Positions 1 to 64,000 of a stretch of DNA of 64,000 bases are shown here, piece by piece. A model generated the notes under the pieces. That model saw nothing but the letters and a program-made list of their open reading frames with translations. It searched no databases and was not told the DNA's origin. The stretch's first letter is position 1. Every line of letters begins with the position of its first letter. Source of the DNA: Macrostomum lignano (lineage: Eukaryota); the NCBI GenBank assembly GCA_002269645.1, contig NIVC01000213.1, positions 1-64,000 of the forward strand. The letters are read 5' to 3'. A program made the translations under genes and the position numbers.

Positions 1-3000
1 AGCTCCTCCGTGGTACGAACTTTCTCGCGAAGCGTTCAGCTGCTGTTGATACTCCAGCACCTGTGCTTCAAGCTCAGTAGCTTTCTCAGAAGAGCACACT
101 GCTTCGTTCTGTACTCTGACAACCGCGATCGCAGCTCCTCCACCTCCTTCTCCTTCGACGATTTCGACTCGCACACATGGTCGTGCTCTTCTTGTAGCGA
201 ACGCAGCTTCTCTTCCAGCATCTCCTTCTCGACTTCAACCTCTTGGATTCTGTCGCTAGATTTTGTAAGCGCTTCGTCTTTAGATTCTAACAGCTGATTC
301 ACTTCAGCTAGACGAGATGTCAGATCACTGCAGTCGGTCTCGATCGCAGATTTAAGCTCCTCCGTGGTACGAACTTTCTCGCGAAGATCGTTCAGCTGCT
401 GTTGATACTCCAGCACCTGTGCTTCAAGCTCAGTAGCTTTCTCAGAAGAGCACACTGCTTCGTTCTGTAACTCTGACAACCGCGATCGCAGCTCCTCCAC
501 CTCCTTCTCCTTCGACGATTTCGACTCGCACACATGGTCGTGCTCTTCTTGTAGCGAACGCAGCTTCTCTTCCAGCATCTCCTTCTCGACTTCAACCTCT
601 TGGATTCTGTCGCTAGATTTTGTAAGCGCTTCGTCTTTAGATTCTAACAGCTGATTCACTTCAGCTAGACGAGATGTCAGATCACTGCAGTCGGTCTCGA
701 TCGCAGATTTAAGCTCCTCCGTGGTACGAACTTTCTCGCGAAGATCGTTCAGCTGCTGTTGATACTCCAGCACCTGTGCTTCAAGCTCAGTAGCTTTCTC
801 AGAAGAGCACACTGCTTCGTTCTGTAACTCTGACAACCGCGATCGCAGCTCCTCCACCTCCTTCTCCTTCGACGATTTCGACTCGCACACATGGTCGTGC
901 TCTTCTTGTAGCGAACGCAGCTTCTCTTCCAGCATCTCCTTCTCGACTTCAACCTCTTGGATTCTGTCGCTAGATTTTGTAAGCGCTTCGTCTTTAGATT
1001 CTAACAGCTGATTCACTTCAGCTAGACGAGATGTCAGATCACTGCAGTCGGTCTCGATCGCAGATTTAAGCTCCTCCGTGGTACGAACTTTCTCGCGAAG
1101 ATCGTTCAGCTGCTGTTGATACTCCAGCACCTGTGCTTCAAGCTCAGTAGCTTTCTCAGAAGAGCACACTGCTTCGTTCTGTAACTCTGACAACCGCGAT
1201 CGCAGCTCCTCCACCTCCTTCTCCTTCGACGATTTCGACTCGCACACATGGTCGTGCTCTTCTTGTAGCGAACGCAGCTTCTCTTCCAGCATCTCCTTCT
1301 CGACTTCAACCTCTTGGATTCTGTCGCTAGATTTTGTAAGCGCTTCGTCTTTAGATTCTAACAGCTGATTCACTTCAGCTAGACGAGATGTCAGATCACT
1401 GCAGTCGGTCTCGATCGCAGATTTAAGCTCCTCCGTGGTACGAACTTTCTCGCGAAGATCGTTCAGCTGCTGTTGATACTCCAGCACCTGTGCTTCAAGC
1501 TCAGTAGCTTTCTCAGAAGAGCACACTGCTTCGTTCTGTAACTCTGACAACCGCGATCGCAGCTCCTCCACCTCCTTCTCCTTCGACGATTTCGACTCGC
1601 ACACATGGTCGTGCTCTTCTTGTAGCGAACGCAGCTTCTCTTCCAGCATCTCCTTCTCGACTTCAACCTCTTGGATTCTGTCGCTAGATTTTGTAAGCGC
1701 TTCGTCTTTAGATTCTAACAGCTGATTCACTTCAGCTAGACGAGATGTCAGATCACTGCAGTCGGTCTCGATCGCAGATTTAAGCTCCTCCGTGGTACGA
1801 ACTTTCTCGCGAAGATCGTTCAGCTGCTGTTGATACTCCAGCACCTGTGCTTCAAGCTCAGTAGCTTTCTCAGAAGAGCACACTGCTTCGTTCTGTAACT
1901 CTGACAACCGCGATCGCAGCTCCTCCACCTCCTTCTCCTTCGACGATTTCGACTCGCACACATGGTCGTGCTCTTCTTGTAGCGAACGCAGCTTCTCTTC
2001 CAGCATCTCCTTCTCGACTTCAACCTCTTGGATTCTGTCGCTAGATTTTGTAAGCGCTTCGTCTTTAGATTCTAACAGCTGATTCACTTCAGCTAGACGA
2101 GATGTCAGATCACTGCAGTCGGTCTCGATCGCAGATTTAAGCTCCTCCGTGGTACGAACTTTCTCGCGAAGATCGTTCAGCTGCTGTTGATACTCCAGCA
2201 CCTGTGCTTCAAGCTCAGTAGCTTTCTCAGAAGAGCACACTGCTTCGTTCTGTAACTCTGACAACCGCGATCGCAGCTCCTCCACCTCCTTCTCCTTCGA
2301 CGATTTCGACTCGCACACATGGTCGTGCTCTTCTTGTAGCGAACGCAGCTTCTCTTCCAGCATCTCCTTCTCGACTTCAACCTCTTGGATTCTGTCGCTA
2401 GATTTTGTAAGCGCTTCGTCTTTAGATTCTAACAGCTGATTCACTTCAGCTAGACGAGATGTCAGATCACTGCAGTCGGTCTCGATCGCAGATTTAAGCT
2501 CCTCCGTGGTACGAACTTTCTCGCGAAGATCGTTCAGCTGCTGTTGATACTCCAGCACCTGTGCTTCAAGCTCAGTAGCTTTCTCAGAAGAGCACACTGC
2601 TTCGTTCTGTAACTCTGACAACCGCGATCGCAGCTCCTCCACCTCCTTCTCCTTCGACGATTTCGACTCGCACACATGGTCGTGCTCTTCTTGTAGCGAA
2701 CGCAGCTTCTCTTCCAGCATCTCCTTCTCGACTTCAACCTCTTGGATTCTGTCGCTAGATTTTGTAAGCGCTTCGTCTTTAGATTCTAACAGCTGATTCA
2801 CTTCAGCTAGACGAGATGTCAGATCACTGCAGTCGGTCTCGATCGCAGATTTAAGCTCCTCCGTGGTACGAACTTTCTCGCGAAGATCGTTCAGCTGCTG
2901 TTGATACTCCAGCACCTGTGCTTCAAGCTCAGTAGCTTTCTCAGAAGAGCACACTGCTTCGTTCTGTAACTCTGACAACCGCGATCGCAGCTCCTCCACC

Positions 3001-6000
3001 TCCTTCTCCTTCGACGATTTCGACTCGCACACATGGTCGTGCTCTTCTTGTAGCGAACGCAGCTTCTCTTCCAGCATCTCCTTCTCGACTTCAACCTCTT
3101 GGATTCTGTCGCTAGATTTTGTAAGCGCTTCGTCTTTAGATTCTAACAGCTGATTCACTTCAGCTAGACGAGATGTCAGATCACTGCAGTCGGTCTCGAT
3201 CGCAGATTTAAGCTCCTCCGTGGTACGAACTTTCTCGCGAAGATCGTTCAGCTGCTGTTGATACTCCAGCACCTGTGCTTCAAGCTCAGTAGCTTTCTCA
3301 GAAGAGCACACTGCTTCGTTCTGTAACTCTGACAACCGCGATCGCAGCTCCTCCACCTCCTTCTCCTTCGACGATTTCGACTCGCACACATGGTCGTGCT
3401 CTTCTTGTAGCGAACGCAGCTTCTCTTCCAGCATCTCCTTCTCGACTTCAACCTCTTGGATTCTGTCGCTAGATTTTGTAAGCGCTTCGTCTTTAGATTC
3501 TAACAGCTGATTCACTTCAGCTAGACGAGATGTCAGATCACTGCAGTCGGTCTCGATCGCAGATTTAAGCTCCTCCGTGGTACGAACTTTCTCGCGAAGA
3601 TCGTTCAGCTGCTGTTGATACTCCAGCACCTGTGCTTCAAGCTCAGTAGCTTTCTCAGAAGAGCACACTGCTTCGTTCTGTAACTCTGACAACCGCGATC
3701 GCAGCTCCTCCACCTCCTTCTCCTTCGACGATTTCGACTCGCACACATGGTCGTGCTCTTCTTGTAGCGAACGCAGCTTCTCTTCCAGCATCTCCTTCTC
3801 GACTTCAACCTCTTGGATTCTGTCGCTAGATTTTGTAAGCGCTTCGTCTTTAGATTCTAACAGCTGATTCACTTCAGCTAGACGAGATGTCAGATCACTG
3901 CAGTCGGTCTCGATCGCAGATTTAAGCTCCTCCGTGGTACGAACTTTCTCGCGAAGATCGTTCAGCTGCTGTTGATACTCCAGCACCTGTGCTTCAAGCT
4001 CAGTAGCTTTCTCAGAAGAGCACACTGCTTCGTTCTGTAACTCTGACAACCGCGATCGCAGCTCCTCCACCTCCTTCTCCTTCGACGATTTCGACTCGCA
4101 CACATGGTCGTGCTCTTCTTGTAGCGAACGCAGCTTCTCTTCCAGCATCTCCTTCTCGACTTCAACCTCTTGGATTCTGTCGCTAGATTTTGTAAGCGCT
4201 TCGTCTTTAGATTCTAACAGCTGATTCACTTCAGCTAGACGAGATGTCAGATCACTGCAGTCGGTCTCGATCGCAGATTTAAGCTCCTCCGTGGTACGAA
4301 CTTTCTCGCGAAGATCGTTCAGCTGCTGTTGATACTCCAGCACCTGTGCTTCAAGCTCAGTAGCTTTCTCAGAAGAGCACACTGCTTCGTTCTGTAACTC
4401 TGACAACCGCGATCGCAGCTCCTCCACCTCCTTCTCCTTCGACGATTTCGACTCGCACACATGGTCGTGCTCTTCTTGTAGCGAACGCAGCTTCTCTTCC
4501 AGCATCTCCTTCTCGACTTCAACCTCTTGGATTCTGTCGCTAGATTTTGTAAGCGCTTCGTCTTTAGATTCTAACAGCTGATTCACTTCAGCTAGACGAG
4601 ATGTCAGATCACTGCAGTCGGTCTCGATCGCAGATTTAAGCTCCTCCGTGGTACGAACTTTCTCGCGAAGATCGTTCAGCTGCTGTTGATACTCCAGCAC
4701 CTGTGCTTCAAGCTCAGTAGCTTTCTCAGAAGAGCACACTGCTTCGTTCTGTAACTCTGACAACCGCGATCGCAGCTCCTCCACCTCCTTCTCCTTCGAC
4801 GATTTCGACTCGCACACATGGTCGTGCTCTTCTTGTAGCGAACGCAGCTTCTCTTCCAGCATCTCCTTCTCGACTTCAACCTCTTGGATTCTGTCGCTAG
4901 ATTTTGTAAGCGCTTCGTCTTTAGATTCTAACAGCTGATTCACTTCAGCTAGACGAGATGTCAGATCACTGCAGTCGGTCTCGATCGCAGATTTAAGCTC
5001 CTCCGTGGTACGAACTTTCTCGCGAAGATCGTTCAGCTGCTGTTGATACTCCAGCACCTGTGCTTCAAGCTCAGTAGCTTTCTCAGAAGAGCACACTGCT
5101 TCGTTCTGTAACTCTGACAACCGCGATCGCAGCTCCTCCACCTCCTTCTCCTTCGACGATTTCGACTCGCACACATGGTCGTGCTCTTCTTGTAGCGAAC
5201 GCAGCTTCTCTTCCAGCATCTCCTTCTCGACTTCAACCTCTTGGATTCTGTCGCTAGATTTTGTAAGCGCTTCGTCTTTAGATTCTAACAGCTGATTCAC
5301 TTCAGCTAGACGAGATGTCAGATCACTGCAGTCGGTCTCGATCGCAGATTTAAGCTCCTCCGTGGTACGAACTTTCTCGCGAAGATCGTTCAGCTGCTGT
5401 TGATACTCCAGCACCTGTGCTTCAAGCTCAGTAGCTTTCTCAGAAGAGCACACTGCTTCGTTCTGTAACTCTGACAACCGCGATCGCAGCTCCTCCACCT
5501 CCTTCTCCTTCGACGATTTCGACTCGCACACATGGTCGTGCTCTTCTTGTAGCGAACGCAGCTTCTCTTCCAGCATCTCCTTCTCGACTTCAACCTCTTG
5601 GATTCTGTCGCTAGATTTTGTAAGCGCTTCGTCTTTAGATTCTAACAGCTGATTCACTTCAGCTAGACGAGATGTCAGATCACTGCAGTCGGTCTCGATC
5701 GCAGATTTAAGCTCCTCCGTGGTACGAACTTTCTCGCGAAGATCGTTCAGCTGCTGTTGATACTCCAGCACCTGTGCTTCAAGCTCAGTAGCTTTCTCAG
5801 AAGAGCACACTGCTTCGTTCTGTAACTCTGACAACCGCGATCGCAGCTCCTCCACCTCCTTCTCCTTCGACGATTTCGACTCGCACACATGGTCGTGCTC
5901 TTCTTGTAGCGAACGCAGCTTCTCTTCCAGCATCTCCTTCTCGACTTCAACCTCTTGGATTCTGTCGCTAGATTTTGTAAGCGCTTCGTCTTTAGATTCT

Positions 6001-9000
6001 AACAGCTGATTCACTTCAGCTAGACGAGATGTCAGATCACTGCAGTCGGTCTCGATCGCAGATTTAAGCTCCTCCGTGGTACGAACTTTCTCGCGAAGAT
6101 CGTTCAGCTGCTGTTGATACTCCAGCACCTGTGCTTCAAGCTCAGTAGCTTTCTCAGAAGAGCACACTGCTTCGTTCTGTAACTCTGACAACCGCGATCG
6201 CAGCTCCTCCACCTCCTTCTCCTTCGACGATTTCGACTCGCACACATGGTCGTGCTCTTCTTGTAGCGAACGCAGCTTCTCTTCCAGCATCTCCTTCTCG
6301 ACTTCAACCTCTTGGATTCTGTCGCTAGATTTTGTAAGCGCTTCGTCTTTAGATTCTAACAGCTGATTCACTTCAGCTAGACGAGATGTCAGATCACTGC
6401 AGTCGGTCTCGATCGCAGATTTAAGCTCCTCCGTGGTACGAACTTTCTCGCGAAGATCGTTCAGCTGCTGTTGATACTCCAGCACCTGTGCTTCAAGCTC
6501 AGTAGCTTTCTCAGAAGAGCACACTGCTTCGTTCTGTAACTCTGACAACCGCGATCGCAGCTCCTCCACCTCCTTCTCCTTCGACGATTTCGACTCGCAC
6601 ACATGGTCGTGCTCTTCTTGTAGCGAACGCAGCTTCTCTTCCAGCATCTCCTTCTCGACTTCAACCTCTTGGATTCTGTCGCTAGATTTTGTAAGCGCTT
6701 CGTCTTTAGATTCTAACAGCTGATTCACTTCAGCTAGACGAGATGTCAGATCACTGCAGTCGGTCTCGATCGCAGATTTAAGCTCCTCCGTGGTACGAAC
6801 TTTCTCGCGAAGATCGTTCAGCTGCTGTTGATACTCCAGCACCTGTGCTTCAAGCTCAGTAGCTTTCTCAGAAGAGCACACTGCTTCGTTCTGTAACTCT
6901 GACAACCGCGATCGCAGCTCCTCCACCTCCTTCTCCTTCGACGATTTCGACTCGCACACATGGTCGTGCTCTTCTTGTAGCGAACGCAGCTTCTCTTCCA
7001 GCATCTCCTTCTCGACTTCAACCTCTTGGATTCTGTCGCTAGATTTTGTAAGCGCTTCGTCTTTAGATTCTAACAGCTGATTCACTTCAGCTAGACGAGA
7101 TGTCAGATCACTGCAGTCGGTCTCGATCGCAGATTTAAGCTCCTCCGTGGTACGAACTTTCTCGCGAAGATCGTTCAGCTGCTGTTGATACTCCAGCACC
7201 TGTGCTTCAAGCTCAGTAGCTTTCTCAGAAGAGCACACTGCTTCGTTCTGTAACTCTGACAACCGCGATCGCAGCTCCTCCACCTCCTTCTCCTTCGACG
7301 ATTTCGACTCGCACACATGGTCGTGCTCTTCTTGTAGCGAACGCAGCTTCTCTTCCAGCATCTCCTTCTCGACTTCAACCTCTTGGATTCTGTCGCTAGA
7401 TTTTGTAAGCGCTTCGTCTTTAGATTCTAACAGCTGATTCACTTCAGCTAGACGAGATGTCAGATCACTGCAGTCGGTCTCGATCGCAGATTTAAGCTCC
7501 TCCGTGGTACGAACTTTCTCGCGAAGATCGTTCAGCTGCTGTTGATACTCCAGCACCTGTGCTTCAAGCTCAGTAGCTTTCTCAGAAGAGCACACTGCTT
7601 CGTTCTGTAACTCTGACAACCGCGATCGCAGCTCCTCCACCTCCTTCTCCTTCGACGATTTCGACTCGCACACATGGTCGTGCTCTTCTTGTAGCGAACG
7701 CAGCTTCTCTTCCAGCATCTCCTTCTCGACTTCAACCTCTTGGATTCTGTCGCTAGATTTTGTAAGCGCTTCGTCTTTAGATTCTAACAGCTGATTCACT
7801 TCAGCTAGACGAGATGTCAGATCACTGCAGTCGGTCTCGATCGCAGATTTAAGCTCCTCCGTGGTACGAACTTTCTCGCGAAGATCGTTCAGCTGCTGTT
7901 GATACTCCAGCACCTGTGCTTCAAGCTCAGTAGCTTTCTCAGAAGAGCACACTGCTTCGTTCTGTAACTCTGACAACCGCGATCGCAGCTCCTCCACCTC
8001 CTTCTCCTTCGACGATTTCGACTCGCACACATGGTCGTGCTCTTCTTGTAGCGAACGCAGCTTCTCTTCCAGCATCTCCTTCTCGACTTCAACCTCTTGG
8101 ATTCTGTCGCTAGATTTTGTAAGCGCTTCGTCTTTAGATTCTAACAGCTGATTCACTTCAGCTAGACGAGATGTCAGATCACTGCAGTCGGTCTCGATCG
8201 CAGATTTAAGCTCCTCCGTGGTACGAACTTTCTCGCGAAGATCGTTCAGCTGCTGTTGATACTCCAGCACCTGTGCTTCAAGCTCAGTAGCTTTCTCAGA
8301 AGAGCACACTGCTTCGTTCTGTAACTCTGACAACCGCGATCGCAGCTCCTCCACCTCCTTCTCCTTCGACGATTTCGACTCGCACACATGGTCGTGCTCT
8401 TCTTGTAGCGAACGCAGCTTCTCTTCCAGCATCTCCTTCTCGACTTCAACCTCTTGGATTCTGTCGCTAGATTTTGTAAGCGCTTCGTCTTTAGATTCTA
8501 ACAGCTGATTCACTTCAGCTAGACGAGATGTCAGATCACTGCAGTCGGTCTCGATCGCAGATTTAAGCTCCTCCGTGGTACGAACTTTCTCGCGAAGATC
8601 GTTCAGCTGCTGTTGATACTCCAGCACCTGTGCTTCAAGCTCAGTAGCTTTCTCAGAAGAGCACACTGCTTCGTTCTGTAACTCTGACAACCGCGATCGC
8701 AGCTCCTCCACCTCCTTCTCCTTCGACGATTTCGACTCGCACACATGGTCGTGCTCTTCTTGTAGCGAACGCAGCTTCTCTTCCAGCATCTCCTTCTCGA
8801 CTTCAACCTCTTGGATTCTGTCGCTAGATTTTGTAAGCGCTTCGTCTTTAGATTCTAACAGCTGATTCACTTCAGCTAGACGAGATGTCAGATCACTGCA
8901 GTCGGTCTCGATCGCAGATTTAAGCTCCTCCGTGGTACGAACTTTCTCGCGAAGATCGTTCAGCTGCTGTTGATACTCCAGCACCTGTGCTTCAAGCTCA

Positions 9001-11668
9001 GTAGCTTTCTCAGAAGAGCACACTGCTTCGTTCTGTAACTCTGACAACCGCGATCGCAGCTCCTCCACCTCCTTCTCCTTCGACGATTTCGACTCGCACA
9101 CATGGTCGTGCTCTTCTTGTAGCGAACGCAGCTTCTCTTCCAGCATCTCCTTCTCGACTTCAACCTCTTGGATTCTGTCGCTAGATTTTGTAAGCGCTTC
9201 GTCTTTAGATTCTAACAGCTGATTCACTTCAGCTAGACGAGATGTCAGATCACTGCAGTCGGTCTCGATCGCAGATTTAAGCTCCTCCGTGGTACGAACT
9301 TTCTCGCGAAGATCGTTCAGCTGCTGTTGATACTCCAGCACCTGTGCTTCAAGCTCAGTAGCTTTCTCAGAAGAGCACACTGCTTCGTTCTGTAACTCTG
9401 ACAACCGCGATCGCAGCTCCTCCACCTCCTTCTCCTTCGACGATTTCGACTCGCACACATGGTCGTGCTCTTCTTGTAGCGAACGCAGCTTCTCTTCCAG
9501 CATCTCCTTCTCGACTTCAACCTCTTGGATTCTGTCGCTAGATTTTGTAAGCGCTTCGTCTTTAGATTCTAACAGCTGATTCACTTCAGCTAGACGAGAT
9601 GTCAGATCACTGCAGTCGGTCTCGATCGCAGATTTAAGCTCCTCCGTGGTACGAACTTTCTCGCGAAGATCGTTCAGCTGCTGTTGATACTCCAGCACCT
9701 GTGCTTCAAGCTCAGTAGCTTTCTCAGAAGAGCACACTGCTTCGTTCTGTAACTCTGACAACCGCGATCGCAGCTCCTCCACCTCCTTCTCCTTCGACGA
9801 TTTCGACTCGCACACATGGTCGTGCTCTTCTTGTAGCGAACGCAGCTTCTCTTCCAGCATCTCCTTCTCGACTTCAACCTCTTGGATTCTGTCGCTAGAT
9901 TTTGTAAGCGCTTCGTCTTTAGATTCTAACAGCTGATTCACTTCAGCTAGACGAGATGTCAGATCACTGCAGTCGGTCTCGATCGCAGATTTAAGCTCCT
10001 CCGTGGTACGAACTTTCTCGCGAAGATCGTTCAGCTGCTGTTGATACTCCAGCACCTGTGCTTCAAGCTCAGTAGCTTTCTCAGAAGAGCACACTGCTTC
10101 GTTCTGTAACTCTGACAACCGCGATCGCAGCTCCTCCACCTCCTTCTCCTTCGACGATTTCGACTCGCACACATGGTCGTGCTCTTCTTGTAGCGAACGC
10201 AGCTTCTCTTCCAGCATCTCCTTCTCGACTTCAACCTCTTGGATTCTGTCGCTAGATTTTGTAAGCGCTTCGTCTTTAGATTCTAACAGCTGATTCACTT
10301 CAGCTAGACGAGATGTCAGATCACTGCAGTCGGTCTCGATCGCAGATTTAAGCTCCTCCGTGGTACGAACTTTCTCGCGAAGATCGTTCAGCTGCTGTTG
10401 ATACTCCAGCACCTGTGCTTCAAGCTCAGTAGCTTTCTCAGAAGAGCACACTGCTTCGTTCTGTAACTCTGACAACCGCGATCGCAGCTCCTCCACCTCC
10501 TTCTCCTTCGACGATTTCGACTCGCACACATGGTCGTGCTCTTCTTGTAGCGAACGCAGCTTCTCTTCCAGCATCTCCTTCTCGACTTCAACCTCTTGGA
10601 TTCTGTCGCTAGATTTTGTAAGCGCTTCGTCTTTAGATTCTAACAGCTGATTCACTTCAGCTAGACGAGATGTCAGATCACTGCAGTCGGTCTCGATCGC
10701 AGATTTAAGCTCCTCCGTGGTACGAACTTTCTCGCGAAGATCGTTCAGCTGCTGTTGATACTCCAGCACCTGTGCTTCAAGCTCAGTAGCTTTCTCAGAA
10801 GAGCACACTGCTTCGTTCTGTAACTCTGACAACCGCGATCGCAGCTCCTCCACCTCCTTCTCCTTCGACGATTTCGACTCGCACACATGGTCGTGCTCTT
10901 CTTGTAGCGAACGCAGCTTCTCTTCCAGCATCTCCTTCTCGACTTCAACCTCTTGGATTCTGTCGCTAGATTTTGTAAGCGCTTCGTCTTTAGATTCTAA
11001 CAGCTGATTCACTTCAGCTAGACGAGATGTCAGATCACTGCAGTCGGTCTCGATCGCAGATTTAAGCTCCTCCGTGGTACGAACTTTCTCGCGAAGATCG
11101 TTCAGCTGCTGTTGATACTCCAGCACCTGTGCTTCAAGCTCAGTAGCTTTCTCAGAAGAGCACACTGCTTCGTTCTGTAACTCTGACAACCGCGATCGCA
11201 GCTCCTCCACCTCCTTCTCCTTCGACGATTTCGACTCGCACACATGGTCGTGCTCTTCTTGTAGCGAACGCAGCTTCTCTTCCAGCATCTCCTTCTCGAC
11301 TTCAACCTCTTGGATTCTGTCGCTAGATTTTGTAAGCGCTTCGTCTTTAGATTCTAACAGCTGATTCACTTCAGCTAGACGAGATGTCAGATCACTGCAG
11401 TCGGTCTCGATCGCAGATTTAAGCTCCTCCGTGGTACGAACTTTCTCGCGAAGATCGTTCAGCTGCTGTTGATACTCCAGCACCTGTGCTTCAAGCTCAG
11501 TAGCTTTCTCAGAAGAGCACACTGCTTCGTTCTGTAACTCTGACAACCGCGATCGCAGCTCCTCCACCTCCTTCTCCTTCGACGATTTCGACTCGCACAC
11601 ATGGTCGTGCTCTTCTTGTAGCGAACGCAGCTTCTCTTCCAGCATCTCCTTCTCGACCTCCACCTCTT
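1..11668 (-). repeat. Coding tandem array, 357-bp unit, about 32.7 copies
   Basis: An identical 119-aa unit recurs through the 3995-aa ORF. The off-frame 67-aa ORFs recur at exact 357-nt spacing (392, 749 ... 11102). The sequence departs from consensus at about 11658-11670. Confidence 0.98.
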
Positions 11669-12937
11669 TAAAGCGATTAGTGAGAAGTGATAGACGAGAA
11701 TTTAGGTCAATGGACTCGCATTCTAAATAGCCTTTGCAATCTTCTGTCGATTGCAGTTCGCAGCGCAAATCATCTAGTTGCTGTTGGTAATGTAGAAGTT
11801 GCTCTTTCAGGTTGGAACTCTCTTTGGAAGAACTCGTGGCTTCGTCCTGTAGTTTCGAAAGTCTGCTCTGCAAGTTATCAACTTCTCTATCTTGGAGTGA
11901 CTTTTCATGACTGAGATTGTTGTAGTTAGTTTGCAGTAACTGAAGCTGTTCACACCGCTGTTTTTCAGTGTACTCTTCAGAGCCGCAGTCGTTTTCCTGA
12001 ATTGATAGTATTTGTCTTTGCAATTCACTATTTACTTCCCGGAGTTTCTTAGCTTCCTCAGGCGAAATAGACTCCTCTTTTATTTGAGTTAGTTGAGCGC
12101 TTAACTCTTCGTTATTGCGTTGAAGAATTTGATTCTGATTTTTAGCTCGTTAATTTGCTGCCGAAGATTATTACGAGTTGGCGATTGGATAGTTTCGAAA
12201 CTAGTTTGTGCATCAGCATCACGTTCAATGCACCTGCTAGTGTTGCTTGCACTGCTCATAAGTTGATTCAGGCGGACTTCTGACTTCTGTTGCCCTACTT
12301 TGCCCGAGTCCGCTGAATTGTTGACATCAGAAAGCTTTTTTTGAAGCTCAGCGATTAGAACGTCTTTCTCAGCTACCAGCTTTTTTTGATTAGTCAGATC
12401 CCGAACCAAGCGACTGTTGGTGGCTAAAACTTTTTCAAGGTTTGGAATTTCATCTCGATTGCTTGAACCAGACAGTTGAGAAGTAATCTTGACAGAAGGG
12501 GTGCTGCAAATGTTCTCTGCACCTGTGTCCTGCTCGGTGTTTAATGCAGTCTGATTAATAGAAAACTCCAAATTGCTGGCTCCTTCAATATTAGCAGCTG
12601 GACCTGGCTCTCTGATTGTCTTCGGTAGAGGAATGGATGTCTGCTTGATTGGCCTCGACGATTGGGCCTGGCCTGTATCCAATGACGGTACTGGCAAATT
12701 GCTTTCTGCAAAAGGCAGAAATGGGAAAAAGGTGATGGGAACCTGTGAATAATGTATCCTGTACTCGAACTGACATCGCTTAAATTACTTACTTTGGAGC
12801 CGAATTTTCTTGATACTCGGCTCATTTGCAGACAATTGCTGACCAAAGATACGTGGACGAGCAATTTTTGAGGTTCTGATAGTATCAGAATCTGCTTTTG
12901 GAGGGTTTACAGTACCCCCATCGGGTGTCTTCGACAT
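1..12937 (-). CDS. Giant tandem-repeat coiled-coil protein, over 4,200 aa in the window; 3' end lies beyond the left edge
   Basis: ATG at 12937 (MSKTPDGGTVNPPK...). Exon 12937-12793, then an 87-nt phase-1 GT-AG intron 12792-12706 (GTAAGT...ttctgccttttgcag), then a huge exon from 12705 leftwards. ORF 12101-12697 joins ORF 36-12023 if one A is added to the 5-base run at 12139-12143 (gives INELKNQNQILQRNNEELSAQL...). Two indels relative to the repeat consensus (about 113 and about 32) total 3 nt, so the frame is restored at the left edge. E/K/L/S-rich with continuous heptads. Confidence 0.9.
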
Positions 12938-12957
12938 TAGAATAAGTTAGATGAGGC

Positions 12958-12985
12958 ACTGAAAATCCAAAAAAACAACTTGCAT
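12958..12985 (-). other. 3' splice acceptor about 21 nt upstream of the giant-gene ATG (5'UTR intron or trans-splice site)
   Basis: Minus strand reads ttttttttggattttcag|tgcctcatctaacttattctaATG. Confidence 0.5.
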
Positions 12986-14188
12986 GTAATTTTTTGGTTA
13001 AAGTAGAAATTAAAGAAAGTTAAAATCAGTATTATAGAATAATTTTGCTTATACAACTATGACTGATGATGTACTAGCTTTTAAAATGAATATTGCTAAC
13101 ATAAGCAATAAAAAGAACAAAAAGATTTGTTTTTATCTTTTGAATATGTACAAATGGGACTAATAGACACCATGCCTATGAAACTATTTAGGCCTTTGAA
13201 GTCTTATTTTTATATTGATAGTAGTGAAAAAATTGCACTTTTTATCCATTTTTTGCACTTTTAAGTAGGAAGACAACTAAGACCTAAACATTCTCTATAA
13301 AGAGCTTAGGATGGGTGCAAAATTTGGTGCCATTTGGTTGAGTGGTAGTGGTTTAGGAGTCCATAGCAAACAAATTGTATATAGACCCACATAGACAGAC
13401 TTAATATTTTTAGTGAAATAATTTTTAGTATATTGGATTTTTTTAATTATTTTTTTTATAAATTAACATTTCTAATTTAGTAAGTAAAATGTTTTTTAAC
13501 AATTACTTTTTAATTTCTTACTTTTAGAAATTTTTTAATTAAAGATGTTTTAATTACAAAGTTTTGCAAACAGATATTTACATTTTTCTAGCATACTATG
13601 TAATAGATTTGAGAGTGTAGCTATGGGTCATTCTATGAGAGGATCCATCATGTTTTTGAACTTCAATTTTTTTTAGTTTCAAAAAGCAGTCTGTATTATG
13701 GTTCAAAAGTCTCTTGTGAAATGACCTCTAGTAGATAAATAAATATAAATACTTTCAATTTCCAACTTTTTGAAACTTTTGCTAGACACTCAGGGGATAT
13801 CCAAAATTAAATATAGATAGATAATGTTAGTTTCTGTGAAAAATCTCCTTACCTTAAAACTTTCCATGCCCCAATTGTTAGCTATTAACCTCTTGGTTAG
13901 AGGGCCTTCCAAGGTCCAATAATTATCTATCTACTCTTAAAAAGACCCAATATATCAATATCCATGAAAAATATATAGTTAAATTATCTTTTAGACTTCA
14001 AGGTCTAGATTGTATAATAGTGTATGTCAGAACAAGAATCTTATTGTAGCTAAATATACACTAGTATATGCAAAAAACAGAAAATTTACATAAATTTCAT
14101 GACAAAAATTTTTCCTAAAGTCATTCAGTTTTTACAAGTTGATTGTGTAGAGTTTTCAAAACAAATTTTTATAAGAAAACCTCTTTAT

Positions 14189-15552
14189 GGGATGTTCCAT
14201 AAGTACTTATACTTTTGCATGCTGCTCAGGAACTACGCAACCAATCATTGTAAGTTTTATGTTGCTGGAAAGCGGCTTTACTCATCTTTAATCTGTCGCC
14301 AAAATCATTTCGTTCTGTCAACTATGTCAAAAGTTACAACAAAAAACGTAGTCAAAGGTCACCCATAGACTTACAAGAAATTTTCAAAATCAAAACTTCA
14401 AAGTTCAGCAGGCAGAGTTATTTCGGATTCTACATAATGCATTCTTTTTTGCTTCATAAGCGAATGCCACACCCTTTTCGTCTATGGAAAATACTGGCCT
14501 AAGCTTTCACAGCATCTTAATCTTAAGATCACAGCATCTTAATCTTGTAAAGTTTCACCACCTTGGCTGCTGCTGCATCACCATGGATGTGAACTCAAGG
14601 GAAGGACAGCGCGCTGCAATTTTTACCCTCTGGAAACTCGGAAAAAAGCGATCAGAGATTTATGCGGATTTATGCAACATTCATGGAGCTAATGCGGTGA
14701 GCAGGATGACCGTCTACAACTGGGTTGAGCAGTTCGAAGCAGGAAGGACCAATCCTCCGGTAAAAGCTCAAAGGGACGCACATGGAAAGAAGATCATGCT
14801 GTCTCTGTTTTTCGACTGCAATGGTCCTCTAACTGTCGAGTTTTTGGAGCCAAACACTACAATAAACTCTGAGCGCTACGTTGAAACGCTAACAAAGCTG
14901 CATCATGACATCCAGAACAAGCGTCGTGAAAATCCCAGACCTTTCATTCTTCATCATGACAATGCAAGGCCTCATACAGCACAAAAGACAGTCGAGGCAA
15001 TCAGCAAGCTGAAGCTCCATCTTCTACCTCACCCTCCTTACTCTCCAGACCTGGCACCAGCAGACTTTGCTTTATTTCCAGAGTTGAAGCGCCATCTGAA
15101 AGGACGCGTGTACGAGACCAGGAACCAGATCGAGGAGGAAGTCCGCAGAATTCTGCTGTATGTCATCCCCCGACAGCTGTACGCAGAAGCCATCAAAAGC
15201 ATGTTTAACAGGTGGACCAAGTGCATCAACTCCGGTGGAAACTACGTTGAGAAGGTGTCGGTACCGACTGAGGATGAGTGACAAAGAAGTCAAACTTTCT
15301 GTCATCAACAAGGCGCCTCTGTTTTCATGCTTGCCATTGTAGTTGTTGCTCTTTAAATTTCTTGTAAGTCTATGGGTGACCTTTGACTACGTTTTTTGTT
15401 GTAACTTTTGACATAGTTGACAGAACGAAATGATTTTGGCGACAGATTAAAGATGAGTAAAGCCGCTTTCCAGCGACATAAAACTTACAATGATTGGTTG
15501 CGTAGTTCCTGAGCAGCATGCAAAAGTATAAGTACTTATGGAACATCCCTCG
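14189..15552 (+). mobile_element. Mariner (DD34D)-family element with long ~195-bp TIRs, internally deleted
   Basis: 14189-14383 is the reverse complement of 15355-15549, with one mismatch seen (tatgttgctgga vs tatgtcgctgga). The right end is ...CATCCCTCG|TA. The left end reads TA-T-GGGATG, with the terminal CGA replaced by T. Encloses a transposase ORF. Confidence 0.93.
14583..15281 (+). CDS. Mariner transposase with an in-frame internal deletion (232 aa from ATG 14583)
   Basis: The N-terminal HTH-like segment (RAAIFTLWKLGKKRSEIYADL...TVYNWVEQFEAGR) is fused directly to PPVK...HGKKIMLSLFFD...TINSERY. It has HHDNARPH and PHPPYSPDLAPADF with 34 residues between the last two Asp. The WVPHEL linker and the first catalytic TGDE motif are absent. 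Confidence 0.9.
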   Translation: MDVNSREGQRAAIFTLWKLGKKRSEIYADLCNIHGANAVSRMTVYNWVEQFEAGRTNPPVKAQRDAHGKKIMLSLFFDCNGPLTVEFLEPNTTINSERYVETLTKLHHDIQNKRRENPRPFILHHDNARPHTAQKTVEAISKLKLHLLPHPPYSPDLAPADFALFPELKRHLKGRVYETRNQIEEEVRRILLYVIPRQLYAEAIKSMFNRWTKCINSGGNYVEKVSVPTEDE

Positions 15553-18500
15553 TAACAATATAACAAATATGTTCATTTAAATAAAAAAATTAAACATTTA
15601 AGAAAATGATGCATAGGCCTAATTTAAGTTTTTAGCTAGAAGGAATTTTCTTTTTTTACATAAACACATTTATTTACATTGAATCTTTCATGCTTGGCAT
15701 GAATTTGTTAATAAAAATCCATATAATAAAAATGGTCTGTCTATGTCTATATGATCAATTAGAGAAAAATAGCTAGACTGATTTTCTTTGAACCTACACT
15801 GTTCTTGGACTGGACTTGGACTGTTGTTTGTTATAATTAAAAACTTTTAGAATTCAACTTTTAATTTTATCATGAACATAAAAGCCTACCATGGCTCAAA
15901 GTTTAAATTTTATAATTTAGTATAATTATTTGCTTTTTTAACTGTTTTAGGATACAACAACAATAAGGAATAAAATTGCTTTAGCACATGGTATATAAAA
16001 GAAAAAATAGTTAAATTTTTTCAGTGCATATAGGACAGTACACCCTCTTGACTATATGGTGTCTACTAACAAATTTACTATTTCTTAGGGAAAATTCTGG
16101 CTTCTAGTCAATCTACTACAAGACAATCCGGTGTAGACAATTTGGCAATAGTCAAAGTGGTAACAAATGATCCGGCAACAGATTTTGATTTATAGATTTT
16201 ATATGAAATTTAGATACAAATGGGACTTTATATGCAGTTCTTTTATCTTAATCTTACATACTCCAGCTCCCAATGCTGCTCTTTGCCCACTTGCTGACGA
16301 TCTTTACCTGCTTGTTACATATGAAGAATTTATTTTAATTAGGACGGCATCTTTTCTAATAAAATGGAACACTGGCTATACTTCTGAAATAATTTAGGGT
16401 GGTGAAATCAAACATTTTAATGTAATAATGTTTGGAATTTTTTTACATACATGAGGATTGTTGGAGCTTCCCAGTTGACATCTCCATTAAGCTATGATGC
16501 AGAAAATAACTGTTGGATAGTTAGCATCTGATTATAAAACTAGTGTGCATTCCTTACTGAAAATAAAGAATGCATCAAAGCTATCAATTTAAATGTGATT
16601 TCCTTTTTTAAAGCAATGTACAAGAAAATAAGCTGTTGAAACTTGCAGATTTTAAACCTGCTAAATTTCATGCGGAACTCTTGCATACATTTCATTAAAA
16701 ATAAAAAAATAATATAATATAAATATATAAGGCCTAAAATTAATTATTAACAATTATACATAGGCCTAACAGTTATAATAGTTTTGATAGGCCTAATAGT
16801 AATACATATAAAAGCTCTCTAATGTGTCTCAATGTAAAATAGCCAATTTAATACCTTGTCACTAGATTGATTGTCGCCAGATTGTCTGTCGCTGGATCAT
16901 CCTATTGCCAGATTGACTGGATATTAAAATTCTCATGTGCAACAAGGTCCTAGAGAGTCCAATACTGCATGCATAGTATATATCAAAGATTAGGCAATTT
17001 TTTTTACTTGGGCTGATGCATTGATCCATATCATTGATGATGATATGGCAAGGTGGTTGGCTTTAGCTACATATAGGTGGGTTTATACATGTAGACTAAC
17101 TAAAAATGAAGCTCAAATTTGAAATTAACACCATTGAAAAACCCTATCATGGACAAAATTATAAGTCTTTAACCCTATCAAAACTGAAACTATTCTACAC
17201 CTATCTCCTTAAAGTTAAAGAAGGTCCCATACTGTAGGTCTACTGCCATGCCCATAGTCATAGCGACATAGGGCCTAGCCTAGCCATGGGATGGCATGGG
17301 CCTATCATTTCACAATCTGCTATAATATGAAAATCAATTAAATGAACAATAATTATTTATAATCGAAGCCAGTTTAATCCCCTTACAGTTTAATCCACCT
17401 AGAACTAGAAGACAGTAGATCATATATCCACAGTAAATTATATCATATCCTAACATCAAGTGTAGGCGAGCACTAGGCTTGGCAAAGGCCGCAGCAAAGC
17501 TCAGCCGAAATTCAATTTCGAGGACATGACATCGGAATTGGCCGTTGAACTAGGACTTCGTTGTGACGATGACGAGTGCCGTGCGAGGAGAGCTACCACT
17601 ACACTACTACAACAGTATTGTCCGCGCGCATGCTGCTTCCAGTAAAAAAAATTTGAACTGACAGCTGATTCGTTTTAGGTTTTTAAACACCTATTACTAA
17701 TGCTAAATTAAGGTATAATAAGAGCAATTACTTTATGTAAATTTAAAGCTTTATCATTTACTCTTTTACTGAATTTGTTTTAATAGTTGCTGCAAACTTT
17801 AAAGTTTAAAACACACAACACAGGGTCTTCCTAGGGGCAAAGTCAAAACGAGGGCATCGCGAGTTTACACCATTCAAACTTTGTAATACCAAATTGTATC
17901 TGTTTTCTAATGAGTATGGCCGGTTAAATCTTGCATTAAACTGTGAATTATAAATAATTTTACTATAATCTAAGTAAAATTAGTCTTTTTCGCTCCTCTA
18001 AAAGACAAAATATGTCCTTTTCAGCGATAATTTTTTTGGCGGAAATTCAACCACGTTGAACACGTGTGAAAAAAATCTATATAATTTACAAATAAGGGCT
18101 AAAAATGTAGGAATTAATATAGATGGTGAAAGTTTTGAGTTAATTTGCATTAAATGCATGCATGAGTAATGCTTTATTTGCATAAACCCTACTGTAGTTC
18201 GAATATTCTTCGTTTTGGTAGTAAACATTGATTATGACATCCCACCTATATGCTCATATGAGAATATGTTAAAAACTAATCTAAATTGATGTATCCAATT
18301 GGATTATTCACTTTTACATTTTAGAAATTAATTTAGCATAAAATCGATGCTTTTTATTGAAAAAGCCTAATATATTACTTATTGTATAACATTCTATAAC
18401 AATATAAAAATACTTTTTAATAGTTAGAGAGCACAAAGTGATTTTCTCCAGTAGTCTGTTGCATCAAAATGAATAATTGCCAGCTTTTAGAATTGAAATA

Positions 18501-21500
18501 TGTTATTACACACCTATCAAGCTTGAAGCATTTTTTTTTCTTTACTAAATGGTACTCTTTGTTGGCTCTTAAATGCCATAAATGTTAGTTTTTGTCATGA
18601 TTTTTTTCTCCGGAAGCCCACTGTGTGGAGCATGTACAATGAAAAGCTTAGATATTTCATCAAGGCACTGCAAAGAACCCTATAAAGAAGCATTTTTTTT
18701 GGCTTTGCAGCAGGGAAAACCTAATATAATTTTATTGCCATTTAATGTATAATTTGTAATGAATTAGGCTTTAGTTATTTTTAATGATAGTTATTATGCT
18801 TATTTCATACTGAATAAGTTGAGGTAAATTTTGTAAAAATTACTTTGAAGTTGAACATCTTTTTATTGACCATCACTTAAAATTTTTTATGACTAGCAAT
18901 TCTAGTCTAAGATCACCAGATTAATCAGATTTCACTTACTAACACCAAATAATCAGGTCTGATTGACTTTAAATTTACTTTAAATTCATTGGTCTGCTTA
19001 ACTGACATCAGATTTACCTAGGATCAATAATTTTGGGGCATCATGAAGGTTATAGCATTGTAACAGACTATGTAATCATGCTTAAATAACTTGGAACTCA
19101 TAATTTAATATCTTGAAATCTGCATGGTGCTAGAATCCTATTGGAATAGAAAGAAGACAGCAAAAAATACAGACAAAGCATTCACTCATTTTATCTCTCT
19201 AATAATAAAATGTTCATCTCCACAGATGTACCTTTCAGCTGTTCGGAAACGGAATGAAAATAAAAATCGCTACAAATCGCTACACGCAGCAACAACTTGT
19301 GTCGACATAATTGACAACCATTGTAGAGAACCCCACCTCTTATGTTCGGCGGGTAGTCGATCAGAATCCAGTCTGGCGCATCGCTGCAAGTTGGACTCTG
19401 TCACTCAGCTTTGTTCGACACAAGCAGATTTTGAGCACAGTCTGGCAGTATGCTGCACTTCAGTTTCAGCAGGGCCAATCTGAGCTGCTCGAGCAGAGTT
19501 TGAGAACACTGGCAGTATGTGCTGCCTTATTTTCACTTTTACGTTGCAATTTGGCCTCTTTTGTTTAGACTTTTCTGCGTTTGCTCTGGCATGAGAGTAC
19601 GAGCCCTCTTCAGCGTGGTAGCGTTGTAACGTTCTAGCTTTGAAAGCTAGGATGCTTTTATTTTGACTATAGCATACTCCTTATATAATTAATAAGTGCT
19701 TTTTAAGCTCAACCAGCTATGTACCTGTGATGTGTGGCTGCCAGCAGCCACATATTAGTTTATGGGTATATGCTTGGCTTATAGACCCACAATTGATAGA
19801 CTGCAGGAACAAGCGCGAAACGATTGATGAGCTCTTGCTTAATTTCAACAAATATATGAGTAAACGAGCCTACGATTTAAAACACGACTTCCCAAACACA
19901 TTGATCTGATAATAAAAAGTTTTATTAATAAAGCAGCATCAGCTCAAATATTTCAATCTATGGCCATGGACGTATAGAGCAGTCTGCACAGATCAGAACA
20001 GAAAATCAATATGGCTACCTCAAGAAGGGTAAAAAAGATATCTGGGTAGGGGGCATGGTTATGCTCCTATCCAAACAGTTTCAATACAAATGTGAATCTC
20101 ACAGAGCTCTAAATGAAGCTCTTAATGCCTCTTGATTTAGTGAAAAAGATGAACAGGCAACAGAAATAGGTTCTAGAATTTTTAGGCACAAGTAATAAAT
20201 TCCTGAAGCAGAAGTTTTATTAACTTAAATGCAAAACAATATTTTTGGTATAGGCACTAGGCCCATACAATAAAACACACTATAAAACATAAGGTTCTAA
20301 AAAGGTGTGTCTTGTGGTCTGAGAGAAAATGTAGGCCACATAGCCACCAGAATCTTGGGTGCCAGAATCCAAAAGTAGCAGCGCAGCACCTGAACCAGTT
20401 GTGGGCAGAAGTGGCCTGCTAGGTGCAGGAGTCGCCAACATTGCAACAGGTTGCTCAGACAGATCAGGTTGGTTCATGGAGAAAGCACTAGACTCACTCA
20501 ACCAAATGTAAAGGTAACATACAGCAAGTCCACCAGTTTCATTGTTTAAGTAAGGCCTCAGGTTTAAAGCTCAGAATGAAAGGCATATCATAAAATGCAG
20601 CTGAGAAGATCTCCCAAAGAAGTCCTGGCATGGTTGAAATTAAAGTGAAAAACATTTAACATATTTTACTTACATTTAAGTCTAAAAAACTTCTACTAAA
20701 GCAAGTTAAGAATTTAATGGTATATTAAATATACAATAGTATAAAAGGAAACACTCCTGCTAGGCATTTAAAGCCAGTTTGTAAACAATAAAATATATAA
20801 TAAAATAATGCTATATTCTAATTTTTTAAAAAGCAAATATATTAGGTTTTGCATTTTTAACTTTTAACATGTTCTAAGTTCTTAAAGCTCATAATGTGAG
20901 TTTTAAATGAAATAAATGTAACAAATAATGCAAATGAAAACATATTGCAATTATACATTTTAAAGAACAGTGCATGTCACATTTTATATAGCTTTTTACT
21001 TGCAAATTATATGAAACTAGAAAGTTTAAGTTTAAAAAAAGTTATTACCTGTTTTACTTGCTACTTGTTAATTATTTAGCAATTTAAATTATATATATAC
21101 TTAAAAGTGCATAGTGATGGCTATAATAAACAGTATCATTATCAGTAATCATAAGGTAGATTATCACTTAGCTAAGGCCCAATGGCTTTTGTAAAAAAGC
21201 ATATATCAGTTTCGAAGTAATTCTAAGCTGTAAAGCTGTACAAAATTTTATATTTACATTATATTTTTATTACTACGTCATTAGCAAAAAATCAAATAGG
21301 CCTAATACATGGACAGTTAAATATAAATAGCAATCTGAACTAGACTACAAATTATGCCTCAGAACAAAAATATAGTTAAACAAGAGCGAGGGTGGATAAA
21401 GCTATTTTATAAAAAAAACTTGATAGACACCTTTATTTGTCATTCTATTCAGTAAAATTATTTAAACCTCAGTCTCATGAGTCATTTGCCTATTCATAAG

Positions 21501-24500
21501 CCGTGGCTTATAAAATAAAGCATATATCTAGAATCCTCGATCGATTATTGTTCATAAATTAGATAAGCAGAAAATTGATGCTAGACGTTTGCAATGCTTG
21601 AAATACAGAAGTCAGTAATCAATATCTAAATCTCATATTTAATTCAATCCAAAAAAGTTTGCTGATATTTCACATCCGTAAGAAGAACCAGGCCAAACAT
21701 CAATAATAAAGTACTTATTAACATGAAACTGATAAATAAATTAACGAGAGTATTTCAGAACACAAACAGGCGCGACGTAAACAAAGTAAGCAGTTTAACA
21801 AAATCCAGCTTAATATTTATTTAAAAAATATCTATTGCAATATTTACCTAATTTTTTCAGATAAAAACTACTTTTACGGGTTTGTATAAAACATTTATTT
21901 TTAGAATACTATATTTAGTTTCTGATTCTGCGTCTGTACAGTTCCGTAAAAGTTAAGATTAACAAATGGGTAGGAAATTTATTAAGAGGTGTATTTTGTG
22001 CTTTAAAAATGTTTTTTTGAGACCACTTAACGAAAATATAAAAAATTGTATAAAAAATTACCAATTGAAACAACAAATTTTTTTCTACATTTTCTGACTC
22101 CCCAGTTTTGACTTTAACCGCCTAAAACACATTTTTCTCTTACTATAAGTTGAAATACAGATCGCGCGAAGTGAGTGTACGTTTCGTTGTTATGTTAAAA
22201 TATTAATTCACAAACTTAATTTTCAATTAGTTACAGAGCCGGACTCTAATAAAAAAGGGAAATTGGTTTATTTATAAGTTTCTTTATAAACCCACATACT
22301 TTCGATGGTATTCGTGTATTCCTAGAGGCTTTTCATATTACCAATTCCAGAATCAGAATCGGTTCGGATCTTCTAAGAAAAACAGCAGTATAACTAATCA
22401 ATTCTGTTGATTTTTGACTGCCTTAACAACCTCACTTAGCACATTTTTCACTTTCTTGGCGATTGTCATTCAATAATAAAAGCTTTACAGAATGTATCTC
22501 CCTACTCCCTCTAGTAATGGAGACAAAAAGTTATACTTCACAAATTGGTTCTGGTTCTGGAACCAGAACAAGCAATATAAAAAGGCCCCTAATCTCCAGA
22601 TTTCCTATGCCCCATCAATTATTTGATGGCCAGATCCCATAGCAGGACGAACTGGACGAGGCTGTTTTAAATCTCTATGGGAGGTACAATGGTTGTGTGC
22701 GCTGCTGGTTGGCCTTTCATTGGCTGAAATGTGCAAAAAAGTTTTTTAAAATTTAGAGCAAGAGCAGGGGACTGAAAGATTGCCATGGACTGTTAGGGTA
22801 CCTGTTATTGTTAGCTTAGCCTATGGCAGGTTATACTCTGTTTTTTGTGGATAAATTGCCTGCCTAGATTTGCCTGCAGGAGATTTGCCTATTAAATTTT
22901 TTCTGCTAAGCTTTTCCTGCCAAGATTTTCCTGTAGTGAATTTTCCCATGAGCAAATGCCCATGGTCATAGAAATTTAACCACTGAGAATTGCTTGCTAA
23001 GATTTGCCTTCAATGCTTTTTTTCCTATGGTGCATTTAGCCATAGGCCCTATGGCAGATTTTTTCTGCATTGCCTTCCTAATGCTTAGGGATGCCCGTCA
23101 AAATGGCCACACGCGTGACACGCGGAACAACCATACGACAAAACAGCCATACCGTCAAAACAGCCACACGACAAAATGGCCACATAAAACAAAAGGGTTG
23201 CAGATTGACTTTGTTCTATTTGTTATGTTAAGGAAGCTTCGTTATGTTAATTATTTTTAGCTTTGGTACTTGCATTAGCATCAAATGCAAAAGAAGTGAA
23301 TGCATTGAGATATTGTAAAATTTATGTAAGCCAAAAAGGATCCAAAAGCAAAGACAAAATTGTATTTTATGGAGCAACCAGCAGTTACCAGTTATGCAAA
23401 TTTTTAAAAGATGCTAAAATAGTTATGTAAAAAAGTTAAAATCTTTCTTATTCTTAATCTTTCTACTTAAATGTACATTCAACCCTCCACTTCTCTTATC
23501 TCTTATTATTACAAATTATTACATCGTGTGGCCATTTTGACAGCACCCCAATGCTTAGGCCTAGTGAGTTTTAATAAAGTCAAAGAGATCAAAGTAAGGC
23601 CTACCCAATCAAAAATTTTTGATAATAATTGCATATCAAATCAATTTCATATTTTTTCACTATAGGCCTACTTGGAGACATGGCTGTCATGTCTAGGCCT
23701 ATAATCCAAAAGCTTATAAAAATAGCAGCTATGTCTCTAATGGTGATTAGGCCTATATTTATAGATATGGCTAGGCTACTATGTCTATTATAATATTGAA
23801 TTCTGGTTGTTTCGTCCCTAAACTATTTTGGCCATGGTCCCTGGACATTTTGCCCCTAGGCATAGACCATTTCACCTATTAGTAAAGTATTAATTCATTA
23901 TAGTTGTCAAATAGACTACAAAAAAAGCTTTTGAATGACTCTAGCATAAAGATAGAAGATTAAGACTGATAAGAGCTACAGCAATTTTTAGACACCATAA
24001 ACATCCAGAGTGGTACTTTAAAAGACCCATTTTTATGAAAATAAAAATAATGGTCAACAATTTGCATACTACTTATAGTAGGAAGTCAAAAATGTTACTA
24101 ACTATAATATACAAGTATTATTTTGACATGAAAGTAATAAAAAATAAGGTAAATGGAAAAGTATACAATGACAAAGCAAAGAATAGTACTTCAAAAAAAT
24201 TTTCTTTACCTTTTTTTCTAATCCCCATATATTTGGAGATATAGAAAAATAGTCTATATGTACAAAAAATATCAAAAAATTATGGTAACAAAAATCTATA
24301 AAATAACAAAATAACACCTGAAACATTAAAATTGGTTATGAAATAAAAGAGTTAGAACATTTTACTGCAAAAACATGCTTTTTGCCTAAAAATGGCACAG
24401 TTTTAGTGTATTTGAAAAAGAAAAAACACTATTTTTGAAACAAAAAACTTCATAACTTTTTTATTACATAATCAATTTTCAAAAAACTAGTGTTATTTCA

Positions 24501-25240
24501 CTCATAACATCCAGGGTTACAACATGGCATAATTAAAAATTTGAATTTTGAAAAAAAAATTTCACTGGACCCCTACCCATAGTCCATTTTGCCCATAAAC
24601 CAGTTTGGCTATATGCATTTTGGCCGGAATGGGATTATATAATTTAGAGATACAGCCATGTATTTATCTTTCTTTTTATTTTCAATGCTAATTTTTAATT
24701 TTAATGTGTAAAAAACTATGATCTGAATTGTTGCTACATAATTGTGTTATTGCAATTTTATGTAATATGATTGTGAATTATTACAAGTTTTTTAAGTCAT
24801 TTCTTTCAAAAGTGTGACAATTAAAGCCAATTTGAACAGCTGAGGATAAGAAAGGGTTTTAGTTATAGTAAAGTAAAGCTAGAAATACTACAAGAATAAG
24901 ATTTGTTACCAAAATCAAAAATCAAAGCATAGAGTTTAAAACCGTAAAGTTTAGAAATGGTCTATGCGCAAAATGGTGTAAGGGCAAAATGTCCATGGCC
25001 AAAATGGTTTGGCATTCTTTTGTTTTATAATCCCTGAGCAAGTCAAGTTTCATCTTATAATCCCTATTAAAAGAGTCAAAAAGACAATCTAGTTTATCAA
25101 AATAGTATGTTTCACATTTATTTTCCAAGAAAAAATCACTGCAACTAACTTTCCAGTCAACTTAAATCATCACTACAACTCACTTTTAAGTTTTCAGTCA
25201 ACTTGAGGATTGTGGGCATAGCATGGTTATGAAAGGACAT

Positions 25241-25852
25241 AGCTTATATTCACTTTCATTATACAATCATTTAAATGGTGAAATATATGTAGATGATCAC
25301 ATGACAAAACCAAAAAAGCTTGTAGGTTTCGAATTACAATTACCACCTTAGTAGAATTGTATTGGAGGGATTGTATGATAGAAGTGAACCATCTTGATCC
25401 TATCACATTCAAAGTGAACTAATACATCTCCATAAACAATCTATAGGGTACAAGAAGAAACTGTATAAGTATTTGTTATAAAATTTGCATGCGCTGGTGC
25501 CCCCCCCCCTCACTTTTGTCATACGATCACCCCTTGGTATAACACATAGGTCCAATAGGGGATTGTAAGACAAAAGTAAGGGGGTGTACCCAAAAAGGGT
25601 ACAATATAGTTTATTTAGCAAAAAACTCTAAAAAAACTAAAAAATACCCTCATACTTTTTTATGCAATTGATTGTTTACTTGAAATGTCTATTATAGCAA
25701 CCATTTCCTACCATTTTGTCATACAATCCCTCCAATATAATTTTAACATTGGTGTGATTGTAATTCCAAACCTACAAGCTCTTTCGGTTTGTCTTGCGAT
25801 CATCTGCATATAAATTCCATTTAAATGAATATATAACAAAAGTAAATATAAG
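25241..25852. mobile_element. Decayed nested inverted-repeat (MITE or foldback-like) relic
   Basis: About 25241-25385 matches the reverse complement of about 25714-25852 (e.g. attggagggattgtatga / tcatacaatccctccaat; agcttgtaggttt / aaacctacaagct). An inner hairpin lies at about 25503-25586 (cacttttgtcatacgatc / gattgtaagacaaaagta). Confidence 0.6.
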
Positions 25853-27242
25853 GACAGGCTTCTAACTTCTATAAGACACAAGATTTTATGTTAAAATGAT
25901 ATGCTTAGAAAGTGGTCCCATTTTGAAGTTTAATTTTGAGAGCAATTTTCCATCCTCTGTGGGGGGATTGTATAACGAAAGTCCCAACTCCCATAGGGAC
26001 AGTGCTAGGTGATCATAAAACGAAAGAATGCCAATCGTTTATGGACAAAATGACTAAGCACATTGTGTTAAGATTTGAGGCTTTAGGAGGAATAGGCCTA
26101 GAGGATTGAAAAGTTTGAGTTTAATGATACTAAAATATTTGTATTCAATATAATTTGGTATTTTGTCTTCAAATCAGTTTTGTCAGATATTTGAATCAAA
26201 TCAAATAGGTTCAAAAATTTCATTTTGTCTAATTTCTATTTGCAATTTTATTCATTTGTATTATTTAAATTTGCCTTTTGCTTATATATAATACTCATAT
26301 ATTGGCAAATCATGGGAGTTTATTGAAGTCCCTATCTATACCTATGAAATGAGAACTGTCTATGACTATATATATATATATATAAATTACATTGCTATAA
26401 TGGGCTTTTAAACTACCTAATTACCAAATTATATCAAATTTGGCACCTACCCTAAACTTAGTATAGAAAAGGCTACTTTAAAATGTCCTAAATTCAATTT
26501 TTGTAAGCCTATCCCAAAGTGCAAAAACTGCAAAAAATATGATTTTTCACCTACTTCTTTATAACATTGTTCCACTTTTACCAATCCTCTTTAAATTTGA
26601 CACAAACAATCTTTAACTACTTGTATTTTGATACAATTCTATAGTTCAACTGTAAGTCTCAAAGTTATTTTTGAAATCCTAAATGGCTGCTTTGCACTTT
26701 TTAAATTAGTTTGCTTTTTATCATCCAGACAAATCCTAACCTCTACTTCCCTCTTTCCCTTTGTTATCTAGCCAGATGTGTAAAAAGGTTTTTAAAATTG
26801 ACTGACTTTTGGCTATTATAAGTTTGCTCCAATCAAAGCAATTGATTTTCAAACATGACACAATTCTTTATTGACTTCTTTGTCTTATAAAGTCTCAAGT
26901 TCTCAATTCTGTGATCAACCTGGATAGAAACTACAGTGTTTTGACATTTTAATGGCCTCTGTGACCCCATGAAAAGACTATAAGCAACTAGGATAATTTA
27001 ATAAGAAATTCTAGCCATTGTCCTACAAAATAGGAGAAAAAAGAGAACAAATAAAAGGGAAGAGAATAAAGAGGAAAAGGAAGAGAGGATAGGTGACCAA
27101 TGAGAAAGGTAAAGAGAAAAGTTTCAAATGCCTCAAATTTTAATTTAGCACAAATTTACCACAATTTTGTTTATCTCTTTGTCTAACAATTGTCAAATTT
27201 TTGTTTGAGTATGGCCGTTCATATTAAGAAATGTAAGAAAAA

Positions 27243-29005
27243 GGGTCTATGAAATTTGCTAGCAAGAAATTTGCTTGCCAAAATCTGCTAGCCAAAGTTT
27301 GCTAGCCAAAATGTGCTAGCCGAAATCTGCTAGCCGAAGTTTGCTAGCCAAAATGTGCTAGCCAAAATGTGCTAGCCAAAATCTGCTAGCCGAAATGTGC
27401 TAGCCAAAATGTGCTAGCCAAAGTTTGCTAGCCAAAGTTTGCTAGCCAAAATGTGCTAGCCGAAATCTGCTAGCTGAAGTTTGCTAGCAGGAATTTTGCT
27501 AGCAAGGATTTTGCTAGCCAAAATCTGCTAATGATAATCTAACCAAAACCAGCAAACAGCAATTTACGAATTTGTAATTTGCTAGAGACATTTTTTCTTG
27601 TCCAATTTGGCAAGAAACTTTGCAGGACTTATCAAGCAGGACAAATAAATTTGCATTTTTCACTCTAATGACTCTCTTTGTCGTGCTAATTAGCAGTGAT
27701 CTGCTAATTGCAATATATAATAATAATTGCAGCCTGCATTGTTGTATCGTAATATAATGCAATTAAAAATTACTAAATCAGAAATTTCTTTGTAGCTAGC
27801 ATTCATATGACAAGAATCTGAATGTAATTTATATACAAAATGTGCTTGTTAATTCTATTCTTCTTAACACCTTTCAAAATGTGGCTACTTTGGTCAAGAT
27901 AAATTACCAATTTTCTTTTTTTGAGTGTTTAGAAAGAGGCCGATTGTGGGCTAAAAAAAAATTATAAGTGTGCATAACAGTGCAATCATAAAATGTAGAC
28001 ATTTTGGCTTTTTACAGCAATTATTTATCAGATATGGTTTTTAGTTATAAAAAGATTTAGGATTTTTAACCACTTCTCTTGACTATAGGCCTGGAAACAA
28101 GTCAATCTATTGACATGGGTTGCAAAAAATCATTTGCACTTTGATATTTGACATTTGATAATGTTTTAGCATTATCAGCTGTAAGGCCATAGTTCAGGTA
28201 GCTCAGGCAGCTGTAGTTCAGGTAGTTAAATTTAAACTTATCTATATACACACAACTTTCAGTCTTAATGGCTGGTAGTGGCAGTATATAAGTATATGGC
28301 AGTATATGGTATATAAGTTATATATTTACTCGTACGAATCAAAGCAGCTCAAATCGGAATCAAAACACAGCAAATAACATGCAACAGCTACGAGAGCAAG
28401 GCAGCTAGCAAAATTCCTGCTAGCAGATTTCGGCTAGCAAAATCCTCGCTAGCAAAATTCCTGCTAGCAGATTTCGGCTAGCAAAATCCTCGCTAGCAAA
28501 ATTCCTGCTAGCAAACTTCGGCTAGCAGATTTCGGCTAGCGGATTTCGGCTAGCAAACTTCGGCTAGCAGATTTCGTCTAGCAAATTTCGACTAGCAGAT
28601 TTCGTCTAGCAAACTTCGGCTAGCAGATTTCGGCTAGCGGATTTCGGCTAGCAAACTTCGGCTAGCAGATTTCGTCTAGCAAATTTCGGCTAGCAGATTT
28701 CGGCTAGCAGATTTCGTCTAGCAAATTTCGGCTAGCAGATTTCGGCTGGCAAACTTCGGCTAGCAGATTTCGTCTAGCAAATTTCGTCTAGCAAATTTCG
28801 GCTAGCACATTTCGGCTAGCACATTTCGGCTAGCACATTTCGGCAAGCACATTTCGGCTAGCACATTTCGGCTAGCACATTTCGGCTAGCACATTTCGGC
28901 TAGCACATTTCGGCTCGCAAACTTCGGCTAGCAGATTTCGGCAAGCAAATTTCTCGCTAGCAAACTTCGGCTAGCAGATTTCCTGCTAGCAGATCTCGTA
29001 CTCCC
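27243..29005. mobile_element. Foldback/MULE-like non-autonomous element with TIRs made of 14-bp GCTAGC tandem units
   Basis: The left arm 27243-27531 (gctagccaaaatct type) and right arm 28404-29005 (gctagcagatttcg type) are reverse complements, including shared variant units at both ends. Termini are GGG...CCC (16/21 match). An 8-bp direct repeat AAGAAAAA flanks both sides (27235-27242 and 29006-29013). No long ORF in the spacer. Confidence 0.8.
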
Positions 29006-29379
29006 AAGAAAAAAGTAGTTCAAATACTATATAACACAATACTATATGGCACATTATGAGCAGTTTTGAAATGCTCAAATTTTAATAGGGACATGTTTGG
29101 TATTGCTCTGGAATTTTATGCTTCAATAAAACAATCGTGAAGAAGACTGTACCCTGTAGGTAAAATTTTAAATTATTTAAACAATCTTGCTGTCTATAAT
29201 AGTGAATATAATCTGACAATTTATAAGTTAACAGTTTTATAGATGTATTGTATAGTTGATGAAAGTTACATAAGTCGTATTTCCATTTCTAAATAGAATT
29301 AAAAAGAACTTTTATAACTAAATTTAGTAAATTTATTAGTGGATAGCAGTATAAAATTATATGGATATCGCATGCCGTC

Positions 29380-30489
29380 ATGGGCGCCTACAAGTTCATC
29401 TCGGAGCTGTACCGCAAGAAGCAATCCGATGTGATGCGCTTCATCCTTCGCCTGCGCTGCTGGCACCTGCGCCAGAGGCACGTGATCCACCGGGCCACCA
29501 AGCCCACCCGGCCGGATAGGGCCCGCCGCCTCGGCTACAAAGCCAAGCAGGGCTTCGTCATCTACCGGATCCGCATCCGCCGCGGCGGTCGCAAGCGCCC
29601 GGTGCCCAAGGGTGCCACCTACGGCAAGCCGGTGCACGAGGGCGTCAACCAGTTGAAGAACCAGCGCAGTCATCAGGCTATCGCCGAGGTTTGAGCCTGT
29701 CTATTTTATTATTTAATGCACCATTCCTGTAACAAACTTACTGCTTTTCATGCTTTTTGCTTTGGAATTTTAGCTAGAATTCTGACGTGCACGGCGGGCC
29801 GTCGCCCTCTCAGATTCTCAGTTGCTGGGCCAACCTCCCAGATCCTCAGTTTCTGTACCAGCCTCCCAGATCCTCAGTTGCTGGGCCAACCTCCCAGATC
29901 CTCAGTTGCTGGGCTAACCTCCCAGATCCTCAGTTGCTGGGCCAGCCTCTCAGATCCTCAGTTGCTGGGCCAGCCTCTCAGATCCTCAGTTGCTGGGCCA
30001 GCCTCCTAAATTCGATCAATTTCCGTTATTCCAATGTGTCCTCAACCCAGATCCACCAAAACCATTTTAGTTTTTTTCCAGATCATCAGATTGAACTAAG
30101 AGTATTACGAGCTAAATGCTGACATAGAAACAACTGACAGTAAATATCCCTGCCACTGCATTCGAATTCCCCCTTATAACCAGGAGCGAATCGGCCGCAA
30201 AATCGGCGCCCTCCGCGTGCTGGGCTCCTACTGGATTGCGCAGGACTCCACGTACAAGTTCTACGAGGTGATCCTGGTCGACCCCAACCACAAGGCCATC
30301 AGGCGCGACCCCCGCATCAACTGGATCTGCACCGCCAAGCACAAGCACAGGGAGATGCGCGGCCTGACCAGCTCGTCTAAAAAGAGCCGCGGCCTGGGCA
30401 AGGGCCACCGGTTCCACCAGACCATCGGCGGTAGTCGGCACGCCTTCTGGCGCAAGAACAACTTCCTGAGGATGCGCAGGAAGCGCTAA
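29380..30489 (+). CDS. RPL15: 60S ribosomal protein L15 (eL15), 204 aa
   Basis: Exon 29380-29688 ([21 protein letters not shown]...[17 protein letters not shown]...), GT-AG intron 29689-30183, exon 30184-30489 ([34 protein letters not shown]...[12 protein letters not shown]...). The frame is continuous across a phase-0 junction. Confidence 0.99.
29809..30007. repeat. 28-bp minisatellite, about 7 copies, in the RPL15 intron
   Basis: Unit cagatcctcagttgctgggccaacctcc. Confidence 0.9.
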
Positions 30490-31160
30490 AGAGATTTGCC
30501 GTCTCCCGAGGTTCGATGGCTTTAGCTGGATATTGACTGACGATTGCAGATTGCGTGTCCAGTTTGACTTAGCCTCGCAATAGAAGGCTTTCGTTTAGAT
30601 ATCTGTCTGTTGCTGCCGACAGTATAGCTTGCAAATAAATGCTGATTGATTTGTTCGGTCAAAGACTGACGGCTGTAGGCTTTGAATGGAATAAAAAATT
30701 ATATTGCACTGATATTTTGCACTTCTTACTTTTATTTTTCTTTGCATTGATCTGGGACTGATTTGAGAATGACTGACTGAGTAACTCAATGACCTGACTG
30801 TATGAGTGAATAAATAAAGGACTGATTGAGTCGGACAACTAGTTTTTAATGACACAATGGTCCAAATCTTTGTCACATTGTTCTGCGGTATTATTTGACA
30901 ATAGTATGTTATTGTAGTTATTGAAAAATAAGCAAAATCCTAATTATCGTTTGAGTGCCTTAGTTTCAATGTACAGTATTTCAGTATTTACTGGCACAAA
31001 TCTTGATATCAAATGAACATTATAATGCGCAATCATCAGTCAAAACAGCAAGAATGGTAAATTCACTGAATTCCTAAAGTGTGAACCATGATACGAGCGT
31101 GTGTTTTTCATCAGGGATAATACGTGAATAATTATCCACTAAAACCACTCCTCGAGTTTG

Positions 31161-31352
31161 CCTTTCAAACCCTCTAAAAAGTCACTTCTGCCTCTAAACC
31201 CTCCGGAAAGTCGCCTCTAACCCTCAAGAAAGTGGCCTCTAAACCCTCAAGAAAGGGACCTCTAAACCCTCTAGAAAGTGGCCTCTAAACCCTCAAGAAA
31301 GGGACCTCTAAACCCTCCGGAAAGTGGCCTCTTAAACCCCCGAGAAAGTGGC
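31161..31352. repeat. ~23-bp minisatellite between RPL15 and the LRRC63-like gene
   Basis: Unit cctctaaaccctcaagaaagtgg. Confidence 0.85.
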
Positions 31353-31496
31353 ATCCTGCTCCTTGAAAGATTCGTCAGTGAAAGTATTCACAGAAGTGTC
31401 CCTGAATCAGTGAATTAAACTTCGACAAAGCTTTAGTAGGGATATACTCGTACTTCAGTATGAGCGTAGTGAATCTCTAATCAGCTAGCTTTTCTG

Positions 31497-34400
31497 CTAC
31501 TCGTTCTCGTTGACCTCTTCGATGTTACCGTCCGGCGGTGTTGGCGTTGGCACCGGCGTCGGAGTGTCGGGCCTGTAGAGCCGTTCTGCGAGGCCCTCGG
31601 AGCTGTCGCTGCGCAGGAAGACGCTGCGGCAGTGCGGCGAGCAGGCGGTAAACAACAGCGGCAGGTAGCGCACGCCGAACAGCTTCTTGGCCGGCCGGAT
31701 CAGCCGCAGTCCGGGCCCGAACTTCGGCCCGCCGCAGCACTCGCACGTGGCCAATCTGCACGGTGAGGGGAAGCGTGCGCCGGTTTCCCAAATACGGACG
31801 CGGGGCTCTTTTGTGCAAAGGAAAGTACGCTTCCTATGTATTTGATGACACCCTTGGGCATGTTGGAAACTGTCCAAAGTGAACATCAGACAGATCTTCA
31901 TGAACCCAACTAATTATTCTCCGAGGTAAAGTGCTTGTAAAATTCCTTCGTTCACGGTCCTGTCCTAAAGCGACCTTCGATCTCTCTGTCATGTCCTCAA
32001 ATGACCTTCGATCTCTGTGCTGTCCTTAAATGACCTTTGATCTCTGTTCTGTCCTTAAGGGACCCTCGATCTCTGTCCTTAAATGAACTCCCACTGCTTT
32101 ACGTTGGCAAAAAACTTAGAATGAGACCATTTTTCTCGCATTCTCCACCCAGACTTGAACTCACTGGTCCACAAGAATTTGTCGAATCTCTTCAGCCACT
32201 CGAGGTGCTCTCTGACCAGCATCCGATTCTCCGACTGTCTGCAGATCGAATCTTCTGTTCAGTCCGGAGTGGTAGAATGTCAGTGCGGCCAAGTCTTGTA
32301 GTTGCTGCGGAAATTATAATTAGACAGGCGACACATCTGGAGACTGTGGTGACTCATCTAGAGACTGTGGTAACTCATCTACAGACTGTGGCGATTCATC
32401 TACAGACTGGCGACTCATCTAGAGTGTGTGGTGACTCATCTAGAGACTGTCGACCCATCTAGATAAGAGACTGTGGCGACTCATCTACAGACTGTGACGA
32501 CTCATCTACAGACTGTGGCGACTCATCTGACAGACTGTGGTGACTCATCTGACAGACTGTGGCGACTCATCTAGAGACTGTGGCGACTCATCTAGCTCGT
32601 AGAGACTGGTGACTCATCTGACAGACTGTGGCGACTCATCTACAGACTGTGGCGACTCATCTGACAGACTGTGGTGACTCATCTGACAGACTGTGGCGAC
32701 TCATCTAGAGACTGTGGCGACTTATCTAGCTCGTAGAGACTGGCGACTCATCTACAGACTGGCGACTCATCTGACAGACTGCGGCGACTCATCTACAGAC
32801 CGTGTCGACTCATCTAGAGACGGTGGCGACTCATCTAGAGACTGTAGTGACTCATCTAGAGACTGTCGACCCATCTAGAGAAGAGACTGTGGCGACTAAT
32901 CTACAGACCGTGTCGACTCATCTAGAGATGGTGGCGACTCTAGAGGCTGTGGTGACTTATCTAAGAGACTGTAGTGACTCATCTAGAGACTGTGGCGACT
33001 CTTCTAGAGACAGCAACTATTTATGATATAGCTCCAAATTTTTCAGAGATTCAAATCTAAAAATGGACCACAAGACTGTGGTACAGTACCCCTATAAGAG
33101 CGCAGCATGCAGGAAGCACGCAAAATTCCAGATTCGAACGTCCGTCCTACACGCATATTCTCACCTGCGGCTGGCTCAAACTGTTCTCAGCCCAGAGGAA
33201 CGGATGCAGGAAATTGTTACGAACTTTGATTCGCTTTAACCGCATGGCCAGCATTGTGTTGGGCAGGCTGGTCAGCTCGTTGCCCTCCACGTTCAGGTAG
33301 GTCAGGTTGCTGAGAATAGGCAGCGTTAGAATTATTCATTGCTTTAGCGATACTGTAGCGATCCTCTCAACTCAGTAGCATTGTCACTCACCCTTACAGC
33401 CTATTGGCTCAAGCATTTATCTGCCATTCCACGCAAACTCCGCGCCCCTGGTCGCATCTCTTACCCCCCCCCCTCATGGCTGCTTTTTTCTTTATTTGCT
33501 ACTGATTTAATAGTCAGGTGAAGAGAAAAGTAATGTAATTATTTACCGCAGTCCTTTGATCTCCCGGTGTAAGAAAGAGATTTTGTTGTAGGATACGTCC
33601 AGAATTCTCAGCTTCTTCAACTTGTAGAGGCTGAAATAGTACCAAGAAGTGTCAGAGGTGAAATCTTATAGCTCGTTAGTCATCAGTTATACACACTTTA
33701 GCAAATGCTTTGAGCAGGCAGGGGTCGGCCAACTCCGGCCCGCGGGCCACATGCGGCCCGTCAAGCCTCTCTATCCGGCCCTCGGGTCCTTTGAATCTTC
33801 ACAATAGCAATCTGGCCCGCTCAAGGTTTGTGTCTCTTCTCTCCCCTCTCCTCTCTCCCCTCTTCTCCCTCTCTTCTCTCTCCCCTCTCTCCTCTCTCTC
33901 CTCTTCCCTTCTTCTCTTCCCTCTCTCCTTTCTCCCATCTTCTCTTCTTCTCTCCCCTCTCCTCTCTCCTCTCTCCCCTCTTCTCCCTCTCTTCTCTCTC
34001 CTCTCTCTCCCCTCTCTCCTCTCTCTCCTCTCTCCCCTCTTCCCTTCTTCTCTTCCCTCTTCTCTCTACCCTCTTCACTTCTTCTCTTCCTACTCTCCTC
34101 TCCTCTCTCTTTCCCTTCTCTCGTCTCTTCCCTCTTTTCTCCTCTTGTCTTCTTTCTTATCTCTTCTCTCTCTCTCGTCTCATCTTCTATTCCCTCTCCT
34201 TTCTTTCCTCTCTCAACTAGCCCGCAGCCATGAGCTGGGTTCTTCATTTGGCTCTTGAGGAAAAAAGTTTGCCGACCCCTGGTGTAGGGGCTGGAGGACC
34301 ACTCCAGTATCTCGGTAGTACTTTAGTGGAACCTTCGGTCGCCTAAAGTAGTACCTTATTGATACATCCAGAACCTATCCTATAGTAACCGTATTGGCAC

Positions 34401-36466
34401 TTCCAACACCATAGTACTTCTGTTGGGGCTTCCAGACACTCACCTGACAGGAATGGTAGTGATGAGGCAAAAGGACACAACCAGACTCTCCAGCTGGGTG
34501 AGCAGCTCAATGTCGCTAGAAAGAATCGACAGGGGGTTGCTGCGCAGCTTCAAAATTTGCAACGACGGTAGCTGAAAAATCGCCGGCGGAATCTCCTGCA
34601 AAATCAGTTTTTTCAGGTGATCGATTAATTAAATGGTTCATATTCAAGATGACACTCGAGAAACAGGAGGCAATCAGACAAGCCTATCTCACTGATTCTT
34701 AAGCACGCAAACGCACACGGATGTTATACATGCGCCAACACATGATCACGGATGCTATACATGTGCCAACACATGATCACGGATGTTCTACATGTGCCAA
34801 CACATGATCACGGATGTTCTGGATGTGCTAACACATGATCACGGATGCTATACATGTGCCAACACATGATCACGGATGTTCTACATGTGCCAACACATGA
34901 TCACGGATGTTCTACATGTACCAACACATGATCACGGATGCTATGCATGTACCAACACATGATCACGGATGTTCTACATGTGCCAACACATGATCACGGA
35001 TGTTCTACATGTGCCAACACATGATCACGGATGCTATACATTTACCAACACATGATCACGGATGTTCTGGATATGCCAACACATGATCACGGATGCTATG
35101 CATGTACCAACACATGATCACGGATGCTATACATGTACCAGCACATGCTCACACACACCAACAGATGCAAACGTATTAACGCTTAATAATTAATGAACTT
35201 TCAACTTTTAAAGCTTACGCCTACTAACAGTAGTCTAAATTGACCCGATAACATCTTGTGTTATGCACAAACCTTGAAGTCATTGTAGGACAAGTTGACG
35301 TAAGTGAGAGTGTGCCGCAGCACTGACACGTCCGGCAGGGCTGAGATGAAGTTGGCCTTGAGGCTGAGAGCGATTCCACCGGTCAGCATGCAGTCCAGGA
35401 CGCAGATCTCGGCTGGGGATATCTGATTCTCGTCGTATGCTGGAGTGTGGCAGAGTTTGGAGACTTGTAGTTACTGATAGATTTATATTGGGTAGATAAC
35501 ATATAGATAAATCATAGATAGATCACAGATAGATCATAGACGGATCATAGGTAAATCTATAGTTATAAAGATGTATAGCTTCTATTAAAATAGATAGATC
35601 ATAGATCATAGCTTTATATACTTGTACTTAAGTAATGTTCACACATAGCTGCATAAAATAATACACAAAACAAAACCAGCTTAGTTGTCTGGCACAGAAA
35701 TCCAATGCATGTCAACAAAAATAAGAAGCCGCTTGTAAAACAAATAAACTTCAATAAAGTACATTGCGATAAAAATAAAGAAACAGTTTACTGTGGCGTT
35801 TCTGGCCTTCATGGGGTTAAAACGTTGTAAAGTCATCAAAGGTTATCAGGTCATCGGGACATAAGGGTCATCAGTTTATCGGGTCAAAGGGTCATCAGGC
35901 CATTAGGGTCCTCAGGTCATCAGGTAGTAGGGTCATCGGGTCATAGAGTCTTCAGGTCATAGGGTCTTTAGGCCATACCGTCATCAAGTCATAAAGCCAT
36001 CAGGTCATCGGGCCATATGGTCATACAATGGGTCATGAGTAGGCTGGTCTTTAGCTTCCGGAAAGAGCTGGGACATTCGCGATCTTACTGGGCCTCTGCT
36101 CAGCCTCGTCCTCAGCTTCCGCGCTGTCGCTGGCGTGCTCCAGCTGGCCATTCAGCGGCCAGTAGGAGGCGCTGCCCGCGCCAGCGCGAGCCGTCTGCGT
36201 CGGCGTTGAAGCGGGCGCCGCCGAGTCGACTTTTGGCATCTGACGGCGCCGCTGCCGCTGCCGGTTGGCCAGCTGTTGCGAGGGCGGGTTCGGGGGCGGG
36301 GGCGGGGATGGGGGCGGAGCGAAGGGCGGATCGAGGGGTGGTTCGAGGGTCGGATCGCGGGGCGGAGTTCGGGCCGAAGGCGGAGACGTCCGGGCATCGG
36401 ACGACGGCAGCGGCAGCGAATCTGCAGTCCAGGTCTGCACCAAAGTTGGATGCGGACGCATGGCGT
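31497..36466 (-). CDS. LRRC63: LRRC63-like leucine-rich-repeat protein, core 7 exons
   Basis: Exons 36466(or ATG 36461)-36089, 35439-35273, 34595-34444, 33630-33547, 33309-33165, 32304-32165, 31755-31497. All introns are GT-AG with consistent phases. LRRs: LSLKANFISALPDVSVLRHTLTYVNLSYNDF, LQILKLRSNPL, LRILDVSYNKI, LTYLNVEGNELTSLP...NNFLHPFLW. The C-terminus CECCGGPKFGPGLRLIR...LPLLFTACSPHC resembles the LRRC63 tail as recalled. Confidence 0.88.
31955..32085. repeat. ~30-bp degenerate minisatellite (LRRC63-like intron)
   Basis: Recurring ccttaaatgaccttcgatctctgt. Confidence 0.7.
32325..33015. repeat. 21-22-bp minisatellite (LRRC63-like intron)
   Basis: Unit gactcatctagagactgtggc with variants. 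Confidence 0.9.
33719..34281. mobile_element. hAT-type MITE with a CT-rich low-complexity core, intronic
   Basis: Ends CAGGGGTCGGCCAACT and AGTTTGCCGACCCCTG (15/16 inverted match). The subterminal ggcccgcgggccacatgcggcccg is typical of Charlie/Buster-like hAT ends. An 8-bp TSD is not cleanly preserved (tgagcagg vs gtgtaggg). Confidence 0.8.
34730..35150. repeat. 31-bp minisatellite (LRRC63-like intron)
   Basis: Unit aacacatgatcacggatgttctacatgtgcc, about 13 copies. Confidence 0.93.
35840..36035. repeat. Degenerate short GGTCATC-type repeat (LRRC63-like intron)
   Basis: Repeated ggtcatc/ggtcata cores at irregular spacing. Confidence 0.6.
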
Positions 36467-37289
36467 CTTCAGGGTACAAATGAAGGTCGTGGTTAATCGA
36501 TCATTATAGCTAGAGGCAACCAGATACGCTTGTTTTAAACTAAATTCAGAAGTAACTTACAGGACAGCGGCTAGATGATTAAAAAATGTTTTGGTAAAAT
36601 TAGGAAATTGCAGCAATTCACGAAGTTCGGGGGAATACTAACCTTAAAGTACACTCAGAACATTGAAAACCACCACCCCAGACCCTGTGCGCCTAAGCGA
36701 GAGTTGGAAAACCTTGCGTCATTTGCAGTGTAGTGAGCTGAAGTCAATCGCTCTGCCAATGCTTTGGGATGGCGGTTTTCAATGTTGCTGAGAAAGTCCA
36801 GAAGTCAGCTTGGTTAACTGCCTATTGGCTTATTTAGCTCGTATATGCCTATCGTTTGCGCCATTCCACGCACACTGCGGCCTGTCGCTTCTCTAACCCC
36901 CTATTTTATTGCCCCCAATCGCTAGCCTCCTGGCTGGGAGAGGGTTAAGCTGCCATGTACATTCTATGTGACGCTGACCAATGTACATTGCTTTTGCACT
37001 GAATACGAAATGTGTCACGTGACTCTTTCTTTATAATATTTATCTGGCCAGCTGTCCACTTCCGTTGTAGAAAATAGCTACAATTTGCTTTACTCGCTAC
37101 TGAATAAAAGTAGGGTAAACGTTGCGAGGACCATGTAAAAATGAAAAGATGGCCCTGTATGTCCTACTGTTGAATGTTATCTTATGGTTAGTTATTAAAG
37201 CACAAAACGCCAGCATTGTACAATATGTTAATTAAAGTAAACAATACTGCTTTTTGGCACTTAGAAGTCGAATTGCATTGAACACTCAC

Positions 37290-40105
37290 TGAACGGAGAT
37301 GCGGACCGGGTGGCCTCGTGAAAGTGCTTCGGCATGGAGCCCGTTGTGAAGATCGTCTCCTTTGTTGGATGACCCGTGAGTCTGCGTGATGTTGGTTTAG
37401 GATGGGCGAATATAAAGTTCATATTTTTTAATGTGACGAATTCGTGGTAGCCGTTCGAAGGGTGGAAGGAGGGTCCCTGTCAGCTAGAAGAGCTTTTCTA
37501 ATTGACAGACTAGAACAGAGAATATTTTATTTTTTATATTATCACGTTTAGTTTAAATCTTATACAAGAACTCCGTGTTGGACTGGAATGGCCCCTGCTA
37601 GACTGGAACTCCTGTTAAACTGGAACCCCCCTGTTAGACTGGAATTCCCCCTGCTAGACTGGAATTCCGCTGCTAGACTGGAACTCCTGTTAGACTGGAA
37701 TCCCCCTGCTAGACTGGAATTCCCCTGCTAGACTGGAATCCCGCTGCTAGACTGGAATTCCCTTGCTGGACTGGAATCCCGCTGCTAGACTGGAATCCCC
37801 CTGCTAGACTGGAATCCCCCTGCTGGACTGAAAACCCCTGCTAGACTGGAATCCCGCTGCTAGACTGGAATCCCCCTGCTAGACTGGAATCCCCCTGTTA
37901 GACTGGAATCCCCCCGTTAGACTGCAACTCGCCCTGTTAGATTGGAATTTCCTAGACTGGAATTTCCAAATTAAACTGTCAGTCTAGACTGGAATCCCCC
38001 TGTGGAGACAGGAATTTCCCTGTTAGACAGGAATTCCCCTGTTAGACAGGAATTCCCTGTTAAACTGGAATTCCCTGTTAAACTGGAATTCCCCTGTTAG
38101 ACTGGAGTTCTCCCCTGTTGGACTGTAATGGCCCTTTTTAGACTGGAATTTCCCCTGTTAGACTGGAATTTCCCCTGCTAGACTGGAATTTCCCCTGTCA
38201 GACTGGAATTCCCCTGTCAGACTGGAATTTCCCCTGTTAGACTGGAATTTCCCCTGTTAGACTGGAATTTCCCCTGTTAGACTGGAATTTCCCCTGTTAG
38301 ACTGGAATTTTCCCTGTCAGACTGGAATTCCCCTGTCAGACTGGAATTTCCCCTGTCAGACTGGAATTCCCCTGTTAGACTAGAATTCCCCTGTTAGACT
38401 AGAATTCCCCTGTTATACTAGAATTCCCCAGTTATCATCAAATGCGCCGGTCAGCCGCACGCACCGGCCAGCAGCGACAATCCTGTCAATCTCTTGGGCC
38501 TTCTTCCCCTCGAACAGCACGATCTCTGAGTGAGGCGCCTCGCCCACTTTATAGCCAGGCGCAAATTTTGGCAGTCGACGAACTCGACATTCGACTTCAA
38601 AGTGCAGCGCCTCTCTGACGCGGTCTTTGATCAAAGCGGCCATCTCGTAGAGAGCCTGCGCATGCGGCACCCGCTGGGGAGCCTCCTCAGACATGGACTC
38701 TGCGGGAGGCGACAAACCGAGCGAGTGACTAGTTTATTTTAGTTTTTTCTAGATTCTATGCTTCACTTGAAAATATGTGACTGGATTGAGTAAACTTGGT
38801 GAAATTATTATTTACATATTTATCTTGTATTCCCCTAATATTTATTGTTACACAATATTTGGTTCATATTACAGTGATTTGTAAATATTTTCAGCATACC
38901 AATAGTGAAAAATATAATATACTAAAATTATGTTCAATGTAAATGCAGATTAAAAAAATCGCGCGCATACAAGCAAAAGAGTAGGAGATAAATGTTGATG
39001 CAAAAAATTAAGATGGCACCTTTTGTGAATTCTGAAGAATCTTTTCTTTCTTGGAAGCTAAAATAAAGTGTCAGAAATTTACTTTTAATAATATAAAATT
39101 ACTGAATATGTTTTTTTATTATTTCTGGGCTTTAAATTTCAAAATAAATTACTTACTCAATTAACTTAAACACAGGAGAGTTTTTATTTATTAATAGAGG
39201 TCAAATTTTCCTATAATTTAATGCTTGTAGTCGGTTTAATGGTAATTTGAATAATTATAATATGGCTACATATAAATCTAAAATCAATTCTGTTGTTTTA
39301 CAATGACATTTTGATGGAAACTCAGCATACCAAACCAGCAAAATGTATGTCTACTAAAATTGATCAACTTATTTACAACTACAACTTACAACTTATTACA
39401 ACTTATTGAACAACTTATTCAACTTAGTCACCAATATCAGCAAACTCATGACATACTTTCAAAAAGGAACTGAAAATTTTGAAAGGGTTACTCACCCATG
39501 GCATCCAAATCGACATCAACAAACGAAATCGTTGTGTTTTGTCCATTAAGCTTAGTTGCAACAAACTCAGTGATCTTTTTATAATTTGCACTTGAAAATA
39601 TGATCTGCTGGGCTTCCGAGACAGATATTTTATTTTCTTTTGCAATACCAATTATAAAGTCGTTAAGCGTGAAGAGCGGCGGCTTCGTGTATCTGACGTC
39701 TTCATCACTTCGAATAAAATCAGAATAGAATGGGAGTTGTCTTTTAGCTTCTCTAGGAGGTAGACCACCAGGACCTCTTGGTTTGTATGGCTTGAGAAGG
39801 TTTTTTCCGTAGACCCTGGAATGCGCGGTAGTCTGTCTAGAATTATACGCGCTATCTAAGACCCATTTCTTGTCTTCTTTTGAAAGAGGAAGCTGTCTAG
39901 CAACATCAGGACCCAACGGCGCCAATGATCCGCTTCTCTGAACGCTTGTGGGAGGCGTTTTTAAATTTTGAAAGTTTGTTGTTATCGGGCGTGAGAACTC
40001 TTCAGAAGGTTGCACCTTCTTTGCCGGTCTGGGGCGTCTCAGAAGAACTTTCTCTTCATCTTTATTTCCAGAACTATAATTACTTAAAACAACTGTTGGC
40101 TCCAT
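37290..40105 (-). CDS. Probable N-terminal exons of the LRRC63-like gene
   Basis: Exon 40107/40105-39496 (MEPTVVLSNY...DLDAM, donor G|GTGAGT) splices in phase 1 to exon 38699-about 38465 (ESMSEEAPQ...). An exon at about 37509/37476-37290 (...GYHEFVTLKNMNF...SPF, donor A|GTGAGT) splices in phase 1 to 36466. The junction between the second and third exons needs either a weak donor or one missing base. Confidence 0.55.
37578..38415. repeat. ~19-21-bp minisatellite (intronic)
   Basis: Unit tagactggaattcccctgt/c with variable homopolymer lengths. Confidence 0.93.
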
Positions 40106-40514
40106 ACCTAGGTTCCAAGGCAAGGGAGCAATTTTTTACTGAATTTTTACTGTTAGGGTTGACTTCGTGGTTTTAAATACCTATTATAATTTAAGTTGAA
40201 TCGCTATAGACGCTAAGGATTTTTACTTTATTCAAACAAAAATAACGGCAAATTTAAAGCTGAGCGGCTAGAAACCACAAGAAAGTAAACTATAGAGTCT
40301 TTTTTACAAACACTTTAAACGCTCATAATTCAGATGTTACACACAATACTTACAAAAGCTTACAAGTGTAAGCAGTGCTATTTAACTTTGACTATAGCTT
40401 AACCTTTTTCATTTTTTAGATAAAGGAGTGATCAACTCAATGCAAATTGTTTCGTGGTTGGTTGGCTTATAAAGCTTTGAGTTATAAATATTGTTCTAGC
40501 TCATATTTGCGTTA

Positions 40515-42794
<2,280 letters not shown>

Positions 42795-43220
42795 AGAAAG
42801 CGTTGAATCTTGAAATAGCTCGGAGGTGGGCGGTGCAATAAAAAAGAACCACGCCCTCGCACGTTTAACGGCTTTAGTGCTAGATCCTCACCTGGACTGC
42901 ATCCGGGATCTCCCTCCTTCGAATTCGAGGTTTTCAAGTCAAAATCGGGGTCCACAATAAATCATGCAAGAAATTGTCCCGTCTGTGTACTAATCCACTA
43001 GCGCCCCAATCCGACTTCTCGTACAAGCCTATAATCACCCTGCACGTAGATGGAGGACCAGTGGTGAACATATAAATAAATATTTGCTGAAGGGCTGTGG
43101 AGCACCATGGCGCAACCAGCGCTCTGAAGACAGTTTTGATCATTCCGCTGACTCCTGAGCCATACAAGCATGCCAATACTGTACGCAGGCACGCACCCAT
43201 GCACACGCTTTCTAATCGTC

Positions 43221-43589
43221 AGGTACGTACACTCTCTGTGCCTTGGGGGTTGGGCCTTATGGGTGTGAGGTATGTACACTCTCTGTGCCTTGGGGGTTGG
43301 GCCTTATGGGTGTGAGGTATGTACACTCTCTGTGCCTTGGGGGTTGGGCCTTATGGGTGTGAGGTATGTACACTCTCTGTGCCTTGGGGGTTGGGCCTTA
43401 TGGGTGTGAGGTATGTACACTCTCTGTGCCTTGGGGTTGGGCCTTATGGTTGTGAGGTATGTACACTCTCTGTGCCTTGGGGGTTGGGCCTTATGGGTGT
43501 GAGGTACGTACACTCTCTGTGCCTTGGGGGTTGGGCCTTATGGTGTGAGGTACGTACACTCTCTGTGCCTTGGGGGTTGGGCCTTATGG
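43221..43589. repeat. 47-bp minisatellite, about 8 copies
   Basis: Unit aggtatgtacactctctgtgccttgggggttgggccttatgggtgtg. Confidence 0.93.
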
Positions 43590-44689
43590 AAGTGAATGCG
43601 CCTCACATCAAACGCATGGCAAACCCGGCGTAAATCCTCAATCTAGCGTAGACTAGCGTCGTTGGTTAAAATCGAGATCACGTGATTATCGATAGTTTTT
43701 TAAATAATAAAATCGATAAACCGCTGCGCCCCGCTGTTGCAAAGGAAGGTCACGTGACTTGAATGGATTTTTGAAAAAAAGCTTCCAGTGACTCCTTATC
43801 TCACCTGATGTGATTGGACAGCCACTCCCTCAGCGCTTCTCTCCCACTCCTCTCTCAGCCAACCATTTGTCAGCCGTTCGAGACCCGGTCCTCCGTGCTG
43901 AGGACCCGCCCGACTCAGCCGACAACGGCTAGCGGCCTGCGGCAGCGGCGGAACTGACCAGGCAGGGTTTTGAGTGCCGCGTGCACCCTCTTCAGGATGA
44001 AGGGAGCTGGAACTGCGGCCTTCGTGATTGTATGGGGAGCTGGGATTCCTCATCAATGAGATGATTAATGCAAACGATTCTGTCAGTTGTCAGTAAAATC
44101 TGTCAGAGCCACATTTTTGACGAAATGTTTTTTCGTCCTGAATCTCATCATAAATTATTTTGTTTAATTTTTTTTTCATTTTATTGACAAGTGCAAGACC
44201 TACAGAACTGCCATTGATGGGGATTTTCCACTTCTTGGCTCGAATTTTCTTCGATTTTTGTTTATTCTCGCAGCAATTGTTTATGCTTTTTTATAGACTT
44301 TAAAGCTTAGTAGACTTGTAGAATTTTTTTTCTTGCAATTTAATTTTTTTTACGGCGGCTTCCGTATATATTATAGCTTATCTTCCTTTTACCCCTGTCA
44401 TTTGGGCAACTTATTGCTAATAGAATTTGACTGCCACGCAACAGAATTGTATTTGAAAGTGTAGAGCCAGTAGCCTTAGACACGCAAATATACACCATAT
44501 TTAGCCGCAGAAAGCATTGGTTTTCAGTTTCCAAATATTCAAACGACCTCGTTCTTTGTTGTCTGGCTTAATCCATTGGTAGAAAATTGATTGCTGCTTT
44601 GAGACTTGCTTCTGCCGCTAATGACACGCAGCCCTCACACTGGCAAGGGCTGGGCTGCAGACCCTTTGCTATTTGTACACCTCTTTCCT

Positions 44690-45540
44690 CACTCTTCTCA
44701 CCTCACTTTTACCTCTCTTCTTTCACCTCTCCTCTCTCACCTCTATTCTCTCACCTCTATTCTCTCACCTCTATTCTCTCACCTCTCCTATCTCACCTCT
44801 CCTCTCTCACCTCTACTCTCTCACCTCTATTCTCTCACCTCTATTCTCTCACCTCTACACTCTCACCTCTATTCTCTCACCTCTCCTCTCTCACCTCTCC
44901 TCTCTCACCTCTACTCTCTCACCTCTATTCTCTCACCTCTCCTTTCTCACCTCTCCTATCTCACCTCTCCTCTCTCACCTCTCCTCTCTCACCTCTATTC
45001 TCTCACCTCTCCTCTCTCACCTCTCCTCTCTCACCTCTATTCTCTCACCTCTATTCTCTCACCTCTCCTCTCTCACCTCTATTCTCTCACCTCTATTCTC
45101 TCACCTCTATTCTCTCACCTCTCCTATCTCACCTCTCCTCTCTCACCTCTACTCTCTCACCTCTATTCTCTCACCTCTATTCTCTCACCTCTACACTCTC
45201 ACCTCTATTCTCTCACCTCTCCTCTCTCACCTCTCCTCTCTCACCTCTACTCTCTCACCTCTATTCTCTCACCTCTCCTTTCTCACCTCTCCTATCTCAC
45301 CTCTCCTCTCTCACCTCTCCTCTCTCACCTCTATTCTCTCACCTCTCCTCTCTCACCTCTCCTCTCTCACCTCTATTCTCTCACCTCTATTCTCTCACCT
45401 CTCCTCTCTCACCTCTATTCTCTCACCTCTCCTTTCTCACCTCTCCTCTCTCACCTCTCCTCTCTCACCTCTCCTCTCTCATCTCTCCTCTCTCACCTCT
45501 TTTTTTCTCACCTTTATTCTCTCACCCTCTTCTCTCACCT
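44690..45540. repeat. 14-bp pyrimidine-rich minisatellite
   Basis: Unit ctctattctctcac / ctctcctctctcac. Confidence 0.92.
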
Positions 45541-46261
45541 CCCTTTTTTAAGCTTTTGTCTCCCGTCTTTCTCCCCTCTCAATCAGCTTCCTTTTTACAG
45601 AGGCCCGAACTTTTACGAGTATTTACCTTATCTCAGACGACACACACACACACACACACGCACACACCTCGAGCATCAGGTGAAAATCCGAAACACCGCA
45701 CGCTGTTGAAACTTCACCCCGAGCTCCCAGCTCAGGACTGGTTCGGTTCTGCCATTTTGTTTATCGTCCTTTGCGCTTTGAGGATTCAATATTAATCTAC
45801 TTTTAACGGGAGAATGAAATGCTGACTGCCACTCTTAAGCTCACCAACTTTGACTCTCGGCAAGTTCTCGTTGAGTGTTTTACCATGCACCTAATACGTG
45901 CTATGCATAATATGAATATTATACATTTACTATACCATTTGCCGCACGCAGTGAAGAAGCTGGACCAGCCCCTGCCGAGATGAAGTCTCTGGTTCAGCTG
46001 CTTTTTTAAAAACAGAGCTGCTCACTCATTTCTCTGTCTCTGTCTCTCCTTCTCTCTCATCATGCTTTCGGTAAAGTTTTGCTTAACTTAAACCCTTCTT
46101 TGTGAAGTATGCACGTACTCGCATACGACGCGCGTATGCAATTATACTTTCCAGTACATGTAGGGGAGATTGTTAGTTTATGCGGCTAAGGGCTCAGGAA
46201 CCCGCCTAGGATTAGCCATGGCACTACGAGTAACATCTTCCCTCCCTTTACTCGCCCTTTA

Positions 46262-46680
46262 CTGTACTTTTACTCTCCCCATTCCCTTTACTCTCCGTTT
46301 ACCCTCGTTTTACTCTCCCTTTACTCTCCTTTACTCTCGTTTTACTCTCCGTTTACCCTCGTTTTACTCTCCCTTTACTCTCCTTTACTCTCGTTTTACT
46401 CCCCCTTTGCTCTCCCTTTACTCTTCCTTTACTCTCCCTTTACTCTTGTTTTACTCTCGTTTTACTCTCCCTTTACTCTCCCTTTACTCTTGTTTTACTC
46501 TCGTTTTACTCTCCCTTTACTCTCGTTTTACTCTACCTTTACTTTCTCGTTACTCTCCCTTTACTCTCTCTTCACTCTCTTCATACCCTGTCTCCTTTCC
46601 ATCTCTCTCTTCTCTTTACCCCTCTCCCCTCTCCCTCTCCTACTCTCCTCTCTTCCTCTCTACTGTCTCTCCTCTCCCAC
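46262..46680. repeat. Pyrimidine-rich degenerate repeat
   Basis: ttactctccct / ttactctcgtt units grading into CT low complexity. Confidence 0.8.
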
Positions 46681-47169
46681 TTACTGCCCTGCTATGCCTG
46701 TTTGCTACAAATACCCCCAGCCAAAGTTGGTCAGCTATCTATCTTACTCTCTGTCTCCAATTTCTTGGAAGCTAGCTCCATCTCTATCGTTTGCAATCGG
46801 AACCTTACTTTCAATTCAGTTCATGCCTCTCTCCTCCCCTCTCACCCAGCCAGCCGCGATTTGCCAGAGTGATAGATCGAACCCGAGCAGCAGCAGCCTG
46901 AGAAATGAAATAACTTAGCAATCATTTTAATTGGGCTTACTGAGGCTGTCAGTAGCGGCTCGCCTCTGAAAGTCTGAGCGGGGTCCAGTGCGACTCGACA
47001 GAAAGAGGCAAAACCGGAGACAAATATCTTATTATTTTCTATTTAGCCGCAAAACCTAAGCGTTTGGGTTTAATTTAGTTGCCGAATAACTTTAGAGTGG
47101 CTGCGAGCTTGCAGCTGACAAATTGTACATGGACTGATAACTTATAGTGTACTATTAGAAATGGGATAC

Positions 47170-47360
47170 GGATAGAAGGGAGTGAGTGAAGGGAGTGAGT
47201 GAAGGGAGAGTGAAGGGAGAGAGTGAAGGAAGAGAGTGAAGGAAGAGATGGAAGGGAGAGAGAGAGGAGAGTAAAGAGGATAAGAGGGAGAGAGGGAGAG
47301 AGGGAGAGAGTGAGAGAGGGAGAGAGAGGAGGAGAGGAGAGGGATAGAGAAGAAGGGAGG
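47170..47360. repeat. GA-rich low-complexity tract
   Basis: gaagggagtgagt / gagagggaga runs. Confidence 0.75.
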
Positions 47361-48044
47361 CACAGAGCAGTCAGATGAAGAAAGCATCTTGAGCAGACTC
47401 CACTATACACAGGCCAGAATCGTACAGTCACAATTTTTTTCAAATGCATTCTCAGATCAGCTGAAGTGATGCAGCTCAGCAGGCATTATTCAGCTGCTGG
47501 TCTCACGGCTAGTGTTTATTTCCCGAGCTAGCTGGATAAAAACTCGCCACTCCCAAAATTCAGCACGCGATGACGGAGTCAGAGGGGGGCGGCATACACA
47601 AAAAGCGCCGCACGGGCGCTTATATTGATGAAGCGGCGAGGAAGCTGGCTAGTCTAGGATAGAACAAAAGTACTCCGAGTTTGAAAGCAACGAAGGGGCA
47701 GGCAAATGCAGACGCATACAGAGCTTCATCTTCCAACTTAAATAACTGGCTACTTTGCATTGGCTGGATACTGTTTCAGGAAATGTAACTTTACGAGGGC
47801 ATTGCGCTTTCATGCCTAACTAGCTGGTAATTAATCGTATTAATCATTCTGACTCAATGCAATATTCAACGCAAAATTAGACATTGTCTCCGCTGCCAAA
47901 TGCTGATATACAGCCCGAGAGTCCCTGCTGTGCTTGTCGAGTAATTTCTGCAAATGCAGATCTGGAGTGAGCAGGCAGACAGGGGCAGCCTGAGGGGCAG
48001 TTTCTAACCCTACTTCACCGTCTGCGCAGGTGGCTGTGGCGCCA

Positions 48045-50311
48045 AACACATTATGTTAAACACACACAAAGAGACAGATTCAGTGCCACTCACATTATGT
48101 TAAACACACACAAAGACAGATTCAGTGCCACACACATTAGGTTAAACACACACAAAGACAGATTCAGTGCCACACACATTAGGTTAAACACACACAAAGA
48201 CAGATTCAGTGCCACTCACATTATGTTAAACACACACAAAGACAGATTCAGTGCCACACACATTAGGTTAAACACACACAAAGACAGATTCAGTGCCAAA
48301 CACATTATGTTAAACACACACAAAGACACAGATTCAGTGCCAAACACATTATGTTAAACACACACAAAGACACAGATTCAGTGCCAAACACATTATGTTA
48401 AACACACACAAAGACACAGATTCAGTGCCAAACACATTAGGTTAAACACACAAAGAGACAGATTCAGTGCCAAACACATTAGGTTAAACACACACAAAGA
48501 GACAGATTCAGTGCCAAACACATTAGGTTAAACACACACAAAGAGACAGATTCAGTGCCAAACACATTATGTTAAACACACACAAAGACACAGATTCAGT
48601 GCCAAACACATAATGTTAAACACACACAAAGACACAGATTCAGTGCCAAACACATTATGTTAAACACACACAAAGACACAGATTCAGTGCCAAACACATT
48701 AGGTTAAACACACAAAGAGACAGATTCAGTGCCAAACACATTAGGTTAAACACACACAAAGAGACAGATTCAGTGCCAAACACATTAGGTTAAACACACA
48801 CAAAGAGACAGATTCAGTGCCAAACACATTAGGTTAAACACACACAAAGAGACAGATTCAGTGCCAAACACATTATGTTAAACACACACAAAGACAGATT
48901 CGCCGCCAAACACATTATGTTAAACACACACAAAGACACAGATTCAGTGTCACTCACATTATGTTAAACACACACAAAGACACAGATTCAGTGTCACTCA
49001 CATTATGTTAAACACACACAAAGACACAGATTCAGTGTCACTCACATTATGTTAAACACACACAAAGACACAGATTCACCGTCAAACACATTATGTTAAA
49101 CACACACAAAGACAGATTCAGTGCCAAACACATTATGTTAAACACACACAAAGACACAGATTCAGTGCCAAACACATTAGGTTAAACACACAAAGAGACA
49201 GATTCAGTGCCAAACACATTAGGTTAAACACACACAAAGAGACAGATTCAGTGCCAAACACATTAGGTTAAACACACACAAAGAGACAGATTCAGTGCCA
49301 AACACATTATGTTAAACACACACAAAGACACAGATTCAGTGCCAAACACATAATGTTAAACACACACAAAGACACAGATTCAGTGCCAAACACATTATGT
49401 TAAACACACACAAAGACACAGATTCAGTGCCAAACACATTAGGTTAAACACACAAAGAGACAGATTCAGTGCCAAACACATTAGGTTAAACACACACAAA
49501 GAGACAGATTCAGTGCCAAACACATTAGGTTAAACACACACAAAGAGACAGATTCAGTGCCAAACACATTAGGTTAAACACACACAAAGAGACAGATTCA
49601 GTGCCAAACACATTATGTTAAACACACACAAAGACAGATTCGCCGCCAAACACATTATGTTAAACACACACAAAGACACAGATTCAGTGTCACTCACATT
49701 ATGTTAAACACACACAAAGACACAGATTCAGTGTCACTCACATTATGTTAAACACACACAAAGACACAGATTCACCGTCAAACACATTATGTTAAACACA
49801 CACAAAGACAGATTCAGTGCCAAACACATTATGTTAAACACACACAAAGACACAGATTCAGTGTCAAACACATTATGTTTAACACACACAAAGACACAGA
49901 TTCACCGTCAAACACATTATGTTAAACACACACAAAGACACAGATTCAGTGCCAAACACATTATGTTAAACACACACAAAGACACAGATTCACCGTCAAA
50001 CACATTATGTTAAACACACACACAAAGACACAGATTCGCCGCCAAACACATTATGTTAAACACACACAAAGACACAGATTCGCCGCCAAACACATTATGT
50101 TAAACACACACAAAGACACAGATTCGCCGCCAAACACATTATGTTAAACACACACAAAGACACAGATTCGCCGCCAAACACATTATGTTAAACACACACA
50201 AAGACACAGATTCGCCGCCAAACACATTATGTTAAACACACACAAAGACACAGATTCATCACTGTTAAACACACACAAAGACACAGATTCGCCGCCAAAC
50301 ACATTAGGTTA
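48045..50311. repeat. 42-44-bp minisatellite with a 740-bp higher-order duplication
   Basis: Unit ttatgttaaacacacacaaagacacagattcagtgccaaacaca. Rare variants recur at 740-nt offset (taatg at 48611/49351; cgccgcc at 48901/49641). Confidence 0.93.
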
Positions 50312-50924
50312 AACCAAGTTAGGTACATAATCAGGGCGCACTTAATCCATTTAAAATTAGGTGAGTTAGATCAGGCAGATCATTTTTATACCTGGATAAA
50401 AGTATAAACGATTGATAGTTTAAAAAATTTCATACGGTTCCAGCAAAATTTCCTTTCGCTCTCAGATTGACTGCTTTTAATAAAATAATTCTCATTCTTT
50501 GTAGATTAAACTGCGGCTTGCGGCGGGGAGCCACTTTGATGTCTGATCATAAATTCAATCGGAGCTTTGACTCAGACGGGCACTGCATAAAAGCCTGGTT
50601 GGGAAAAACTGCAGTGAAAATATTGGTTCAGCAGTCAGCCAGCGGCTTCAATGCGTGAGCTCTGGCTATTGAAATTGGCACACAATAGGAGCGCTTCATA
50701 TATGCCTTCAATCAAGCTATTCAATGAATTTCACTGATTTATTTGGTTTTTTCTCTGAACAAAACTGTTATAAAAAATTCAATAAGAAATTTTCAGCTGG
50801 GGTAAAAATGATTGATTGATTTCTATGCCTTATACGTTGCCTTGAGCCGAACTCGGAAGATGTTTTGCACCAATCTTACTTTAAATGTCACTGTCTCATT
50901 TTTATGTTTTTAAACTGCGAAGTG

Positions 50925-52045
50925 ACTGAACTAAAGAGTGACTTAACCATATAGTGACTGAACCATAGAGTGACCGAACCATATAGTGACTGAACCATAG
51001 AGTGACCGAACCATATAGTGACTGAACCATAGAGTGACTGAACCATAGAGTGACTGAACTAAAGAGTGACTGAACCATAGAGTGACTGAACTAAAGAGTG
51101 ACTGAACCATAGAGTGACTGAACCATAGAGTGACTGAACCATAGAGTGACTGAACCATATAGTGACTGAACCATAGAGTGACCGAACCATATAGTGACTG
51201 AACCATAGAGTGACTGAACCATAGAGTGACTGAACTAAAGAGTGACTGAACCATAGAGTGACTGAACTAAAGAGTGACTGAACCATAGAGTGACTGAACC
51301 ATAGAGTGACTGAACCATAGAGTGACTGAACCATAGAGTGACTGAACCATATAGTGACTGAACCATAGAGTGACCGAACCATATAGTGACTGAACCATAG
51401 AGTGACTGAACCATAGAGTGACTGAACTAAAGAGTGACTGAACCATAGAGTGACTGAACTAAAGAGTGACTGAACCATAGAGTGACTGAACCATAGAGTG
51501 ACTGAACCATAGAGTGACTGAACCATAGAGTGACTGAACCATAGAGTGACTGAACCATAGAGTGACTGAACCATAGAGTGACTGAACCATAGAGTGACTG
51601 AACCATAGAGTGACTGAACTAAAGAGTGACTGAACCATAGAGTGACTGAACCATATAGTGACTGAAGCCATAGAGTGACTGAACCATAGAGTGACTGAAC
51701 TAAAGAGTGACTGAACCATAGAGTGACTGAACTAAAGAGTGACTGAACCATAGAGTGACTGAACCATAGAGTGACTGAACCATAGAGTGACTGAACCATA
51801 GAGTGACTGAACCATAGAGTGACTGAACCATAGAGTGACTGAACCATATAGTGACTGAACCATAGAGTGACTGAACCATAGAGTGACTGAACCATAGAGT
51901 GACTGAACTAAAGAGTGACTGAACCATAGAGTGACTGAACCATAGAGTGACTGAACTAAAGAGTGACTGAACCATAGAGTGACTGAACTAAAGAGTGACT
52001 GAACCATAGAGTGACTGAACCATAGAGTGACTTCACTAAAGAGGG
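50925..52045. repeat. 16-bp minisatellite
   Basis: Unit agtgactgaaccatag with ctaaag and tatag variants. Confidence 0.95.
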
Positions 52046-52402
52046 ACTGAGAATGAGACATAAGACAAAAAGTTTTAAAATCAAACAGAAGAACCGACCA
52101 CAATTTAGTCTTGAAAAGTAATAAATCGATTGCTAACAAAGTTTGACACAGTGCGTATTGTCTTTATAGTGCTCCACAAGACACTATACAACAATGAAAT
52201 TTAATATTTTCAACAGTTATAGTTTCGAAAGTGACATTGTAAATATTTTTGCACGAAACTACACTACCTAAAAACTTAGTTATCACATTTAGTAGTGAAA
52301 CAGCGCATTCACAGCGCCTTCGCAATTTATAAAATTCAAATCCAACGCAATCAGCCGTCTATAAAGTCCTCCGTTTCAAAAGAAGCTATATTCAGCACAG
52401 CG

Positions 52403-55400
52403 TCAGCAGGGTGCATCATCGTCGCCTTCGCTGTCGCCTCTTCGCCGACTCGCCGAACCCGACGGCCGGCCTGTGTCGAAGCCTCTCGTGCTGCACAGGA
52501 ACAGGCAGATGGCGTCAAGCGACTCCAGCAGGGTCACCAGCGAGGCGCCGAGCAGCAGGCCGAGGGCTCCGCCAGCGTCGGCGAGGAACTGGCTGAGGGG
52601 TAGAGCCACACCTCCAGCCGCTGCTGGCTCAGCAGGCTCGATGGCCGGACCTCCAGCATGCCGGTGTGCCGCTGAATCACCTGCCAGTGGGGGCCGGTTT
52701 CGGAAGGGTTTTGGGTTTCGTATTTTGTGCTCAAGTTCCGGTTTCGGGTTCCGGTTTCGGGTTCCGGTTTCGGGTTCCGGTTTCGGGTTCCGGTTTCGGG
52801 TTCCGGTTTCGGGTTCCGGTTTCGGGTTCCGGTTTCGGGTTCCGGTTTCGGGTTCCGGTTTCGGGTTCCGGTTTCGGTTCCGGTTTCGGGTTCCGGTTTC
52901 GGGTTCCGGTTTCGGGTTCCGGTTTCGGGTTCCGGTTTCGGGTTCCGGTTTCGGGTTCCGGTTTCGGGTTCCGGTTTCGGGTTCCGGTTTCGGGTTCCGG
53001 TTTCGGGTTCCGGTTTCGGGTTCCGGTTTCGGGTTCCGGTTTCGGGTTCCGGTTTCGGTTCCGGTTTCGGGTTCCGGTTTCGGGTTCCGGTTTCGGGTTC
53101 CGGTTCGGGTTCCGGGTTACCTGATAGGCGTGGATGCTGAACTCCACTGCTGCATCCGGCGCAGGTAGTCCTGCACCGGCAGGCTGACATTCCGTCTGGC
53201 CGCTTCGGCCCGGACACGGACTCCCGGTACAGTCGCATGTTCCTGGCGATGTAGCCGGCCTGCAGGGTGTCCGTGGACCTCAACACGGCCCGGAGTCGGC
53301 GCTGGCGAGTACTCGGTGCTCACCAGGTCTGCCGGCGCTCTGGCCAGCTCGGCGGCGTCCAGCCGCACCGGCGGCCTTCGCAGGAAGCAGCCGGCGGCCC
53401 GCTTGAACGAGGCGTAGCCTGCGGTGTCCTCGATCCAGCGCATCTCGCCGCCCGGTGCCCGAACGTACAGGTATTTGCCCAGGTGGCTGACTGTCCGGGG
53501 ATCGAACAGCAGCAGGATCGGCTCCCGGATGCCACGCAGGGCGGCAGGCCGGCCGGCGGCGGTCACCGGCAGGGCGTCGCTGAGACAGCCGCAGTCAGCC
53601 AGGAGGTCGGTCTGGCGAACGCCCAGCAGACGGTCGGCCTCCGGCTGGCGTAGCGTCGGCACCAGCGGCTCTGGCCGCCGAAGCAGTACACGGCGCTTGA
53701 TGAGCCGTTCGACGACGCAAAAATATTGTCGCCGTCCAAGCCGGAGCGCCACACTTGGCGCATGCCGACCCGCAGGCTGTCACCCGGCCGCTGTGTCACG
53801 TGAGCCACCCGGTCGAATGTTGGCCAGGACATGGGCGGGTGCAGCGTCACAGAGTAGCTGTGCCGGTGAGTCATGCTCGACTGCGGTGGGTCAGAGTGCG
53901 GGTCAGGTGCGCGTCAGAGTGTGAGTCAGAGTGCGGTTCAGAGTGCGGGTCAGAGTGGGTCAGAGTGCGGGTCAGAGTGCGGGTCAGAGTGCGGGTCAGA
54001 GTGCGGGTCAGAGTGCGGGTCAGAGTGCGGGTCAGAGTGCGGGTCAGAGTGCGGGTCAGAGTGTGAGTCAGAGTGCGGGTCAGAGTGGGTCAGAGTGCGG
54101 GTCAGAGTGCGGGTCAGAGTGCGGGTCAGGTGTGGGTCAGAGTGTGGTCAGAGTGTGGGTCAGGTGTGGGTCAGAGTGGGTCAGGGTGCGGGTCAGAGTG
54201 TGGGTCAGAGTGTGGTGTTCAGAGTGTGGGTCAGGGTGTGGGTCAGAGTGTGGTCAGAATGTGGGTCAGAGTGTGTCAGGGTGGGTCAAAGTGTGGGTCA
54301 GATTGCAGGGCTAGAGTCCTGTCAACCTCTTATCATAGAACTGATCATTATCCATAGAGCTGTCAGACGGTAGTCAGTCTGTTCAGAATTCAACCAATGT
54401 AATTTGATTTCAAATAGGGCCCTATACAGATATGGCTGCAGACACTTTGACGTCAACCGCTGGATCCATTTTGCCTTGTCATTTTTTGGCTTAAGGATTA
54501 AAATCTACAAACAAGCAGAGCTCTGTAAGATTATGCATACGAGTATATTTGTCAGTATTTGAGTCGGATTAGCTTTTAAAAACTCATTCCAAGTGAAAAT
54601 TGCTTTTTATACTGGATAGAATAAAAGCACAATAAATCAGCTGGCAACTGTTGAAATTAACGGGAGATTCGGGTGGTTGCCCTTTTCTACAAGATTGATC
54701 CTTTTGACAAACATTTGGCGCCACTACGAGTGTGCGCGGCTCGTAGAGTAGCTGAGAACATTCTGGCGCTAATTGAGAGTCACTGAAGATTTTGGCGCCA
54801 ATTGAGAGTCACTGAGGATATTTTGGCGTCTATTAAGAGTCACTAGGACATTTTGGCGCCTATTGAGAGTCACTGAGGATTTTGGCGCCTATTGAGAGTC
54901 ACTGAGGAATTTTGGCGCCTATTGAGAGTCACTGAGGATATTTTGGCGCCTATTAAGAGTCACTGAGGATATTTTGGCGCCTATTGAGAGTCACTGAGGA
55001 TATTTTGGCGCCTATTGAGAGTCACTGAGGATATTTTGGCGCCTATTGAGAGTCACTGAGGATATTTTGGCGCCTATTGAGAGTCACTGAGGATATTTTG
55101 GCGCCTATTGAGAGTCACTGAGGATATTTTGGCGCCTATTGAGAGTCACTGAGGATATTTTGGCGCCTATTGAGAGTCACTGAGGATATTTTGGCGCCTA
55201 TTAAGAGTCACTGAGAACATTTTGGCGCCAACTGAGAGTCACTGAGAACATTTTGGTGCCATTTGAGAGTCACTGAGAACATTTTGGTGCCATTTGAGAG
55301 TCACTGTGGACATTTTGGCGCCTATTGAGAGTCACTGTGGACATTTTGTTGGCACCACGGGGGTCTATTTTTATACAAGACCTAATACGCAGCTAATGAA

Positions 55401-56429
55401 AGCTAATGATAATGAGGGATGGCAATGCTCGCACCTGCGGATCGGCCGTGAGCAGCCAGTCCCTGGGGCTGAGGGTGTGCAGCTGCATCACCAGGCCCGG
55501 TGTCTCGTGGTCCAGCGGCACGGGCTGAACAATCCTAGTAGGCGGATGAAAAGTGGCGCACGAGCCGTGGGCGGGGTGGAAGAACACGGAGAACTGGTCC
55601 ATGGAGCACAGCTGGCCCTGGTAGCTGCAGTAGGCTATCATGTCCAGCGGGCGGAGCACCGCGCTCGAGTTGATGTAGTGCCGGAAGATGCTCTGTAGAG
55701 CCAGCCGGGACGCGTACTCGCGCTGAGCCTGCGACAGCCCCAGGTGCGACATGTTGCCGTACAGCACGTAGCGCCACAGGGCGGGCGCAGAGTTGATCAG
55801 CACGTCGTAGCCAAACGTCCGATTGCTGTCGGGGAAGACGTCCGGCTTACCGACGTCGCGACGAAAGAATGCGCTTGGCGGACAGACGGTCACGTCGGGG
55901 AAGACAAACGGCCGAGCCCGACCTCTGGCCAGGACAGTGTGGCCGGCGTTGAAGGCTTCGAGCAGGCGCCAGAAATGAAAGCCGCTGACTGCTGAGCAGA
56001 GCACGAAGGCCACAACCCACAGAGATTTGACTGGCGGCGAGCGGTGCAGGAATTTCAGGGAGAACGGAGTCAGCACCAGCCTGTGGTAGGTGACTGAGAC
56101 TTTCCTGCGGCAGTGCTGCTGCTGACGCTGTGGCTGCAGCTGCTGATGTTGATGTTGCTGCTGATGCTGCTGCTGCGGAGGCTGGCTTTGCTGTTGCTGG
56201 CGTTGGCGCTGATTGCGGGAGGGTGTCGTCGCCGCCTCGGCTGCCGCAGCCGCTGCCGCCGCCGCAGCAGCCGCAGCGGCCGACCTGGGCATCGTCAGCG
56301 TCAGGGGCAGCCTCGGGGGCGGCGGCGGCGGCGGCGGCGGCCAGAAGACGACGACGGAGCCTTCCTGGGTATGGTGGAAAAGGTGCCTTCGTCAGATTCG
56401 TCGAAGTCGAAGCTGTAGCGGCCCAGCAT
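52403..56429 (-). CDS. DEG/ENaC (amiloride-sensitive channel family)-like subunit, with several frameshifts in this sequence
   Basis: Exon 1 (ATG 56429 or 56292 to 55435): TM1 LWVVAFVLCSAVSGFHFW, FPDVTVC, CSYQGQLCS..F..FFHPAHGSCATF, PGLVMQL. Exon 2 (53880-53121): VTLHPP..P......QRPG, LLADCGC, CRC...C, VEFSIHAY. Exon 3 (52680-52403): TM2 QFLADAGGALGLLLGASLVTLLE. GT-AG junctions are phase 0. Frame switches are needed near 56340, 53630, 53290, 53165 and 52600. Confidence 0.82.
52735..53117. repeat. 13-bp G-rich minisatellite (GGTTTCGGGTTCC)n filling a DEG/ENaC intron
   Basis: About 29 copies with occasional 7-nt truncated units. Confidence 0.95.
53888..54310. repeat. 12-bp minisatellite (CAGAGTGCGGGT)n, intronic
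   Basis: Perfect core degrading towards the right. Confidence 0.93.
54770..55340. repeat. 31-bp minisatellite, intronic
   Basis: Unit gagagtcactgaggatattttggcgcctatt. Confidence 0.93.
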
Positions 56430-57524
56430 GGAGGCCAGGTCCGTGGGCGGGCCGTGCTCGTCCATTGTTCGTTCAATTGAAGCCGACTTGAGCCGCCAAA
56501 CTGACTGGCTTGTTTATCATTCCAGCTGTCGAATGGCAAGTTCAAGACTCTCAGAAGAGCGAGTGAGTTTTTGCTTGCTCTTTAAATTTGCAGATGAGGA
56601 GAGAGGAGTCTGGGAAGGCAAAAGGGGATGGGGTTGCTGACGGAACTGTCTCGGCAGGGGCTGCAGCTTCCACCATTGCTGCTCCTAGCAGGGCAGCCGG
56701 CCGGGCCAATAGGGAGACAAAACAGATGAGAGAAGAAAAAGTGGAACAAACTGGAGGGAGCGAGGAAGGGAAACACAGAGTGCTGGAAAGTCATTGGGAA
56801 AGTTGACTTACCCGCTGAAGAAGACAATGAATGCTGCTCAGGCTGGGCAGGCGTTCAGAGCTGCCTCATGAGGATGGGGGATTTGTCCAGACATGCAGAA
56901 ACATGGCGCCTGCGCTCTGTAGAGAAAGAGAGAGTGGGGACGGCCCGGTGAGAAGCAAGTCGGCTCATTAGCTTATGAAGAATGCAGCTGAGAGGGCGTC
57001 ATCACTTTCTGCCAGTGATTCTGCAGCCCTGCCGAACTGAATAGAAAGTCCGTCTCGCACCTGCCTACCCGCTCTGCCAGTCTGTTCCCGCCTGTGAAAT
57101 TCGATATTCCCTCCCCCTCTTGTCAGCGGCCTGTTCATCCGGCCAGCAATTATCGGGCAAAAACGTGTTGGCAACCGATATTGCCTAAAAGAGGGAGGAA
57201 GCGCGATCGTTCAATTGGTTCTTGAGACCGCCTGCCTCAATCGATCAATATGAGATATGCCAAACAGTGCGCAGTACCTTGGCAGGTGCAATTCATTGTA
57301 CTGTCAATCACTGTTATAGGAATGGAAGGGAGATGCCATCAGTTAAGGTGCCCCGTTAATTTGGATAGCAGGCCACCTGCTGGGATCATGACAGCAATGA
57401 AGAAAGGAGGCCTGGGACTAACAGTGCATTGAATGCGGCTGCTCTTTTTGCCATTTTTAATGCTAAATTATGAATAAATCTAATAAATAATTCTCGCTGC
57501 AGTAAAGTTCTAATAGCTGGCTAG

Positions 57525-58109
<585 letters not shown>

Positions 58110-58130
58110 AAGTGTCAAAGCCCTAAACAA

Positions 58131-58323
58131 CTACAAAAGCAAAGTCTGCACAGTCTGCTTGAGTCTGTCCCCGCAAATCAATCGCCCAGCTCCCAACAGA
58201 TCCAAGCCCATGATGAAGCAGAGCCAGCAGCAGGGCAGCGCTGGGCAAGTGAAACACACGCACACCAGCGGCTGCCACACGCGATTCGGCCAGAATCTGC
58301 TGTCACGCCAACAGCGAAGGACC
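58131..58323 (-). CDS. Putative terminal exon, Cys-rich and hydrophobic
   Basis: Acceptor ttgattacag|G, then an open frame VLRCWRDSRFWPNRVWQPLVCVCFTCPALPCCWLCFIMGLDLLGAGRLICGDRLKQTVQTLLL-stop. Upstream exons were not established. Confidence 0.33.
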
Positions 58324-59814
58324 CTGTAATCAATTTCTGTGCCCGATTCTGTACAAACCTGATCTGCTATGGTCGCTATGATATCTCTGCATTCTCTAGA
58401 TATTATCTACCCCAGCTCACAGCTGTCAATCTCCATCTTATTTGCCATCCGACTATCAATGCGGAACTAATTATTGCATGTAGAGAGTTGAATTGTTACC
58501 ATGGATGAACGATAATACCAACGCTAACCGTCGCTAAACTAGTAGTCCATGGTGTCTATATGGCACTGTACACTGCACTGTTAAAGTGTAGTCCATGAAA
58601 TCTACGTGGCGCTGTTCACTGTACACAGTTCACATTAGTAGTCCATGAACCGTGTCAAGAAGGCTTGGCAGTCAAGTCAAACGTAAACTCTTCAACTTTT
58701 ACAAGACTCTGCTAGCTGGATTCGCTTGGTTTCGCTCAACTCGCTTAAATACGGGCTAAGATGAGAAGAACTTGGGAATGGGAAGATGGAGAGGAAAGGG
58801 GGACTTGAAAAACTAGTACATGCACTCAAGGAGGCTGTGGGTGACATCGTCCCACACTTCAAAGACTTCAAAGCTGAACTCCAACGAAATTGTCACAAAT
58901 TTCCATAGAAGAGTATATGCTGTTCTATTGATGTCACTGATTGCTGTCATGGACTACTAAATAATAATGGGACTATGGCCATGGACAACTGAAGCAAAAG
59001 GCCGCAGCATTCGATTTGTCTATGGTGAAACCCCAAGAAATCTGAGTTGCCCATGACAATGGTATGTCAGACATGCAGTCTATGGCCAAATCTCATTTGG
59101 TTTTCCGCCTTCAAGGCGGAGGCAAATAAATGAAAGCATGGCGTGACAGACTCACGGCCGGGGGCAAGGTGGGGAGGGGATTATAAATTCATATCTGTCT
59201 TGTCTAGGCCGCCTGGAAACCGAGAATTATAAGCCCAGCCCCATCTGCACTTTTTCCCACAGTCCAGGCCATACAATATTATCCTAGCCAGCTATACAGC
59301 GGCGAATAGCTGCAGATCCCTCAGCAAAACTGTTTCGGGATCATCTCTTCAACCGCCTGCTAGCTCGTTTAGCCACCTCCTCTCGTTGGTGGTCCATGAA
59401 TTCGCTTAATTCCCCACCCAACAGTTGCATCCGCCACGGTCTGGTTCCGCCCTCTCGCTGCCTGCCCGGCCCTTCACTGGCTCTTTCTTTTAATCTGGCT
59501 CCGGGATCTTTCTTTGCCTCTTTGCATTGTTGAAGATGCAAGCCCGCAGGCTCGAGTCTTAAGCCGCTGGCCGATCCGCATGAGTCTTGGGCTTCGCTCG
59601 CAACCGCCCCGTCCCCCATATTTCTGTCTTTCAGTCTTCTCTGCTCAATCAGACAGTCGGTCAGCAAAGCTCGAAGACCTCGTTTGCATAGGGGAAGTTT
59701 GCCCGACTTCGCTGAAAGTAGCAACTTTTTTAGACTGACAAATGCTGAATCCGAGGTTTGCAAATGGTGAGCGGGCAGCTTTGTAAGATAAAGGCGGTAG
59801 GACAGAGACCTGTA

Positions 59815-60880
59815 GTTTTTTACTGTCAGAGATCTGCAGTTTATGACTGTCAGAGATCTGCAGTTTATGACTGTCAGAGATCTGCAGTTTATGACTGTCA
59901 GAGATCTGCAGTTTATGACTGTCAGAGATTTGCAGCTTATGACTGTCATCAGAGATCTGCAGTTTATGACTGTCAGAGATCTGCAGTTTATGACTGTCAG
60001 AGATCTGCAGTTTATGACTGTCAGAGATCTGCAGTTTATGACTGTCAGAGATCTGCAGTTTATGACTGTCAGAGATCTGCAGTTTATGACTGTCAGAGAT
60101 CTGTAGTTTTTTACTGTCAGAGATCTGCAGTTTATGACTGTCAGAGATCTGCAGTTTATGACTGTCAGAGACCTGTTGTTTTTTACTGTCAGAGATCTGC
60201 AGTTTATGACTGTCAGAGATCTGCAGTTTATGACTGTCAGAGATCTGCAGTTTATGACTGTCAGAGATCTGCAGTTTATGACTGTCAGAGATCTGCAGTT
60301 TATGACTGCCAGAGACCTGTAGTTTTTTACTGTCAGAGATCTGCAGTTTATGACTGTCAGAGATCTGCAGTTTATGACTGTCAGAGATCTGCAGTTTATG
60401 ACTGTCAGAGATCTGCAGTTTATGACTGTCAGAGATCTGCAGTTTATGACTGTCACAATCTGTAGTTTATGACTGTCACAATCTGTAGTTTATGACTGTC
60501 ACAATCTGTAGTTTAACTGTCACAATCTGTAGTTTATGACTGTCACCATCTGTAGTTTATGACTGTCACAATCTTTAGTTTATGACTGTCACAATCTGTA
60601 GTTTAACTGTCACAATCTGTAGTTTGACTGTCAAAATCTGTAGTTTGACTGTCACAATCTTTAGTTTATGACTGTCACAATCTGTAGTTTAACTGTCACA
60701 ATCTGTAGTTTATGACTGTCACAATCTGTAGTTTGACTGTCAAAATCTGTAGTTTGACTGTCACAATCTTTAGTTTATGACTGTCACAATCTGTAGTTTA
60801 ACTGTCACAATCTGTAGTTTATGACTGTCACAATCTGTAGTTTATGACTGCCACAATCTGTAGTTTATGACTGCCGGAAT
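59815..60880. repeat. 24-bp minisatellite grading into a 21-23-bp variant
   Basis: ctgtcagagatctgcagtttatga to about 60450, then ctgtcacaatctgtagtttatga. Confidence 0.94.
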
Positions 60881-61344
60881 CTGAAGCCATCTCGAGTTTA
60901 GTCCAGGGCATTTTAGCAGTTCGAACTCAAGTGATAATGCGTAAACTCACTTATAAAAATGTATCAATACTACAAATTAAAAACGTCAAGTACAAAACAA
61001 TAAAAACAGCCAAGTGCACCGGAATCATTGGACAATCCACTGCAATATTGGTATTCGAGAAGAGGTAATGAGAAGAGCCAAGCCTATGCAAATGCTTGGA
61101 TCTGGCCAAGAAAGGAAATAAATCTTTTTCTCCCTCATCTTGGAATGCATTTTCTCTTCAGCTGAATCCGGGAGTAGATTGGAGATTAGGCGGCCTAACA
61201 CTCTGTTTTAGCCCGCTAAGACTCATAATTTACAATGCCGCACATCTCTTTGCATTGGAAATTGGACTCGAGCGATGGATACAGAAATCTCAGTGCGCAC
61301 TGCATGGCTGCCAATGTTGATTAGGAGTCAGATTTTTGGGGCAT

Positions 61345-61510
61345 TTTACATCCGTGACATGAGGGAGATGCCCAATTTACATCCGTGACGCTTTGACGAT
61401 ACCCAATTTACATCCGTGACGCTATGAAGATACCCAATTTACATCCGTGACGCTTTGACGATACCCAATTTACATCCGTGACGCTATGACGATACCCAAT
61501 TTACATCCGT
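61345..61510. repeat. 31-bp minisatellite, about 5 copies
   Basis: Unit atttacatccgtgacgctttgacgataccca. Confidence 0.85.
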
Positions 61511-61934
61511 AATACTGTGATATTTCGAAGCAACCCAACTCAAAAAGTAAGTCCTATCAGATCAGCCAATGCGTACTTGAGCACGTTTGCAAAGACTTCT
61601 CTATCTACGACTCGTACAAGCTTCATATTCAACTCATCTACATGCTACGGAGACCTCAGGCCAAAATGTTTTGAATTATCGCTGGCACTTTAGCCTGCGA
61701 AGGTCGAGAAGCAATGAGATCTATCAAGTTTAGCCAATTCCCCATCAACTAAGTAGCTGAAATGCGACACCAAAACCCCTGGCAAAAAAAAGTTAAAGAA
61801 AGTTGATTCTGCCTCAGATCTAAGTTTATCCTCACAACACTGAATGAACCGTTGATCAAATTTTAACCCGCCTTGCCTAGAGCTGCACATTTTGTAATCG
61901 TTCTATCTAACTGAAACTTCATTCACGAAAGGTG

Positions 61935-63400
61935 ATCACAGATCTGTCAGCAAGAATTCACAGATCTGTCAGCAGTAATTCACAGATCTATCAGCAGGAA
62001 TTCACAGATCTGTCAGCAGTAATTCACAAATCTGTCAGCAGTAATTCACAGATCTATCAGCAGGAATTCACAGATCTATTAGCAGGAATTCACAGATCTA
62101 TCAGCAGTAATTCACAGATCTATCAGCAGGAATTCACAGATCTATTAGCAGGAATTCACAGATCTGTCAGCGGGAATTCATAGATCTGTCAGCGGGAATT
62201 CACAGATCTGTCAGAAATAGTTCACAGATCTGTCAGCAGGAATTCACAGATCTGTCAGAAATAGTTCACAGATCTGTCAGAAATAGTTCACAGATCTGTC
62301 AGCAGGAATTCACAGATCTGTCAGAAGCATTTCCCAGATCTGTCAGAAGCATTTCCCAGATCTGTCAGAAGCATTTCCCAGATCTGTCAGAAACATTTCA
62401 CAGATCTGTCAGAATGATTTCACAGGTCTGTCAGAAACATTTCACAGGTCTGTCAGAAACATTTTACAAATCTTTCAGAAACATTTTACAGATCTGTCAG
62501 AAACATTTCACAGATCTGCCAGCAGGAATTCACAGATCTGTCAGCAGGAATTCACAGATCTGTCAGCAGTAATTCACAAATCTGTCAGCAGTAATTCACA
62601 GATCTATCAGCAGGAATTCACAGATCTGTCAGCAGTAATTCACAAATCTATCAGCAGTAATTCACAGATCTATCAGCAGTAATTCACAGATCTATCAGCA
62701 GGAATTCACAGATCTATTAGCAGGAATTCACAGATCTGTCAGCGGGAATTCATAGATCTGTCAGCGGGAATTCACAGATCTGTCAGAAATAGTTCACAGA
62801 TCTGTCAGCAGGAATTCACAGATCTGTCAGAAGCATTTCCCAGATCTGTCAGCAGGAATTCACAGATCTGTCAGAAACATTTCACAGATCTGTCAGAATG
62901 ATTTCACAGGTCTGTCAGAAACATTCACAGATCTGTCAGAATGATTTCACAGGTCTGTCAGAAACTTTCACAGATCTGTCAGAATGATTTCACAGATCTG
63001 CAGAAATTTCACAGATCTGCCAGCAGGAATTCACAGATCTGCCAGCAGGAATTCACAGATCTGCCAGCAGGAATTCACAGATCTGCCAGCAGGAATTCAC
63101 AGATCTGCCAGCAGGAATTCACAGATCTGCCAGCAGGAATTCACAGATCTGCCAGCAGGAATTCACAGATCTGCCAGCAGGAATTCACAGATCTGCCAGC
63201 AGGAATTCACAGATCTGCCAGCAGGAATTCACAGATCTGTCAGCAGGAATTCACAGATCTGCCAGCAGGAATTCACAGATCTGCCAGCAGGAATTCACAG
63301 ATCTGCCAGCAGGAATTCACAGATCTGCCAGCAGGAATTCACAGATCTGCCAGCAGGAATTCACAGATCTGCCAGCAGGAATTCACAGATCTGTCAGAGA
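61935..63400. repeat. 22-bp minisatellite
   Basis: Unit cacagatctgccagcaggaatt; homogeneous at 63010-63390, variant-rich elsewhere. Confidence 0.94.
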
Positions 63401-64000
63401 TAGTTCAGAAAGCTTGCAAGCTTCAGCAGTCTCCCTTTTCTTTCTTAAGCCTTTGAATATTCTTCTGGCATAGAGATCAGTGCCTTTGGACTCGGAGCCA
63501 CACATGGTTGAATTCACACGGCACATTAATTCTAGGCCACTGAGTCAATAATGCTATAATCTACAAAGTCAATATCAGTGCCAAAAAAGAACTGTTTGCA
63601 TATCGGGTTAGCTTTCTTCGAAATCGTGTCCAACAAGCCGTCAAGAATTTGTGACACAACTCAATTATGTTTGGTGAAACTGGCTGAGAAAGGACTTAAA
63701 TCATGGAGATTGGTCAGTTTAACCATTCACCGTGGTACCACTTGGCACAGCGTGATCAGCCAAGAGACCGTGAGCACAGAGGCTATGAGCAGTGGTGATT
63801 ATAGCTGAAATTTTATAAACAGGCTGAAATGATATGCAATCAGGTTTGTGTGACGTTTCAGTGCGTTAACTTTTCTTTGTCGAGAGTTGGAAACCAATGC
63901 AGATGACTTTTTGATGATCCTGAATTTGACCATTGGCACAGACACAATTCAGGGCTTGCTGCCTTCTATTCTAAAAATTACCATGCAGTTTCCCAGCAGA

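What the first reader, a model, noticed from the sequence alone, without database searches (positions are those of the whole stretch)
1..12937. Giant protein of 33+ identical 17-heptad modules: a candidate length-encoded coiled-coil rod or ruler
Seen: the 357-bp unit encodes 119 aa, exactly 17 heptads. Counting from EVEVEKEM, positions 2+7n are hydrophobic in 12 of 17 and positions 6+7n in 13 of 17. The register runs across unit junctions with no stutter. One Cys per unit (TDC) sits at a core position and two others are outside it. Established: a coiled coil rises about 0.15 nm per residue, giving about 18 nm per unit and at least about 580 nm for the copies in this window. Inference: an uninterrupted rod whose length is set by repeat copy number, possibly disulfide-stitched, headed by a low-complexity S/P-rich N-terminus. 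I do not recognise it as a named family; it may be a lineage-specific structural fibre (centrosome, rootlet, sperm or secreted).
Basis: partly seen in the sequence, partly recalled or inferred. Interest (0 to 1): 0.82.

Follow-up and report, generated by a model that had tools for sequence, protein, structure and literature searches.

The report
Giant repeat coiled-coil protein, flatworm
This is a real gene of the flatworm Macrostomum lignano for a 4,762-residue protein whose middle is 33 identical 119-residue blocks predicted to form one coiled-coil rod about 0.65 micrometres long; it has no detectable relatives or known function, but it belongs to a familiar kind of protein.

Summary
Window 1-11668 (minus strand) is a 357-bp array of 32.7 units. 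Thirty-one units are base-for-base identical, and each encodes 119 aa, exactly 17 heptads in one unbroken register. The DNA is Macrostomum lignano. In the public Mlig_3_7 assembly, one 33.8-kb contig spans the whole locus and gives an intact three-exon ORF of 4,762 aa (546 kDa, pI 4.6). That protein has a basic, disordered head of about 137 aa and a proline-free helical stretch of 4,386 aa containing 33 identical units. It ends in a basic Ala/Ser/Pro/Arg tail with the C-terminal sequence CKTS. GenBank holds the gene only as four "hypothetical protein, partial" fragments taken from an RNA-seq-based annotation. A duplicated locus (synonymous divergence about 0.024) is also spanned. It has 21.4 non-identical units, whose differences lean towards synonymous changes. 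No relatives were found outside the species, and no Pfam family passes its threshold. The rod reading is supported. The disulfide idea is weakened: there is no signal peptide, and the core Cys is Ser in 19 of 21 units of the duplicate. A strict ruler is untested and is hard to reconcile with 33 versus 21 units in one genome. I judge it an orphan member of the known class of giant repeat coiled-coil tether or fibre proteins, of moderate interest.

The parts
12793..12937 (-). Exon 1. ATG at 12937, encoding aa 1-48 of the basic, disordered head; GTAAGT donor at 12792.
   Evidence: Translation and splice model. It is identical to the N-terminus of GenBank PAA65872.1 / P0004.
12706..12792 (-). Intron 1, 87 nt, GT..AG.
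   Evidence: The spliced product matches P0003 and P0004. The same intron lies at 3089-3175 of NIVC01001609.1.
12440..12705 (-). Start of exon 2, encoding the rest of the disordered head (aa 49-137). It contains two [ST]x[IL]P motifs, SNLP at aa 50 and TSIP at aa 71.
   Evidence: AlphaFold2 gives no secondary structure and pLDDT mostly below 50 for residues 1-137.
11669..12439 (-). Helical region before the array (aa 138-395), made of progressively decayed copies of the same unit. It aligns to two consecutive units at 29% identity over 228 aa, and the stretch next to the array is much more similar.
   Evidence: BLASTP of the N-terminal region against two units, E = 2e-27. AlphaFold2 places helices from residue 138.
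12139..12143 (-). A5 run where the window has one base fewer than Mlig_3_7 (A6) and than the duplicated locus (AAAAGA). This creates an apparent frameshift that I judge to be an assembly indel.
   Evidence: The flanks differ from the public contig by 0 mismatches and 12 gap openings in 4.7 kb.
1..11668 (-). The 357-bp coding array, 32.7 units in the window. Protein units start at 11666 and every 357 nt downward. Unit 33 starts at 242 and is cut by the window start. Two deletions (2 bp after position 32, 1 bp near position 111) create a false stop at 36-38.
   Evidence: The same array is complete in NIVC01001609.1, with 33 protein-identical units plus a 41-aa partial unit.

Best explanation
The window holds the 5' two-thirds of a Macrostomum lignano gene for an intracellular, 4,762-residue (546 kDa), very acidic structural protein.

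**Shown**
- The gene has three exons and an intact ORF across the whole array in a spanning public contig.
- It encodes 33 protein-identical 119-residue units of 17 heptads each, in one continuous register.
- The head is basic and predicted disordered. The tail is basic and ends in CKTS.
- A duplicated locus carries 21 heterogeneous units. Its differences from this locus are biased towards synonymous and conservative changes.

**Inferred**
- Two chains pair in parallel and in register into a single alpha-helical coiled-coil rod. The rod would be about 650 nm long for 33 units and about 450 nm for 21 units.
- The rod serves as a long spacer, tether or fibre element. The two basic, disordered ends make the attachments.
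- The most specific guess is that the head binds microtubules or EB proteins through its SxIP-like motifs. On the same guess, the tail sits on a membrane or partner through farnesylation of CKTS next to an Arg-rich patch.
- Rod length scales with unit number, but unit number is evolutionarily labile. The array is kept uniform, and is expanded or contracted, by unequal crossing-over or gene conversion between units. The decayed units at the 5' edge escaped this homogenisation.
For: **Array and heptads:**

**Species and spanning contig:** P0001, P0003 and P0004 are M. lignano GenBank proteins. NIVC01001609.1 carries the N-terminus, 33.3 units and the C-terminus as one open frame of 4,762 aa.

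**Same haplotype as the window:** 0 mismatches in 4.7 kb of flank.

**Transcript basis of the gene models:** the Mlig_3_7 annotation is a StringTie/TACO genome-guided RNA-seq assembly (PMC5730564).

**Selection:** between the two loci dS is about 0.024, with omega 0.42 in the N-terminal region and 0.22 in the C-terminal region. Among array variants, 9 sites are synonymous and 7 non-synonymous, and the core changes are conservative, L>V and V>F.

**Rod continuity:** a proline-free stretch runs from aa 265 to 4650, with hydrophobic occupancy of 0.70 and 0.69 at two of the seven positions, and one register carries into both flanks.

**Dimer hints:** Lys and His are tolerated at the 'a' position, and g-e' pairs are 4 attractive to 1 repulsive.

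**Ends:** head residues 1-137 are predicted disordered. The head has pI 10.4 and two [ST]x[IL]P motifs. The tail has pI 11.5 and ends in CKTS. CENP-E and CENP-F are farnesylated at CKTQ and CKVQ (PMC4384735).

**Homogenisation:** locus A units are identical. Locus B units are a mosaic of 10 recurrent variants. Decayed units flank the array on its 5' side.
Against: - I found no expression pattern, localisation or phenotype.
- Oligomer state and chain orientation were not tested. The AlphaFold2 monomer model of three units breaks the helix at SSEK (unit residues 51-54) once per unit, leaving helices of about 115 residues. This may mean fold-back hairpins rather than one straight rod.
- The SxIP-like and CaaX-like motifs are four-residue patterns. 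I estimate roughly a 0.2 chance of one [ST]x[IL]P in a head of this size. I found no published evidence that CKTS is prenylated.
- Both spanning contigs probably rest on the same PacBio data set, so the copy numbers are assembler estimates.
- Locus B carries 1-bp deletions in 9 of 21 units. They sit at sites where units differ, which points to consensus artefacts. If they are real, locus B is a pseudogene.
- A net charge of about -15 per unit argues against simple lateral self-assembly.
Confidence: 0.6

Rival explanations
1. Fibre former. The rods do not act singly. They pack side by side or end to end into a larger cytoskeletal fibre such as a striated rootlet-like, sperm or muscle-associated structure, with the basic head and tail binding the acidic rods of neighbouring molecules.
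For: The layout of basic head (pI 10.4), acidic rod (pI 4.6) and basic tail (pI 11.5) resembles that of intermediate filaments. There are weak sub-threshold Pfam hits to Filament and Myosin_tail_1. The strict 119-residue periodicity would give a regular axial repeat of 17.7 nm.
Against: There is no 28-residue or other long-range charge periodicity, and no favoured axial stagger. The best charge-match offsets are only 5-9 residues. The net charge is -15 per unit. The Filament score of 22.8 bits is below the 40-bit cut-off, and Myosin_tail_1 at 18.6 bits is below 38.1.
Confidence: 0.2
2. Folded accordion. Each chain folds back at the weak SSEK segment in every unit, so helices of about 115 residues pack antiparallel into a shorter, thicker bundle instead of a 650-nm rod.
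For: The AlphaFold2 monomer model of three units (mean pLDDT 86) has helices 2-50, 55-169, 174-288 and 293-356, with 4-residue breaks exactly once per unit. The core is weakest there, with a = Ala, d = Ser, a = Ala. The best local Foldseek match, although not significant, is an antiparallel helical bundle, IpaB 3u0c.
Against: Monomer AlphaFold2 commonly folds dimeric coiled coils back on themselves, and pTM is only 0.41. There is a single a/d hydrophobic stripe, no Pro or Gly, and no register shift at the supposed turn. A serial zigzag would need each helix to bury two faces. No Foldseek match is significant; all have E of 1 or more.
Confidence: 0.12
3. Artefact or dead DNA. The array is over-expanded by the assembler, or it is a satellite or pseudogene whose open frame reflects only recent copying of one open unit.
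For: Identical units carry no information about selection. The window itself has a frameshift at 12139-12143 and a stop at 36-38. Locus B has 1-bp deletions in 9 of 21 units. Canu read correction and Pilon polishing can homogenise repeats (method described in PMC5730564).
Against: The polished public contig has none of the window's indels and gives one intact 4,762-aa ORF. The window differs from it only by indels, with 0 mismatches. Locus B retained its unit variants, so the pipeline does not erase variation wholesale. The B deletions fall exactly on variable sites. Unique flanks and unit variants show omega of 0.2-0.4. RNA-seq-derived gene models cover both ends and the array interior.
Confidence: 0.05
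4. Secreted, disulfide-cross-linked extracellular fibre, one of the first reader's options.
For: There are three Cys per unit, one at a core position. The species does make giant repetitive secreted adhesive proteins; this rests on my own knowledge and was not checked here.
Against: The N-terminus MSKTPDGGTVNPPKADSD... has no hydrophobic signal sequence. The core Cys is Ser in 19 of 21 units of the duplicated locus, while 5 units gain a different Cys through R>C. The C-terminal CxxX motif and the acidic coiled-coil composition are typical of cytoplasmic proteins.
Confidence: 0.03

Closest known systems
C. elegans ANC-1 (nesprin-1/2 orthologue) central repeats
   Same: [quoted passage not shown] The repeats are predicted to be helical and are needed for the protein's spacing and anchoring role (PMC8139857).
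   Different: ANC-1 has six repeats of 903 residues, predicted to form spectrin-like three-helix bundles. It also has calponin-homology domains and a KASH/transmembrane end. Here there are 33 repeats of 119 residues in one heptad register, with none of those domains and no sequence similarity.
CENP-F, CENP-E and Spindly (farnesylated coiled-coil proteins)
   Same: They are long coiled coils that end in a CxxX farnesylation motif: CKVQ, CKTQ and CPQQ (PMC4384735). This protein ends in CKTS, preceded by an Arg-rich patch.
   Different: There is no homology; Pfam CENP-F_leu_zip scores 13.4 bits against a 34.5-bit cut-off. There is no motor domain and no identical tandem units in those proteins. 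Prenylation of CKTS is untested.
Myosin II rod, paramyosin and rootletin (long two-stranded coiled-coil fibre proteins)
   Same: They are two-stranded heptad-based rods hundreds of nanometres long.
   Different: From my own knowledge, those rods contain skip residues and a 28-residue charge repeat that drives staggered packing. Neither is seen here, and Myosin_tail_1 is below threshold. This rod is about four times longer than a myosin rod and is built from identical modules.
Intermediate filaments and lamins
   Same: They share the layout of basic head, acidic coiled-coil rod and tail. Lamins also end in CaaX.
   Different: Pfam Filament scores 22.8 and 15.4 bits against a 40-bit cut-off. The rod here is about 14 times longer. 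No Ig-fold tail was detected.
Streptococcal M proteins (recalled from memory, not checked here)
   Same: They are dimeric coiled-coil fibrils containing tandem repeat blocks. Copy number changes by recombination within the gene and alters fibril length.
   Different: They are bacterial, secreted and wall-anchored, far shorter, and under immune selection.

Membership tests
Canonical heptad coiled coil (structural class) | 3.5-residue hydrophobic periodicity with a/d core occupancy, and no helix breakers | tested here: met
   Hydrophobic residues fill 12 of 17 and 10-13 of 17 heptads at the two core positions. The Fourier peak is at 3.50 residues and no shuffle of 20,000 reached it. The unit has no Pro or Gly. 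Occupancy is 0.70 and 0.69 over 4,384 residues.
Canonical heptad coiled coil (structural class) | Parallel, in-register, two-stranded pairing | not testable with these tools
   Only monomer AlphaFold2 was available. The g-e' pair count of 4 attractive to 1 repulsive is compatible with this pairing but not decisive.
Intermediate filament (Pfam PF00038) | Score at or above the Pfam gathering threshold of 40 bits | tested here: not met
   22.8 bits for two units and 15.4 bits for the N-terminal region.
Myosin tail (PF01576) / paramyosin-type rod | Pfam threshold of 38.1 bits, and a 28-residue charge periodicity | tested here: not met
   18.6 bits. The charge Fourier analysis has no 28-residue (or 28/3-residue) peak, and no preferred long stagger appears.
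Spectrin-like repeat (the ANC-1 / nesprin kind) | Three-helix bundle of about 106 residues with loops and register shifts | tested here: not met
   There is no spectrin Pfam hit. The register is uninterrupted. AlphaFold2 helices are about 115 residues long rather than about 30. The Foldseek match to spectrin 3edv has probability 0.02.
CaaX-prenylated proteins | Cys at position -4 from the C-terminus, followed by residues the transferase accepts | tested here: met
   The protein ends ...PPNCKTS, and the ending is the same in the duplicated locus. It is one residue away from the CKTQ of CENP-E.
CaaX-prenylated proteins | Actual farnesylation of the Cys | not testable with these tools
   A literature search for CKTS together with farnesyl found nothing relevant.
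SxIP microtubule plus-end-tracking proteins | [ST]x[IL]P motif in a basic, Ser/Pro-rich disordered region | tested here: met
   TSIP at aa 71 and SNLP at aa 50 lie in a head with pI 10.4 that is predicted disordered. A chance match is plausible.
SxIP microtubule plus-end-tracking proteins | Binding to the EB1 EBH domain, or plus-end tracking | not testable with these tools
   This needs a binding assay or live imaging.
Phage tape-measure domain (PF24622 TMP_4) / ATG16 (PF08614) | Score at or above the Pfam gathering threshold (27 and 33.7 bits) | tested here: not met
   26.5 and 33.3 bits, both just under threshold. They are two of 63 families hit by the same two-unit query, which is the pattern of generic coiled-coil similarity.
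Molecular ruler (functional class) | One defined length that sets the size of another structure | tested here: inconclusive
   The same genome assembly carries a 33.3-unit locus and a 21.4-unit locus. This argues against a single fixed length but does not test function.

The most novel reading that the evidence does not exclude
A natural single-molecule spacer. It would be a perfectly periodic, stutter-free two-stranded coiled coil of about 0.65 micrometres. One end would be anchored by a farnesylated basic tail, and the other would hold microtubules or EB proteins through a disordered SxIP head. Its length, and therefore a cellular spacing, would be tuned in 17.7-nm steps by gain and loss of identical 357-bp units. 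This would make it a genetically editable ruler in a flatworm that can be made transgenic.
Probability: 0.08. Interest if true: 0.75.

Novelty: new member of a known kind. Interest (0 to 1): 0.4.

Why it matters
- **Annotation fix.** Four fragmentary GenBank entries (PAA65872.1, the 655-aa and 264-aa models called at 5392-7356 and 7534-8325 of NIVC01001609.1, and PAA65875.1) are pieces of one 4,762-aa gene. PAA57501.1 and A0A1I8HCS0 belong to its 21-unit duplicate.
- **Unusual rod.** A proline-free heptad stretch of about 4,400 residues with no stutter would be among the longest regular coiled coils described. Its exact modularity makes it attractive for studying how coiled-coil length and periodic weak-core segments affect mechanics, and as a template for protein materials.
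- **Concerted evolution.** The pair of loci, one with 33 identical units and one with 21 mosaic units, is a clean natural example of homogenisation and copy-number drift inside a coding array after a recent genome duplication.
- **Testable.** M. lignano supports in situ hybridisation, RNAi and transgenesis (PMC5730564), so the function can be examined directly.
- **Limit.** No function is established here, and long repetitive coiled-coil proteins are a known kind of protein.

Tried and rejected
- **Pfam on head, unit and tail.** Only sub-threshold generic coiled-coil hits: 63 families for the unit and none for the head.
- **PDB sequence search with two units.** Only the reovirus sigma-1 coiled coil, at E about 1e-3. 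This is uninformative.
- **Foldseek of the three-unit model against PDB.** No match with E below 1.
- **Word-indexed protein searches and an exhaustive HMMER search of 1.84 billion representatives with the C-terminal 436 aa.** Only M. lignano's own fragments came back. I saved the third homologue search as unlikely to add anything.
- **Literature.** No paper mentions this gene or a comparable Macrostomum protein.
- **Gene identifiers searched in supplements of four M. lignano papers; a fifth had no files held.** No occurrences, so there is no expression class. Stored files may be truncated.
- **Exact look-up of P0002 in assemblies.** Not on record.
- **My first working idea, now rejected.** I thought the assembly breaks inside the array, with N- and C-termini on different contigs and 60 or more units. 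P0004 lies on the same 33.8-kb contig as P0001, and the array there is 33.3 units.
- **Charge-stagger and charge-periodicity analysis.** No myosin-like signal.
- **Tropomyosin-like actin period (119/3 = 39.7 residues).** Considered, but the internal self-similarity is at 56/63 residues, not about 40.
Full report
**1. The observation**

Tandem Repeats Finder reports a single array at window 1-11668, with period 357, 32.7 copies and 99% matches. The region has about 50% G+C against about 34% in the flanking DNA, and a strong strand skew.

Of the six frames only one is open, on the minus strand at 36..12023. Exact comparison shows 31 consecutive units that are 100% identical in DNA. The unit nearest the gene's 5' end differs only at its edge. 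The unit cut by the window start carries a 2-bp and a 1-bp deletion, which produce a local frameshift and a stop at 36-38.

The unit encodes 119 aa, which is 17.0 heptads, with no Pro or Gly:
- Counting from EVEVEKEM, positions 2+7n are I/L/M/V/F/W/Y in 12 of 17 heptads.
- Positions 6+7n are hydrophobic in 10 of 17, or 12 with Ala and 13 with Cys.
- The strongest Fourier component of hydrophobicity is at 3.50 residues, and none of 20,000 shuffles matched it.
- C90 (in TDC) is at a core position. C24 and C50 are not.

**2. Whose DNA it is, and the whole gene**

A protein search with the reconstructed N-terminus plus two units returned only two Macrostomum lignano proteins. Each begins with 35-37 residues of the unit (identical in P0001, one change in P0002) and then continues into a unique C-terminal sequence (P0001 = PAA65875.1; P0002 = A0A1I8HCS0). 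A search with the N-terminus alone found P0003 (PAA57501.1, 98% identical). Its cluster also holds P0004 (PAA65872.1), which is identical to my spliced model of the window's N-terminus plus 2.8 units.

P0004 and P0001 lie on the same 33,815-bp contig of assembly Mlig_3_7, NIVC01001609.1. I joined the two fetched pieces of that contig and obtained the following gene structure:

| Feature | Position in NIVC01001609.1 |
|---|---|
| ATG | 2944 |
| Intron 1 (87 nt) | 3089-3175 |
| Exon 2 | 3176-17031 |
| Intron 2 | 17032-17287 |
| Exon 3 | 17288-17575 |

Exon 2 contains one edge unit, 32 DNA-identical units and a final 110-nt partial unit.

The ORF is intact and encodes 4,762 aa (546 kDa, pI 4.6). 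It has 33 protein-identical units at aa 396-4322.

The window's flank matches this contig with 0 mismatches and 12 gap openings in 4.7 kb. The window is therefore the same haplotype from a differently polished assembly. Its apparent frameshift at the A-run 12139-12143 (A5 against A6) and the two deletions at 1-120 are indel errors, not biology.

GenBank represents this one gene as four "hypothetical protein, partial" models of 728, 655, 264 and 436 aa.

**3. Is the array real and expressed?**

Mlig_3_7 was assembled from PacBio reads with Canu and polished with Pilon. Its gene models come from a genome-guided RNA-seq transcriptome built with StringTie, TACO and TBONE (PMC5730564). Transcript-derived models therefore exist for both ends and for the interior of the array, although none is full length.

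A second locus, on the 208.7-kb contig NIVC01002479.1 (L002), has flanks syntenic with the window at 91-98% identity. It is also completely spanned, with the N-terminus, 21.4 units and the same C-terminal tail. This fits the 180 Mb of duplicated blocks at 95% identity or more reported for this line.

The units of locus B are not identical. Ten sites recur in mosaic combinations, and several are fixed or nearly fixed differences from the locus A unit. Because variation survived assembly in B, the perfect uniformity of A is unlikely to be a polishing artefact alone.

The 1-bp deletions in B fall exactly on sites where its units differ (positions 43/44, 200, 270 and 307). This is the signature of consensus confusion. 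I treat them as artefacts but cannot exclude that B is decaying.

**4. Selection**

| Comparison | Synonymous | Non-synonymous | Result |
|---|---|---|---|
| N-terminal unique region, A vs B | 6 | 9 | dS 0.024, omega 0.42 |
| C-terminal coiled coil, A vs B | 5 | 4 | dS 0.025, omega 0.22 |
| Variable sites within the array | 9 | 7 | core changes conservative: L>V, V>F |

The counts are small but consistently show more synonymous change than expected without constraint.

The core Cys (C90) is Ser in 19 of 21 units of locus B, and five B units gain a Cys through R>C. Cysteine positions are therefore not conserved.

**5. Anatomy of the protein**

- **Head (aa 1-137).** It is 31% Ser+Thr+Pro, with pI 9.2 overall and 10.4 for the first 90 residues. 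It has no hydrophobic signal sequence. AlphaFold2 gives no secondary structure and pLDDT mostly below 50. It contains SNLP at aa 50 and TSIP at aa 71, which match the [ST]x[IL]P pattern of EB-binding plus-end trackers in the typical basic S/P-rich context. I treat this as a lead only.
- **Region before the array (aa 138-395).** It is helical and aligns to two consecutive units at 29% identity, E = 2e-27. Similarity rises towards the array. These are old units at the edge that escaped homogenisation.
- **Rod.** A proline-free stretch of 4,386 residues runs from aa 265 to 4650. Two of the seven heptad positions are about 70% hydrophobic throughout. My crude register tracking keeps one register from about aa 225, through the array, to about 220 residues into the C-terminal unique region, where it shifts once. 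At 0.1485 nm per residue the rod is about 650 nm long for locus A and about 450 nm for locus B.
- **Unit details.** Net charge is about -15. The g-e' pairs are 4 attractive to 1 repulsive. There is no myosin-like charge periodicity or preferred long stagger. An internal 56/63-residue self-similarity suggests an older duplication of 8 plus 9 heptads.
- **Tail (last 89 aa).** It is rich in Ala, Ser, Pro and Arg, has pI 11.5, and ends ...SPRSSRRRTSAAPEEERPPNCKTS. CKTS differs by one residue from the farnesylation motif CKTQ of CENP-E (PMC4384735). I found no data on CKTS itself.

**6. Structure prediction**

The AlphaFold2 monomer model of three units (mean pLDDT 86, pTM 0.41) gives helices 2-50, 55-169, 174-288 and 293-356. 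The only breaks are at SSEK (unit residues 51-54), which is the weakest part of the core. Confidence also dips at the unit junction.

This may be the usual monomer artefact, in which the chain folds back to bury its hydrophobic stripe. It may also mark periodic hinges. I keep it as a rival reading. Foldseek against the PDB gave nothing significant.

**7. Homology and family membership**

No Pfam family passes its cut-off for the head, the unit or the tail. The unit query hit 63 coiled-coil-type families weakly. ATG16 (33.3 against 33.7 bits) and the phage tape-measure domain TMP_4 (26.5 against 27) came closest, which is the pattern of compositional similarity. An exhaustive HMMER search of 1.84 billion representative proteins with the C-terminal 436 aa found only the duplicate's product.

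At the sequence level the gene is an orphan in the collections available. These collections probably lack other Macrostomum species, so "lineage-specific" means only "no relatives found here".

**8. Most likely mechanism**

*Shown:* a real, intact gene with transcript-derived models, encoding a giant acidic protein that has an uninterrupted heptad rod and basic disordered ends.

*Inferred:*
- The rod is a parallel, in-register dimer that acts as a long intracellular spacer, tether or fibre element.
- Its length is proportional to unit number.
- The ends make the attachments, possibly microtubules or EB proteins at the head and a farnesyl-plus-basic patch at the tail.
- Unequal crossing-over or gene conversion keeps the units uniform and changes their number.

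The presence of 33 and 21 units in one genome argues against a ruler that must have one exact length. It does not argue against length mattering.

The disulfide-stitched or secreted reading is disfavoured. There is no signal peptide, the Cys positions are not conserved, and the C-terminal motif is cytoplasmic in type.

**9. Comparison with known systems, and verdict**

The closest analogue in architecture and repeat genetics is C. elegans ANC-1, with six 903-residue repeats nearly identical in DNA (PMC8139857). ANC-1 differs in predicted fold and in its end domains.

CENP-F, CENP-E and Spindly share the combination of a long coiled coil and a C-terminal CxxX motif, but there is no homology. 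Myosin, paramyosin, rootletin and the intermediate filaments share the rod principle, but this protein fails their membership tests.

This is a new, orphan member of the known class of giant repetitive coiled-coil proteins. Interest is moderate: the protein is striking in its regularity and size, and it can be tested in a tractable animal, but no function is yet attached to it.

Noticed in passing
window 14189-15549: A mariner/Tc1-like element of 1,361 bp with 222-nt terminal inverted repeats (94% complementary). Its 265-aa ORF (14484-15281) hits HTH_48 and Transposase_1/DDE_3. The element is absent from the matching point of the duplicated locus (L002 position 8763). It is therefore a recent insertion, about 1.25 kb upstream of the giant gene's ATG.
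   Followed up: partly
window ~17832-22169: A stretch of about 4.3 kb is present in the window but absent from the syntenic flank of the duplicated locus, between L002 6135 and 6160. It is probably another insertion. Its one ORF over 110 aa has no Pfam hit.
   Followed up: no
window 55393-56292 (minus strand): A 299-aa ORF matches Pfam ASC, the amiloride-sensitive sodium channel (DEG/ENaC) family, at E = 1.7e-12. It is preceded by poly-Ala and poly-Gln tracts and is probably the first exon of a channel gene.
   Followed up: partly
window 27000-64000: This region is a patchwork of more than 25 unrelated micro- and minisatellite arrays. Examples are (TAGA)x262 at 41311-42360, a 44-bp unit x51 at 48041-50258, (CTAA)x147 at 57521-58109, a 22-bp unit x67 at 61936-63397 and a 16-bp unit x71 at 50921-52050. 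G+C jumps from about 0.32 to 0.44-0.60 at about 28 kb. This fits the 15% simple and tandem repeats reported for this genome.
   Followed up: no
window 12139-12143 and 1-120: The window carries single-base and 2-bp indels relative to the polished public contig, with 0 mismatches and 12 gap openings in 4.7 kb. It therefore comes from a less polished long-read assembly of the same haplotype, and apparent frameshifts in it should not be read as pseudogenisation.
   Followed up: yes
L002 11271-18872 (NIVC01002479.1): The duplicated locus has 21.4 units carrying 10 recurrent variable sites in mosaic combinations. One unit, at L002 14839, differs from the locus A unit at only 3 sites. One-base deletions sit exactly at the variable sites, which looks like consensus confusion during assembly.
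   Followed up: partly
L001 11141-11195 and 11671-12235; L002 19901-19955 and 20434-20852: The last intron and the 3' flank of the gene contain a 23-bp and a 20-bp minisatellite that are conserved in position between the two loci.
   Followed up: no
unit residues 1-119 (for example window 11310-11666): The 119-residue unit shows internal self-similarity at cyclic offsets of 56 and 63 residues, which are 8 and 9 heptads. The score is 83, against a shuffle maximum of 53 and 52 for other multiples of seven. This suggests the unit arose from an older duplication.
   Followed up: partly
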